Of a DNA stretch of 64,000 nucleotides, positions 1 through 64,000 are shown piece by piece (within the stretch, counting starts at the first letter, position 1; every line of letters starts with the position of its first letter). The DNA lies in assembly GCA_001662655.1 (NCBI GenBank), contig KV460242.1; one strand, given 5' to 3'. This DNA is from Pseudogymnoascus verrucosus (taxonomy: Eukaryota). A model generated the notes under the pieces. That model saw nothing but the letters and a program-made list of their open reading frames with translations, searched no databases and was not told where the DNA came from. The translations under genes and the position numbers were made by a program.

Positions 1-556
1 CCTCGGCACAGCCGTCTCCAAACACAAAGGATCTACCGTCGAACTCGACATGCCTAGCGAGCAGCTCGACATCGACTCTGGCTACGACGAGGCCCTGCGC
101 AACCTCCGCGATCGCATCGAGGTTCCCGAGGTCGGACCCTCGGAGGAGACCGCACAGGAGGACTACTACCGCGCCGTGCGCACGTACATGGTCGTCTCGT
201 GGATGGTGGCGAATGCCATCCTGGCCATGGCGGTGTCGGAGGCGTACCAGGGCAAGAACATCGGGAGCAACTCGTACCTAAAGTTTCTGCTTTGGTCTGT
301 AGCGGCTATCGCGCTGTTCCGCGCGGTGGGCAGCACGACGTTCCGCATCATTGAGCTGGTGGGTATGCTTATTGACGGGAAGGCGAAGTGGGAGAGCGGG
401 AGCTATAGGTGGGGGGGTAGCTCGGCGGCGGGGAGCACGGTGCTTAGCTCTAAGGCTAGGGGGGGTGGGTTTTGGTCGAAGTTTGGATTTGGGAGTGTTA
501 AGGATAAGATTAGTGATATCTCGAGTAGTATCGGGAGTAGTGTTTCGAGGAAGTGA
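1..556 (+). CDS. Chitin synthase (division 1, probably class II), 3' end only
   Basis: C-terminal motif [27 protein letters not shown] followed by [20 protein letters not shown], typical of fungal class I-III chitin synthase C-termini; ORF runs off the window start. Confidence 0.85.
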
Positions 557-1276
557 GCGAACAGGGTTTGCGGAGGGGTTAATTGGCGATTTGATGGGGT
601 GGTGTGGAATTTACGGATGGGCAGGGGGGTAGGATATTGGATGGGTTTATGATCTGGGATATGTCTGGTTTTCGGGGTTGGCGTTGGGGGATTTGTGTAT
701 TATGGTGTAGACTGCTTTGTTTTATATCTGGTTATGAAATGGAGGGGATTGGGGACGAATGAAAGTTTTCGTTAAACGATCAACGGCTTTTTTTGAACAC
801 GTACCATCAGCCCTAAAGCTGCAACTTGCCAATCGCCGACTCTCAATTGTTACCCGTTGGCTTTACACCAGTTATAACTCTCGAAGTCAGCACAGGTATG
901 TTTTAAGGAAGCTTGGCAATTGCTATTATCAACCAAGGAGGGGACAAAAGTGTGGGGTACCGCGGCCCTGCGATTACAAATTTTGATCTTCCCGCTCGTA
1001 TCTTTGCCCTATGGCGGCGGGTAGCGGGGTAGATGGAGCTTGCTTTGTCAGGAACGGAGGGTATTGACCGATCTCACTTTCGTAAAACCCGGTGGTGACG
1101 GAGTTGGTTGGAGTTTAGTTGATATGTTGTGTTTGGCCGGTCAGCACTAGTGGTGTATATTATGGACAGATGCCCGCCCCAAAGTGAAGCCAGAGACATA
1201 TCTATTCCTCAAGCCACGAGAATAATTACCAGAAAATTGAACTTTTTATAACGACATCAGCCCACCAATATTCACC

Positions 1277-1878
1277 ATGACTTCCCTCTACGATCAATCC
1301 ATCCCGGTGCTAATCAAGTACCTCAACAACGTCTCTGTAGTCCTCGACAAGTCCATCGCCTATGCAGACGAGAAGGGCATTGCTCACGAGGAGCTCCTCA
1401 CTGCTCGCCTGAGAGATGACATGAGGCCGTAAGTCTAGCTGTCATTCCGTTTCGTAAATTCCTGTGCCATGCCTGGATTGTGCCTAATCTTACAACTCGA
1501 AATAGCCTTCCTTACCAGATCCAGTCCATGTCCAACACCGCTAAGTTCCTCTGCGTTCGCGCCTTCGGAATTGAGAATATTGTCCTAGAGGACAACGAGG
1601 CAACCTTCCCCGAGCTCCGCGCCCGAATTGCCAAGACGATCGAGATCCTCCAATCCGTGGACCCGGCGAAGATCGATGCCAAGAAGGCCGTCGAGGAGCC
1701 TATTATCATGGAGACGAAGATGGGCAACTTCAGGTTTGAGAGCGGGCAGGCGTATCTCAGCGAATATGCCATCCCGAACTTTCACTTCCATTTCTCGACG
1801 GCATACTGCATTTTGAGGAGCCTTGGTGTGCCATTGGGTGCTATGGATTATCTTAGCGGTGTCTTCCACAAGGTTTAG
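1277..1878 (+). CDS. DUF1993 family protein (DinB/YfiT-like fold); 2 exons, intron 1429-1505
   Basis: ATG 1277 gives MTSLYDQSIPVLIKYLNNV...LLTARLRDDMRP, then a GTAAGT...CTAAT...TAG intron, then LPYQIQ...FPELRARIAKT...YAIPNFHFHFSTAYCILRSLGVPLGAMDYL, the characteristic DUF1993 C-terminal motif. Confidence 0.85.
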
Positions 1879-2369
1879 ATTTCAAACTTTAGGTTAGGAA
1901 AATGCATATCATGCACAGCGTCATGATTGTGGCTGTTGAGAATCAAAAGAATTAAACTCTTGTTGTCCTCTATTAATAAAAGGCTGTAATTTATAGCTGG
2001 TTATCTACCTTAGATGCATTAGTTTTGTTTTGATTGACACAAGATTCAGTAAATTACCCGCCCAAAAAGATCGCGGCAACGAAATAAAGATTTAAGCCTC
2101 ATATATTTCTGGATACTCGCCCATGTCACCTTCTCACGCCATAGTGGCTAAGGAATAAGCTTATTAAACTATAATTTTAGAACAACAGTAGGGAATAGAA
2201 CCCATACTAAGCACCCGCACACCTCAATTCTGGTTTCCCGCAGGGACTTCCACTCGTAGTCCTCAATCGCGATATATAGTTGTAGAAATACTGTACGTTA
2301 ATCTGGAGTTATCATAATAGTATCAACATTTCAGCTCTCATAGTTACTCCCATCCCTCTAATTGAAACA

Positions 2370-2441
2370 GGCCCTTTGGCGCAATGGTAGCGCGTGGTCC
2401 TCCTAAGACTGAGGTTGTCGGTTCGAGTCCGATGAGGGTCG
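2370..2441 (+). tRNA. tRNA-Arg (anticodon CCT), intronless
   Basis: Cloverleaf: acceptor GGCCCTT/GAGGGTC, D-arm GCGC-AATGGTA-GCGC, anticodon arm TGGTC-CTCCTAA-GACTG, T-arm GTCGG-TTCGAGT-CCGAT; oligo-T Pol III terminator just downstream. Confidence 0.9.
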
Positions 2442-2557
2442 TTTACCTTTTTGACATTTTTTGTTTTTTTTTAAGAAAAAATACTATATTCCTAGTCTAA
2501 TTAATCTCTAGCCCCTTTCCTTTCACATATCATCAAATAACTGCATCAAATAACTAA

Positions 2558-3766
2558 TTAAAATTGAGACCCATTAACCGTAGTGAGCAATCTCTCGACA
2601 AACAGCGTCTTTCGAAGGTATACTACTACAAAGCTTGGAATTCTAAACCACCCAAAATGGCCGGTTCCCGATGTCTTCCCGATCTGAAAGCCCATAAATT
2701 CTAAACAACATTAGCTGAAGCTCTGATTTGACACTCAATTAACGTACTGCTTGTGAATGGTTGGTATGGGGGCGGTATCTTGGCATCGCTGAGGATGGAT
2801 GAAATGGCTTTAGCCACATAGGTCGATTGCCTGTCACAGGACAGAAACTGCGAGTACTCCGTATCACAGACATCGCCGATGGCCCACACTGACTTGGCAT
2901 TCTTAACTTTGAGATACTCATCGACCACAACGTATCCCTGGGTATTGAGGAACTTTTCTGGGACGTATGAAGTGTTCGGGACCAAACCAAAGGTTGGAAT
3001 GGTCAAGTCTGTGGACAGTCTCTCTCCGCTCGAAAGGACGAGTTCTAGCCGACCATCTGGCTTTTGGATCGAGCTCGTCATTTTCGTTTGTAGCCTAATG
3101 TCGACGTTCAACTTCTCAAGCGAGTTCGTAGATATCTTCGATACACTTGCTGGGCTGCCCTCGAGAACTGTTGATCCACTGCCTAGCTGCGAGTAGTGTT
3201 AACAGGGGAAGATGCCTTCAGGTTCTCAACTAAATGCTTACCAGAATAATCTTCTTCGTTTGTCCGTACTCGAACGCTAGTTCACCAGCAACCTCAACAC
3301 CTGTCACACCAGCACCACAAACAACAATTGTCTCCGCCTTTGCTACCTTTGCTTGGAAGCCATGCAGTGCGTCCTTCGTAGCTTGTGTCGATCCCACTCC
3401 TTTAAACGGCATGCCTTCCCTGTCATTGGTCCCAGTAGCAAGAATAAGAAGATCGTAGTCGAGAATTATATTATTGGAAACCCTCACTTTTTTGGCGTCG
3501 ACGTCGAGCGATTCGGCATATCCAACAACAAACTCAAATTGACCAGCGGGATATTGGTCGAAGCCAGCACTGATCGGCTGGAAAAGCTTGTCATCCTCGA
3601 TCTGACCTGGGATTATGCCTCGAGGTGACGCAATATTCCAGTAGAAATCTGTATTCGGAGAAATAAGAGTGATCTTGAAGGGTGTAGTGTTCGTAGCTTG
3701 CTTAAGGATCCGATGAGCTGTGCTGACTCCAGCGTAGGAGCCACCGAGAATGACGATATTTTTCAT
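2558..3766 (-). CDS. AIF/AMID (FSP1)-like FAD-dependent pyridine nucleotide oxidoreductase; introns 3187-3241 and 2701-2747
   Basis: N-terminal IVILGGSYAG, YDLLILATG, second dinucleotide motif IVVCGAGVTGVEVAGEL, GYVVVDEYLKV and VWAIGD; canonical introns join three ORF pieces in frame. Confidence 0.9.
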
Positions 3767-3974
3767 GATGATAGGAGGTTTTTTTCGTATGAGTAACTGA
3801 CAAAGAAGAAGGATGAGGCTGCTGCTTTGAAGTTTTCGCTGTGGGACGGATCATATATAGCATTTTGAAGTAAATGTGCCTTGGTAAGGCGACCATATGT
3901 CAAGTACAGAATCATGCTTATGAAGCAGGCAACACAAGCTTGTCTCCTTAGATTGCACCATGCGAGCTGTCACC

Positions 3975-3999
3975 ACGGATTTATCGACGGATTTATCGG
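3975..3999. promoter_or_regulatory. Tandem ACGGATTTATCG x2 (three CGG triplets); candidate Zn2Cys6 binding site ~210 bp upstream of the AIF-like gene
   Basis: Perfect 12-bp direct repeat with CGG triplets; TATA-like ATATATA near 3853; a Zn2Cys6 gene is adjacent. Confidence 0.4.
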
Positions 4000-4586
4000 G
4001 AGTTATCTTGACTTCCGATGTATTTAGTAATTTTTGCTAATGTGTGAGTTTTCATACCGGCTAGAACATGATGAACACTCTAAGAATGGATATACCAAGG
4101 TCGACGAAGGATTAGCGCGGCGGAGCAACCAACCAGACGTGGCACCGCAGTCGCATCCAATAACAGCGACTTGCGCCGAACCCATCTTCCGCGCCCAACA
4201 GCCAATCAGAAGCAGAACCGCAGCGCGCAACAATGGCCAAGCATGTTTCTTTCAACGTCCATAGAATACAATTTTAAATCGCCTTCTTCAGGGATTCAGC
4301 CTCAGATTAGAGACGGGCCTTAAACGTAGGCTAGTCTTGGTTCGCTGCTCTAATGGCGAATCATGGCGTAAACCGCCCGTTCAACCAATCGAAGGGATTT
4401 CCGCAGAGAGCTGTGTTCAAAGTTTTGTAGCCTGCCCCTTGCGAAGTATGAGGATTTCTTTGTAATTGAAAGAAGTCTCGTTGAAATCATTGGTAATTGT
4501 ACACCTATGTTCCATTCATCGTGTCTACCCCTCGGAAGTGGGTTCCCCTCCGCAATCTCGAGGAAGAGTTTGGCTTTGAACACCCA

Positions 4587-6220
4587 TTAAATAAGTAGGA
4601 TATCATGAATGGGTTCGAGGCTACTCTCCCACAGGAAGGTAGGGTCGGCCCTCCTCTTATTCCAGACCTCTTCTAGAGCTGGCAAGATCCTCGCCCGTTG
4701 TTTAAGTGAGGGATCGAGTAGGGGCGGAGATGAAAAGACGTCCCGGAAGAACTGCTCGTCCCCCTGCCTCGCCACTGACCCAATAACATACAATGGCGCG
4801 ACGACGGCTGGCAGAAGATGCGTGGGAACCTCCGTTTGAAGCATTATCATGACCCTAGAAATGACTGCGTCTAATTCTCCAAGTTGTTGGAAGCCATGGG
4901 TAATCAAGTGAAGATAAACCAATGCCATGCTTGCAAACACTGGCGTAATGAGCGCTGACGGATTGCATAATGCGACAGAATCGGGTCCAGAGGCATTTAA
5001 GCCGCTCTGTATCTCTAGGTTGATATCGATGATAGTCTGCTTAAACCCCACACAATTGAAGTGTCCCTGTCGCAACGATTGAAGCCTATCTGCGTGCAGC
5101 GCAGCGATACGGCCGATTTGAAGCATGACCCAGTTCTTGCAGCCCATAATATCTTCAAGTTGGGTCTGGGAATCCGGGGCCATAACGGTAGAATGACTCT
5201 GTAGTAAATGTGGTGTAGTTGTTGCTGTGATGCACGATATAATATCAAGCCAGATCAGCGTCCCACTAATAAATCTAGATTGCGCTGCTTCGTTGGAAAC
5301 AAGAGCTTCGCGTTCGAGAAGTGGAAGGTCGTTTAATGCCGTCTTTGATTCGCTAGACAGATCAAGTGGTACCAAATCAGGTCTGTTCCTCCGCTGATAC
5401 ATATTCATTGCTGCACGCAGATGAGCCTGCCATGCATTGCCGTAGTTGGTAAATAGCTGGAAATGTCAGAGAAGAAAATGATGTATGGACGAGATAATAC
5501 CTCAAAAAATGACAGCTGGATGATCGTCATCATGATACTCAACTCTCCGTTTGGACAGGACGTATGAGTAAACGTATTAAGTGATTTTATACAAATTTCA
5601 AGGTGTTTTTCCTGCATGACCAGCGTAGCGATTTGGCATGGTTGGCTGAGCATGACAGATGCGGCTGTCTGGTAATGGTATGCGCTCAGGGCCAGAGCGG
5701 CATGATAAAGTGACTTTGTTTGAAGCAGAGCGGATAGTAGCCAGCCACGCCCTCCTTCTTGTATTGCCGGTTTATACACGGGGTATTGAAGTGGGAATAC
5801 ATGATCCAGGAAGTGCATTAGGAGAGCAGTCTCATCTGCTGAGAAGGCGGGCTCGTGTCTCTAATTAAAGTTATTTTGGAGTCTTAATACTGGAAAGAAT
5901 CGACTTACATCTTGACTTGGAGCAGGGGACGACGAACTCTCTGATAAAGTAGTTGACTTGGGTGCTATCTTGGCTGGGTCACGTTGCTTTATAGATTGGG
6001 CTGCTTTGCGTCTTGATGTTTGCTTTACAACTTCTTTGATGCCATTCGACACTGCTCTTTCACCGTCACCGCCATCCATCCAGTCAGGTTTTGATCCATA
6101 GCCATGACATGTGATGGATAGCGATTCACAGGTCGAGCACTGAGGGTGGCCTTCGTCGCATTTCTTCTTGCGCAGGCGGCAGGTCCAGCAGCCCTGCTTG
6201 CTCCACAACGGCGGAGCCAT
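4587..6220 (-). CDS. Zn(II)2Cys6 transcription factor with fungal-specific TF domain (Pro1/UPC2-like architecture), multi-exon
   Basis: GCWTCRLRKKKCDEGHPQCSTCESLSITC binuclear cluster; downstream HFLDHVFPLQYP...GGRGWLL, WLDIISCIT and LEDIMGCKNWVMLQIGRIAAL. Confidence 0.9.
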
Positions 6221-6965
6221 TCAGGGAGTAGCTAGCAATTTTCACAAGTTTATATTATATAGAGATAGTAATTATATAGATGGAGGTAGTATTATGCGTG
6301 GAGCGGATGTAGTTTGTTGAGTGCTGACGAATGCCTTAAACGCGGCCGGATTGTACGGTGGTACTTGTAGGCACGTACCATAATGATGTGGAATAAATGC
6401 TTAAGTTTGAAGGGAGGAACAAGGTCCACGCCGCTTGCGACCGGCGGAATCGGCGGAGATCGGCTTCTGATAGTGATCCAACCACAGCCTAGTCGTGGTC
6501 AAACCCTCCGACGACGACAACGACGATAATAACTCATGGAATGTTTCTAGTGACTACTCCGTATATTTCAATGGTTAATACAGAGTACTGACACTACTAC
6601 AGGTATAGCTGGACAGTGCGGAGACATCCCACTGAGACTCTAAGGGACAGTAATCATCTTGGCGGCGTCACAGCAAGGCCTAACTCCAACCATCCCGAAT
6701 TAGGGAATTATAGTTGTTGATTATGGTGGGGTAGCGGAAGTAATCTCTCTACCAACTCCGACATTAAGCTTCATTAGGAGTAAAATATACAGAATAGGAA
6801 GTAAAGATGAAGATGCGTGGAGATGTGGAGATGACGGCCGACCGAGGCCAAGCATGTGAGCTCCCCACGACGATCGACATATAAAAGACAAAAAGGCAGG
6901 ATTAGCAAAATGCGAAGCTATTCCGGCTTCTACGGCTTCTCCAATAAGCTACAGCAACTGAAGTC

Positions 6966-8997
6966 ATGAAGCTCTGCCGTATTACGTGCTTAATAGCCTC
7001 GACAGTGGTCGCAGTGTACGTTATTCCCCCGCTTTACCTATCCTAGGCACTTATAATTGACTCTGAAAAGGCGCGCGGCGACCTATGAGTACATCGTCGT
7101 CGGCAGCGGCGCTGGTGGTGGCGTTTTGGCTGCTCGTCTTGCGCTCGCTGGGCGCAGTGTTCTTCTGATTGAGGCTGGCGATGACCAAGGTACCAACGAC
7201 AATTACACCATCCCCGCCTACAATGCCAAGTCTACTGAAGACCCCTCCATGGCCTGGGATTTCTTCGTTAGACATTACGAAGACGATACTCGCCAAGCAA
7301 AAGACTTCAAGCTCACTTACACGACGCCTGATGGCAAGGAGTACACTGGCTTGGAACCCCCCGCCGGCGCCGCGATCAAGGGCGTCCTCTACCCTCGCTC
7401 TGCAACACTCGGCGGATGCACCGCCCACAATGCCATGGTGGCCATCTATCCCCATCAGGACGACTTCCAGTACCTTGCTAGCCTCACTGGCGACGGTTCG
7501 TGGACTCCCAGCAACATGCGGAAGTATTTTGCCAAACTGGAAAATGCCGCATACCTACAAGGCCTTCTCAGCCCAGGCCACGGGCACAGTGGCTGGTTGG
7601 GCGTCGACCTAGCTCCAGTAACTCTCGCGCTTCAAGACCTCAAGCTTCTAAGCATGATTCAAGGTGCCATTACAGCCCTCGGAGGCCTGACTGAGAGCAT
7701 CCTCAACCTCGCGACCTTTCTGGCTGGCGATGCAAATGCTGACTCCCGACTCCGCGACAGCACTCAAGCCCTCTACCAGGTCCCTACCGCCTCGAAAGAT
7801 GGCGCACGAAGCGGTGTTCGTGACTTCATCCTCTCGGTGAACAACGCGGTCAACAAGGATGGCTTGAAGAAGTACAAGCTTGAAATCCGCACCCACTGCC
7901 TCGCGACTAAAGTCAACTTCGACACCTCTAACCCCCCCAAAGCTACCGGTGTCTCCTTCCTCGACGGTCAGAGCCTCTATCGTGCTGATCCTAGGTCTGG
8001 CAAGGCATCTGCTGGAACACCGGGCTCTGCAACCGCGTCTCGCGAGGTCATCATTTCGGGCGGGACCTACAATTCGCCGCAACTGCTCAAACTCAGTGGC
8101 ATTGGACCTGCAGCTGAGCTCAAAAAAATTGGCATCCCTGTGGTGAAGGATCTCCCGGGCGTTGGAGCCAATCTTCAAGACCACTACGAAGTGGCAGTCC
8201 AAGGAACGACGCCTACAGACTTTGACGTCCTTAAAGGCTGTACCTTTGGCACCACCGATGAAAACGATCCATGCCTCAAGAAATGGCACAATGGGAAGAT
8301 TGCGCTCACCAGGGGGACATATGTCTCCAACGGCTTCATCGCCGCCATGTTCATCAAGAGCAGCCAGTCTCCCGACGGTAATTATGATGAGTTGGCCTTC
8401 GGCGGGCCCCTTAACTTCCGTGGCTACTATCCTGGATACGCGGTCGATGCTACGGCCGCAAAAAACGTCTGGACATGGGCTCTCCTGAAGGCGCATCCAC
8501 GTAACACAGCTGGGACTGTGGAACTGGCGTCAGCCGACCCCCGAGACCCCCCCAAGATCTCTTTCAACTATGTAAGAATTTAAATCCCATTCCCATACAG
8601 CTGCTAATATCATCCTTGATAGTTCGACGCAGGTTCTGGTGACTATGCAGCCGATCTTGAGACAATTACTGAGTCTATCCGGATCGCGCGCTGGGCAATC
8701 GGAAACCAGACTGTCCCATTGACTGAGGTCCTACCAGGACCTTCAGTGAAGTCCACCGAAGAAATCCAAGAGTACATCAAGAACACCGCGTGGGGACATC
8801 ACGCCTCGTGTACGTGTGCGATCGGTGCAGACGGCGACCCCATGGCTGTGTTGGATTCGAAATTCCGCGTCCGGGGCGTGTCAGGTCTCCGCGTCGTCGA
8901 CGCCTCGGTCTACCCGAGGATTCCAGGCACATTCACTTTGTTGTCTACGTATATTGTTGGTGAGAAGGCGGCCGATGTAATCTTGAGCGGGTTGTAG
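6966..8997 (+). CDS. Secreted GMC (AA3) oxidoreductase, choline dehydrogenase-like; introns 7016-7070 and ~8572-8622
   Basis: Spliced N-terminus MKLCRITCLIASTVVAVRAATYEYIVVGSGAGG (signal peptide plus FAD motif); LGGCTAHNAM, SPQLLKLSGIGP, LPGVGANLQDH, WGHHASCTC, GLRVVDASVYP. Confidence 0.9.
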
Positions 8998-9810
8998 TAA
9001 ACCAAAGGTGATTTTTAGGGTAGTGGTAGGCGCAGAGAGCGCCTCGGAGATAGACATATAGGGCTTCGGAGATGTGAATATCTCAGCTATTTCTAATATT
9101 AGCGAACAACGAAGTAGTCGACGTACTCGCAACTAATGGAATATGATTGAAGGGAAAATAAAGCCGCGGTGCTGTTTTATTTTCTCCTCCAATAATTGTT
9201 GTGGTTCTTGTCGATCAAGCTGATTAGTATGGAGTGTACTGTAACTTGACGTTACTTTGAAGTTGTAGAGTATTAGCTCGCGTTTAATAGCAACCTCACT
9301 GGTTGGACCCCGCAATTTACTAGAGAGGTCTAAATTTCCGTACGTCAACTTCCCCACACCCTGTCGAGTAGCTGTTGCTCTCTTAGCAAGGATTCACAGT
9401 AGCTGGGATTTATTCTTGTTTATAAGGGATTTCTCAGCCAAAAGAGAGCAACACCCTCTTTTTGGTGCCGTAAATAGCTGCATAGCACCCTGGTAATATT
9501 CTGACACCACCCCCACAATACCCTGCATTTTCCAAGGATTATATACCTGATCAGAGTATCTCCGGTTTGCCTAAATGTACTTGGCGGAGGCTTGAGACGC
9601 TTGATTCAACCTCTCATAGTACTGTACATAACTAGTACTTTGATACTTTGATATTGTGACAGACGGCTTCTACGCCTCTACCTCTATAAGTTATAATATG
9701 TATGTGACTTTCCCCAATTTATCCCTTCGTCCATTAGACTTGGGAAATTCTATCCTCCGTCTCCTATAATATCTCCTCACTTTGTTAATTCGTGCCTCGC
9801 TGTCGCCACG

Positions 9811-11658
9811 ATGGGGCTCCTCCAGCTGATTATCCGCAACGATGCGATGAAAACGGATCCGCATGAGATCTATGGATGGAGAGTATATGCTGTTGCTTGT
9901 TCGGTGAGTTTTCCAGACAGATTCTAGAGGCAAATAAATGATAATCTAATGATGTTCATACTATAGGCCAGCTTCGGTGCCCTCCTGTTCGGTATGGACT
10001 CAGGCACCATCGGCGGCGTTCTCACAATGCCCTCGTTCAAAATGTAAGATGAGGGCCACCTTTAGCTGGGCAACTGACCACGAATGTTAACATCTTCAAA
10101 CAGAAAGTACGGCATCGAGGATCTTGACAAGGGGGCCAGAGCCAATCTGAGCTCCAATATTGTTTCCACACTACAAGCTGGTTGTTTCGCGGGATCCCTC
10201 ATTGGATCATATGTAGCCGATAGAATTGGCCGAAAGCCCGGACAGCTCCTGTGTGCAATTATTGCATTGATTGGATGTATACTCCAGGCTGCTTCTGCCG
10301 GGCACCTCGTTGCCCTCTACTTCGGCCGGTTTATTGCTGGCTTGGGGACCGGGGGAGCTTCGATGATGGCGCCGGTTTATATCTCCGAAAACTCACCACG
10401 TGCCATTCGAGGTGCTGTGACGGGGCTCTACCAACTCTTTATTGTTGTTGGCATCATGTTAAGTTATTGGATCAACGTAGGACGTACCCCATATATGAAA
10501 ATACATGATGAGCTAACATTATATCCAGTACGGCTGCCTCGTTCATCTCAAAGGCGACGCCCAATGGGGCGTGGCTCTCGGAATGCAATCTATCCCCCCA
10601 TTCCTTCTCTTCTTCACCATGATCTTCTGCAACGAGTCACCCCGGTGGCTGGCAAAGCAAGACCAATGGGAAAAGGCCAAGGACACCCTCCAAACACTCC
10701 GACAGCTCCCAATGGATCACCCGTATCTCCAAGAAGAATTCAACGACATGGCCTCACAACTCGAGCATGAGCGCCTGCTAGTCGGCGGCGAAACGTTCTG
10801 GAGCCTCCAAAGGGAAATGTGGACCATCCCTGGAAACCGAAAGCGTGTCCTCATCAGTATCGGCCTCATGATTTGCCAGCAGATGACGGGAACCAACGCA
10901 ATTAATTACTATGCCCCGCAAATATTCGAGAATGTCGGTATCACCGGTAATAAGAATGGGCTGCTCGCCACTGGTGTCTACGGTATCATCAAGGTCCTCG
11001 GCGTCGTCTTTTTCCTCCTCTTCATGGCAGATTCGCTTGGTCGCCGAAAATCCCTGCTGTATACATCGGTGATCATGGTCGTCTGGATGTTTTACATCGG
11101 CTTCTACGTCCGCTTTGACCCCCCTGAGGCAGGGAAAGCTATCCCCCCTGCTGGCTATGCCGCTCTCACTTTCATCTTTTTCTTTGCTGTGTCCTTTGAG
11201 GTTGGATGGGGACCCGTTTGCTGGATCTACGTTTCTGAGATCCCGTCCGCGAGGTTGCGATCCATGAATGTGGCTATCGCTGCGGCGACACAGTGGCTCT
11301 TCAATTTTGTGGTTGCCAAAAGCGTACCGACTATGTTGGTGACAGTTGGGGCGAACGGTTATGGGTATGCCTCACTATTTCTGTAAACCCGAAGCAATCT
11401 CCTTGTTGCATCATAACACTAACGTGAAACCTCTTTAGGACTTACTTCATATTTGGCTCCTTTTGCGCCGCCATGTTCGTCTTCACGTGGTTCTTCGTCC
11501 CTGAAACCAAAGGCATCTCGCTGGAACGAATGGACGACCTCTTCGGTGTGACACGACTTGTAGAGGAGAAGATGGAGAGGGAAGAAATACCGCCTCAAAA
11601 TGACTCGACCCATAAAGATCCCTCTGCCACGAATGGTGAGAAGGTCGAAACTATCTAA
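9811..11658 (+). CDS. MFS sugar porter, quinate permease-like; ~6 exons
   Basis: [80 protein letters not shown] and PETKGISLE sugar-porter motifs. Confidence 0.9.
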
Positions 11659-11771
11659 TAATTGTGGCCGAGGGGAATTTATTTAGGTGAGCTGTAGGGA
11701 ATGTGTAAGGACATAAGAGCACAGAGAGTGTCATCTTAAACTATTAAGGCGTGTGATAATTTAGTCACCTA

Positions 11772-12097
11772 ACGTGCATCCCTGCATCACGGGACGCACC
11801 CCGTGACGGGACAAACTATTAGTACTTTGAATTTAATTAATTCTAAATTTGTAAGCCTATTAAAAATTCTAGTATTTTTGTGTTAGCTATGTATGTAGCT
11901 ACTCTTAAATAGACTAAACCCTAGCTACTCTAAAATTTACGATCACGTTGTTACCGTTACGCCTGTTTACAGAGGGCGTTAATTTAAAGTATAATATTAC
12001 TCCTAATACTTAGAGGGTCTTATCTAAGCTTTAGAGCCTCATTATGATGTGGGAGATTAATATCAGCTTTATGGCGGCTGTACGGCGCAAATTCATG
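11772..12097 (+). mobile_element. Left inverted arm (~325 bp) of a putative cargo-carrying element; begins like a Fot1/pogo terminus (TA|ACGTGCATC...)
   Basis: TA then ACGT terminus with two ~13-bp direct repeats (..CACGGGAC / ..GACGGGAC), the same layout as the TIR at 15307; 11776-11970 matches 14667-14862 directly and 11966-12097 matches 14180-14350 inverted, differing mainly by C>T/G>A changes. Confidence 0.7.
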
Positions 12098-12128
12098 CTG
12101 AAACTTGTGCTCTCTTAGTACGTATTTT

Positions 12129-13895
12129 CTAGACCACCACAACTCCATACCAAGCCATCCCCATCGCACCCCCAAGCAAAATCGCAAATGGTGCACTCAA
12201 CCCGAACCATGCACCTCCAACGAAACTCGTAGCCGTTATTGCAACCCACCATGGGTCTCTTCCAAGGGGACTCCCACCCTGATTATCCACATCTACGTAG
12301 CCAATCTGCCACAATTTATACACTGCCGTAAAAACCAATCCAACAGCCCCAGCATTAATTCCCCGTAGCAGAGACAGCAGCCAGCGATGAGAGCGTAGAA
12401 CGCTCCATAATCCCATGATTCCTATGACAATAATGATGCCCGGCGTGAAAATCGCAATAAATCCGATCAGGGCCCCTGAAAATGATGGAAGAGGTGTCCC
12501 GGCAGTCGCAAGCGAGCCAAGGTAGATGGCAAAGTTAAAGTTTGGGCCGGGAAAAGACTGGATGAGCGCAAGGCCAAGGAGGAAATCGCGTGGGGAGACC
12601 CAACCTTCGGCCACAATGTACTCGCGAAGAAGGGGAATAACTACAGGTCCGCCGCCAAAGATAATCGTGCCTGCAAGGTAGAGGTTTGCGAATAGTGAGA
12701 CGCCTCTAGGTGGACTTTTCAGTAGACCGCGAATAACCATGATCGTGATAAAGGACATTAAGAAGGCGCTAATGACACACACTCCAGTTTTCCAAGTTAG
12801 GAGATTCATTTGTAGGCTTGCTGGAACGACTCGGTCGGTAGACTGTGATTCTTCTTGTGATCTAGTAGTCTCATCACTGTCAGGAGAAGCTTCAACTTCT
12901 GTCGATACTAGATTAGGATCCTCAGAAAGCGGCATGCGTCGAAGATATATCGACCTCTCATCTTGGTCTGGCTCAGTGTAAGGAGCCCTTTCATCCTCCG
13001 GCATCTCCCCACTAGAGCGCTGTCTCGGTTCGGGGCCTTCTCCAGTCGTCTGATCCAATGTCCGCCGTGGTTTCCATACCCGCTTATACATGCGCTGGAG
13101 CCACCGAAAATCCCAAACAATCGTTACGATTCCCGCCCCAGCCATCAGGACTGGGAAAAACCATAAAGCTGTGTACAGCATCCCACCAACTCCACCAAGG
13201 AACACTAGCGCACGGGTAACTTTATCAGTGATAGCTTTTTGCGCAAGCTGAACGGCGGCGAGAGCGATGATGCCGACAGTGGCTGCGTTGAGACCAGAGA
13301 GTAGAGCGTAGACGGGTAGAGGTAGGGTATCACTGATGTGTGAGACACCTAATGATAAACCATACATGCCGATGGCCCCGGGAAGACTAACTACCAGTTA
13401 GTAGGATATAATGAAGCAAGTGAATTACTTCGAGATATAGATTGGAAGTCATAAGGTCGCACATACCACCATAGTAAGAATGCACCAAATCCAGCGAGAA
13501 GACCACCACGAAGATAGTTTATGCAGAACAACATCTTGGTACTTGCTGGGCCTGGGAGTGCCTGACTGAGCGCAAAAACCTCTTGAAACTGACAATGTTA
13601 CCATTAGGTTAAATTTCCTTTGCATTTGACAGGAGGTTTTACAGTACCATTTGCTCATCTACCCACTCGTATTTCTCTACAAATTTCTTGTGAAGCTGCA
13701 CTAAATCAGCAACCACGTAGGACATTAGACCGTCGTTCGTACAATTTGGAAGTGCACTGGCGGACCACCGAACGCTGTAAATCCCAAATGCCAATTCGCA
13801 GCTACGACGTCTACCGCTCGATCCCAAACTTTAGATGAATCTATGTGCATTAGGTCGGCACCACGCCGTAGAACAGAGACATATATGTCCGTCAT
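12129..13895 (-). CDS. Chromate ion transporter (CHR/ChrA family, long two-domain form), multi-exon
   Basis: N-terminal exon ...ANWHLGFTAFGGPPVHFQI, then QALPGPASTK; second domain AGTIIFGGGPVVIPLL and ALIQSFPGPNFNFA; the GGP and PGP CHR motifs each occur twice. Confidence 0.92.
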
Positions 13896-14179
13896 CTCAA
13901 TATCTCATCTCTTTTGTTCCTAGACTAACTTCTGCTAACGTATAGAAGGAGGAAGAAGTTGACAGTAAGGACATTATGTTTGTAGCTTCAGTTTGTGCAA
14001 TATCACGACATAACACGTGATATAGAAAAGGCACGTTCCTAGTGCGGCCGCCTCCGGGCCTAGAGGAACATTAATACCGTCTTAGCTAATGACATAAGTT
14101 TAGGACGTGCGGGTTGTTATACGCTAACTGAAAATCGGTAGTTACTTGATTTAAGTTATTAAACTATATAGTAACTATA

Positions 14180-14350
14180 TATGAATTTGCTCTACATAGC
14201 TGCTATAAGGCTAATATTAATCTCCTACATTATAATAAGGCTCTAAAGCTTAGATAAGACCTTCTTATAAGTATTAGGAGTAATAAGAGTTTATAGTAAT
14301 ACTATAGCTTAAGGGGTTCTATTATACTTTAAATTAATGCCCTCTATAAA
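14180..14350 (-). repeat. Inner part of the right inverted arm (RIP-mutated reverse copy of 11966-12097, with ~35-bp indel)
   Basis: ATGAATTTGC...ATATTAATCTCC...AGGCTCTAAAGCTTAGATAAGACC...AAGTATTAGGAGTAATA...ATTATACTTTAAATTAA.GCCCTCT is the reverse complement of the left arm. Confidence 0.85.
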
Positions 14351-14461
14351 TGTAATAATGTATAGTTACACTTATACTACACCTTACTAATCTAAAAAGA
14401 CTATAATATTCTAGCTTAGCTAGAATACACATAATATACTATATATACTATAATAGTTATA
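14351..14461 (+). repeat. Short LTR-like repeat, copy 1 (3'-truncated)
   Basis: Starts TGTAAT; ~110-bp inverted match to 14880-14991. Confidence 0.6.
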
Positions 14462-14666
14462 TCCCCCCCCCCTTCTAGTCTACTTATTAGTCTATATACT
14501 TACTTCTAGGCCTTATTACTACTTAGGATGCTAAGGTTTAAATATATATAGCTTAAGCCCCTAAGGTTGCCCTTATTAGCTAGGTAGGGAACTATATTTA
14601 TATAGCTAATCTACTTACTTAGTAAAGTAAGCTAGCTAGAAAAAACCTATTAACTATAGAGCTAGA

Positions 14667-14862
14667 ATATTCCTATATTATAGGATATACCTTATAATAA
14701 GATAAACTATTAGTACTTTAAATTTAATTAATTCTAAATTTATAAGTCTATTAAAAATTCTAGTATTTTTATATTAGCTATATTATATAGCTACTCCTAA
14801 ATAGACTAAACTCTAACTACTTTAAAATTTATAATTACATTATTACTATTATGCCTATTTAT
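14667..14862 (+). repeat. Outer part of the right arm, now in direct orientation to 11776-11970 (locally inverted), heavily RIP-mutated
   Basis: AAACTATTAGTACTTT.AATTTAATTAATTCTAAATTT.TAAG.CTATTAAAAATTCTAGTATTTTT is shared with 11813-11879; differences are almost all transitions toward A/T. Confidence 0.85.
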
Positions 14863-14991
14863 TATAATAGGGTGCTAGTATATAACTATTATAGTATATA
14901 TAGCATATTATGTATATTCTAGCTAAGCTATAATATTATAGTCTTTTTAGCTTAGTAAGGTATAGTATAAGTATAACTATACATTATTATA
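14863..14991 (-). repeat. Short (~129 bp) solo-LTR-like repeat, copy 2, inverted
   Basis: Reverse strand reads TATAATAATG...CCCTATTATA, consistent with RIP-mutated TG...CA ends; the 5-bp ATAAA is duplicated at the 14350 and 14862 junctions. Confidence 0.55.
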
Positions 14992-15306
14992 AGGATATAT
15001 ATTACTTATATTTCTTTATAGCCTAAGAGTTCTATATAGGCCTAAGAATCTACTAATGTAAAGCTATTAAATAATTATCTTTAAAGACTTATTTTATAAA
15101 TATATATAATTATTAGTGTTCTCTAAAATAGTAAGAGTATTTGTGCTTTTTAAATAGTATTTAGTAATAAGTAGTATTTAGCTAACTTTTAAGGTATTTA
15201 GTAAGTATTTACTAAAGACTTAAATACTATTTAAATTCTTAGTATATATAGCCTAGAACATAAAGCTATAAAGATTAGTAGGTAAAGTAGTATTAGTAAT
15301 TAGTTA

Positions 15307-17162
15307 ACGTAGTGTATGGCCTAATGCACCATATGGCCTAATGCGCTAGTAAATCCGACCCCACCCTCTTTGATCGTGTTCTGTGTGCTACATAATCAAC
15401 CAACTCGTTATCTAATGCTAACGATGAGTTGCCTAGTACCTCTACATCCTCTTCCTCCTCAACTTCCTCAACAAGGCGCTTACGTAGGCGCTTATAGGGT
15501 CGTTTTACAACTAGCTTAGTCTCTACCTCTCGCGCAACATCTAACACATCTTGTGTACTATAGACAAACGTGCCTTCTAATCTAACTCTTTTCCCTCTTT
15601 TATAAGCCTTTTGTGCCTATAGTAATTCTTCTTTCTCTTGTAGCTGCTTACAGAGAATAAGGAGCTTAGTATTTTGTGTTTTAGCTATATGGGTAACCTA
15701 GTCTACATATCGCTTTGTAGGTAATGTAAGGCCTAGCACTTATGTAAGCACTAAATTCAAAAGCACATTTGACTCCTATAGCTTAGTCCTATCTAGAGGT
15801 GAGCTCTTAAGTAGCGAGAAGTCTAGGTTGTCTTAGTTAGGTGGTGTATGTAGCTTTTTAAGGATAGGAGTAGGTTGAGCTGCAAGCTAATTAAGTATCT
15901 TTTATAGGTTTAAAGGCATTAAACCTAATCCTCTCTATCTACTAAGAATGTTATCTAACGTAACAGCGTTCTTATAAGCCTAGATAAACATTTGCATCCA
16001 TTTAGCACATAGGATCTAGTGTAAACTATGTTAAGAGATAGCGTCTATCTCTCTTGCATACGCACGCTTAAATGCTAAGAACACTCTAACGTTAAGTGAT
16101 TAAAGAAGATGTAAGTAATGTAGAGGCATTATAAGTAAGTCAATACTGTTCTCTATATAGTATGCAATGAAATTAGCTTGTATGTAACTTCTATAGCCAT
16201 CTATAATTAACAATTAGCGTTAGTTCTCTGCTATTTCTCGTATTTAAGGCTTAAATACCTTTATTAACTAATGTAAACTAAGATCATTAGATGTCTAGCT
16301 ATTCTTACTAACTGTAAAATGCTAGCTAGAAGGAGTTTTAGAAGGTAGCTAGCTAGAGTTTAGATTTTTAGCTTTAAAGATAATCATTAGCGTTAACGAT
16401 GTGCTAGCTACATTAATGCATTCAATATTAGTTACCTACTCTTATTTGCCTACTACGCTCTTATGCTTTTAGTTTAAGTTAGCTAGAATAAGGACCTATG
16501 TCGTCTAGCTTTCTCTAACACTAAACCCTAACTCGTCTATGTTCTAGATGTTCTATACTTTATATAAATGTTCCTATAGTTGCACTGCAACTGCATTAAA
16601 CTAGCACTTAATTACCTTGTAGGAAGCCCTATTAAATCGTACATTTTACATTTAGCAAGCATAGATACCCTAAACTGTTAGGTGCTAATTCTAAAAGCAA
16701 TAGAGCTATTCGTAGCTAATTAGAGGAGTTGTGTTAACGACAGCTTCATTTCCTAAGACGCGTCTAACGCGTTAACGTCAAATCAATTTAGCTAACTCCT
16801 TTAGTAGCAAAGGTGTCATTAGTAATCTAGCACGTGTATAACATGTAATCTATTATACTAAAGTCTTCTCTTCTACATTTGAAAGAATCTGATTTATCTT
16901 ACAAGCCTAGGCTTATAAGTTACCTCTAGCCATTCTTTAACGAAGGGTATCGCGTAAGACTTTAAAGTAGTAGGTAGTAGCATAAACGGACGAAAAGCTG
17001 CTGTCTTTTAGTAACTAGATAGCGTCCTAGATATCAGCTTCATAACGTAATGATTTTAAACGGTTAGTAGGATGCATTGCAAAAGTTGTTATAATTTAAA
17101 GGTAGTAGGGTTAGATTTACTAGCACATTAGGCCATATAGCGCATTAGGCCATACACTACGT
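15307..17162 (-). mobile_element. Full-length Fot1/Pot2-like (pogo, Tc1-mariner) transposon, 1856 bp, RIP-inactivated
   Basis: ~50-bp TIRs ACGTAGTGTATGGCCTAATGC...TATGGCCTAATG..CTAGTAAATC at both ends; TA target duplication on both sides. Confidence 0.93.
15338..17077 (-). pseudogene. pogo/Fot1 DDE transposase with many RIP-induced stops
   Basis: Minus strand gives MHPTNRLKSLRYEADI*DAI*LLK...FKVLRDTLR*RM (HTH), I*NIDELGF, and LLIIDGYRSY...DLLIMPLHYLHLL*SLNVRVF (cf. LILDGHGSH...LPPHSSHLLQPLDVGVF); stops are TAA/TAG derived from CAA/CAG/TGG. Confidence 0.88.
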
Positions 17163-18481
17163 TATTATAAAATGTACTAATATATAACTACTATAGTATA
17201 AGGATACCTCCTTACTTAGGTTAGTTATAGTTATTATATAGCACCCTTAAGACTTAGGCCTATTATAGTTTAATTATAACTATAAGCCTTAGGCATATAG
17301 TATAAAGAAGCCTTAGGTAAATAGAGAGTTAGCTAAGTTAGAGGGGTTTTAGGTATTTAAAGAAATAGGAATAGAGGGTTCCCCCTTTATCTTTTTTATA
17401 TCCTTTATAGTAGACCTATAGGATTATACTAACTCCTATCTAACTTATACTCTTATATATAACTTCTTATAATATAGTACCCTATATCCTTATATATAGT
17501 AGTTATATATTAGCTCTACTAACTTTTAAAGACTCTTACTATAGCCTATTATTACTATTTAGGGGTAATAACAAGCTTCTACCTATATATAGTATTACTT
17601 ATAAACCTTTAGGTCTTATAGACCTAGAGAGCTAAGAGGAGCTTAATTAACTTAAATTACCTCCTTAAATTAACTAATACAACCTAAACTTAAATGTAAA
17701 TACCCCTTTTTAACTTTAACAACTTAATATTTACTACATTATAGCTATACTCCTAGTGTAGCTTTTTACGTTAATTAAGCTAGATAGCTAGGACTACTAT
17801 CTTACTATATAAGATAGGCTTTAGGGACTATAGTTGTTGTTAAGAAGCTATAATAGAGCAACCTATAGTTTAAATTTTAGAATATCTTTAATAGACTTAT
17901 CCTAGGCTTATAAGGGAGGGTATAAAGGCTAAAAAGAAGGTTCTAAGATAAGAGGATATATAGTAGAATAGATTAATCCCTCTTTTACCCCTCTACGTTA
18001 TGCCTTAATTTATAAGTAATATCTATAGACTAATAATATCTAAAGCTAGGAGCTACGTAGAGGTTGTTATAGGCCTTCCTTTAAGGGTGATTTTCTTTTT
18101 AACAGACGGTTGGAAATAGCTCTAAGGGCGCTCTATTTGTGCAGGTGTAGGGCGTTCGGGTGGAGAGTAGCCACTATACTCCTCTTGTAAAATAACCAAA
18201 AACAATTCATTGCCTATTATTACTATTCAGCGAGTGCTATTCGACGAATACTATAATTTTGTATGAGTATTCAGGAAAACCCCGAATACTATTCGAATAC
18301 TATTTGGTGAACACTGATTATTATTAACTTTATAAAACGCCAGCTTTCTTCCCGTTCTATATCGGTATCCGCGTTTCAAAAAAATCCCCATACGCCAAAA
18401 AAAAAAGATCTATCCGCAAGCAATGCATAAAATCCACAACAAATTGTTCAAAGAAGAAATATGGGCAGATAAAGCCCGTTG

Positions 18482-21400
18482 TTAAGCTTTCTCAGACTTC
18501 TTTCCACCCTTAAAGAGCGACATAATACCGCCCTTAATGGCGCCAATGACACTTGAGATCGAAGCGATCACAAAGCCCAATCCGAAGCCCCACCCGCGAA
18601 TACGAGTGGTATAGATGAAGAAGTAAACTAGTGCCCAGTTGATGATGCAGAAGGCAAGGAAAATGCCCATGCACTTCCACTTATCATCAGACTGAACATT
18701 AAGAGTGCGAAGATACTCCTCGCCCGACGAAAACGCGCAGTATGTGCAGTCAGACGTCGCATCTGGGTTGCCAAGGTATCCCGACTTGGCGATCTTCGAG
18801 ACGAAGTCGCCCGCGTAGTCGAGGCAAGTCTGGTTCGGTGGCGGGTTGAAATGGCTGAGTTCGAGAGGACTGCAGATGACCGGGGTGGAACTGACGGTGC
18901 CAGCGAGGGAGCCGCGGATCCAGTAGGTGACAGGATTAACGTAATACATCCAGTAGCGCCAGAAGACGGGGAAGGAGGCGTATGGAATGAATACACCGTT
19001 GAAGAAAAACACCATGACGAGGAAGAATGGAAGGACGTTGGAGATGACCGTGAAGGATGGTGCGAATGCCGTAACCCATTGACCCCAGCTCATTTGGAAG
19101 AGGTAGAACAGCATCGACATGAGGTACATGTAGCCAGCGGAGCTGGAGTCAGTTGGAAGACCAGTAGGGTAGTACCAGCAAAGCCAGTAGATGGCGCTCG
19201 TGAAAATGGCCGCTGGAATCTCGCCGAGAATACTGGCTGTGCTGAAGGCGATCCAGCCATAGATTCGGCTGGGAAGCTCGCGAGCTTCCCAGAGGCTGCG
19301 GTTGATATAAAACTTTGGGATGATGCTGTTCATCATGATTGGTGGGAGGAGGACAATAAGGAAGACTGAGAACATGCGGTTCTGCATGTCACCAACAGTG
19401 TTGCCAAGCTGCCAGAATGTCTGATGATATGTTAGTTAAATTCTCACAAAGTTAACGGCAAACTTACAAATCCATTGAAAATACCAACAACAAAGCTGAC
19501 AAAGATCTTCGAGTAGATGTAGGAGGGGTCGCGCCAGTATTGAGTAAAGAGGCGTTTTGTGAGCATGGTTGTCTGCAACATAACGGGCGCTGCAAATTCG
19601 TATTGAGTTCCCACTTCTGGGGCAGGAAGTTGGCTTCGCTCCTTATTAATGCGCTCGATCTCTAGGGCGAGCTCTCTGTTATTACTCGAACTTCTCCACT
19701 CTTCGTTCCAGTCGACGACCTTTCCATCTCTGTAGCCTCGCTTGGCTGCGGTTTCCAGGATAAACTCTGCCACATTCTTCGAAGGTGGGCAGACAAATCC
19801 CCTCTCGGCGAAGTATTTAACAACTGCAGACCCACCCTCGCCGACAGGACCGAAGTAGAAGGTGTTTCCACCGGGGTTCAGAGCTAGAATCATGTCGAAT
19901 TGGTTGATAAGCATGGAGGATGGCTGATGGATGGTGCAGACGATTGCCTGACCAGCAAGAGAAAGCTTCTTTAGGAATCGGATAATTGAGTACGCAGACT
20001 GGCTGTCCAACCCACTCGTAGGCTCATCGAGGAACAGCAGTAGACTCGGCTTGGCAGCTAGCTCGACACCTATGGTCAGTCTCTTCCGCTGTTCGACGCC
20101 GAGAGAGGATACAATTGCATCCTGGATATCCTCAAGCTCTAACAAGTTGATGATCTGGTCAACATAGGCTATCTTCTCCTCCCGGGGCACAGTGCGATCC
20201 TGGCGAAGAATAGCCGAAAACTCGAGTGATTCCCGGATAGTCGCTGTCCCATCGTGCAGATCCATCTGTTCACAGAATCCAGTAGAACGTTGGAAATCAG
20301 GCCCCAGGGCCTTGCCATCGACCAACATATCTCCACTAATGACCCCGACGGTTTGCCTTTGGGCAAGGGTATTGAGAAGGGTAGTCTTTCCGGCACCCGA
20401 GGCACCCATTAACGCTACCATCACACCTGGCTTGACATAACCACTGATGCCATTCAAGAGCTTTTTCTCGCCGCCGTCGTACGGAACGGTATACTCCACA
20501 TTGGACCAAGTAAACACACGGTCGCTGTTGGTCAAGGTCTCGGCACTCTTCTCACCTTCATTGATAGTGGTTGGCTCAACAACCGCACTAGGCTGGCTGC
20601 CGCCTTCCATGTCGCCCACAGGTGTCTTCTCAGATACAACAAGCTGCTTAGCCTTGCGCGTCTTCTTGAAGGACAACGCGCCGCCACCTCCACCGGTGAA
20701 TGATACTTTCTCAGCAGCGATGGCTGTAATAAGCGTGTACAATACAGTGAAGGCGATCACGACACCAAAATTGCGCCATAAATGCTCCCTCGTGTAGCCA
20801 AAAGATGCGGCGAGATAATTGGATCCAGAAACGGTGGTGCTGCCAATCTCAGAGCCTGGTAGCGTACAACCTTGAAACTCGCGCGATACACCTGGCCCTT
20901 GAGGAACCAGCTGCGAGTCGCTGCATATCATGTCTCGTCCGGAGAATTCGTTTGTAATGACGGCCTCATAGGCATATGATATAGGATTGACGTAGTAAAT
21001 CCATCCGAACCAAATGTACTTGTTGACGAGAAGAGGTTTTGGGATGACATATCCGACGAATATGACCAATAAGTTGAGAGCAACTCCTGCGAAGCGAACA
21101 GCGTCATCGATGCTTGGTGAAACTGCAGCAAACATGCGATACATCGCAGTAAGGCACAGAGTTGTGACATAGACGAAGAGAATATATATGAAGAATTTCG
21201 CCGCAGTCATGTCCATGCTACTCAAAAAGAAGGTAATGATGGCGAATACAACAACTTGACTGAGAATGAGGGGAATGTCAACCACAGCGCGAGCAATCGA
21301 CACTGCCGAGGGCCGATAAAAGGCGTAGTCCTTGTGACGGGCAATGACGACTCTGCCAGAGACAGCCTTCATCAGCTCAGTGAGTTGAAGCCAGCCAGGG

Positions 21401-23094
21401 AACACAATAGAGAAGAACAGCACACCGCTGCGAGAGAAAGCACCGCTGGTATCGAGAGGCTGTCCATAGAAAAGCGACCCGACGATGAGGGCGTTGGCAA
21501 TGATGACGAAGAATTTAGTATACAGAGACGTCTTGTCGCCGAGGGTGAGCCAGAACTCGCGCTTGGTGCACGCGATGACTTGACGGTAGAATGATACGGT
21601 GTAGCTCGACTCCTTCGAGACGTGCTTGCTTTTAGATTGATTGACAGTCTGCTCAAAGCGGCGGGTGTCGGCGTTGTCGGTCTCTTGTATCCTGGCTTCG
21701 TATCCACTGACATCTTGAAGGAGACGCTTATAGCTCTCGCTAGCTCTAAACACAGTCTCGAGTTCCTGTGCGGTCTTTGGTGTGGAGGCCTCACGGCCGG
21801 GCTGGAAGCGCCTCGCGTTGGGGTCGCAAAGAGAAGTGAGGAAGTCAGATGTTGTCTCTCCAGGTGTGCACAGGAAACCCAAGCTTTCGAAATATTCCTT
21901 GGCTTCGGTAGCAGGGCCCTGATACAACATCCGTCCCTCCTCAATAACCAGAACCTTGTCCATGAGATCGTAGATCCCCTCGCCAGCCTGGTAGAGCGTG
22001 ACGAATGTGGTTCGGTTGCTGACATCAGTCATCACCCGCAAGGACTTTGCGTAGTCAAGAGCAGTGCTGGCGTCGAGACCTCTCGTCGAATTGTCCCAGC
22101 AGACAACTGTAGATTTCGTCGCCAGAGTCTCTGCAATGCCGACACGCTTCCTCTCTCCACCAGAAACTCCACGGGAAAAGGCGTCTCCGACAAGGGTTTT
22201 CTTGGTGTGGCTGATACCAAACATCTTCATGAGGGCATTCGCAACAATGGGGATACTATCTTGGTCCTGCTTCTTGGTCTTGTTCATCAGAGCGAATTTC
22301 AGGGTCTGCCAGACATTGAGCGATGGGAAATGCTGGTCATCCTCCGGGTTATAGTTGACTTCTCCACGGTAAAGTTTGTGCTGCACGTCAGCGGGAATGC
22401 CTCCGTATGTGACATCGCCGTTGACTGCCACAAAGCTGGAGCGTTCATTGGCGATGGTTTTCAAGAAAGTAGAGCATCCGGAGCCAGGCCTTCCGAGGAC
22501 GAGCATCATCTCGCCATCGCGAACCGCACCGGTGAAATCATGGATCAGATTCCTCGTAGGTGGCGCCTTTCCAAATTTGAGGGCAGGAATGAGATTGGAT
22601 GCGTGGCGGTACAGATCCGGACCCAACGAACCAATAACAGCATCGGGCAAGGTCTTCACAAAGGTAGCAGAGGAGTTGACTCCCACCACGGTCATATTTT
22701 TGAAGACAACTCCGACCTTCTTACCGGCATCTCCAGCAGTCGTGCGGCGCTCGAGCTGACCACCCAGCAGAAAGCGGTCGAGCTGAAAGTCTTCTGAATC
22801 GTCAGGTTCGCCAGCAATGTCGGCCTCGTCGTCGGCCAGCTTCTTCCTCTTGCCTGCGGCCGATTGGGTCCTCTTGTGAGACTCCAATTTTGATAATTCC
22901 TTCCTCATCTCAGTCAGGTCCTCGATGGCTCCATAGCGGGACACGGCCTCCTGGTCGTCGTCTTCGCCCCATGTTCCTCCACGAATACTCTCTTTTGAGG
23001 CGACTGAGTGGACGGCAGTTGATCCCAGCGGTGTGGCATTGTAGCTGAGGACGTCGTCGTCTAGGGGAGACGGAGACTCAGCGCGGGTCGCCAT
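18482..23094 (-). CDS. Full-size ABCG/PDR multidrug ABC transporter; intron ~19422-19468
   Basis: NBD1 LVLGRPGSGCST, VSGGERKRV, CWDNSTRGLD; NBD2 MGASGAGKTTLL, EQRKRLTIGVEL, LFLDEPTSGLDS; two TMDs with a PDR_CDR extracellular loop. Confidence 0.95.
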
Positions 23095-24209
23095 GGCTGG
23101 GTTCGGAGGGGGGTAATGGTATGATTCTGGAGATAATCTTCATAGTAGCTGGGGAAGTGAAATTTATGTATATATAGATAAACAAAACAAGGGTCACAGC
23201 GGGAGATGGCGTAGGGGGAGCTAGCATAGGGATCTAAGGCCGGAGATAAGACGCCACGCAGGACGGAGCCGGATTCCGCAGTTGAGTAACTGGATTAGGC
23301 ACGCTTAGGGTAAACTAGACAGGAGTTCCTGGGTCGTTTCAGCAGTGTTGATGACTGTTTAGGACTATTTGGGATTGTTTAGGACTGATTGTGTAGTACC
23401 CAAGTATTCCCTCGTGGGGTTATGGCTGGGATAGATACATCGACACTATTAGATAGAGGATGAGTAATGGTGAGTAGTGGGGGTTCCAAGAGGCAGAAAG
23501 AGCCACCGGCGGACGACCAACGGCCCCTAAAAAAGAGTTAAGAGCGGCTAAGATACACTAATGCAGCCTAACCACGAGTCATAGTACGCTAGGAGATACT
23601 TCAAGGAGATACCGCTACGCATCTCCTCTAGGGCAAACCAGATAGACTCTGGAAAAGGACCAGGGGAGATGGATTATAAATCAAAAGGTGGGTGCACTTG
23701 ATTGGAAATCAACCTTAGAAGGCCGCATTTCCTAGCACATGCGGCCAGGGGATTTCAGGGATTCAAGGATTCAAGGATTCACGCCCTACGGAGTACTAGA
23801 CTAACGCGGCGTGACGAATTCGGGGGTGCGGCGTAGCGAGTAGCGAGTCCGTTTGTGAAAAAAGCGAAGAGATTTTTAGGATTGCCGATGGGGGAAATAT
23901 GGAAATAATGGGTTTTAACTTTTTCTTAGCGCCTTGGACCCTTAAACCCGACCGCCGCACGGCGACCGCGACCACCCAGCGTCCAGTGAACATTGCTTAC
24001 CACAAGTCACGGCAGATGGGATGACGTCTTTTTATGCACTGTGCGCACTGCTGCTGCGTGGACCTATTAACTCCGCCGAGGATTATCCTGCGGGCGGGTT
24101 ACTCTACATGGTATCGCGTGGGTGAGTGATTAACCACTATAATAGCGGAATGGAGAGCCGCAGTCATAAAACAAAGCTGGGGATTGGGGATTCTGGCCGG
24201 CCGAACTGT

Positions 24210-24515
24210 GGTCGAATGGTAAACACAGGATGATTATAAATAAACCTTACGCATCAATCTCTCTGTAAATACCTCGCGATGCCCATCCATCTCGAAAATG
24301 GTCGAAACGTCAGCAAGGATGATAAATAAACTTTACGCATTTGCTCTCTCTATTTACCTCGCGATGGCCCATCTCGCAAAATCCATCTCGCAAATGGTCG
24401 AAATGTTGAAAAATAAACAAGGATGATAAATAAACTTTACGCATTGCTCTCTCTCTATATACCTCTCGAAGCCCATCTCGAAAAACCCATCTCGCAATAG
24501 CCATCTCACAAAACC
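24210..24515. repeat. Degenerate tandem repeat, 3 units of ~90-115 bp
   Basis: Units start GGTCGAA at ~24210, 24300 and 24396; each has AGGATGATAAATAAACTTTACGCAT...CTCTCT...TACCTC.CGA...CCATCTCG. Confidence 0.85.
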
Positions 24516-24689
24516 CGCCCTTTATCGTGTAATTCAAGTATCATACACGTACGCCCGAACAACATGGGCTACCCTCATCAGCCAACGAACTAGTCTCGCT
24601 TTCTCTCCTCTCGTGAGAGCCTTGCACTCCCGTCGCACCACAGTGGTTGATTGGTATCAATCGATATGTTGGCGTCAACATATCACATA

Positions 24690-27053
24690 TCACTGCGGCA
24701 CGAGAACCGACAGCTCATAAATCTCGCCTGCCTGAATATTCCTAATCCTCGCCTCTGGCAAGACCTTCTCCCCTTGCGTAACCCTTACTTCCTTCACCTC
24801 GCTTGAGCGGCGGATATCCAAAACAAACGTGGCGCCTCTAAACAGACGTGTCACCTTGATAGCATCCCATGCAGATGGCAACTGCGGCTCGATGCACAAC
24901 CCCTCCGCATCACCACGCAGACCGCACAGGCCCTCGACAAAACAGCGGTAAGCCCACGACACTGTACCCGTGTTGAACAACTGACTTGACCTCCCCGCAG
25001 TTCTTGGGAACTCCTTCCAGGCGCCACGGTAATAGTTAGGGATGAACACGGGGAGCTGCCCGCGCTGTAAATAATCCTCTTCAGTTGGCCCAGGGATCAT
25101 CTGCCGTAGTAGCTTGTAAGCGCGGTCCTTCTCGCCGATGCCGTATAGACTGTAAATGTAGAAGACGGCCGCGTGGTTGTACACGGAGCCATTTTCCGCA
25201 GACCCAGCGTGCTTCTGCGTCACGCGTCCCACGTCCTCGCGCATACCGCTGAATGGGGGAGCAAACATGACAACACCATACGGTGTGCTCAGCTGCTCAT
25301 CCACCTGTGGCAGCATCTTTTCGCGCTGCTCGACGCTGGCTGCGCCGCTGAGAATGGACCATGCTTGCGGGTTGAGCCAGATGCGGCCTTCCTTGTCTTC
25401 CTTGGTCCCAAAGACTACGCCGTCGTCCGTGATGCCGCGTGAAAACCAGTCCCCATCCCACATATACTTGTTGGCAGCTGCGTTGACTTCCTCTGCGCTG
25501 GCGCGGTAGCTCGTCGCGAGCTCAGACTTGCCTTGCTGTTCGCAAACGGTAGCCCACAGATTCACCGCGTAGGCGGTGGCCAGCGTCAACCATCCTGATA
25601 CTCCCTTCCCCTTGTAACCTACCATATTCATAGGGTCGCACCAATCACCCTGAGCGATGTAGCTCAGACCACGCTCATCGCGCGCTGCCAGCAACCAATC
25701 CATTGAGCGGCCGAATCGCTCAAACGCAGTGTAATTGTCGCCATGCATGCCGGGAATCTGCTCATCAAGCAGGGCGTAGTCGGCTGTCTCGGCAAGATAC
25801 AAATCCAGCGCAACCGCCAACCATACGCAATGATCCGTGTGTGGGACCTGGTTGATATACTTGAGTTCCGCGCCTTCGGCCAACAGGATCCCGTCTGGCA
25901 TCCCGCCATCGAGGTCTTGCTGAGCAAGCGAAATCATAAAAGCTTTGCGTGCCACTTCGGGTTTGAGAAAGTTCATGCCCATGTTGTCTTGGAGATAATT
26001 GCGCGTTTGCGGGTCCGTGGTCAGGCGGTTCACGTCTCCGTGATAATACACCTGACGGGGCAGCCAGTTGTTGACGAAGTTGTCCAGATCTTTATCTGGG
26101 GTTTCGATTTGCAGACAACCCCGCCCCAGCTCGATATACCGGGCATAGTCGCTCGCGGCCTGAGAAAATCCTTCTTTGCTCAAGTATTTCTCACGCATAG
26201 AGCGGATCTCAGCATCGTCCAGCGCGGGCCCGAAAAGGAAACGGTATTCACGCTCGCCATCGGCTTCCAGAGTCTCGCGGTACTGCACGGCAGCAGAGGG
26301 TGTTTCATACCGCGCATCACCACCGCCCAGCTCTGGCTTCATCACCGCCGAGGGGGCATGTAGACCGCCCTCGCCTTCAAACACCTTCTGCACTGTTTCC
26401 CACGAGTTGGGCGGCGTCTCGCACAGGAAGTAAGTTTTATCCTTCAGTAACTTGTTCTTGAAGTAGTCTTCCGCCTTTTGATAAGGCGTGATGCTGGTCC
26501 CCACCACGGCTCCCAGGTCCGGACGGTATTCTGCAGACTGGTTCATCCACGACATATTGCCGAATGGGAAATATGGGTAGACGCTGATCTTGCGCGGACG
26601 GCCGGACAGATTGGTCACCTTCACCGTCCACATCTCCACCACGTCCTGCGTGGGCAAGCCCAACGTCATCTCCACACGAATCCCCAACTTCTCCACCGTC
26701 CACACAATATCGCTTTTGCCCGCTGAGAACAAGAACTTGTCCACAAGCCCGCGCACAGGCTCATACGGTGCGGAGAACAGCTGGTCCGTCTCCTCGTCCT
26801 TAATATAGACGAAGCGGCCGGGGTGATGTGAATAGTAGTCTTGTTCTGGCTGCATGAAGGTTTTGGCTTCCAGATTGGGCGCATGAGCGTACTTTGCCGG
26901 CTCGGGCTGCATGAACTGTGCAGTGGCATAGCCGCGACAGGTGATCTGGATCATCATTTTCTGGTTCCAGAGGAAGCCGCCTGCGTTGGGCATGGCGGTT
27001 GGACTTGACAGGTCATAGCGGAGACCATCTTTGGAGGGACCGAGAGGCAGCAT
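24690..27053 (-). CDS. GH94 phosphorylase, cellobionic acid phosphorylase (NdvB/CBAP-like), intronless, 787 aa
   Basis: [37 protein letters not shown]-terminus; [20 protein letters not shown] (catalytic DWxD), [19 protein letters not shown]; matches my recollection of bacterial and Neurospora cellobionate phosphorylases. Confidence 0.85.
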
Positions 27054-28246
27054 TGTAAGTTCTGGGAGGAGGGGTATAGTTGCCAGACCGAGGGTTGTTG
27101 AGGTGGACGGTTGAGGTTATAAGAAAGTTTATGGCCACTTTGACAGATCTAAGTTTTGTGATCCTTGCTAAGCGCGTCAATGGTTTCACGGATTATGTCC
27201 GTTCCACGGTCCGACCTCGGGCTCGGAGACTGGGAACTTAAAGTTTGGAGGTCATTCCCGCGGCGTGTTATAGTCACGGCGGTAAGACACCAAGGGGGGC
27301 GGCATAGGAACTGTGGTATTGATTGGGTTACATATAAACTGGTATCATTAAACCCAGACCATACTGGCCTTGACTACTTCCACCCCAAACCATACTGCAG
27401 CATAACAAAGAAATATCAGTTGCTCTCACGATGGTGATGTGCGTCCATATAATTCCACAATCCCGGTGTCAGGGTGAGGGGTGAAGGTGAGATTCCCCAC
27501 GGCGGGTAAAGTCCTAGTACGGGATTACGGGCGGAGTTTCCGAAATTATATGGGGTAGACCCTGGAATAAGTTTAGTGCAAGATAGATTGGCGTATCACG
27601 TGGCGAGGATCTCCACCACCCCACAAACAAATATAGGTTCTCAGCTTGGGGTGTATGTCGACCACTTAATAAGGGCCAAGACATTGAGGAGGCAACATTT
27701 CCAATGCCGGCCGTAGCTCTTCGCTCTCACCATCTCCACTAGCAATGGCTGGGGTGCTTTTATATAGCACCCAGCCTGCGTGTCAACGTCTGACCGCCAG
27801 TAAAACATCCCCAGTGAATACGAAGAGATCAGATATAAAATATGAGAGATGGGATTTAGACTATAATACCAGAATCAGACTATGCCCATACTAATTACCA
27901 GCCATCCATGCTCTCTCTCCATGCTCATACTAGTTACCCCCATCTTCCCGACTCCATAAAATTCCCATATAACGTCTCAGCGCCCCTATCCATCCTCTAA
28001 CCCCGCAGTCCGTCTGTCTCATGATATCATTCATACATAGCCCTCATAAAAAACAACCCCGTCATGAAAGTCGCGTGCAGCGCAAAAACGCAGAAAAAGA
28101 ACCGCAAGATGCAGGAAGAACGAGGAAAAGGGAAAGAAAAAAAATGTGTACAAGCAAAAAAACGCTGTGTATCTCCTTGCTTCCTCCTCCTGGCCCCTCT
28201 CTCTACTACCAGCAGTAGAGACGGGTCATATAACCCCCACTCTGCT

Positions 28247-31200
28247 TTAATAATAATTCCTCATCGCATCCTCGTACCCAGTCCCACCCTTGAGATCCCT
28301 CTCAAAAGCGAGCGCAACATCAAGCACACGGCGGATATGCACCATGCTGAGCGGCTCCTTCTGGTTGACAGCGAGGGCCTGCGCAGTGCGCACGGTATTC
28401 TTGATCTGTCGTCCGTTGAGGTTGTGCTTGGCGAGGTCGTTGAAGTCTGCCTCGCTGAAGGGCAGCGTGTCTGTGCCTTCGAGGACGCGCACTTTCTCGA
28501 GGAACATCTGGAAGACGGCCTTCTTGGCTTTGGTGGAGAGCTCGCCGTAGCGGAGGGCGATGTGGATGCGCGATTGGAAGGCGTCGTCGAAGGTCTAAGG
28601 AGTTAGTTAGTGGGGTTCTCCTGTAATGCTTCTGGGGGTAGGATAGGGATTAACATACCTCGACGCGGTTGGTGGTTAGGAAAAGGATGCCCTGGAAGTA
28701 CTCCAGCAAGCGGAGGAAGATGCTCACGAGCGCGTTGCGGTGAATATCCTGGATCGTTCGCTTCTCGAGGAAGACGTCGGCCTCGTCAAGCAGCAACACG
28801 CAGCCCCATGTCATGCTGATATCAAGGATCTTCTGCAGCTCCGCCTCGAGAGTGCGCGGGTCAGTGCCCAGCTCACCAGCCGAAACCATATACAGTGGGC
28901 ACTTCAGAAGCTCAGCGATACCCTCAGCTGTAAGGGTTTTACCCGTCCCAGGAGGGCCGTGCAACACCGCCACAAGGCCCTTACCCTTGCCTTGGATGAC
29001 ATCGTCGATGCTCTCGGTCGGGTGATACTTGTGGGACTCAACGAGCGCCTTGACGATGTCCTTGGCGTTGTTCTCGAGAACGAGGGACTCGTAGGCCCCG
29101 TCGTTCCAGACAATCTCTTTGATACCCGAGACCGTGAATTCGAGCCACAACTTCTCGCTGAAAGCAAAGCCGAGAACAACAGGCGAGGCGATCAGGTACT
29201 CTTCTTCAGTGAAGACAGGGATAGGCTTCTTCCCATCCGTCTTATCTTCGGAGTCCTGGTCTTGCTCAGCAACCGCCTGTAGGTTCTCAGGCTTGATTTC
29301 TTGGCCATCGGCATCCACCGGAACTTGGACGACATGGACATTTTTCTTGTCATCCATAACAACCTTAATCTTCATCTTGGGCTCGTCGACATCATCCATC
29401 CCAGCTTGCTTGTTATCGTCGTCAGAGTCATCGCACTCGCATCCGCAATCGGAATCCTCTTCGTCTGAAGAATCCTCAAGTTCGTTGGGATCCTTCGGCT
29501 TGACGGTGCTGACCTGGTAATTGGGGTTGATGCGTCGATGGATCGCCGGGTCAATCATAATTCGGCCATTGATATTGACCTTGATGACCTGTCGCTTCTT
29601 CTTGTAATATGCAAGGCCTTCGTGACTCTTGTAATGAACACCCTGCAAGGAGACGAACTTCTTGCCGCGGTCAATAAGCTCCTTGCGCACCTTCTCCTCG
29701 TCCTTGTGGTACTTGAGGGGGTAGCAGGCGAGGCTGGTAATTTTACGTGCACCCTTGAACGCCGGGACATCACAGTCCATCGTGCCCATTCCCCAGGCCT
29801 TGCCATCATACTCGAGATACTTGCCCTCGATGCTATACCACTCTCCTTTCATGAAACTGCATTCCTTCTCGGCATATTCGATCTTGAAAGCGCGTGGCTC
29901 ATCCAGCGTCCCATAGGTCGTGGTGTAGGCAAGGGTATTCGGCTTGTACAGAGCCCAGAGGTAGTCGAAGGTGATAAGACCAGATTCCAGCATCGGGTAT
30001 AGGGTCTTTTTGGTTTCCGCATAGTCCTTGTCCAGATACTTGAGGAGGACCTTGAGATGCTTGATCTTCTCATCATTCTTCTTGATCTCCTTCTTTTTCA
30101 TCTTTACTTCGCCCTTGCGCTTTCCCTTGAGGTCTTTCATGAGCTTTCGAAGATCCTCAAGGTAAAGGAAGAGGAGGTTCGGGTCGATTGCCGGAGCTTC
30201 TTCAACCAAGCTCACTCCCTTCACTCCATCCATGACACCATTCAATGCTTCCTTCAACAGCTTACTCTTAATGTCAATCAGGGTGGTCTTGTACTTTCCT
30301 TCCCAGTCAAATGTTCGCCTGACATTGAACAGGTACTGGTCGTATTCGGCAGACTCCTCATCTTCAGCCGTATCTGTGAGCTTGTAGTTGTGGATTGTGC
30401 TATCCCACAGCTGATCCACCCTCTTGAACTCCAGCTTTGAGCCTCGCTTCTTCGATTTCGCTTTCTTATCCTTCTTCAGCTTCTGGCCCAATGCATCCAG
30501 GCCAAGTTTAGCGTTCTGCTGCGCCTGAATCCGGGCTGCCATGCCGGCGCGTGCGCGGCCACCTCGGAGGCCACGGTTTAGGCCCCTTCCACCCGCTGGA
30601 GGATAATAGGTCGGGGGAACAGGCTGTCCTAATTGCTGTTGAAGAAGTTGTAGTTGAAGTAGCTTGGTATTGATATCCTGGTCATCGGACAAGTCTTCGT
30701 CAACGCTGTCGGAGGTCTCATCGGTGCTGTCACTGTCGGAGTCCGAATCTGAGGAATCCTGCCATATAATTAGTAATTTGCAGAGGCATGATCGTCACGA
30801 AGTGGTAGGTTCCCACGATCATGGAACGCGTTCTTAGAACTCACATCTTTTGCCGCCTTCTTCTTTGATTTGGCCTTCTTCTTGTCCTTCGCCTTTTGTT
30901 TGGCCTTTTTCTTCTCCTTCAGCTTGCGCTTCGCCTTCTGCTTCTTGGTTTCCATCTCTGTGTCGGAGGAGTCGGAGGAGCTTGACGAAGAGCTATCACT
31001 CGAGTCGTCGTCGCTGCTATCACTTGAATCGTCCGAAGAGTCATCGCTGCTGCTATCGACCTCCTTTGCCTTCTTCGACTTTGACTTCTTGGCCGGCTTG
31101 CCACAGTCCTTGGCCTTCAGCTTCGACTTCTTGGACTTGGCAGTCTTTGTGGTAGCGGCTGAGCTCTGCCTTGCCTTGGTCTCTGTTTGTCCCGGGCTGC

Positions 31201-31270
31201 TGCTCTCGGATGTCACCGGCGTGTTATCGCCGGGAGCCACGACCTCCTTGTCCAATTGTTGGTTATCCAT
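28247..31270 (-). CDS. AAA+ ATPase (fungal DUF7025-type) with Lys/Ser/Asp-rich N-terminus; introns ~30759-30844 and ~28595-28658
   Basis: Walker A LHGPPGTGKTLTAE, Walker B LLLDEADVFL, FLRLLEYFQGILFLTTNRV, FDDAFQSRIH, LNGRQIKN. Confidence 0.9.
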
Positions 31271-34115
31271 ATCTTGTCCTATAGCAGAGTCGAGGTGGTT
31301 GGGGGAGTCCACTGTGTCGTGGATTTGAACGTATATCAAGGGCACCGTCTCACGATGCTTGGTTTGCCGATTCGGAGTTTGGCAGACCTATCAATTTGAG
31401 ATGGTTAGCCAGATGTTACAGGACACGATGGCATATGAGCCAGCTGATGGAATCCTGTGAAACCCGTTCTGTTGGATGTGCTGGTTGTCGACCTTTCTTT
31501 CCGTGGTTGCAAAAGAGAGAAGAAAGGCAGCATGGGAGGGCATTTACCTCTTGTATAGAATTATAAATGTCTCAGCGAGCTTCGTTAATCGTTAGTCGTG
31601 CCTGGTGGAAAAAGGCGGTGGTGACAGGTGAGGCCAGAGAGTAAAACAAGGCACAAAGAGAGTATGTGAGAGAAGAGCGAAGATGAAGAAGACGGTGAGA
31701 TATATGTCTTAGCTACGAGTACACAGAAAGACGAGGTGAAAGGAAGTGTCACTCGGCGTGGGCGACGTCAGCTCTTAAAAAGAAGCTGGTGAGTGGCAGG
31801 GTAGGTAGGGTAGGCAGGGAGGGAGAACAGGCAGAAATATGGAGTTAGGTCGGTATTGGAATGTGGAATGTATGTATGGTGCGTTGTGATGGCGTTGTAA
31901 CAGTGCAGTAGTGGTACTGCAGCAACTGTACGCCAATGAAGCTATAGCAGTGGCTGCCTTGTCGTTAGAGTGTGCATTAGGAGGATGCAGGATGGAGGCA
32001 GGATGGAGGCAGGATGGAGGAGGGAGATGCAACTCTTGACGCTGGAGTCTTTGGGTCTTGATTTGACGGTTTGAGGGAGGTAAGAGAGTGGAGGTATGGA
32101 GGGATGGTGAATGAGGCTGCGTCTAGCCTGGCACAAATTCTGTATGGCCGTTGTATGGCTGTTGTATGGAGGCTGAATGGAGGTTGTATGGAGGTTGTAT
32201 GGGGGATTGTATGGAGCTGTTGTGGCGATACTGGAGTGAGGCTGCCGGCGGGAAGGCTGTGTGTGGGGAAAGGGAAGGGAGGGGCGGTTGGGATGGGATG
32301 GGATGGGATGGTTGGGGATGGTAGGGAATGTACTTCACGATTAGAGAGAAAATACAATCTCCGCGGCACAATCATGTCATTGTCAACAAGTATCATACCG
32401 CTATCAGCAAAGTACTTTCTCCAACATCTCACTGCTGCTGGAAACGTTAGAAGCTCCAGTTGGCGCGCGGTGAACAGTCACAGCGGTCCCAATCGTCCCA
32501 ATTTAGGCAAGGTCAGCGCTAAAACAGCCCGGGCCCCAGCTAACAAGGCCCAGGTCACGGGGTACCTGGCCCCAACTCACCGGCGGCCCCTGCTAGCGCC
32601 ATGGTTGCCTGTAAGGCAGACGTCGGCCAATCGATTACGGGTACGACGAAGCCTGAAGCCGCCCTGGATGGTTCTGTTCCTTGATAACTTCATCTTCATC
32701 TTTTGTCCATCTCCGCTCAGCTTCAATATGTGTGCATATAAGGGCGTACATATATATTAAAATGTGTATATATTACACTGCACTATATGGCCTTACACAT
32801 AGTATGCACAAGCTTGTCCTGTTGCCCCAACCCAGCTGAACGCACTACAGCTCCTGCCAGGATGAATAATCCAACATACTCTGAGCAAATCCACCTGCGG
32901 CCTCCATGCAGCCATCCATAACCTTCCGGCGCCTTGTGAGACGCCCATCTCGTTGCCGCGCATACGCACGAGAATACCCAAGAAATGCGGTAATGGACGA
33001 TAATAACTGGGCAGTACCAAATCCGAATATAGCTTCCAACAGCATGGCATGACCGTGGCCACCGTCTCACAACCTCCAAGGCAGACCACCGAGAAGACAG
33101 AATTCCCCGAGATCGACGGCATCTGATTATGAAACGGATTTACACTTATTAGAAATATCAATCTGCTGTCCCCCTTCTTGACAAAAAAAATAACCCGACG
33201 ATGCGATATCACAGTGACACTCCACGTTGCATACCCAAACCCAACCCCACACCGCGGCCCGTCACCGCTCTTCCCCGACCGACCGCCCTCCACCGCCGAG
33301 CATTCTCCACACCGCAACCCGCGACTCGCTAACCCTCAACAGCTACCGTTGCTGCACACGCACGCCCGAGAGGTGCAGTTTCTCCGCAAAAAGAAATACT
33401 GACCCAGGTTGCCCCTTTCTGTGATATATGCCGTGCCTGCATTTGTGGGAATGGATGCTGTGGGGGTTCACCATGAACTATGGCGTGTTGTTGTGGGAAT
33501 AGTTGCCGCGGGCACCCACGATGGGACTCTCCCACGATGAAGTATGGCGTGTTTTACGGCAAGAAGTGGCTGACCACCATAGCAGAGCTTTTTGGGCTGT
33601 ACAGGTACTGCATGCTGTGATGCGGTTGTGTCTGGGGCGTTGGGCTATTTCTAATAAAGAGAAGGGCAAGGTACGGTAGGTTTATTTTATCCCCATTGTT
33701 CACAATATAGTCCAGCAAGAATACATTATTTTCAAAGCAATTCTTTGCAGTTACCATCTAGCTAATGTGCAATGAGCTCATCTTGCCAGCAGTGCACAAC
33801 CGGCGAGCAATACATCCATTTCCCCGAGCAAATTTATCAGGGAATAAGCCCTTTCGGTGCTCGTAACGAAAAGCCATGCATGAGGGCAATAACTTCCACA
33901 TCGGAGTCTAAAACTCGCAACTACCCCATACACAAGGAAATCCTAGCTGGCTTCTCGACCACTCTTGGTATCAGTGAACCCATCCGTATCGCAAAAGCAA
34001 CGAAACGTCCGTCTCTATCATCCACCCCCTGGCATAAAAGCAACTGCAACCGCCTCAAGCATCCACCGTGCGTTCCATGGACCCCCATAACACGACAACC
34101 TCACCAAACTGGCAC

Positions 34116-37100
34116 CTAATCACTCACACTATCTTCGTAGCTCGATATCTCATTCTCATCCTCCATCACCTGCTCATCCATCTTCCGCTTCCTGCTCTCC
34201 TTCTCCCTAGCCTTTGCGGTTCTCTTGTCCTCACAACCAAGACACCCGCAGTAATCCTTCATTACCGCTCTCTTCTCCGTCGGCTCATTCTTATACTCCG
34301 GGTACGCGTTTTCGTAGCCGGCAATAAGACCCGAGTTCAGGTCGTCGTACGCTTGGATGGCATCCTGGAGATTCGCGAACTCGACCAGAGCCTGCTTTCC
34401 CTCAGATTGCAGGACGTAATTCTGCTGTGGCGTGATGAGAGAGGTGCGCACGAGAATCGTGCCAAAGCACTCGGAGAGTTCTTGGAAGACAACACGGTTG
34501 GACTTCTCCTTCGGGATGTGAGAGAGGAGTATGCACCGCCTGGCCACGGAGATGCTGTGTTTAAGGAGATTGGGCTGGGCGGGGAGGATGGCCTGGGATT
34601 CTGCGCCTCTGAACCACGAGGCCTCGATCTGAAGGTCCCTGATAGCGTGTCCTGTGCCTTTCTCTCTTATGTTACGGACATGGTGCACGAATGAGCGTGC
34701 CTCCCTCGTGTGCATGAAGACGACCACTGCCGTTCGCATTCCAGGGTGTAGTTGGAACTCCTGCACTACCCCACCAAATACCTTGTTTGCAATGGCGCCT
34801 GGTGTGAATTTTGGCAGCACATTGCCTGGAGCCATGTGAGATTCCTGGACGGCATGGAGGCGCACCGTGACGACACGGCCGCGCTCTTCCATATTCTTAC
34901 TCGCACGGTTATATAGTAGTTGTTGGAGCTCAGTGAGTGGGGGTGATGGGATGTCAATATCCGTTGGAATTCTGAGCGCAGGAGAGTCGTCATAGGCAGC
35001 AATGAGTTCAGCGAGTCCGTTCGCTGCGTTAGTTCCATCGCTTGATCGGTCAGTGCCTGTGCCATTGAAAATGTGGCGATCGAGGGGGGCATTGCGGAGG
35101 CCTCTGACAGTGGAGGATGCGTCGTTTCCGTCGTCTGTGGTACACCACGAGTTGGAAGATGTGGCAGGGGATGGTTGCATAGATTGGCGAGGTCCAGTAA
35201 CTGGGTTTCCGGTACCAGAACCGCCCGAATACAGACTTGGACGTGACTTGGAGCGATGGTTATTATGCAATCTGTCGGGGAGCCTAAAGCTTGGTTCTGC
35301 GGCCATTGAGCCGACCATCGAGCCAGCCATCGAGCCAGCCATTGACCCAGCTACAGAGGCGGATTTAGAGGACGAGCGCGTCCGAGACGAAGACCTCGAA
35401 AACTTAGGTGCGTCAATATCGACCAGACGCTCCAACATCTCTTGCCAACTATCATCACCCAGCCTAGGAGTTCGGGAGCCACCACTGGTGCCCCCAACCG
35501 GCGGGTCATCGCAGTCACCCAGCACTCCCCAGGTGTCAAGAGTGTCACCAGTTCCTGTGGTTCCCAATGAGGTACTGGCGTTGTCCTTTTCTTTCTGCTT
35601 TGCTTTATCGGCAAGGATGGCTCTCATACGCTCTTTTTCCTTTCTACGGGAGATTCGTCTCTCATAGAATTTCGGAAGGTAGTGCAGCTCATGCTGGTCG
35701 CTTTCATCTGCGCCTGCTTTCTTTTGCCAGAGATCGATGGGTTGACGGATGAGTGTCAATCGTTCCATGCGGTCCTCAAGGGGCATGGCCTGCCACGCGT
35801 GGTATTCTTTGGTCGCACGTATCATTTCGCCGTCGCGTGTTTGGAGCATTTCAGAGAACCCCCGTCGATAGCGCTTCTTTACCTGACCCAAATCCTCGCC
35901 ATCGTATTCTCCCCTCTCGTTCATCTTGCGTGTTCGTGTCTCGGTCTTCATTTCGACCTCGACAGTATTGCCATCGCCGAACTCGTTAATGTATACCACT
36001 GGTGCCTTGTTTTGTGGGAGCCAGCCGCCTTGGTTTCGCCGCTCAAACGTCGTTGGTGCAGGACGGGCATCATGCATAGCATTGATGTTGTCTATGAAGT
36101 TTTTTCTCACGTCTGGATCTATCTGGCTAGATTGGTCGTGAGCCGTTTCATCTGTGACCACGCTACCTTGCGGCAAGGTGGGGTGATGTTCCATGACACT
36201 TGGCTCAGAAGGAGGAGCGTTAGGAGAACTAGGGATAGAAGATATATCAATATAGTCATCAATTGACTCGGCCCTATCTCGACGAGATTGCCTGTCAAGC
36301 TTCTGAAGGGATTTTTCAGTAAGACCTCCAACCTCCGGTGCCTTTTTCTCCTTGACTTCCGCCGCAACCACTACGCGAGAGGTTCCAAACGTTGCAGCGA
36401 GAGGGGTGTTTCTTGCATCGGAGGGATTCCACATATACGTTTCCGGTGCATTCTCTTCCACTGCTTCCTGGTCTCCCTCTTCATATTTGACGGCCCCTGT
36501 TTTCGGATCTAGAGTGGTCCAAGTTTTCTTCAGGGGCACATTTTCCGCTTGGTACGAGCCGAACTGGAAGCCACGCGGAATCTCAGCGTAAGGGTCGACC
36601 TTTGGCTTGAATGGCATAAGTCCCGGTGCAATAGGTGGAGCCCTCTTTCCTCGTCGTCCCTGATGCTGATCGTTTCTGCGGCCGACAGGGTTGTCAACTA
36701 TCGGAGACCCTCTTCCTATCCCAGATGATGAAGGTGGTCCACCTCCCCAGAGTCGGTTATTGGGGTCAGTGGTTTTTGTGTCACCCTGCCTCGTAAATTT
36801 AAGGCTGCTGTGGTTGGAGAAGGAGTCTTCGTCCTCATTGTCATCGTCCGCGAACCTCTTCATCACGTTGTGTGTGCCCTTTCCAAGACTCGACGTAATG
36901 TTTGAAACATGTGCTGCTTTGCCGTCCGAATCATCATCTCCTTCGAAGTCACTGTCCTCTAACAGACTATATGGGCCTAAATCGCAGTGAGTTTCGTAAT
37001 CATAAGAGACCAAATTCAATGCTTACCAGCACCAGCACCGCCCCTCAAGGAAACCTCAAAATTGGGGTATTCATAAATAGGGCCGGCTTCGTCAACCGCT

Positions 37101-39010
37101 ACTATTTCGCCATACCCTGTGACTGGATCAGGCTCTGGAAGTGATGTGTGGGGGTCTTTCGTCCCAGTGCGGCCTCTGTTGTGCGGAGGCATTGAGCGCG
37201 CCCTTCTCGCATCGCGGCGATCATGGTGCATTCCTTCAATCTCCCCAGGTGAGTACTCCATACGGTTAATCTCAGGTATCCCGACGTTTGCGATAGTATA
37301 GTTCTGGTATCCCACTGTCATATCTGGACCGTTGAAAGGTGCTGCGATGTTTCCCGGGTGTGCCCGATTTATTTGAGGCTGTCGAAACCCTGGTCTCCGG
37401 GATTGTGGTGGATGAGAATAATGTCGTTCTGCCAACGGTTCAAAGGGCGGCACTATTCCTTGACTATGTATGATCTGGCTGTTGAAGATCTCAGCGTCGG
37501 GTTTCAGTCTCTGAGGCTGCAACTGGGGAGAATAATGTGGACGCTCCGATGATTTAAAGGGTGGTACTCTTCCCGAGATATCAACCTGACTGCCGAAGAC
37601 CTCAACGCCAGATCTTAGTCTCTCATTCTCCACTCGCAACTCTGAGTTGGCCTGCTTGAGTCTCCTTAACCTTGTCTGGGTACTTCGAAGTTGGTTTAGG
37701 TTGTTGTGCTTTTTGAAATCGGCGGAGAGGTGATGAAATATTCGATCTGCAATCAAACTGCAGTATCTGTCAAGTTCGCCGACTGAGACGAGGAAAATGT
37801 GTTCGAGGTTCTCTTGACTACAGTCTTTCCGAACCCAAGACAGAACTTGGGAGAGTTCTAGTTGGAGAAGTGAGTTGCTTCGGGGTGATATTGTGAGGTC
37901 AGTTATGGGAGCAGGTAGCCTTTCCTGGATACTTCTTATAACTGACGCGAAGGGGATGGTATCGTTTCTGAAAAAGAAATGGGTCAGAAAAGCTTCTAAC
38001 AGAAATATTTCAAAAAGACTGAGAGAGAAAGGAATTGCGGCGCAGTTCTAGGTAAAGACCTAGATAATTGATAGAACGTTATGGAAGCTGTACTAGTGAG
38101 GAGTGTTAATATAAAAAAGTGGTGTATTGGGTCCAAACACAAACCCGAGGAAATTTGCATTGTTATCACGGAATTGGCTGATGGAATGAAGCGGAAATGT
38201 ACGCAGGCCAATGAAACAGTTATACAATGGACGGATGGTCCCAAGGAGGGAACATATGGTGAATTGAGAGAAGTGGATGGAATTAAAGTGATAGGATTTA
38301 AATTGAGAGATCGAAGGTCAAAACAAGAAATCGCGTGTGAACAACAAGCGAGCCAGCATCCCTTTCTCCGTGCAAATGCCCAAAACAAATAGCCCAACAA
38401 ACGTGTAGAGGCGAGAATATTAGTCCAAAGAAAGAAAAGGCCATGCCACTTACATATCAGGACATTTAAACTTAGGCAGCTCCTCCAACAATTGTCTCAT
38501 CTCTTCGTCCTCCATTATCTCTTTATCATTTCTGATCATCTCGTCGGCACGCCTCCGGACTTCAGCCTCTCTTTCCTCATTCGCAGCCTCCTCGGCCGCT
38601 TTTTCCCAGTTATTCCGCCTATCGAAAATCTGCCATGCCATCGCCGCATCCCCGCCACTCTCGTCCATTGCCATATCCAGTGCAGGCAGTAAGGGTTGTT
38701 TCATCTCGAACGCATAATATGGGAAAGGTTCTAGACCCTGCTGATCTTGATATGCCCAGACCGCTTCCTCAGCTTTCATCTGTTCCCTGACCATGCGGCG
38801 ATATTTTTGTTTGGTGGCCTGGCGATGCTCATGGAGAGTACGATGGCAGTTTTCGGGATCGATATTATTGGGGGAGAGGGTGGGCTGGGGCCTGGGTGGT
38901 AAAGAGAGGTCGACCACGCGTAATGAGCGTGGGAGAGGTGGATAGCCAGACTGGTCTGGCTGGGGCATCCAGACCCCTTGCTGCTGATTGTATGGTATTT
39001 GTGAATTCAT
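34116..39010 (-). CDS. Large (~1450 aa) largely disordered protein with C-terminal RRM-like domains; predicted introns 37968-38453 and 36977-37026
   Basis: Three ORFs join in frame via GTAAGT...CAG and GTAAGC...TAG introns; C-terminal RTAVVVFMHTREARSF and RCILLSHIP...QALVEFANLQDAIQAY resemble RRM beta/alpha patterns. Confidence 0.6.
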
Positions 39011-39261
39011 CCTGTGTTGTTGGCTGAAAGAAATCGGCCCAAGGGTGTTGTCCGAGGTTGTGAAAGCAGAGTGGAAAGAAGAGAGTGTCAAAGTGAGTGT
39101 GAGGGAAGAAGATAGGAAGCGGAAGGAAGAGAGTGATACTGGGCAGAAAGAAGGCACAAGATGGAAGAAATGGAGTGAGGGTAAAAAGAAGATGGGGACA
39201 GGAAGATGGTAGGAAAAGAGCGATAGTGAGAGGAGATAAGGTTGAAGAGTCGGGTCTGGTT

Positions 39262-39397
39262 GAAAGGAAGAGATACGGAGAAAGGAAGAGATACGGAGAA
39301 AGGAAGAGATACGGAGAAAGGAAGAGATACGGAGAAAGGAAGAGATACGGAGAAAGGAAGAGATACGGAGAAAGGAAGAGATACGGAAAAAGGAAGA
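39262..39397. repeat. 18-bp minisatellite GAAAGGAAGAGATACGGA, 7 copies plus a partial copy
   Basis: Directly visible perfect tandem copies. Confidence 0.95.
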
Positions 39398-40819
39398 TGA
39401 AAGACGATAGTGAGAGTGAATAGAAAAAGACAGGTGAGCGAGGAAATTCTGTTTGGTTTGAAGTTTTGGAATATGGTCAACTCTGGTTTGCCTTCAGCAC
39501 CCTTTATTGCGAGTGAATATCTGGTGGATTTGTGCCGACTTTCGTCAAAAAGTCTTTGAGATCTAGAAGGGTGAAATATGAATATAAATGGGGCCAGGAA
39601 AACACGCCAAAAATATTATCTACTTCTATCGATAGAGTGCATGATCGTATGGGGTGAGTTCATGTTAGTTTGGGTTGGTTGCCAAAACACAGAAATCCAA
39701 AAAATAAAATGCAAAAAAACCAGACGACGTGTCTGGTGAAAAATCCACCCCATGGTGCCTCGAACCCGCGAATCCGAGAAGATGGTTATTTGCTTAAGGT
39801 GAGGGTGACCGCTAGGCCATGTGCCCTCTCTGGTTTCTTACTGCCTTGTCCTCCGTTATATAAGGGGTACGGAAGTAAGGGGTAGCTCCACATGAATGAA
39901 TGGGAAACAAAGAGAAGAAACAAGTAATCTTCCGGTAACAACGTGACTATTCCGTTTAATAATACACTTTTCGTAGACTATCACACGTACTTGAGCTTTT
40001 GTCTCCCATTTTGTGGAGAGCCTAGAATCCGAAAAATAAAAGTATTAGGGGGCTAATCATTAAAAGTCAGAATATTAAATTATTAAAATATTCCTCGTCG
40101 GGTTATTTAAACAGTAGCTATACCGCTTGGTATGCAGATAATAAATTCAAATACACAGAGCCTCTTCATTCTTGTTCGTTGGGTGAGAGTCCAGGATACG
40201 GCAGTAAGTGAAGAAGATCCCCTGCAAAACGTTGCATGGATATACAGTGCTCACGATTGTAGTTTCAGTCACCACAGGATAAACAAGGCCACATTTTAAA
40301 AATCATTTATATACTTTCGTATGAGCAGGTATGAGCAATTGTGAGCAAAGCCAGAGAAAAAGCACCATCCTTGCAACTGAATATTCATCCCCCAGAACCC
40401 CCCCGTTCCATCTTATCCAGGTATGCCACCCCCATATATCCACCATGGCATGTAAAATCTCAGAAAACTAATTTGGAAAATCAAGAACGCACGCAGATGC
40501 CAGACCCCATGAGAGACAATTATTCTTCGTGATAGAGTTTCGTATATACCGTGTCTCGGATCCAGCAGAGCGCGTGAGAAATATATAAGTATGTCATCGT
40601 ATTCGTAAAGTAAGTGACGTTCGCACAGCGATGCTCCGTATGGCAGAAAAACCGCACTGACTGAGAATGTGCCGAGACACAACTAGCTCTGGGGAGTCGA
40701 TGGCGATATGAAAGCACTGGCGGAACGTGAAAGGTGTGCTGCGGACTCAGATCGGAGAATGTGAGGCTAGGTTCCGAAAATGCCAAACGGCGAGTCGATC
40801 ACACGGTGAAGAATGAGAT

Positions 40820-42586
40820 TTAAGCCATGTCGGAGTCCATCTCACCATCATCTTCACCTTTGATACCCTCCGACTTGAGTCCAGGCGAAATTGGAACTCC
40901 ACCGTCTGAATTTTCCTCATCCGGAGTCTCAGCATCCTCCATGAGCTCATCGCGCTTCACGACAGCACCGCCATCGATGGCTTGGTCGATGGCCTTCATG
41001 CCCTCATCGTCGCTGGCCGAGGGTGCAGCGCCGTTGGAAGCCTCGTCAATATCCTCATCATCGTCAGCCGGAGCATCAGGGCCGTTCATGACCTCGTCAA
41101 TGGTCGCGGCGTGAGGGAAGCCTTCGCGCTTCTCTTTCAGATAGGCCTTCTCAATGGCCGCGGCAGTGTAGGTGTCACCACCAAGCTGGATCATGACAGT
41201 AGCCATGCGGCCGTATAACTCTGTTGCAAAAGCTTTGGTCACTTTCTGCTCGGCAACGAGCATACGCTCAAGCTGATTGGATGAGTTAGTCAAAGGTTGT
41301 TCAGTTGAGTCATGGCGAAAAAGGGAATTTAAAAAGGGTAAACAAAAGAGAGTAGCTCACATCACCATCCTTCCAGTCAGTGATGTTGGCCATCAGGCGC
41401 TTGTAGCGGTTGGGGAGAGTGCTAGTTCCAGGTGGCTTGCCGGTCATTTCACCCCACTTCTTGCGGATCTCAGGCCAGCCCTTGCCATCCTTTCTCCACT
41501 GAATCATCATCTTATCCTCATCGGTGAGCTGGTCCTTGGAGGTTGCGATAGCTGTGCCCTTTCCATTGCCGCTCTTTGGGGTACCAGCAGCGGCCTTGAT
41601 CTTCTTGGTAGGAGTGGTGAAAGGATCGGCCTCGCCATCTTCCTCAGCAGCGCGCTTCTTCTTGCCACCGGGGGTACCGTTGGCAGCAAGGGATGCCTTC
41701 TTCACTTTGGGAGTCATTGGCGCCTCAGCAGCGCTGACAGGGCTACTGCCGCCATTGGGCGTGGGAGCGTAATAGGATTTGACGGCAGAGGAATCCTCAT
41801 CTCCATAGCCAGGCATCTTGGCGCTGGCAATATCACCCACCATGCTGCTGACCATATCACCAGCCATATTTACATCACCAGCTTCGTCGTCGACGATCTT
41901 GTCCTCGCTCTTGACTTTCTTGGCATTCTTGCGCGGCGTCTTGGGAAGAGACTCTCCATTTGGACCAGTCTTTGGCTTTGGCTCAGCCTTCTTGCGAGGA
42001 GGCTTTGCGATAATAATTCCATCCTCATCCACCTTGGGCGCAGGCTTCTTGCGAACTGAGGTGGATTTGACGACTGGAGTGCCGTCTTCGTTGAGCTCCT
42101 TCTGCTTGGCATTCTTGCGTGGGGTTTTGGGCACAGAAGTGCCGTCCGCATTGGTTTGGGCGTTCTTGGGTTTGGGTGAACGCTTCTTGGTGGTGTTTGA
42201 GCCGGGTGCCGGTGTTGCGGGGGAGGCTTGTTCTGCGGTCTGAGATTGTGTTAGTGCGCCCAGTAACAAAGACAGTCAAGATCGATCTTGGACAGGGAAA
42301 GGAAGAGATGTTTGTGGAAGGCAATGCAGTGTGGAGTTTGTGGTTATAGATAGACGACGTGGTTTCATGCCGTGAGATCGGAGAAACAGGAAATGTGAAA
42401 AGATGTGATGTTCATGGAGTTCAATCCATTCCGAGACGACAAGACGGTTAATGAACTTACCTCAGTAGCATCAGCATCGCCGACGTTGTCCTCCATATCC
42501 TCGTCTTTGTACAAAACAATTGCCTGAGATCCCATAGGGGCCTCGTCTTCAAGAGGGAGGTTCACGGCAGTGAAACCTTGCGACAT
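40820..42586 (-). CDS. Lys/Pro-rich nuclear protein with Myb/SANT-like domain; 3 coding exons
   Basis: LTDEDKMMIQWRKDGKGWPEIRKKWGEMTGK..GTSTLPNRYKRL Myb-like helix pattern; TPRK/TPKK repeats; acidic tail; GT-AG introns near 42240-42460 and 41273-41360. Confidence 0.7.
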
Positions 42587-44022
42587 GTTGTTGGAGATGT
42601 ATTGGGTCTATCAAAGAAAAAGAAGCAGAGTTAGTTGAGATTCAGCACAATAGATAACGTTGGTGTTGATAATGATTGAAGTCTTGGTAAAAGGCAGGAG
42701 ACTTAAGATCGAAACAGCAATGAAGGGAGTTGGACAGAAGGTTTGGATTTTGAGGCTTGTGGGGGTCGATCTGGGGCAAAGAGTGATCGACCGTGCAGGA
42801 GGGTTCGATCTGGGTTAGGGAGTGATGGGTGGTGCTTACCTTAGGTTGATTGTGTTCTTGTGTTATGAGGAATCAAGGACAAATAAGCTTCGGGGAGTAA
42901 CTAAGGAAGCTGAAGTATGGTGGTGGAGCTTTGAAGAAGGTTGTTGCTGAAAAGGAGGTACTCGAGGAAGAAGGTTGGTGTGAAGTAGTTGCTTGAAGAA
43001 AGAAGTTGAAGATCTTCCAAAGAAGAAGAGCTATTGTAGTTGTGAAGAAAGTGATTGAGGAAGAAAGGCTGTTGAGGAAGAAGGGTTGGTGATGTGAGGT
43101 GGTTGAGAAGAAAGGTTGTTGTGAGGGGGTTGAAGGAAGAGTAAATGGGTGAAGTTGAGATCGAAGGAATAAAATAGAAGTTTATACCAGAAATCTTCAG
43201 ATCCCAAGGTTCTCTTCTCACAACTTCTCAATAGTACTGTGAAGAAAGAAGCGAAACCTGAGGAAGGTAAACTGTGTATTGTGTTCTGAATTCAATAACC
43301 GCAACAATGGGAGAGATGCAGATTAAGCAGCGAGCAGGATCCCAAGAACATGAGAACTTCCTCGAAAGAGAGAAATGGTGATTGATGGTGAGCATTCCAG
43401 GAGACACCAAAGTCAATATATCACTACTGAATATCACTCTGAGATATCCGGTTTCTAAACCTGTGCCATCCCACCATTTACTCATAATAGTAACTTGTGC
43501 AACTTTCCTGAGGCTGCTGGACTTCACTTGGACGTCAACAAGATATGCACCAAACAAGTGACTTTATCCACAGGATCTGTATATAGGGGGGTTAATTTGA
43601 ATAGAATAGCACTTGCTTGATCTTTCAACTTCAGAAATATATATTTTATATTCCATAACCCAATTTGGTCTGGATGGTATGAACGTTTCCGACAGAAGAC
43701 AGACTGCTGCCGGGTTCAAAAACATAAAGAACGCAGGAGAAAACTTATCCCCCGCTTCAAGAAGAGACACAGCAGAACACCAACATTAAACACCACATTC
43801 TGAGATAAAAGTGTAAGAGGTGAGGTAAGAGATAATATACACATACTCCAATAAAATCTCGCAAAAATGGTATATCCACCAACTCCAGACCCAACCTAAG
43901 ATCCTCCCCCAGCTATGCAAACCCTCCCTTTCTACCCAAAATCATACATCCCCTCCCCCTCCATATATACACCCGCCCCATTATCCTTCACCTTGCCGAC
44001 ATCACATGTCGCTCGTAAATAT

Positions 44023-44958
44023 TCACAAATACCTCTCATCCGTATACGTCTTCGCCACCACCTCCCTCACCAAACTCTTCTCCCTCCTAACCCCCGCAAT
44101 CTTCGGATCCACCGCCACCAACGCCGTCGCAGTCGCATACTCCCCATCATGAGAAATACTCACACTAACCTCCACCCACCACCCCTCCGCCCCCGGGAGC
44201 TTCACAAACGCCCTCGGCGCCTCCCCCACCACCGCACCCGCACCCTCTCCCTCCCCCCCCGGCACCTCCTCCTCCTCCCGCACCCCTGCCTCCCTAGCCT
44301 CAATCCTCACCGCCGCCTTCCTCGCCTCCAAGAGCGCCAACTGGGTCTTCGCATTCAAGATAACAATATCATGCATAAAGACCTTCCCCCCCCCCGGCCA
44401 CGCCGCCGCAACCGCCTTAATAACCGCCTCCTTCGCGGCCCACCTCCCCGCCAAAAACTTCGCGCTCCCATCCACCCCGCCCGCGGCTTTCCAGCCACTA
44501 TACCGCGCCTCGAGGGGGGAGAGGGTGCGCGTCCAGAAGCGCGGCATGGCGCCCTCGACGTAGCCTGGTTCGGCTAGCTGGCTCACGAGGATGCGGTGGA
44601 TGCGAGGGATGTGGCAGATGTCTGTGCCGATTGTGTATGGTGGGGGGGAGGGGTGGAGGAGGGCGGAGAGGAGGCCGGGGGGGGTGGTGGGGTGGGGGAG
44701 GGAGGTGGGGGAGGCGTCTTTGACGTAGCGGATTTTTTGGGAGAGGGGGATGGAGTTGAGGAGGGCGTGGAGCTTAATGTTGGGGAGGTCGTTCTGGGAG
44801 GGGGAGGAGGTGGTGGTGGAGGGGTCGTCGTGGTTGGGCGTGTAGAATCGCTTTTGAACTGGGCTGGGACACGAGACTGCGCCTATGGGTTGGGATTGAC
44901 GCGGTTTGAGGATGGAGGCTCCGCTCCGTAGGACGGAAGAGAGCGTTTTAGACGACAT
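44023..44958 (-). CDS. AcpS-type 4'-phosphopantetheinyl transferase (mitochondrial holo-ACP synthase, PptB/Ppt2-like)
   Basis: IGTDICHIPRI, FLAGRWAAKEAVIKA and VSISHDGEYATA motifs; Ser/Arg-rich N-terminus resembling a mitochondrial presequence. Confidence 0.88.
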   Translation of the reverse strand: MSSKTLSSVLRSGASILKPRQSQPIGAVSCPSPVQKRFYTPNHDDPSTTTSSPSQNDLPNIKLHALLNSIPLSQKIRYVKDASPTSLPHPTTPPGLLSALLHPSPPPYTIGTDICHIPRIHRILVSQLAEPGYVEGAMPRFWTRTLSPLEARYSGWKAAGGVDGSAKFLAGRWAAKEAVIKAVAAAWPGGGKVFMHDIVILNAKTQLALLEARKAAVRIEAREAGVREEEEVPGGEGEGAGAVVGEAPRAFVKLPGAEGWWVEVSVSISHDGEYATATALVAVDPKIAGVRREKSLVREVVAKTYTDERYL

Positions 44959-45616
44959 GGCGAAATAGTCCGAGGGGGGTTTGCACCTCAATAATCGATT
45001 CAATCCAATCCTCTCCTCTCCTCCTGGCTCAGTGGACGTCGTCGTTGCCAAATAAAAGCTTCAGAGCTTGGGCCACCCCGCGATGCTGAGTATTAAAGAT
45101 ACTGCACTACATACAATGTGGTTAGACTACTTCTAGTGGGCCTAGCTCCCCTGTAGCTCCACTTGGCGTAGCGCGGCTTCATCCACATCGCCAAAGCACG
45201 TGATATGATCAAGCTCGATTTCAATAAAGCGAGAGAAACATTTTTATATTTATTTAAATTAAGCTAGAACAGAGATCAAAGATACGTAAGTTCCATACTG
45301 CTCAATCTGTATTCTGTGTCAATCTGCTCGAATAGATCCTTACGTCCTCCAAAAAAACTCCCAGACATGCATTTGAGAAAAATTTCAAACTGAAATCCAG
45401 CGGGAAAACAAAAACGAGCAGTCATCCATCCATCCATCGCGAAGAGCGGAGTATTAAGTTCATTCAAAAATGAGCGCGGACGTGATCCAATCCCCACAAT
45501 AAAACATCAAAAGCGAAGCACTCGTAACTGACCATATAGACCATAAATCCATAAACCCTTTCTGCAGCCTTGCGGCTTTCTTTGACACACGGAGATTATC
45601 CGTCCTCTTGACTGGT

Positions 45617-46654
45617 TTAGTTGTCTTCCAAGAGAGGAGCTCTCTCCTGGTCCTCGGCAACAACTGCCTCGCCTCTGGTGAAGCGGCCGCCAAAGATCTC
45701 GGGGAGGGTGATGACGAAGGTGGCGACGAAGAGGGTGGCCATGATGGTGAAGGCGAAGATCCACTGGAAGGCGATGACTTGGCGGAGAAATTGGCCGACA
45801 CCGAGGGAGGCGCTGAGGACGCTGAGGGAGAAGCCCATGGTGTAGTCCTGTGATGGTGTTAATATAGCTTTTTGGGGGGTCTACTACTTAGAAAACTAAC
45901 CTTGAAGGTGACGAGGAAGAAAAGTCCGTAGACAAGGATACCCCAGACTGCGACGTTGGCAAGGATGCGGCCAAACAAGCCCTCGGCGTTGAAAGCAATA
46001 GCTCCGTTCCAGTACAAAGCAACGAATGCCCAGGCCAGGGGTCCCGAGACAGCTGGGAGGTGGACAAAGCGAGGCAAGGCAGGGTAGCGGAAGTAGAGCG
46101 ACGACAGGTTGAAGAAGTTGACGATGAGGATCAGCTCAGCCCAGACGAAGTGGGAGCGGACGAAGAGCATGACGAAGCCGAAGTGGAGGAGGTTGTTGAA
46201 GATGAAGTGGCTCCCGACTGAGGCTGCGGCCTGGACATGGTCGGCGTTGGGGGAGAACAGGTGCCAGATGTAACCACCTTGAAGGACGAAGAGCAAGATC
46301 CTGGAATTTGTTAGATGTGATGCACCAATGAGAAATATCAGAGAAGCCTACCAGTAGATGGATGCAATGCACGAGTTCAGGGCAAAGGCGGTGTGGTGGT
46401 GTCTGTTCTGGCCCCAGATTGTGCGCTGCTTGGTAACATCATCGTCTGGCGCGTGGAAGGTGTAGTAGACGCTGGAGACGACGGCCAGGAGCCATGACAA
46501 CGTGGTAAAGATCTTATACCAGAAAATCGTCTGGGCGTCGTGGGTCTCGCGCTTGGCGAAGGGGTTAACTTGGGAGGTGGTCAGCATCGTTCCTGCACAG
46601 GTAGAGTTGTGGGTGTAGTGGAGTTTGCGGCTTACTTTGGTGGAGTCTATCCAT
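45617..46654 (-). CDS. DUF1774 family membrane protein, 4 exons
   Basis: Spliced MDRLHQINPFAKRE..., LSWLLAVVSSVYY, TIWGQN, ILLFVLQGGYIWHLFS, VGSHFIFNNLL, SGPLAW, QWIFAFTI, ending ERAPLL. Confidence 0.8.
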
Positions 46655-49212
46655 TTTGATATGCTGCACGGCGTCTCGAGAACGGTGTCAAGAGTATCGG
46701 GGGCGTCGGTGTGTTGGAGAGTGGGGAAGAGCGGCTGTGAGGAACTGAGTGAACTTTCCGACCCCGAACCTGTCTGCAACCTTGCTTGGAGTTAGCTTCC
46801 TCTCGGTGTAGGTAGAACGAAGGCGAAGGAGTAGAGAACGTAGAATAGGATTGCACGCTTACCTTCTGTACGGATTACCTGTGTTCGTAGAATTGTGAGG
46901 AAGTTGAAGAAGAAGAGTCAAGTAGAGAGGAAGGAGAAGGTGCTTGTCCCTTCCTTGTCCTTGGTTTCGACTAGGCTGGTGGTGGTGACTGCGTGGAATC
47001 AGGGTCTTCCAGGGTCGACGGTGTTAGTATTATGTTAGTGCAAGAAGGAGCAAGAAGGAGCACATAGCAAGGAAGTCAAAGGAGAAGATTTAGAGCAAGT
47101 AGTTAGTGTATTTATTAAGTATCTTCAAGACATTTTGAAGCAGAAAAGCAGCAAAAGCCTGGTACAAAGACTCCAAAGACAGCTACCCGGCTGAAATCGA
47201 TGACGTACCGTATTGTAACTTATACATTGGGGGGGTTGGAGGGACTATGAGCCAATGAGACGGGCGAATTATAGTCCGTCTTGGATGACTAATCAGATTG
47301 CCACCAATGACACGCATGCTGTTGGCGACAGGGAAATCAGAGTATGTTGGACTTTGTATACCCTCATGTATGTACTCGCTCTAGAGGCCGCTTTGGAGCA
47401 TTTCTACATACACATACCACATACCACACACAAACTACACACTTAACCCTTCTCATCCCGTACTGACACCCAGCTGCATGCACCAATATACACCAATACA
47501 CCAGCGCTACGCCACTATAGGATGTCCAATTGCACCACATGCCATATCTCGACTGCAAGTAGAAGATACTTGCAGTGTAGAAGCTCTACGCATCCAATAT
47601 CGTACATATTACCTTGGTGGTTCAGCTTGGAACGCGTATGCTCCAATGCTCGAACCCAGACCCGGCCAGTTTGATCGGCGAATGAGGTGCTCTTATTGCC
47701 CATGGTGCATTCGGTGGTACTACTCCCTCCCCCTTCATAACGCATACTGTGCAATACTGCGCAATACACAATACGCAACATGCAACAGAGGAAGATCCGT
47801 CAACGCCCACGACTCATCTCATCCCACCGCCACTGATGGCCGCCGCCCTCCATGAAACACGCAACCAAGGGGAGCGTCAAATGTATCGGAGCAAGCAGCC
47901 AATCCGCGCGTCAGACGTTGGGAGGCGTGCTGCCCATGAAGCTGTATACGGCTGTATCCCCAGGTCTGAACTGCGGGGTACCACCGAAAGTGTACGGAGC
48001 GGCGACTCTGGTCCTGCAAAGCCATGCAAACTATGGCCACTACGGACAGTCACCAGACATCCCAGACATCCTAGACATCCTCAAGGTCTCACTTCTTAGG
48101 TAACCCCCACTCTCTGGCACGGACTGGTACTCTCTAGCTGTGCTTGACAGGTTATACTTGGCATGTATAATCCCAGAGAGCAACAGTAGTAGCCCCCCTC
48201 CTCGTTCCGTGCCGTAAAGGGATGTCGTGACCGCTCCATGTTGATCATGGCCTGTGTGTTGCCCGTGGACGTTTCGTTTCCCGCTATTATCATCATATAT
48301 CGTTTGATCGTCGTCTGGTCCTTGTCGGAGATCGAAGAGTCAACCCCCCAACGCCGCACGGCATCCCGAGTGCTTCTGCTTCTCATATTTCCAAACCAAG
48401 CATCTCACAGGCGCCCAGTCCCTTGGGTAACTCTGCGAGCGACGCGGGACAGAGCCTGGTTACCATAGAATGGTTTTGCTGCATGGTGGCATAGTGCACC
48501 ACAGCGATCTTGGTCCACCAACGCCAGCGCTTCCGCCCCCACCATCAACCCATCAAATCCATTATGGCCTGTGCTTTGTGTGCTTAGCCTGAGTCAGCTC
48601 CACAAAGGCATGATCCATATAAGTTTGGAACATGGTGATATCTGACCCTATTGTGTAAGTTAGCAATGCTATATCTACCTAACGTGAGGGATCATGGGCT
48701 TGTGAACTGGTTGTGCAAGTCCCGTGCAAGTCACGCCCAGCGTGTGCACAGAGATGGAAAGCTCCGCGGTTACCGCCTGTAGAACGTAGAACTTGAGGCT
48801 ATGCCATGTTCCCCCGAGCACGACATCAAACAAGATACGACAGTCACTAATGTTGTGTGAAATAAGCAAGGGCGGTAATAACATATTAAGGCAATCTCAA
48901 TCTCCCAAAACATTCAAATATTGAAATGATTATTCATCTGAAGAACTGCACCTTCCACCTTGCATCTTGCATCTTATCTGTGGATTTAATAGATCGCTTA
49001 AAGTAGACTAGCGCCTTTCAGCCACTCCCCGCGTTTCGGAGGCTGACCCGATTGCCCCAGCCACACAGGCTGCTCCACATGCTACTAGTCATCCCGCCAG
49101 GTACAGTGCAGGACCACCGCCTACAGCCTCTTCCACGACTCATCCTCTCCATCAACCTTCAATATCGCTGCCCTCATAGTATACTTTCACAAACACTCAT
49201 AGTCCGCCCATC

Positions 49213-50434
49213 ATGAAACTCACCACCCTATCCGTGCTGGCCCTATCAGCCTCGGCCATCAACGCCCGCTTCGTCGAGAAGCACGAGACCGACCAAGTCG
49301 TGCTCACCAGCGACAGTGGCGAGGATGCAACAAAGTATCTCATCGAGCTCTCCCCCGGAGAGACCAGGTTGGTGATAGAGGAAGACAAATGGGATCTGAA
49401 ACGAGTAAGTCCGCCATTCCGCCATCCCACGCACCCGATGCTAACTGTTTCCCCAGCAAAACATCAACTTCATGGACATCACCGACACCCAATCCCTCGG
49501 CTCCTACAACATCCACACCAGCAAGAAGCGTGTCTTCCCCGCAGCACCCGTGCACCAGACCAGTCTCGAGCCCCTCCTCAAGACCCTCTCCAAGTCGAAA
49601 ATGCGGGCGCACCTCGAGAAATTCACCTCCTTCTACACCCGCTACTACAAGTCCACCTACGGCGCTCAGTCGTCCGCATGGCTCCTCGAGACTGTCACCG
49701 AAATGGTCGGTGCTGCGGGGGCTGATAAGCACGGTGCGCATGTGAAGCACTTCCCGCACTCGTGGGGGCAGAACAGCGTTATCGCTACGATTCCGGGACA
49801 GAGCGATAAGACTGTCGTTATTGGCGCGCATCAGGATAGTATTAACCTGTTCCTGCCTGCATTCCTCCCAGCGCCTGGCGCGGATGATGATGGATCAGGA
49901 ACGGTTACCATCCTTGAGGCGCTGCGGGTGCTGTTGGCTGATGAGTCGGTTGTGGCGGGGAACGCAACAAACACCATCGAGTTCCACTGGTACTCTGCGG
50001 AAGAGGGCGGTCTGCTCGGCTCCCAGGCTATCTTCAGCGCATATGAGAAGGAGGGTCGTGATGTGCGGGCTATGTTGCAGCAGGATATGACTGGTTATGT
50101 CCAAAAGACTCTCGATGCCGGAGAGCCCGAGAGCGTGGGCGTTATCACTGATTTCGTCGACCCGGCGTTGACGGAGTTCATCAAGACGATCGTGACGGAG
50201 TACTGCGATATTCCGTATGTGGAGACCAAGTGCGGATACGCTTGCAGTGACCACGCATCGGCGAGCAAGGCGGGGTATCCGTCGGCGTTTGTGATTGAGT
50301 CCGACTTTAAGTACTCGGATGATAAGATCCATACCCAGGATGATAAGATTGAGTATCTCTCTTTTGATCATATGCTGCAGCACGCGAGGTTGACGCTGGG
50401 ACTGGTGTACGAGCTCGCGTTTGCGGAGCTGTGA
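49213..50434 (+). CDS. lap1: Secreted leucine aminopeptidase 1 (peptidase M28); intron ~49405-49457
   Basis: Signal peptide; [51 protein letters not shown]. Confidence 0.93.
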
Positions 50435-50729
50435 GTACGGGATAGGGATGTTGATGTCTGTGGTTGATGGTTTTAGTTATACGGGTTGAGATTGGAATTT
50501 GGGCATGGCGTAGTTAGTTGGAGTTTGAAGTCAGGTTTAGAATAGCGGTTGCATCGAGTGCAAATCCTAGAATCTCTCCTAACTTCCACTGTCTTCCGTG
50601 ACCAATTCTCATTCTACATGCCATGCCATCACACAACAACGATAAGTCAAAGCCATAACAATCTTAACATCTATACACTCTAACCCTCTAACCCATTTTT
50701 ACCCTGTTTCCAGAAATCCACACAGAAAT

Positions 50730-51623
50730 CTAAACCATCGCATACAACGGCCCCGGCATCTCCCCCCCCACCCCCCTAATCCCCACCACCCCCCTAATCC
50801 CCACCACCGCCCTCCTCCCCCCCCCAACCGTAACACTCCAACTTCTCAACCCATAATACCCCGCCAACGCATGCACCAAGTACCTCCCCAACGCCCCGCC
50901 CCTATCCCCCACCCGCGCCTCAAACACACACCTCTCCCTCTCCCTTTCGACTTTCGCTCTGCGCTCCTCCTCTCTCTCGCGCATCGTGCGCGCAGACAGG
51001 TCGCGGCCTACGAACACGACTTCCTCGTCGCTGCTTTCTGCGTCTGCGGCGCGCGAGTCCTCGACGCGCGAACGCACCGCATCTTCCCACTCCACTACAA
51101 ACCGTCTAACCTCCCCCTCAAGATGTCTCAGCATCTCCCCCTCCACCTTCCCTCTCCGAATCCTCTCCTTCAGCTCGCTAGGCACACGACCCCTCTCCTC
51201 TTCCTTCTCGGCCTTGTTCTTGGAGCGCCGGGATTCAGCCACGCTTTCCCACAAAGGGGCGAGGTAGTAAGGCACCCGACGAACGGGGCTGGTGCTGTGG
51301 ACTTCCCAATCGCGGGATGAGGGGGCGACGACGCCGGGGACGCCGATGAGGCGGTCGTTTTCCCAGCGCTTGCGGCGGCGGCTGCCTTCTTTGCCTTTTT
51401 CGGCGAGTTCGCGGCGTTTGGGGGGTGCGGGTTTGGGTTTGGTGGTTGTGGTTGTGGCGGTGCGCGGTTTTGGGGTTGGGGTAGGGGCAGTGGTGACGGG
51501 GTCGTCGTGGAGGGGGATTTGGAGGGGGGTGATGTCGAGATGTTGGAGGGCGTGGAGGGTCCAGGTTTCGATGTCGACAGAGGGTTGTTGGGAAGGAGGG
51601 GGGACGGAGCTGTAGATTGCCAT
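50730..51623 (-). CDS. R3H-associated N-terminal domain protein
   Basis: KGKEGSRRRKRWENDRLIGVP, DWEVH...VPYYLAPLW, and R3H-like RYLVHALAGYYGLRSWSVT. Confidence 0.8.
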   Translation of the reverse strand: MAIYSSVPPPSQQPSVDIETWTLHALQHLDITPLQIPLHDDPVTTAPTPTPKPRTATTTTTKPKPAPPKRRELAEKGKEGSRRRKRWENDRLIGVPGVVAPSSRDWEVHSTSPVRRVPYYLAPLWESVAESRRSKNKAEKEEERGRVPSELKERIRRGKVEGEMLRHLEGEVRRFVVEWEDAVRSRVEDSRAADAESSDEEVVFVGRDLSARTMREREEERRAKVERERERCVFEARVGDRGGALGRYLVHALAGYYGLRSWSVTVGGGRRAVVGIRGVVGIRGVGGEMPGPLYAMV

Positions 51624-52012
51624 GGTTGCGGGTTGGTGGGTGGCGATTGATCGCGAGATGGGGCTGTTGGTCGGGGATTCTGGTGGGTTGGGTGCGATTG
51701 AGGTGATGGAGGTGGTGACGATGGATGGGAGGAAGGGGTGATAAGGGTTGGATGTGACTCTTGGAGATATAAATGTGACGGGAGCGTGTCGGGAAGGGCG
51801 GCGATAAGGCCACAGTCCACAGCCGCGTCCCGGTGTCGTGCGTTTCGGCCAATGAGAGTGCTCACGGCCAGCACGACCTTGGGGATCAACCACCAGGCTG
51901 TAAGTGGTCAATCACTATCAGTTAGAAGTGAGATCTGATATTGAGAGATGATTTGAAATATATTTAATTATTCTGCTCTATTTTACAATATTTAACACCG
52001 TATGTATCCCTC

Positions 52013-53575
52013 TCACTTATTTATCGTCAGCTCGAAACAAGGCCCCCCGAAATTATCATCCGCCTCCGCGCGCGACCTCTCCCGCCTCAGCTGCGTCGTT
52101 TCTCTCCAGATACGCTCAGCTATCTCCTCGCGATCCGCGAGCGTGGTGATGGTCCCACGTCTCTGCATAGGCATAACGACAACTGCCTCCTCGTCGCCGA
52201 CAGCGACCTCGCCTTCTCCTTCACCTTCAGCTCTTCTTCTCTCGAGAGTCTCTCCCTCGCTCTCTTCAAGTGCTGCAGCTATTGACTCCGCGATCTTGGT
52301 CTGGAAGGCCTTTTCCTCTCTTTCTAGCTCCAGAAAGCCGTAGTGTGAGCGCCTGTAGACACCTATCGTGCTGAGTGTCAGACTGGATATCTCATACGCG
52401 AACATGACGGGTAGTGCGTAATAGAGAGCCGGGTTACACCCGCGGGACCATATGTCGACGAGGACATTGTACACAGCGTGCGTGGGCAGAGCATATCCCC
52501 AGTGGTAGAAGCGGGGTGATAGAGCGAAGGGGAGGAGGATCGAGGTGAGGTTGATCATGATCCAGGTTACTAGCGCCATAGGAACAACGGGCGGAGGCAG
52601 CCATATGCTGAAGATATCGAAGGTGAGGAAGTTCAGGTGGGCGAACAACCACAGCGTCATCCATGTCAAGACGAACTGCACGCCATTGACGTTCCAGCCG
52701 GCGCGGAAGGCCCAGATGGCGCCCGTCGTGCAGAGTGAGCCGACGAAGGTGTACAAGATGGAGATGATCAAGCGGACGGCGATGATGCGGAAGGGGCGGA
52801 TGCGGCCGTAGATTTTAAATTTGGCGTAGAGACCATTGATGGTGCCGAGGTAGAAGAACTCCTGGAGTAGGATCAGGATGATCACCAGCGTGTTGTAGAT
52901 CAGCCGGGAGCCCTGGGTGGTGGGCTGGAGGTTGAGGGATACGAGCTGCCACGGGTTGTAGAAGACGGATACTGCGGCTGCGTCACCTGCGGGTAGCGTC
53001 TGGAGAATCGCAGCGCCGTTGGTGGCTGAGTAGGCTATGCGAGCGGCCTCGGACAAATCTTGAAGTTTGGCAGCGACGCTGTCGGCCGTAGTAGAGTAGC
53101 GGGCTTCGTTCCAGATAAAGCTCATGACATCGCTGCGGTTGTAGGAGGATGACGCGCTGCCTCCCGTCAGACCCTCAGTGAGGCGGTTGGAGGCACCGGG
53201 TGAAATGTAGAGCGCCGCCCAGAAATCAATGTGGCAAACTTTCTCTTCAAGAGCAGATGGCTGTGAATATTGCTGTGGAGACAGCTCGATGAGCCCTGGG
53301 AAGCTATCCCCTTGAAGCTGCTTGTACGCGTCGCGCACTGCGACTCCTATGGCGCCACCGTCGTAATCGACAAACGCGACGGTGAGGTTATGTGTATGGC
53401 TAGTTTGCTGGTAAAGAGAGCCAAATATGTAGCAGAAAAGGCCGAAAAATAAGACTTGGAGGATGATAAAATTACCCCCTATAGCTTTGAATAGCTGAAG
53501 CCGGATATCATGGAGGGTCGGGTTCGTGGAACTCAGGCGCCTTTTGGGCTGCCTGGCATGAGGGTAGGGATTCAT
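52013..53575 (-). CDS. SNG1-like nitrosoguanidine resistance protein (DUF3533)
   Basis: N-terminal TM segment, VAFVDYDGGAIG, WAALYISPGASNRL, WNEARY, multiple TM segments, LSPRFYHWGYALP. Confidence 0.85.
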   Translation of the reverse strand: MNPYPHARQPKRRLSSTNPTLHDIRLQLFKAIGGNFIILQVLFFGLFCYIFGSLYQQTSHTHNLTVAFVDYDGGAIGVAVRDAYKQLQGDSFPGLIELSPQQYSQPSALEEKVCHIDFWAALYISPGASNRLTEGLTGGSASSSYNRSDVMSFIWNEARYSTTADSVAAKLQDLSEAARIAYSATNGAAILQTLPAGDAAAVSVFYNPWQLVSLNLQPTTQGSRLIYNTLVIILILLQEFFYLGTINGLYAKFKIYGRIRPFRIIAVRLIISILYTFVGSLCTTGAIWAFRAGWNVNGVQFVLTWMTLWLFAHLNFLTFDIFSIWLPPPVVPMALVTWIMINLTSILLPFALSPRFYHWGYALPTHAVYNVLVDIWSRGCNPALYYALPVMFAYEISSLTLSTIGVYRRSHYGFLELEREEKAFQTKIAESIAAALEESEGETLERRRAEGEGEGEVAVGDEEAVVVMPMQRRGTITTLADREEIAERIWRETTQLRRERSRAEADDNFGGPCFELTINK

Positions 53576-54242
53576 CTTGAGATTGGCATAACCAGGCTCG
53601 CATATAGACGAATATAAATATACGAAAAATTATCTATTTGCCCTTCATCATCGCGGTTATGACACATCTATGCCATAAAATGAGAAAGAAACATTTTTCA
53701 TGTTGGTAAGCCGACGGACGTTCGGTGTTCGGCACCAATTTCGTAATGCCGATGTTGACTGACTGGTGTGGGGTGGGACTGTCAAAACCCGTCGTTTCCG
53801 CGCGCTAATTGCAGGGCGGTTTTCGATGACGACAATCACTAATCTAGAGTTGCTCAGCAATTTGAGCGGATGGAATTTATATCTTTGCTCTATTTATGAG
53901 TAATAATATGAGATTATAACCTTGAGTACTTGAAATTGAGACTCTTTATTATAACTACGGTTTTATAATTACTTTGTCTGGTCGGTCCGTCCCTGTTCGA
54001 GACTTTTAGTCGTCAAGAGTACTGATATCTTCCTCCCTGATATCTTCCTCCCTGATATTATAATAAAAATATGCTCTTTTTATAAGATAATAAATGAATA
54101 TTTAAAAAGCAGGCAAGCGGTGGCAAGTAGCAGTAACCCCGGATAATAATAAAGTCAACATATTCATTCTCATATCAAGAAACTCCTTTGCCACCAAATA
54201 GGATCCACGGCACTCAGCTATGATTTGGGTCAAAGCATGGCT

Positions 54243-55070
54243 CTATCGTAATAAATAGGGCTGACATAGTTGAGCTCGCAAGTTGATAGAACGGACAATC
54301 CCTAACAATTTCATCAAACGTTCCTCCTCTTCAGTCAACCCCAGCAAAGTTGTTGCATCTTCTTGGAGGGGTATATCAAAAGGTCCGTACCAAGGGTTGA
54401 GGTAAGAGAGAACTCCAACCTCGAAGAACCTTGGATAAAGCCCTGCATCGTTCCAGTTGGCAAGAGAAATAGTGTCATCGTCCCTGAGAATCACGTTCCG
54501 TCGACATAAATCCATATGGCACAGAACGAGGGGGTGGCCAGTGAGATCTATTGACTTTTTCATTACCGCGAGGCGTTTGTTGAGGTATGCGTTAAAGCCT
54601 GGCACAGAAGGAAATTCAACGTCGGCACCATCATCACCAAAAATATGGCCTTGTGCAAGTCCACCGCCTATAGGTCCCGGGACCTGGCCCTGTATTTGGC
54701 CAAGATGCTCGATAATCCGGGCCATGCGGGGAATGATATCGGGTCTTATATCAAGGTAGATCTGTGCGAGCGTCGGCCCTTGGACGTACTCCGTGAATAG
54801 GTAGCCCTGCCCCTCCCACTCGAAGAAGCGATAGACTCGAGGAACGTGAACGATCGTAGGATCAGCATTCTTGTTCGCAAATTCCTGTGTTCTAGCCTCT
54901 GACGCTGTCACGAGGCCCCCGATTTTGACTGCTATGCCGTCTGAGATCTTGACCATTACATATCCTCGCCCGTAATCACTATAGTGGCCATTCTCTTTCC
55001 TAGCTTTCTTGCAAACCTCAACTAGCAATTCCTCGCTGGAAGTATGTACGTTCCAGGCGATGGCCTCCAT
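54243..55070 (-). CDS. Aminoglycoside phosphotransferase / choline kinase-like (APH) protein
   Basis: IAVKIG, VHVPRVYRFF, YLFTEYVQG, PGPIGGG, LVLCHMDLCRRNVIL (Brenner-like motif), W..AGLYPRFFE. Confidence 0.8.
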   Translation of the reverse strand: MEAIAWNVHTSSEELLVEVCKKARKENGHYSDYGRGYVMVKISDGIAVKIGGLVTASEARTQEFANKNADPTIVHVPRVYRFFEWEGQGYLFTEYVQGPTLAQIYLDIRPDIIPRMARIIEHLGQIQGQVPGPIGGGLAQGHIFGDDGADVEFPSVPGFNAYLNKRLAVMKKSIDLTGHPLVLCHMDLCRRNVILRDDDTISLANWNDAGLYPRFFEVGVLSYLNPWYGPFDIPLQEDATTLLGLTEEEERLMKLLGIVRSINLRAQLCQPYLLR

Positions 55071-55479
55071 AATGTAGGTGGAGTATGAGTATGTTGAGTT
55101 TGGAAACAAAAGCGGAGGTTGGAAGCTTGAATCGTGCAGGTTGGATCATGCAGTTGGACTTTAGCGAGGAGGCGCATAATTATATCAGACATGAGTGATA
55201 ACGAAATCTAAGCAGACAGAATTCATTACATTAACCTTCACAAAACACATTCGATCTGAAAACAGCAAGTGATATATCAAGACGGTGATTCAATTCGTAT
55301 TTTCCAAACCTCCGATCCAAGCCATATCCAACACCGACACCCGTAACAATATCCAAAACACGGGCAGTACGCCACTCCAACAGACACGCGCAATATGCAA
55401 AAAGCCAACCCACAGTCGTCACCAGCACATTATATGTACAACCTCTCACAGTCCCATCCATCCCATCATAATCCTCCTC

Positions 55480-58206
55480 TTACTCAACCCCCTCAACCCT
55501 CGTCAAAAATTCCCTCACGCGGCCCAACTCCACATCGCCCCCCTCGCTATCTACAGCCCTCCAAAGCCCTTCAAGCACATCATCGATCCTCTCCTCCGGC
55601 ACCCTCGTACACAAGCTGATAGTCTTGCGGTACTTCACCTCCAGCTCGCGGGATTTACTCCTCAGCTCCCCCACCGCCCTCTCCAACCTCTCATTATTAG
55701 CACGATATGCCGCGACCCTCGCTCTCAGCGTTCCATGTCCAGGAATCGTCGCCACAAGCGCCGGATTCCTCAGCACCTCATCCGGTCCCACGTTCTCGGG
55801 CAGGCAAGCAAACGCCACGTCCGCCTCGCCGAGGTACATGTCCTCGCTCTGCCCCGCCAGCGGCGTGTGCTGCGCCTTGATCTGCTGCAGACGGAAGGCC
55901 TCCTCGTCGCCTGCGCGACGGAGATTAGTGATCTTGCATTTACGCTCGTCGCGCGCCTTGGCGAGATGCTGGAGGCGCTCGAGGCGGCGGCGCTCTTCGC
56001 CGAGGTGGGCGGAGGAGGAGCGTAGCTGGGTGTGGATGGAGTCGATGGCTGATTGTTTGGCGGTCATCTCTTGGGCGAACTCGGCTTCGGTTTGGGAGAG
56101 GAGGGTGGTTATTGCTGTGGGAGTTAGTTATGCACGTACTATTGTGGGGTAAGGGGGGTGATATGGAGACTTACAAGAAATGACATCCCCGCTGTTCTCG
56201 CGAGTTGCCTTGTTGAGAGATTTATCTACAGTGGTGCTAGGCCTCTCGCCTACCTCTGTTGGGTCGCCGATGCCAAAGTCAACTGGGCGAAGACCTGCGC
56301 GGTTGGGGATACCCGCGTCGGCTCCAACCTCTAGCAGTTGCGAGATGATGCTTCTGTTACCCACTCTAGCGGCAATATTCAGAGCTGTATCTCCCGACTT
56401 GTCCTGGGCATTGACAATCTCCGACATGAAGCGTCCGATGCCCATAGATTTAACCGTCGGTGCTTGGCCAAGGAACATCTGCTGGCTACTTGGCGCACTG
56501 CCTTGTCGGACGACAAATTCCAGCAGAGACTCGAGGTAGTATTTGCTGGCCTGGCTACGGCCCTTCACAGCGGATGTGACAGCGATATGATGAAGTACTG
56601 TTCGGCCACGACCGTCTTTCATCTCAATAGTAGGACCTAATAGCTCGAGGAGATCAGGGAAGGCGCTAAAGTCAAGGTTATTCGTAACAGCACAGGCGCG
56701 CATCAGTGCGGTCTCGCCGGCGTTGTTGACTCGGTATATGCTTGCCCCGCTGTTGATAAGAGCTCTTAATAACGGAAGGCGCGCTAGTGTTGCGGCCCAA
56801 TGTAGAGCAGTATGTGCAGTATTATCAATAGGCATGTCAAGATCTTCCCCTGAGAGACTGACGAAGGCTTCGTGGCGGCTAAACTCATTCCTGGTCTGAT
56901 CCATAAACAGAGACATTAGAAGTGCACGTTTCGATTCAGCTGGTTGGCTTGACGAAAACGGAAGTGGTGGTAATGGCATTGGGACTACATCGTCTTGTAG
57001 AGTGTTTTGAGCATGTTGATGGTATACAAATGAGTCGTTTGGCTCAGTGGGCGAAGGCTCTCGCATATCGTAGAATGCGTCGGTCTGTTGAGACAGGTTG
57101 ATGCTGGGTGTTTGGCGTACCCGCTTCCTCGGAGGCTCTTGAAATTCGTTTTGGCTACCCATATGTGAGAAGTGTGGGCCATTCTGAGTTGCGTATGCTG
57201 AGTCGCCGTTCATGTTGTAGCTAGACTCAGACGCAAAGCTCTGCATGCTCTGCTGAGACCCTGGGAAAGCGTTTTCGTCAAGTTGCTGCTGTGATGACTG
57301 ACGGCTGAAACTTGGAGGGCGGTTCCCATTGCGAATGCGAGGTGCTGGCGAGTCGAACCTAGCCTTGCTGATCGCCGCGACGGCGTGGGAGGCTGTTGAG
57401 GAGATATTCTTGAAAAAGGTCCCGGATTGCCCGCTCAGACGAGCTTCATTCCCAGCATTATATAGCCTTTTTCGGTTTGCAGCCATTGCTTGCTCCTTTG
57501 TTGGAGTATCCACACCTCCATGCCCAGCGATCCCGCCATCTTGACCCATATCGTAAGTGAGGAGCGGCCGCAGAATTTCCTCCACGCCATATTGCCTGCA
57601 GAACTCCAATCCCTTCTCAAACTTGATCCAAGTGCCCTGGTATTTTCCGTAACCTCCCTGGACCTTCTCATGCTCACCAATGAGAATTTCCTTCTCCAGG
57701 ACCTTGGTCCTCTTGCCTTTCTCAATGCCGGCAACTTTTAGGATCTGGGTCGCATTGAGCCAGCTATCGTTGCGGCGGCGCATGACAGCGATGCGATTGA
57801 CTTCCATTTCGTACACATCGACTCCGGAGTATACGGCCTATGAAAGTTAGTACGTCATTCGCAGATGGCGGAAATTGCAACAAACTGAGTATATTTGCGG
57901 CGCGGGAACGCTCATGCTTGGCGCATTCTGGTCGGCGAACTGCCTGTAGGCGCCCGGCTGCATCATCAGGCCGTTGCCCTGCGAGCCCTGGCTCATACTG
58001 AACGACATTTGTGAGTTTTGGTTGTAGGGCGACGGTGACGGAGCTGGCGCTGACGAGGCCGGCAACACTTGGCCGGTTACCGTATCGTGGTTGCTCTGGT
58101 TGGAGGCGAAGGAGAGAGCGCGGTGGTGAGAGTGCTGCGACGACGACGTAGGCCGAGGGTAAGGATTTGACGACGGTGGGAAGGCGGCGATGGTCGTCGA
58201 GGCCAT
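55480..58206 (-). CDS. swi6: APSES + ankyrin cell-cycle transcription factor, Swi6/Cdc10 type; introns ~57838-57885 and ~56114-56173
   Basis: [40 protein letters not shown]...HEKVQGGYGKYQGTW; ankyrin repeats HTALHWAATLA, GETALMRA, GDTALNIAARVG; C-terminal coiled coil. Swi6 is preferred over Mbp1 from the NATQILKVA variant. Confidence 0.8.
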
Positions 58207-58578
58207 GAGGGAGGAAGAGGCCGTGGGGAGAATTGGGTGACTGAGATTGGAGCCGGTCGCGAGGTGCGCGTAGAGGTCCGTTGACTCTAGCAGGGTTGTT
58301 GGGACTCGAGTCGGCGCAAGCGTAGGCGCATAAAATGGATGAGGCTATTCGTAATTTACAAGATATTACAACGCGGTACAGGTAGTATAAAAGCAGAACA
58401 CGTCGCGTCGACCGAAATAGGAAGTATAAGTGTCTCTGGCGTGTGGGAATTTGTGTGGGGGGAGTCGGGGGGGGGGGTGGAGGAGGAGGAGAGAAACCGA
58501 GAAGTGACTTCAGACTTGACACTACTCGAAGTACCTTTCTCCACGCCTACGCCCTACGAACATTATAATTTGGAAGTA

Positions 58579-58773
58579 ACGCGTGAAGCGCGACGTGACA
58601 AAATTGATAACTGAAGCATTTAAAGCGGATTAATATGCCATATCTTGCTGTATTTATGTCAATATATAGCAATAATGAATTGTATTTTCAATTCTTTATC
58701 TGGCATTTGTTTATACTTTTAAAATATTATTTTGCCATTGTTCTCTGCTCACGCGTGCGAGTAACCTACGCGT
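58579..58773. promoter_or_regulatory. Three MCB elements (ACGCGT) in the swi6 / LYR-gene divergent promoter
   Basis: ACGCGT at 58579, 58751 and 58768, around an AT-rich core. Confidence 0.5.
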
Positions 58774-59026
58774 CACAGTCTCCCACGAAAAGTACGCGGT
58801 ATAGAATGTACTGCCTCAGGCACCAACAAGCTTTTTTGGCCCATATGTGACCTCCATGGTCAGTATATGGAATATGTGAAACCCAACACGGCAATTGCGA
58901 TTCAAGAGCAGAAACACCACCCTATCAAGATGTCCTCATAACCAGCCACTTAAGCAACTTGCTTAAGACCAGTTTCTCCCAGCCAACAATGTGGATTTCC
59001 ACCCCATACCCACCACCACCACGATC

Positions 59027-60130
59027 ATGACCTCTACCACCACCACCACCACCAACCCCACCCACCTCCTCCGCGCCCTCCTCCGCACCTGCTCCTACCT
59101 CCCCGACGGCCCCTCACGCCACTACTTCCACGCACACATCCTGCACCGCTTCCGGCACGTCACGACCCCAACCCTTGGTGCCTACCGCGCGCGGAAAACC
59201 CTCTCCCTGCTCACGCGAGCTACAAACGGGGACCTCCCCGCCCTCACCAAAGTCCTCCAGCACACCTACGGCCGCGCGGGCCATAGGCGACACACCCTCC
59301 TCAATGCCTTCCTCACCGAACAAAGAGCACACGACGATGCCGAGCCGCCCACCGCCGTATCCCCGGCAGTACGCCGCGTCCTCGTGCCCCCGACACAAAT
59401 CGCACCCATGGGCGGGGCCTTCGTGCCCGCGAAACCGCACGATGCGCCGCCGACGGCCTTTGAGCGGCTCCTTGCCGATCAGATCCTGCGCTATCCCGCG
59501 AGGAGTAACCGCACCCAGCTGAAGATAGCGTATGCGCCTATTCCGCTGGAGAATGTGTTCCTGAGACCGACGTCGGCGAAGCGGGAGGAGGGGATGAGGA
59601 AGAGATGGTTGGTAGATACGATGGAGAGGATATTGCCGCCGCTGCCGAAGGAGGAGTGGAATCGGTTGCGGGATTTGGCGACGGGGGTGGTGGAGTGGGA
59701 GGGTGCGCCGAAGAGGAGGACGCGGGTTGGAGGGAAGGAGGGGGGTGGGGGGTTGCTGAGCGTGGAGTATCTTAAGTCGCCGATTAGGCATGCGCATTCG
59801 AAGGTGCGGAAGGCGGAGATTGACCAGCGCGACTGGCATGAGCTGACGCCCAACTATATGCAGCGGATGTATGCAAGAATCTGGGAGCTGTGCCCGAAGG
59901 CCCGCTGGGACGAGGAGCTGCGCGACTGGGTATATACCTGGGGCGGGACCAAGATCGCTGCGAATATGGGCGAGCCGAAGAAGCTTGCACAGCGTGATCT
60001 GAGTTTGTTTGAAGGGATCGAGGGTCTAGACAGAGCGCATGTGAAGGCGAAAAAGAGAACACCATCTAAGAAAAAGGTGATATCCCAGGAGGATATAGAT
60101 TCTAGGGAAACAGTCTCGAGCAACGACTAG
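59027..60130 (+). CDS. LYR-motif (Complex1_LYR/Cup1-like) putative mitochondrial protein
   Basis: HLLRALLRTCSYLPD...ILHRFR LYR-like N-terminus; KVLQHTYGRAG; ILPPLPKEEWNRL; LTPNYMQRMYARIW. Confidence 0.65.
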   Translation: MTSTTTTTTNPTHLLRALLRTCSYLPDGPSRHYFHAHILHRFRHVTTPTLGAYRARKTLSLLTRATNGDLPALTKVLQHTYGRAGHRRHTLLNAFLTEQRAHDDAEPPTAVSPAVRRVLVPPTQIAPMGGAFVPAKPHDAPPTAFERLLADQILRYPARSNRTQLKIAYAPIPLENVFLRPTSAKREEGMRKRWLVDTMERILPPLPKEEWNRLRDLATGVVEWEGAPKRRTRVGGKEGGGGLLSVEYLKSPIRHAHSKVRKAEIDQRDWHELTPNYMQRMYARIWELCPKARWDEELRDWVYTWGGTKIAANMGEPKKLAQRDLSLFEGIEGLDRAHVKAKKRTPSKKKVISQEDIDSRETVSSND

Positions 60131-60234
60131 ATACGACCGCGAGAGAACCGCCAGTCGTCCGGATTTTGTAAGATACAGAACCCATATATAGACTGTATAA
60201 TAATATGTACAATACCAATACCACACCGTACCAC

Positions 60235-60836
60235 CTACTCCTCCCTCCCCAACCTCTCCAACCCCTCCCCCTCAACCCTCATCGTAACCCAGTCATCCAT
60301 CCTCACCGCCCCAACCGCATCACTCTCATAAAACTCAATACTCGGCGTATTCCACTTCAATACGCACCACTCCATCCTCCCCGCCCCCACTCGTCTCGCC
60401 TCCGCCGCCACCTTCCGCAACAGCACCTTCCCGTACCCCTTCCCCCTCGCAATAGGCGTGACATACAAATCCTCGAGATACACGCCCGGACGCGAGCGCC
60501 AGGTGGAGTAATTGTAGAAGTACAGCGCCATACCCGCGACCTCGCCCTCGGGGGTGAAAGCGAGGAGCGTGGCGGCGGGGCGGGCGGGGCTTGTGGGCAG
60601 AAGCTCGGTGTGGGGGGAGTTGGTGATGGTGGGGGCGAAGGTGAGGGTTTCGAGGAGGGTGGCCTCGGTGGCTTGGACAGAGGAGAGGGCTTTTTCGTAG
60701 TCGGCCAGCTCGTTGATTAGGCGGAGGATCGTGGGGACGTCTGGGCGGGTTAGTGGAGGCCGGTGGTGGGGGATTTTGGAGGGGGGGTACCTTCGCGGAC
60801 GGCGTGGCGGATGATTGCGCCCTCTGGGAGAGCCAT
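60235..60836 (-). CDS. ats1: GNAT N-acetyltransferase, Ats1/diamine acetyltransferase-like; intron 60741-60790
   Basis: Spliced MALPEGAIIRHAVREDVPTILRLINELADYEK; YFYNYSTWRSRPGVYLEDLYV..ARGKGYG; RMEWCVLKWNTPSIEFY. Confidence 0.85.
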
Positions 60837-61380
60837 TGTGGGAGTTGTTTTGGATTGAGTTGGTGGAGAGATGCTGTCGAGGGGGTCTGTAGTAGAGCAA
60901 AGGAAAGAAAGGAAAGTGTTCTAGCGGGGTTGTATTGCTCTTATACGCTCAGTCCGAAGCCGTGCGGGCTATAAAATAGCGGCAGAATCGGCGGGGTCAA
61001 CCTCACCGCTTTACGGTGTGGCCAATCATGACGTTCGCTTTACGCCCTCCATGGTACTTTATGGGTCCTCCTCATGAATCCTCCTCCTTAGTAACCTATC
61101 ACATATTTTGAGGGCATCTCATTATTAAACAATTACCGCTTTTAATAATATTCGATGAGAGTAACTAGGACTACTTAAGATAAATAAACTTTCCCAGGCA
61201 AGAAACGAAGTAAAAAGGGGTATCATGATAATTACAAAGTGATAACCACCAGGAAACCAGAAAACAAATCCCATCCACGCCGTTCACAGAACGGCATCTC
61301 GCAAATAACAATAGGGGCACAAAATGAGCCCTATAAACAAATCGGTGTGCAATACAATAATAATGGCACAATTCCACCTC

Positions 61381-64000
61381 TTACATTTTCCCTGGCGTCT
61401 CAGGGACCTCCCAGATATCATCCTCCCTCTTCGTCTCGCTGCCACTGATTTGCCTCTTCACTGCAAACGGAATAGCGCCGGTGCTCGAGAAGACAGGAAG
61501 ATCGCCCCTCTTCGCTGGGCTCATGGCGGGCGTTGCGGTGTTGGGCTCCAACCACTTCAGCTTCTCGTCCCGTGGGCCAGCTTTGGGAGTCGGGCCTTCG
61601 GGTTGGTAAGGGATGAAGACATTGCTCGATGGAGCTGCGGCTTGTGGATGCGGTGGTGTGGTGGATGTGAAGGTACGAGCAGTAGACACGGATGAAGATC
61701 TTCGGAGAGATCTGGGCGGCGAGCTCGTGGGAAGAGGAGCTGATGTGGCTACCTGTAGCTGCTGGAGGCGGTCGGCGATGGAGGGGTGGGGGGTTAAAGG
61801 CTCAGGGGTTGGCGGTGGGAGTTCGCTCATGTAAGAACCCGTCCGGGACAGTGGCTGTCTAGGTGGTGTTCCCGGTTGGCCAAATTGAGGCAGCTCGGGA
61901 ATCCCATGAGCTGTCTGAGATGCTGTCACAGCCGCATCGGATGGTGGCGGTGCTGAGGCATTTGGTGCTGGCATATTAGCTACTGCGGCCGCTGCTGCTG
62001 CCTTGGCGTCACGTTGTGCCTTCGTCGTAAGATTTATCTTGACCTTCTTCATGCCGGCTGTCAAACTATCGATGTCTGCATCAGCTGAAGCAGCGGGGGC
62101 ATTCGTTGGCTGTTGCGCAGAAGTTTGTCGCTGACGGGCCTCGGCAGCGGTATTGGAAGCAGATGCTCTAGGCTTGGTAGCAACAGATGCCCTTGAAGCG
62201 GCACGGGCTGTCTTTGGCGCATCACGAGAACTAGCCGGAGCTCTGGTTTTCTTAACGGGTATGGAGGGGCCTCTCGAGCTTGCAGTCGTATTGGGCAGAA
62301 TGCAACTTTGTGAGCTGCCTGGACGGATTGGAAGAGAGGGTTGAGATGCCACCCGAGCGCCACTCAACGCAGTTGCACTTGCTGGTTCCGTTGCAGCAGA
62401 GCTGTTTGATATGAGACTAAGCCTCCTGCTCGACTGCTTGGTAGCCTGCTTATAGCTAGGTTCAGGCTTCGGAACGCTACGTGCAGCTGCCTTGTCGGTG
62501 GCCAATACCGCAGCACCAGCAACGGTTCTCCTGCGGCTGGTTCGTGCCACAGCCTCCGCCTTTTTCTCCTCAGCCGCCTTATCGACTGGCTTGGGCGCCT
62601 TTCGTTCTCTGAGGCTCATTCGAGTGCTTGGTGTTATGTCAGGGGTAGTGCCAGTGGATGTCGGGGGTGTGAGTAGAGACTGGCGGTCGCGCCTGACACG
62701 TGTTGCCTCAGCTGACAGTTCATCAGGCTTGCAGCTCATCGTTTGTCTGTCTGTTGGTATAAGAAGTTTGCTCAATTCATGTGTTGCCGTAGCCCAGCCA
62801 ACCTCAGGAGCAGGTGGAGAAGGAGGCCGGGTAGGAGGCCTCGGTGACCCGCCATTAAAATAATTGGAGGACGAGCGCCTTAGCTTCGGTGATTCTGCAA
62901 TCTTTGCATTGGACGCCTGGGTTGGCGAGAAGTATGTTGGCGGAGAGCTGCTCTTGACTTTCTTTGGCTCCGGAGGTGGGGGAGGGTGGACAATCGAATC
63001 CAGCAGCTCTAGCTGTGATAATCCCCACCACGACGGGTCGTAGGCTAGCTTAACTTGATTATCCAGATCCTCAGTCTTCAGGCCCAATGCACCGGCGCGC
63101 TGGGCAATTTCAAATCCCAGACCAGATGGATCGACCGGTCTCTCAACCACATCGGGATCAGAGCCGGCAAGGCCACTGATATGGCTGAGAACGCCACTCG
63201 CCAATGCGCGGTTACTGTACCCACCCTCCAGTACACTTATAATGCGGCCATCGACCGAACAACCCTCCTCTCCTGCGATCCTCTTCACATCGCGCGTAAG
63301 ACGCGCATAGAATTCTGTTGGGACATTGACTTTATGGCGTTGCATACCAGAGCTTTCCCACTCGCTTGCATCGAAGCCAGCAGAGAGGAATATGGCAGCC
63401 TTGGGCTTCAGTGCTGACTGAGACTCGCGGATACGGTCTGTCTGCCCGCGCAGGTATAGCCTCGTCTTCTCCAGTAGAACCATGTACTTCGTCTCATAAA
63501 GGTGCCAGAATTCAGCCTCGCTCTTCCAGGGCTGGAGGTGAACATTCCAGATGTTTTGGCCATGCGCATTGTCAATGCAGATACTGGCATTTTTGACTTT
63601 CTCCTCATCGCCCATCTCACAAGGATAGGAGTTGATATCGTGAAGACTGAAGTACCCAATAGAGGTCTTCTTCCACGCCGCTGCATTCTTAGGTAAGGTT
63701 GTTGCACGAGAGTTGTGTGCCCATGCTATGGCCTGCGACCCGTCGCCATGGTGGAGATCAAAATCGATAATCGCGGCATGTGTGAGTCCATGGGTTAGCG
63801 CTGCATGAGCAATTCCAACATGTACGTTGTTCAACCAACAGAACCCTGATGGGTAACTGGCTGCACAGTGATGGCCTGGAGGTCGAATCACAACAAACGC
63901 TTGCTTGGGGCCCTTTCCATTTTGTGAACCATTGAAGACTGTATCCACTCCTTCGCAGACAGCTCCCAGAGCGCCTTCCATCGCGTTTAATGACTCGGCG
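61381..64000 (-). CDS. hos3: Histone deacetylase Hos3/HosB, 5'-truncated by the window edge
   Basis: AFVVIRPPGHHC, SGFCWLNNVHVG, IIDFDLHHGDGSQ, FSLHDINSYPCE, SAGFDASEWE, SVLEGGYS; long low-complexity C-terminus. Confidence 0.92.
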   Translation of the reverse strand, partial: AESLNAMEGALGAVCEGVDTVFNGSQNGKGPKQAFVVIRPPGHHCAASYPSGFCWLNNVHVGIAHAALTHGLTHAAIIDFDLHHGDGSQAIAWAHNSRATTLPKNAAAWKKTSIGYFSLHDINSYPCEMGDEEKVKNASICIDNAHGQNIWNVHLQPWKSEAEFWHLYETKYMVLLEKTRLYLRGQTDRIRESQSALKPKAAIFLSAGFDASEWESSGMQRHKVNVPTEFYARLTRDVKRIAGEEGCSVDGRIISVLEGGYSNRALASGVLSHISGLAGSDPDVVERPVDPSGLGFEIAQRAGALGLKTEDLDNQVKLAYDPSWWGLSQLELLDSIVHPPPPPEPKKVKSSSPPTYFSPTQASNAKIAESPKLRRSSSNYFNGGSPRPPTRPPSPPAPEVGWATATHELSKLLIPTDRQTMSCKPDELSAEATRVRRDRQSLLTPPTSTGTTPDITPSTRMSLRERKAPKPVDKAAEEKKAEAVARTSRRRTVAGAAVLATDKAAARSVPKPEPSYKQATKQSSRRLSLISNSSAATEPASATALSGARVASQPSLPIRPGSSQSCILPNTTASSRGPSIPVKKTRAPASSRDAPKTARAASRASVATKPRASASNTAAEARQRQTSAQQPTNAPAASADADIDSLTAGMKKVKINLTTKAQRDAKAAAAAAVANMPAPNASAPPPSDAAVTASQTAHGIPELPQFGQPGTPPRQPLSRTGSYMSELPPPTPEPLTPHPSIADRLQQLQVATSAPLPTSSPPRSLRRSSSVSTARTFTSTTPPHPQAAAPSSNVFIPYQPEGPTPKAGPRDEKLKWLEPNTATPAMSPAKRGDLPVFSSTGAIPFAVKRQISGSETKREDDIWEVPETPGKM

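Follow-up and report, generated by a model that had tools for sequence, protein, structure and literature searches.

How does an intact gene of the chromate transporter family come to lie between two copies of one repeated sequence in Pseudogymnoascus verrucosus? The original prediction, made for the 64,000-nucleotide (64-kb) stretch of DNA analyzed here (the window, to which positions refer unless another contig is named), was that this gene, CHR, is enclosed by inverted ends that belong to a single TA-targeting transposon family. The reading that we favor, and hold to be probable, is that the region is a fossil nonautonomous transposon of ~2.8 to 3.3 kb with terminal inverted repeats (TIRs), which targeted TA and carried CHR as cargo. 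Its parts and neighbors are listed below, with the basis of the assignment in parentheses; L001 is a metagenome contig with a related CHR gene.

9967 to 11658, plus strand: MFS sugar/quinate-permease-like transporter gene (Pfam Sugar_tr; start approximate)
11770 to 11771, unstranded: target-site TA at the outer terminus of the downstream arm (terminus alignment; flank breaks in Logan contigs)
11772 to 12097, plus strand: downstream arm (long TIR) of the CHR element (repeat comparisons, arm profile)
12098 to 12128, minus strand: 31-nt remnant of the 3' spacer, from the CHR stop codon to the arm
12129 to 13895, minus strand: intact CHR/ChrA-family gene, 4 exons, 526 aa, the presumed cargo (PF02417)
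13896 to 14095, minus strand: upstream spacer and promoter, travelling with CHR (alignable to L001 5532-5786)
14096 to 14352, minus strand: inner half of the upstream arm, inverted and RIP-mutated (includes the originally described piece 14180-14350)
14353 to 14473, unstranded: X, matching 14869-14989 in inverted orientation (91% complementary) and marking where the inverted segment begins
14474 to 14662, unstranded: Z, RIP-like AT-rich DNA (composition)
14663 to 14664, unstranded: TA beside the displaced outer terminus of the upstream arm (terminus alignment)
14665 to 14862, plus strand: outer half of the upstream arm, now in direct orientation and heavily RIP-mutated (profile, repeat comparisons)
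14869 to 14989, unstranded: X', partner of X, right edge of the inverted segment
15307 to 17164, minus strand: separate RIP-degraded pogo/Fot1-like transposon, outside the CHR element
18482 to 23139, minus strand: AtrF-like PDR ABC transporter gene (Pfam; 5' end approximate)

Judged by its sequence, the window gene belongs to the CHR/ChrA chromate ion transporter family, with two Chromate_transp domains and an intact frame. Its four exons (13895-13743, 13695-13648, 13588-13467, and 13386-12129) contain no internal stops, close with a stop codon at 12129-12131, and are separated by GT-AG introns of 47, 59, and 80 nt; exon 4 alone matches PF02417 in two stretches (E 8.3e-42). The protein is identical to P. 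verrucosus VE01_07905 over 526/526 residues, and likewise to P0121 (526/526). A conserved TCACGTG block lies at 14012-14018 in the upstream spacer. Outside the element, a convergent pair of transporter genes surrounds CHR: the MFS gene on the left, with 111 nt between its stop codon and the TA and an ortholog cluster that takes in VE01_07904, and the ABC gene on the right, whose cluster takes in VE01_07906. To the right of CHR lies a nest of RIP-mutated transposons. The 31 short ORFs of the AT-rich island matched 0 Pfam families.

The left arm, and a second copy of it in two pieces on the other side of an intact CHR gene, are present as originally described, and the 31 nt between the CHR stop codon and the left arm were confirmed (12098-12128). 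The 326-bp downstream arm (11772-12097) opens with TA|ACGT at its outer terminus, ACGTGCATCCCTGC, which is followed by two direct repeats with an ACGGGAC core (11789-11795 and 11806-11812); terminus alignment upheld the claim that this start and its paired repeats share the layout seen at 15307. The arm recurs inverted at 14181-14350, corresponding to arm positions ~195-325, and directly at 14667-14862, corresponding to arm positions ~5-198. A profile built from three arms and searched with nhmmer recovered the window arm pieces far beyond chance (E 2.6e-85, 8.1e-28, and 8.4e-18), the two right pieces occupying profile positions 190-359 on the minus strand and 34-204 on the plus strand. This complementary coverage identifies them as the two halves of one inverted arm. 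Between the arm and its direct piece, 38 of the 46 differences are C>T or G>A, in one direction throughout, and no transversion (0 over 196 nt) turned up in an ungapped scan that tolerates transitions, which together make the pattern of RIP. The window arms are 83 to 86% alike before RIP transitions are counted.

A 121-nt inverted duplication (X/X') brackets the halves of the upstream arm, and a single inversion bounded by this duplication accounts for the arrangement of the right pieces. On the inversion model, Z (14474-14662) would have flanked the upstream arm on its outer side before being inverted. The ends were predicted to face outward, and this describes the arms as they originally stood, inverted relative to each other, but not their present state: the displaced right terminus, which has kept its TA and lost the next 2 nt, now points in the same direction as the left arm. 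The downstream arm has in addition lost its inner ~75 nt and a 36-nt internal stretch. With its arms deleted, inverted, and RIP-mutated, the window copy is a fossil that can no longer be mobilized.

The nature of the ends becomes clear from a comparison of organisms. TA followed by an ACGT-like motif and CCCTGC is found at four termini in three organisms (the window left terminus, both termini of L001, and metagenome locus L022), and the consensus of the termini is TA|ACGT(C/G)C(A/G)TCCCTGC, followed by two direct repeats. TA adjoins the terminus at both ends in L001, at both ends in the window, and in L022. If the target is read as 3 bp, the flanks become TAA and TTA, which is not a direct repeat, and a duplication of TA is what fits. 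Each arm has an outer terminus only, with no inverted copy of the terminus at its inner end. The element had been called nonautonomous or composite; the first term stands, but the second does not, each arm being one long TIR with a single terminus.

The evidence that carries most of the argument is the intact unit on L001, in which TA, an arm of ~440 bp, a spacer, CHR, a second spacer, an inverted arm, and TA follow one another.

L001 5089-90: left TA
L001 from 5091: left arm
L001 5787 (ATG) to 7538-40 (stop), plus strand: CHR
L001 to 8407: inverted right arm
L001 8408-09: right TA

The two L001 arms were recovered alike by blastn, MAFFT, and repeat search; they are 73% alike (266/364 aligned positions), with an inverted homology of ~420-440 bp. 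Compared with the window arm they are identical at 196/322 and 189/319 positions (nhmmer E 2.6e-85). The L001 CHR is 83% identical to the window CHR, and the window from 14333 to 12079 (minus strand) is colinear with L001 5303-7592 at 77.9% identity over 2308 columns, so that both have arm, upstream spacer, and CHR joined in the same way. The homology ends at TA on both sides. The L001 flanks contain no homolog of the MFS, ABC, or CAX-like genes, and its flanking ORFs matched no Pfam family and drew only weak leads from a protein atlas, which named nothing. The L001 protein P0007 is recorded on four contigs. The TIR-CHR-TIR unit therefore occupies two unrelated sites, one between the MFS and ABC genes of the window and one on L001, which is the same cassette at another locus that the original prediction had called for.

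The alignment with L001 also redefines the limits of the window unit. The upstream arm extends to ~14096, and 14074-14178 is thereby ruled out as a fragment of a different transposon. Position 12097, taken with 14179 as the natural inner end of the arm, is instead a deletion breakpoint in the left arm. The segment 12098-14179 of the earlier description does enclose an intact CHR, but its limits are this breakpoint on one side and a point inside the upstream arm on the other. From the CHR stop codon to the arm, the 3' spacer measures 510 nt in L001 versus 31 nt in the window. Comparison of the two CHR genes over 414 codons gave dS 0.49 and dN/dS 0.185 (~0.19), the latter indicating purifying selection. 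Arm identity between window and L001 is ~60%, about the neutral level for this dS, which indicates that the arms and CHR diverged together; a dS of 0.49 gives no sign of recent movement.

Logan contigs of four runs (X1 to X4) bear on whether the arm is a transposon terminus anywhere else. To the left of 11769/11770, unlike sequences number 6 in X1, 6 plus 8 in X2, and 4 in X3, with no unlike left flank of the arm among those listed for X4. Several different left flanks in three of the four runs mark the arm as a true multicopy transposon end. Between 2 and 10 variant contigs per run cross 11856-11965. In one contig of X1, a forward arm is connected to a reversed one (from 11887 to 14831, on opposite strands), and in X2, X3, and X4 no single contig spans the repeated arm, one contig ending and another beginning within it. 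At 11996, an X3 contig contains 34 additional nucleotides, which match the upstream arm. Both the downstream arm and CHR are retained in X3, where 14073 is connected to 18262 through 6 additional letters, the shorter side of the joint measuring only 33 nt. X3 lacks the upstream arm, so our model requires a secondary deletion of 4.2 kb.

Insertions of one transposon family that landed independently on either side of a resident CHR, their pairing a coincidence, would be in keeping with a multicopy arm family, with the transposon nest right of CHR, and with a run (X3) that has the left arm and no right arm. Such a coincidence is very improbable: L001 has both arms at the same positions, with the same arm/spacer junction, in another context, and neither arm is a complete insertion because each has one terminus. 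The related view of a resident gene amid unrelated transposon debris, which had come from mis-oriented right pieces and the X3 contig, was overturned by L001.

Among Pseudogymnoascus genomes, CHR varies in presence and in context. NCBI locus tags of three genomes place CHR between the ABC and MFS genes.

P. verrucosus: MFS 07904, CHR 07905, ABC 07906
Pseudogymnoascus sp. 24MN13, same gene order: 05932/05933/05934
VKM F-103, same gene order: 03644/03645/03646

Judged from locus tags alone, ABC 06227 and MFS 06228 are consecutive in sp. 03VT05, which has no CHR in the cluster; for the ABC cluster, 15 of the 74 members were listed. Five Pseudogymnoascus genomes are represented in the CHR cluster versus at least 15 in the MFS clusters. 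VKM F-4520 also has a CHR contig, as do two Rutstroemia genomes, and the genomes classed as CHR-less include 05NY08, WSF 3629, and VKM F-4514 besides sp. 03VT05. In VKM F-4246, a gene model on a 7.7-kb contig merges CHR (V492_05368) with a CAX-like gene, and MFS (V492_04876) is found on another contig, of 43 kb; this third CHR context is known only from the fused gene model. The predicted packaging of CHR between inverted ends of one TA-targeting family is thus borne out by the L001 unit, the multiple arm flanks, and this presence and absence. Neither a CHR syntenic at this position without the repeats nor an arm that is nowhere else a terminus was found.

The same data can be read in terms of an ancient resident CHR, whose arms formed once, through two insertions or a local inverted duplication, and were then inherited vertically, the differences in flanks reflecting rearrangement and gene loss and the dispersed arms being MITE-like offshoots. 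The split is old in any case, with dS 0.49 and arm identity of ~60%; CHR divergence tracks MFS divergence within the genus (VKM F-4246 is 91.7% identical for both); no contig of the four runs puts CHR in a second place among the pieces and joints listed; and 74 of 76 CHR loci are without arms. Against this, the homology between window and L001 stops exactly at TA-flanked termini on both sides, CHR is found in three different neighborhoods, and the ABC and MFS tags are consecutive in 03VT05, so that rearrangement breaks would be needed at both termini more than once. We regard a resident locus as unlikely, and it is from the observations just listed, together with the TA-flanked ends, that we infer transposition of the unit.

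The set behind that count comprised 76 CHR-centered metagenome loci, of which 74 lack arms in the profile search; the arm-flanked units known are two only. Four close-clade loci (L001, L002, L003, and L012) have 1 kb or more on either side, and of these only L001 has arms. None of the 76 loci is syntenic with the window, and near CHR in L043 and L064-L066 there are only distant MFS paralogs, with 23 to 28% identity over the longer alignments. In L022 an arm fragment lies 1.7 kb from a CHR of 53% identity, and no partner arm was found. The CHR genes of Pseudogymnoascus, Rutstroemia (Helotiales), and Phaeomoniella (Eurotiomycetes) form one clade with support of 99/100; CHR is 86% identical across genera in this clade, and outside the genus the neighboring MFS and ABC genes are 66% and 71% identical. 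It is a tentative and rather doubtful suggestion that the arm-CHR-arm unit belongs to a gene-ferrying pogo-like family that moves CHR horizontally between fungal lineages. If true, horizontal transfer of CHR would account for this tight clade.

Regarding the kind of transposon, the CHR element is probably of the Tc1/mariner-pogo type, as judged from its TA duplication, TA|ACGT terminus, and subterminal direct repeats. Of the features that define the IS630/Tc1/mariner superfamily (pogo/Fot1 group), the TA duplication and end-defining TIRs were observed and a DDE transposase was not. Neither the window unit nor the L001 unit contains a transposase ORF, and no autonomous relative with matching TIRs is present within the 64-kb window or L001; the original assignment to Tc1-mariner/pogo elements is therefore supported by duplication, terminus, and repeats but not by a transposase partner. 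The TA-flanked element at 15307 is 1854 bp long with TIRs of ~65 bp. It has 72 stop codons in one reading frame; a 92-aa ORF survives and matches DDE_1/HTH_Tnp_Tc5 transposases at their C-terminal tails, with DDE_1 in 7 of the 9 longer matches tested. It resembles the CHR element only in TA|ACGT and the paired-repeat layout; the repeats of the TIRs differ.

The 115 ORFs of at least 110 aa in the 64-kb window include no tyrosine-recombinase "captain" and no transposase family (Pfam), which agrees with the claim that the element is distinct from Starships. CHR and its arms might still have travelled within a far larger mobile element, for instance a Starship, which would explain the presence and absence of CHR, and a 2026 preprint names chromate transporters among the genes of a horizontally transferred region said to match a Starship-like salt-tolerance cluster (10.64898/2026.10.08.757356). 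We give this almost no credence, because those ORFs contain no captain and because the flanking MFS and ABC genes are kept in CHR-less genomes with consecutive or near-consecutive tags.

We therefore return to a small TIR transposon and propose the following model for its history. Arms of ~330-440 bp would have enclosed one complete CHR gene and its own promoter. Cutting at the outer termini and pasting of the unit into TA would have been carried out in trans by a transposase that was probably of the Tc1/mariner-pogo kind. Insertion between the convergent MFS and ABC genes would have taken place in the ancestor of the P. verrucosus group. The unit may then have been immobilized by a deletion that took away the inner portion of the downstream arm together with most of the 3' spacer, by inversion of 14353-14868, which would have split the upstream arm and made the 121-nt inverted duplication, and by RIP and nearby transposon insertions; the order of these events is inferred. 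A later 4.2-kb deletion in one relative (run X3) would have taken the upstream arm. CHR itself has remained under purifying selection. It had been suggested that the unit could be mobilized in trans: the window copy is too decayed for this, but an intact homologous unit does exist at the other site, in L001.

How does such an element compare with known systems? Pack-MULE-type elements and MITEs are nonautonomous TIR elements with a host-derived interior that are mobilized in trans, and the cargo of Pack-type elements is usually gene fragments. The CHR cargo, in contrast, is a whole gene that includes its promoter and has been conserved by purifying selection (dN/dS 0.185). Bacterial chrA genes are efflux-type resistance determinants found on composite or Tn3-like transposons and on plasmids, and the present unit likewise has a CHR-family gene on a mobile element. 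ToxhAT is an hAT-linked element of 14.3 kb, bounded by TIRs of 74 bp; remnants of a transposase are among its several genes (PMC6737239). It too is a TIR-bounded class II fungal transposon with host-useful cargo, in its case ToxA, and the transposon is found in differing contexts and species with some copies decayed by RIP (PMC6737239). Unlike ToxhAT, the CHR element is ~3 kb long, has one transporter gene between TIRs of ~330-440 bp, duplicates TA, and is without near-identical copies that would show recent horizontal transfer. Tc1/mariner elements are described as having TIR ends and a TA duplication, with TIRs of several hundred bp in Minos and Tec, and Fot1 represents pogo in fungi (PMC7325037). 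Elements of this group encode a DDE transposase (PMC7325037). The CHR element encodes a host transporter in its place. Starships are of giant size and encode the tyrosine recombinase that moves them (PMC9156397, 10.1101/2020.03.06.981548, PMC11162782), and chromate transporters are reported in a salt-tolerance cluster of Starship-like kind (10.64898/2026.10.08.757356). The CHR unit shares with Starships the mobilization of cargo, the presence and absence of an accessory gene, and cargo that handles metals or ions. It differs in being bounded by long TIRs and TA, in having no captain in the window, and in not being tens of kb long. In the open-access literature we found no Tc1/pogo-type element carrying a whole host gene, or CHR, in fungi.

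Carriage of whole working genes in eukaryotes is mostly attributed to giant elements, the Starships, or to large TIR elements, which are rare and of which ToxhAT is one. Small cut-and-paste transposons are not generally known to capture more than gene fragments. An element of ~3 kb that has long TIRs, targets TA, and has a complete transporter gene and its promoter as sole content indicates that small DNA transposons, besides giant ones, can carry a whole host gene. It also provides a search image (a long TIR, TA, and one host gene) for elements that would be missed by annotation pipelines based on transposases or captains. In Neurospora, CHR-1, the one fungal CHR studied, is reported to make the fungus sensitive to chromate, with accumulation of chromium, and to be induced when sulfur is lacking (PMC8550094). 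The present CHR lineage, which in fungi may serve chromate uptake or sulfate/sulfur scavenging, is marked as an accessory mobile trait. CHR has been retained by selection in two lineages, in different neighborhoods, and its carriage by a small transposon would be a simple mechanism for single-gene presence/absence polymorphism in fungi.

The minus-strand gene at 12129-13895 has a large exon of the CHR/ChrA family PF02417 (Pfam), and Pseudogymnoascus proteins are its top matches in a protein search. A four-exon model with GT-AG introns gives a translation that agrees with the P. verrucosus protein VE01_07905 (P0121 in our comparison set) at 526 of 526 residues. The gene and its surroundings are as follows.

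CHR gene, minus strand, exons 13895-13743, 13695-13648, 13588-13467 and 13386-12129
Sugar/quinate-permease-like MFS gene, plus strand, ending at 11658, left of CHR
AT-rich island, GC 0.28-0.34 across 14001-18000, between CHR and the ABC gene
AtrF-like PDR ABC transporter gene, minus strand, right of CHR beyond the island
Separate pogo/Fot1-like element, 15307-17164, TA-flanked, 1854 bp, TIRs of ~65 bp with two ATGGCCTAATGC repeats

In several Pseudogymnoascus genomes (e.g. V496_00655/00657/00658) adjacent 787-aa and 958-aa members of the ABC cluster lie beside a 1521-aa AtrF-like protein, which suggests a tandem second copy, split or mis-modelled. The long open frames of 968, 343 and 347 aa on the minus strand of 34119-39493 have no Pfam match at E 1e-5.

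The original prediction placed CHR between copies of one transposon arm, and repeat scans and the gene model confirm its description of the arm at 11772-12097, of both right-hand pieces and of the 31 nt separating the CHR stop codon from the left arm. TA directly precedes the arm. Arm positions 195-325 have an inverted counterpart at 14350-14181 (85-94% identity). For positions 39-198 there is a direct copy at 14701-14861 (86%), which a transition-tolerant scan extends back to 14667 with no transversion in 196 nt. The 46 differences between the arm and this direct copy include C>T and G>A changes, 19 of each, one-directional and mostly at CpA/TpG and CpG, which is a RIP signature. The further claim that the arms face outward does not hold for the present sequence: the right piece that bears the terminus now shares the left arm's orientation, and the transition-tolerant scan found no outer terminus in inverted orientation in the whole 64 kb.

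The layout predicted to be common to the left arm and the element at 15307, a TA|ACGT start with two direct repeats after it, is real, and it is all that the two share. The latter element is RIP-degraded, with 72 stop codons in one frame, and the matches of its 92-aa ORF are to DDE_1/HTH_Tnp_Tc5 proteins, at their C-terminal tails. The label Fot1-like is upheld because DDE_1 is present in seven of the nine longer proteins tested among these matches, mostly alongside HTH_Tnp_Tc5.

The arm at 11772-12097 is a real transposon end, as had been claimed. Logan contigs of four sequencing runs (X1-X4, with X1 probably the run from which the window derives) were placed on 9001-21000, and in three of the runs contigs matching rightward from 11769/11770 carry unlike sequence to the left (six in X1, 6 + 8 in X2, four in X3); among the X4 contigs listed, none does. 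Variant contigs across 11856-11965 number 2 to 10 per run, and one X1 contig joins the forward arm (to 11887) to the reversed arm (14831), as expected of an arm-arm derivative. Each run has one contig that covers MFS sequence and enters the arm (as far as 11797-11943) and another that leads from the arm through CHR; no single contig of X2-X4 spans the arm repeat.

The contigs also show how variable the island is. An X3 contig joins 14073 to 18262 through six extra letters, its shorter side measuring 33 nt, and thereby lacks the whole island, both right-hand pieces included. In X2 as in X3, joints that skip the island fall at 18262-18265, the right edge of the variable island, and contigs of all four runs break within 18262-18303, where short GAATACTAT repeats lie together with a small hairpin. 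Summed contig depth over 17001-17800 is 8 to 110 times that of neighboring single-copy bins in all four runs, and this segment is part of a very abundant repeat. Long contigs of X2 (15.2 kb) and X3 (11.4 kb) match the window only over a conserved 171-nt CHR stretch (12516-12686, ~82%), indicating a second, diverged CHR paralog elsewhere in those genomes.

Given the island loss in X3 and the mis-oriented pieces, a resident gene amid unrelated debris was the reading first favored. Decisive against it was L001 (10,235 nt), one of 76 metagenome loci encoding CHR relatives that were examined. Its CHR exon encodes the comparison-set protein P0007, 83% identical to the window CHR, and inverted repeats flank the gene on both sides.

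L001 left side: TA 5089-90, arm from 5091, then spacer
L001 CHR: ATG 5787, stop 7538-40
L001 right side: 510-nt spacer, inverted arm ending at 8407, TA 8408-09

The two L001 arms are 73% alike, with inverted homology of ~420-440 bp, and the window arm is homologous to them over its full length (identical at 196/322 and 189/319 positions). A profile of the three arm sequences matches the window at E 2.6e-85, 8.1e-28 and 8.4e-18. Window 14333 to 12079 (minus) is colinear with L001 5303-7592 (77.9%, 2308 columns), so that inner arm, upstream spacer and gene form one conserved block. Arm identity of ~60% is close to what the gene's dS of 0.487 predicts for unconstrained DNA, and arms and gene thus diverged together from one common unit. 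Independent insertions around a resident CHR gene, the reading that would leave arms and gene without a common history, fit poorly and are improbable. The segment 14074-14178, considered as another transposon, aligns with L001 arm and spacer and was ruled out as such.

Beyond both TAs, L001 and the window have nothing in common, and L001 contains no MFS, ABC or CAX-like homolog. The other loci listed are homologous to L001 only within the coding region, and the arm profile found no arm at 74 of the 76. At another locus (L022), a CHR gene of only 53% identity is followed 1.7 kb downstream by a 94-nt terminal arm fragment (12944-13039), which reads TA|ACGTCCGTCCCTGCG and has two direct repeats; no partner arm was found at that locus.

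L001 also guided reconstruction of the window copy. The right-hand pieces correspond to profile positions 190-359 (minus) and 34-204 (plus), and are the two halves of a single upstream arm, at the CHR 5' side, with the break near position 197. The outer half, along with 189 nt of AT-rich DNA, is enclosed by inverted copies of 121 nt (14353-14473 and 14869-14989, 91% complementary). One inversion of 14353-14868 would yield a full inverted upstream arm with its TA (14663-64) outward, provided that a staggered far breakpoint accounts for the 121-nt duplicate found at either edge. The displaced terminus lacks its first 2 nt. The downstream arm, at the CHR 3' side, has lost a 36-nt internal stretch still present in an X3 contig and in the upstream arm. 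Also missing are the inner ~75 nt of the downstream arm and the 3' spacer except for 31 nt. In X3 the deletion begins at 14074, within the upstream spacer and close to its edge, and is therefore a secondary loss. The window copy is a fossil, now immobile.

Neighborhoods within the genus were compared by NCBI locus tags from protein cluster listings, which covered all eight CHR-cluster members.

P. verrucosus: MFS VE01_07904, CHR 07905, ABC 07906
sp. 24MN13: ABC VE04_05932, CHR 05933, MFS 05934
VKM F-103: ABC V499_03644, CHR 03645, MFS 03646
sp. 03VT05: ABC VE02_06227 and MFS VE02_06228, consecutive
VKM F-4246: CHR V492_05368 on a 7.7-kb contig, MFS ortholog V492_04876 on a 43-kb contig

None of the eight CHR-cluster members is from sp. 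03VT05. The VKM F-4246 model (P0124, V492_05368, 1062 aa) is fused to a CAX-like membrane protein absent from the window; the fusion probably reflects a prediction error that joined two neighboring genes, and shows a different CHR 3' neighbor in that genome. At least 15 Pseudogymnoascus genomes are represented in the MFS clusters and five in the CHR cluster; for the ABC cluster, 15 of 74 members were covered, and absence among those 15 carries no meaning. CHR is patchy within Pseudogymnoascus and occupies at least two neighborhoods. CHR and MFS are equally diverged between VKM F-4246 and P. verrucosus (91.7% identity each), so CHR is old in the genus.

We consider it likely that the unit is a non-autonomous, TA-targeting transposon with long TIRs and a complete CHR gene as its sole content, which inserted between MFS and ABC in an ancestor of the P. 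verrucosus group; decay followed. In the main rival reading the arm-flanked locus is old and resident, and its flanks turned over with no transposition of the unit. This would also leave different sequence beyond the arms, and we regard it as rather unlikely. Chromate transporters are reported as cargo of a Starship-like region (2026 preprint, 10.64898/2026.10.08.757356); a larger vehicle of that type fits poorly here and is very improbable, since none of the 115 window ORFs matches a recombinase or transposase family, and these ORFs likewise yielded no transposase or autonomous partner for the CHR element. TA duplications are described as defining the IS630/Tc1/mariner group, some members of which have TIRs of several hundred bp (PMC7325037). 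The CHR element has both the TA duplication and TIRs, and would partly qualify as a Tc1/mariner-pogo member. The closest case described in open-access papers, ToxhAT, is 14.3 kb long with 74-bp TIRs and several genes (PMC6737239). A search of such papers turned up no small fungal element of the Tc1/pogo type with a complete host gene as cargo, nor one with CHR.

Selection has maintained the cargo: across the 414 codons of exon 4 that align between window and L001, dN is 0.090, dS 0.487 and dN/dS 0.185. In a tree of 43 CHR proteins, one clade (99/100) unites Pseudogymnoascus, a cluster from two Rutstroemia genomes, Phaeomoniella chlamydospora and 12 metagenome proteins; it is nested among Leotiomycetes, and P. 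chlamydospora is a eurotiomycete. This tight cross-genus clade and the CHR identity of 86% between Pseudogymnoascus and Rutstroemia, versus 66% and 71% for the best matches of the MFS and ABC genes outside the genus, hint that this CHR lineage may have spread horizontally.

Conservation between the CHR promoters of the window and L001 includes a ~25-nt stretch with an E-box-like TCACGTG (14012-14018; near 5640 in L001), which resembles the Cbf1-type sites found at sulfur-metabolism genes. In Neurospora, the chromate-transporter gene is reported to respond to sulfur starvation with 45-fold induction and to be bound by CYS-3 (PMC8550094). The Cbf1-like site would fit such control, and, given the Neurospora response, the metal resistance role borrowed from bacteria may not apply to fungal CHR.
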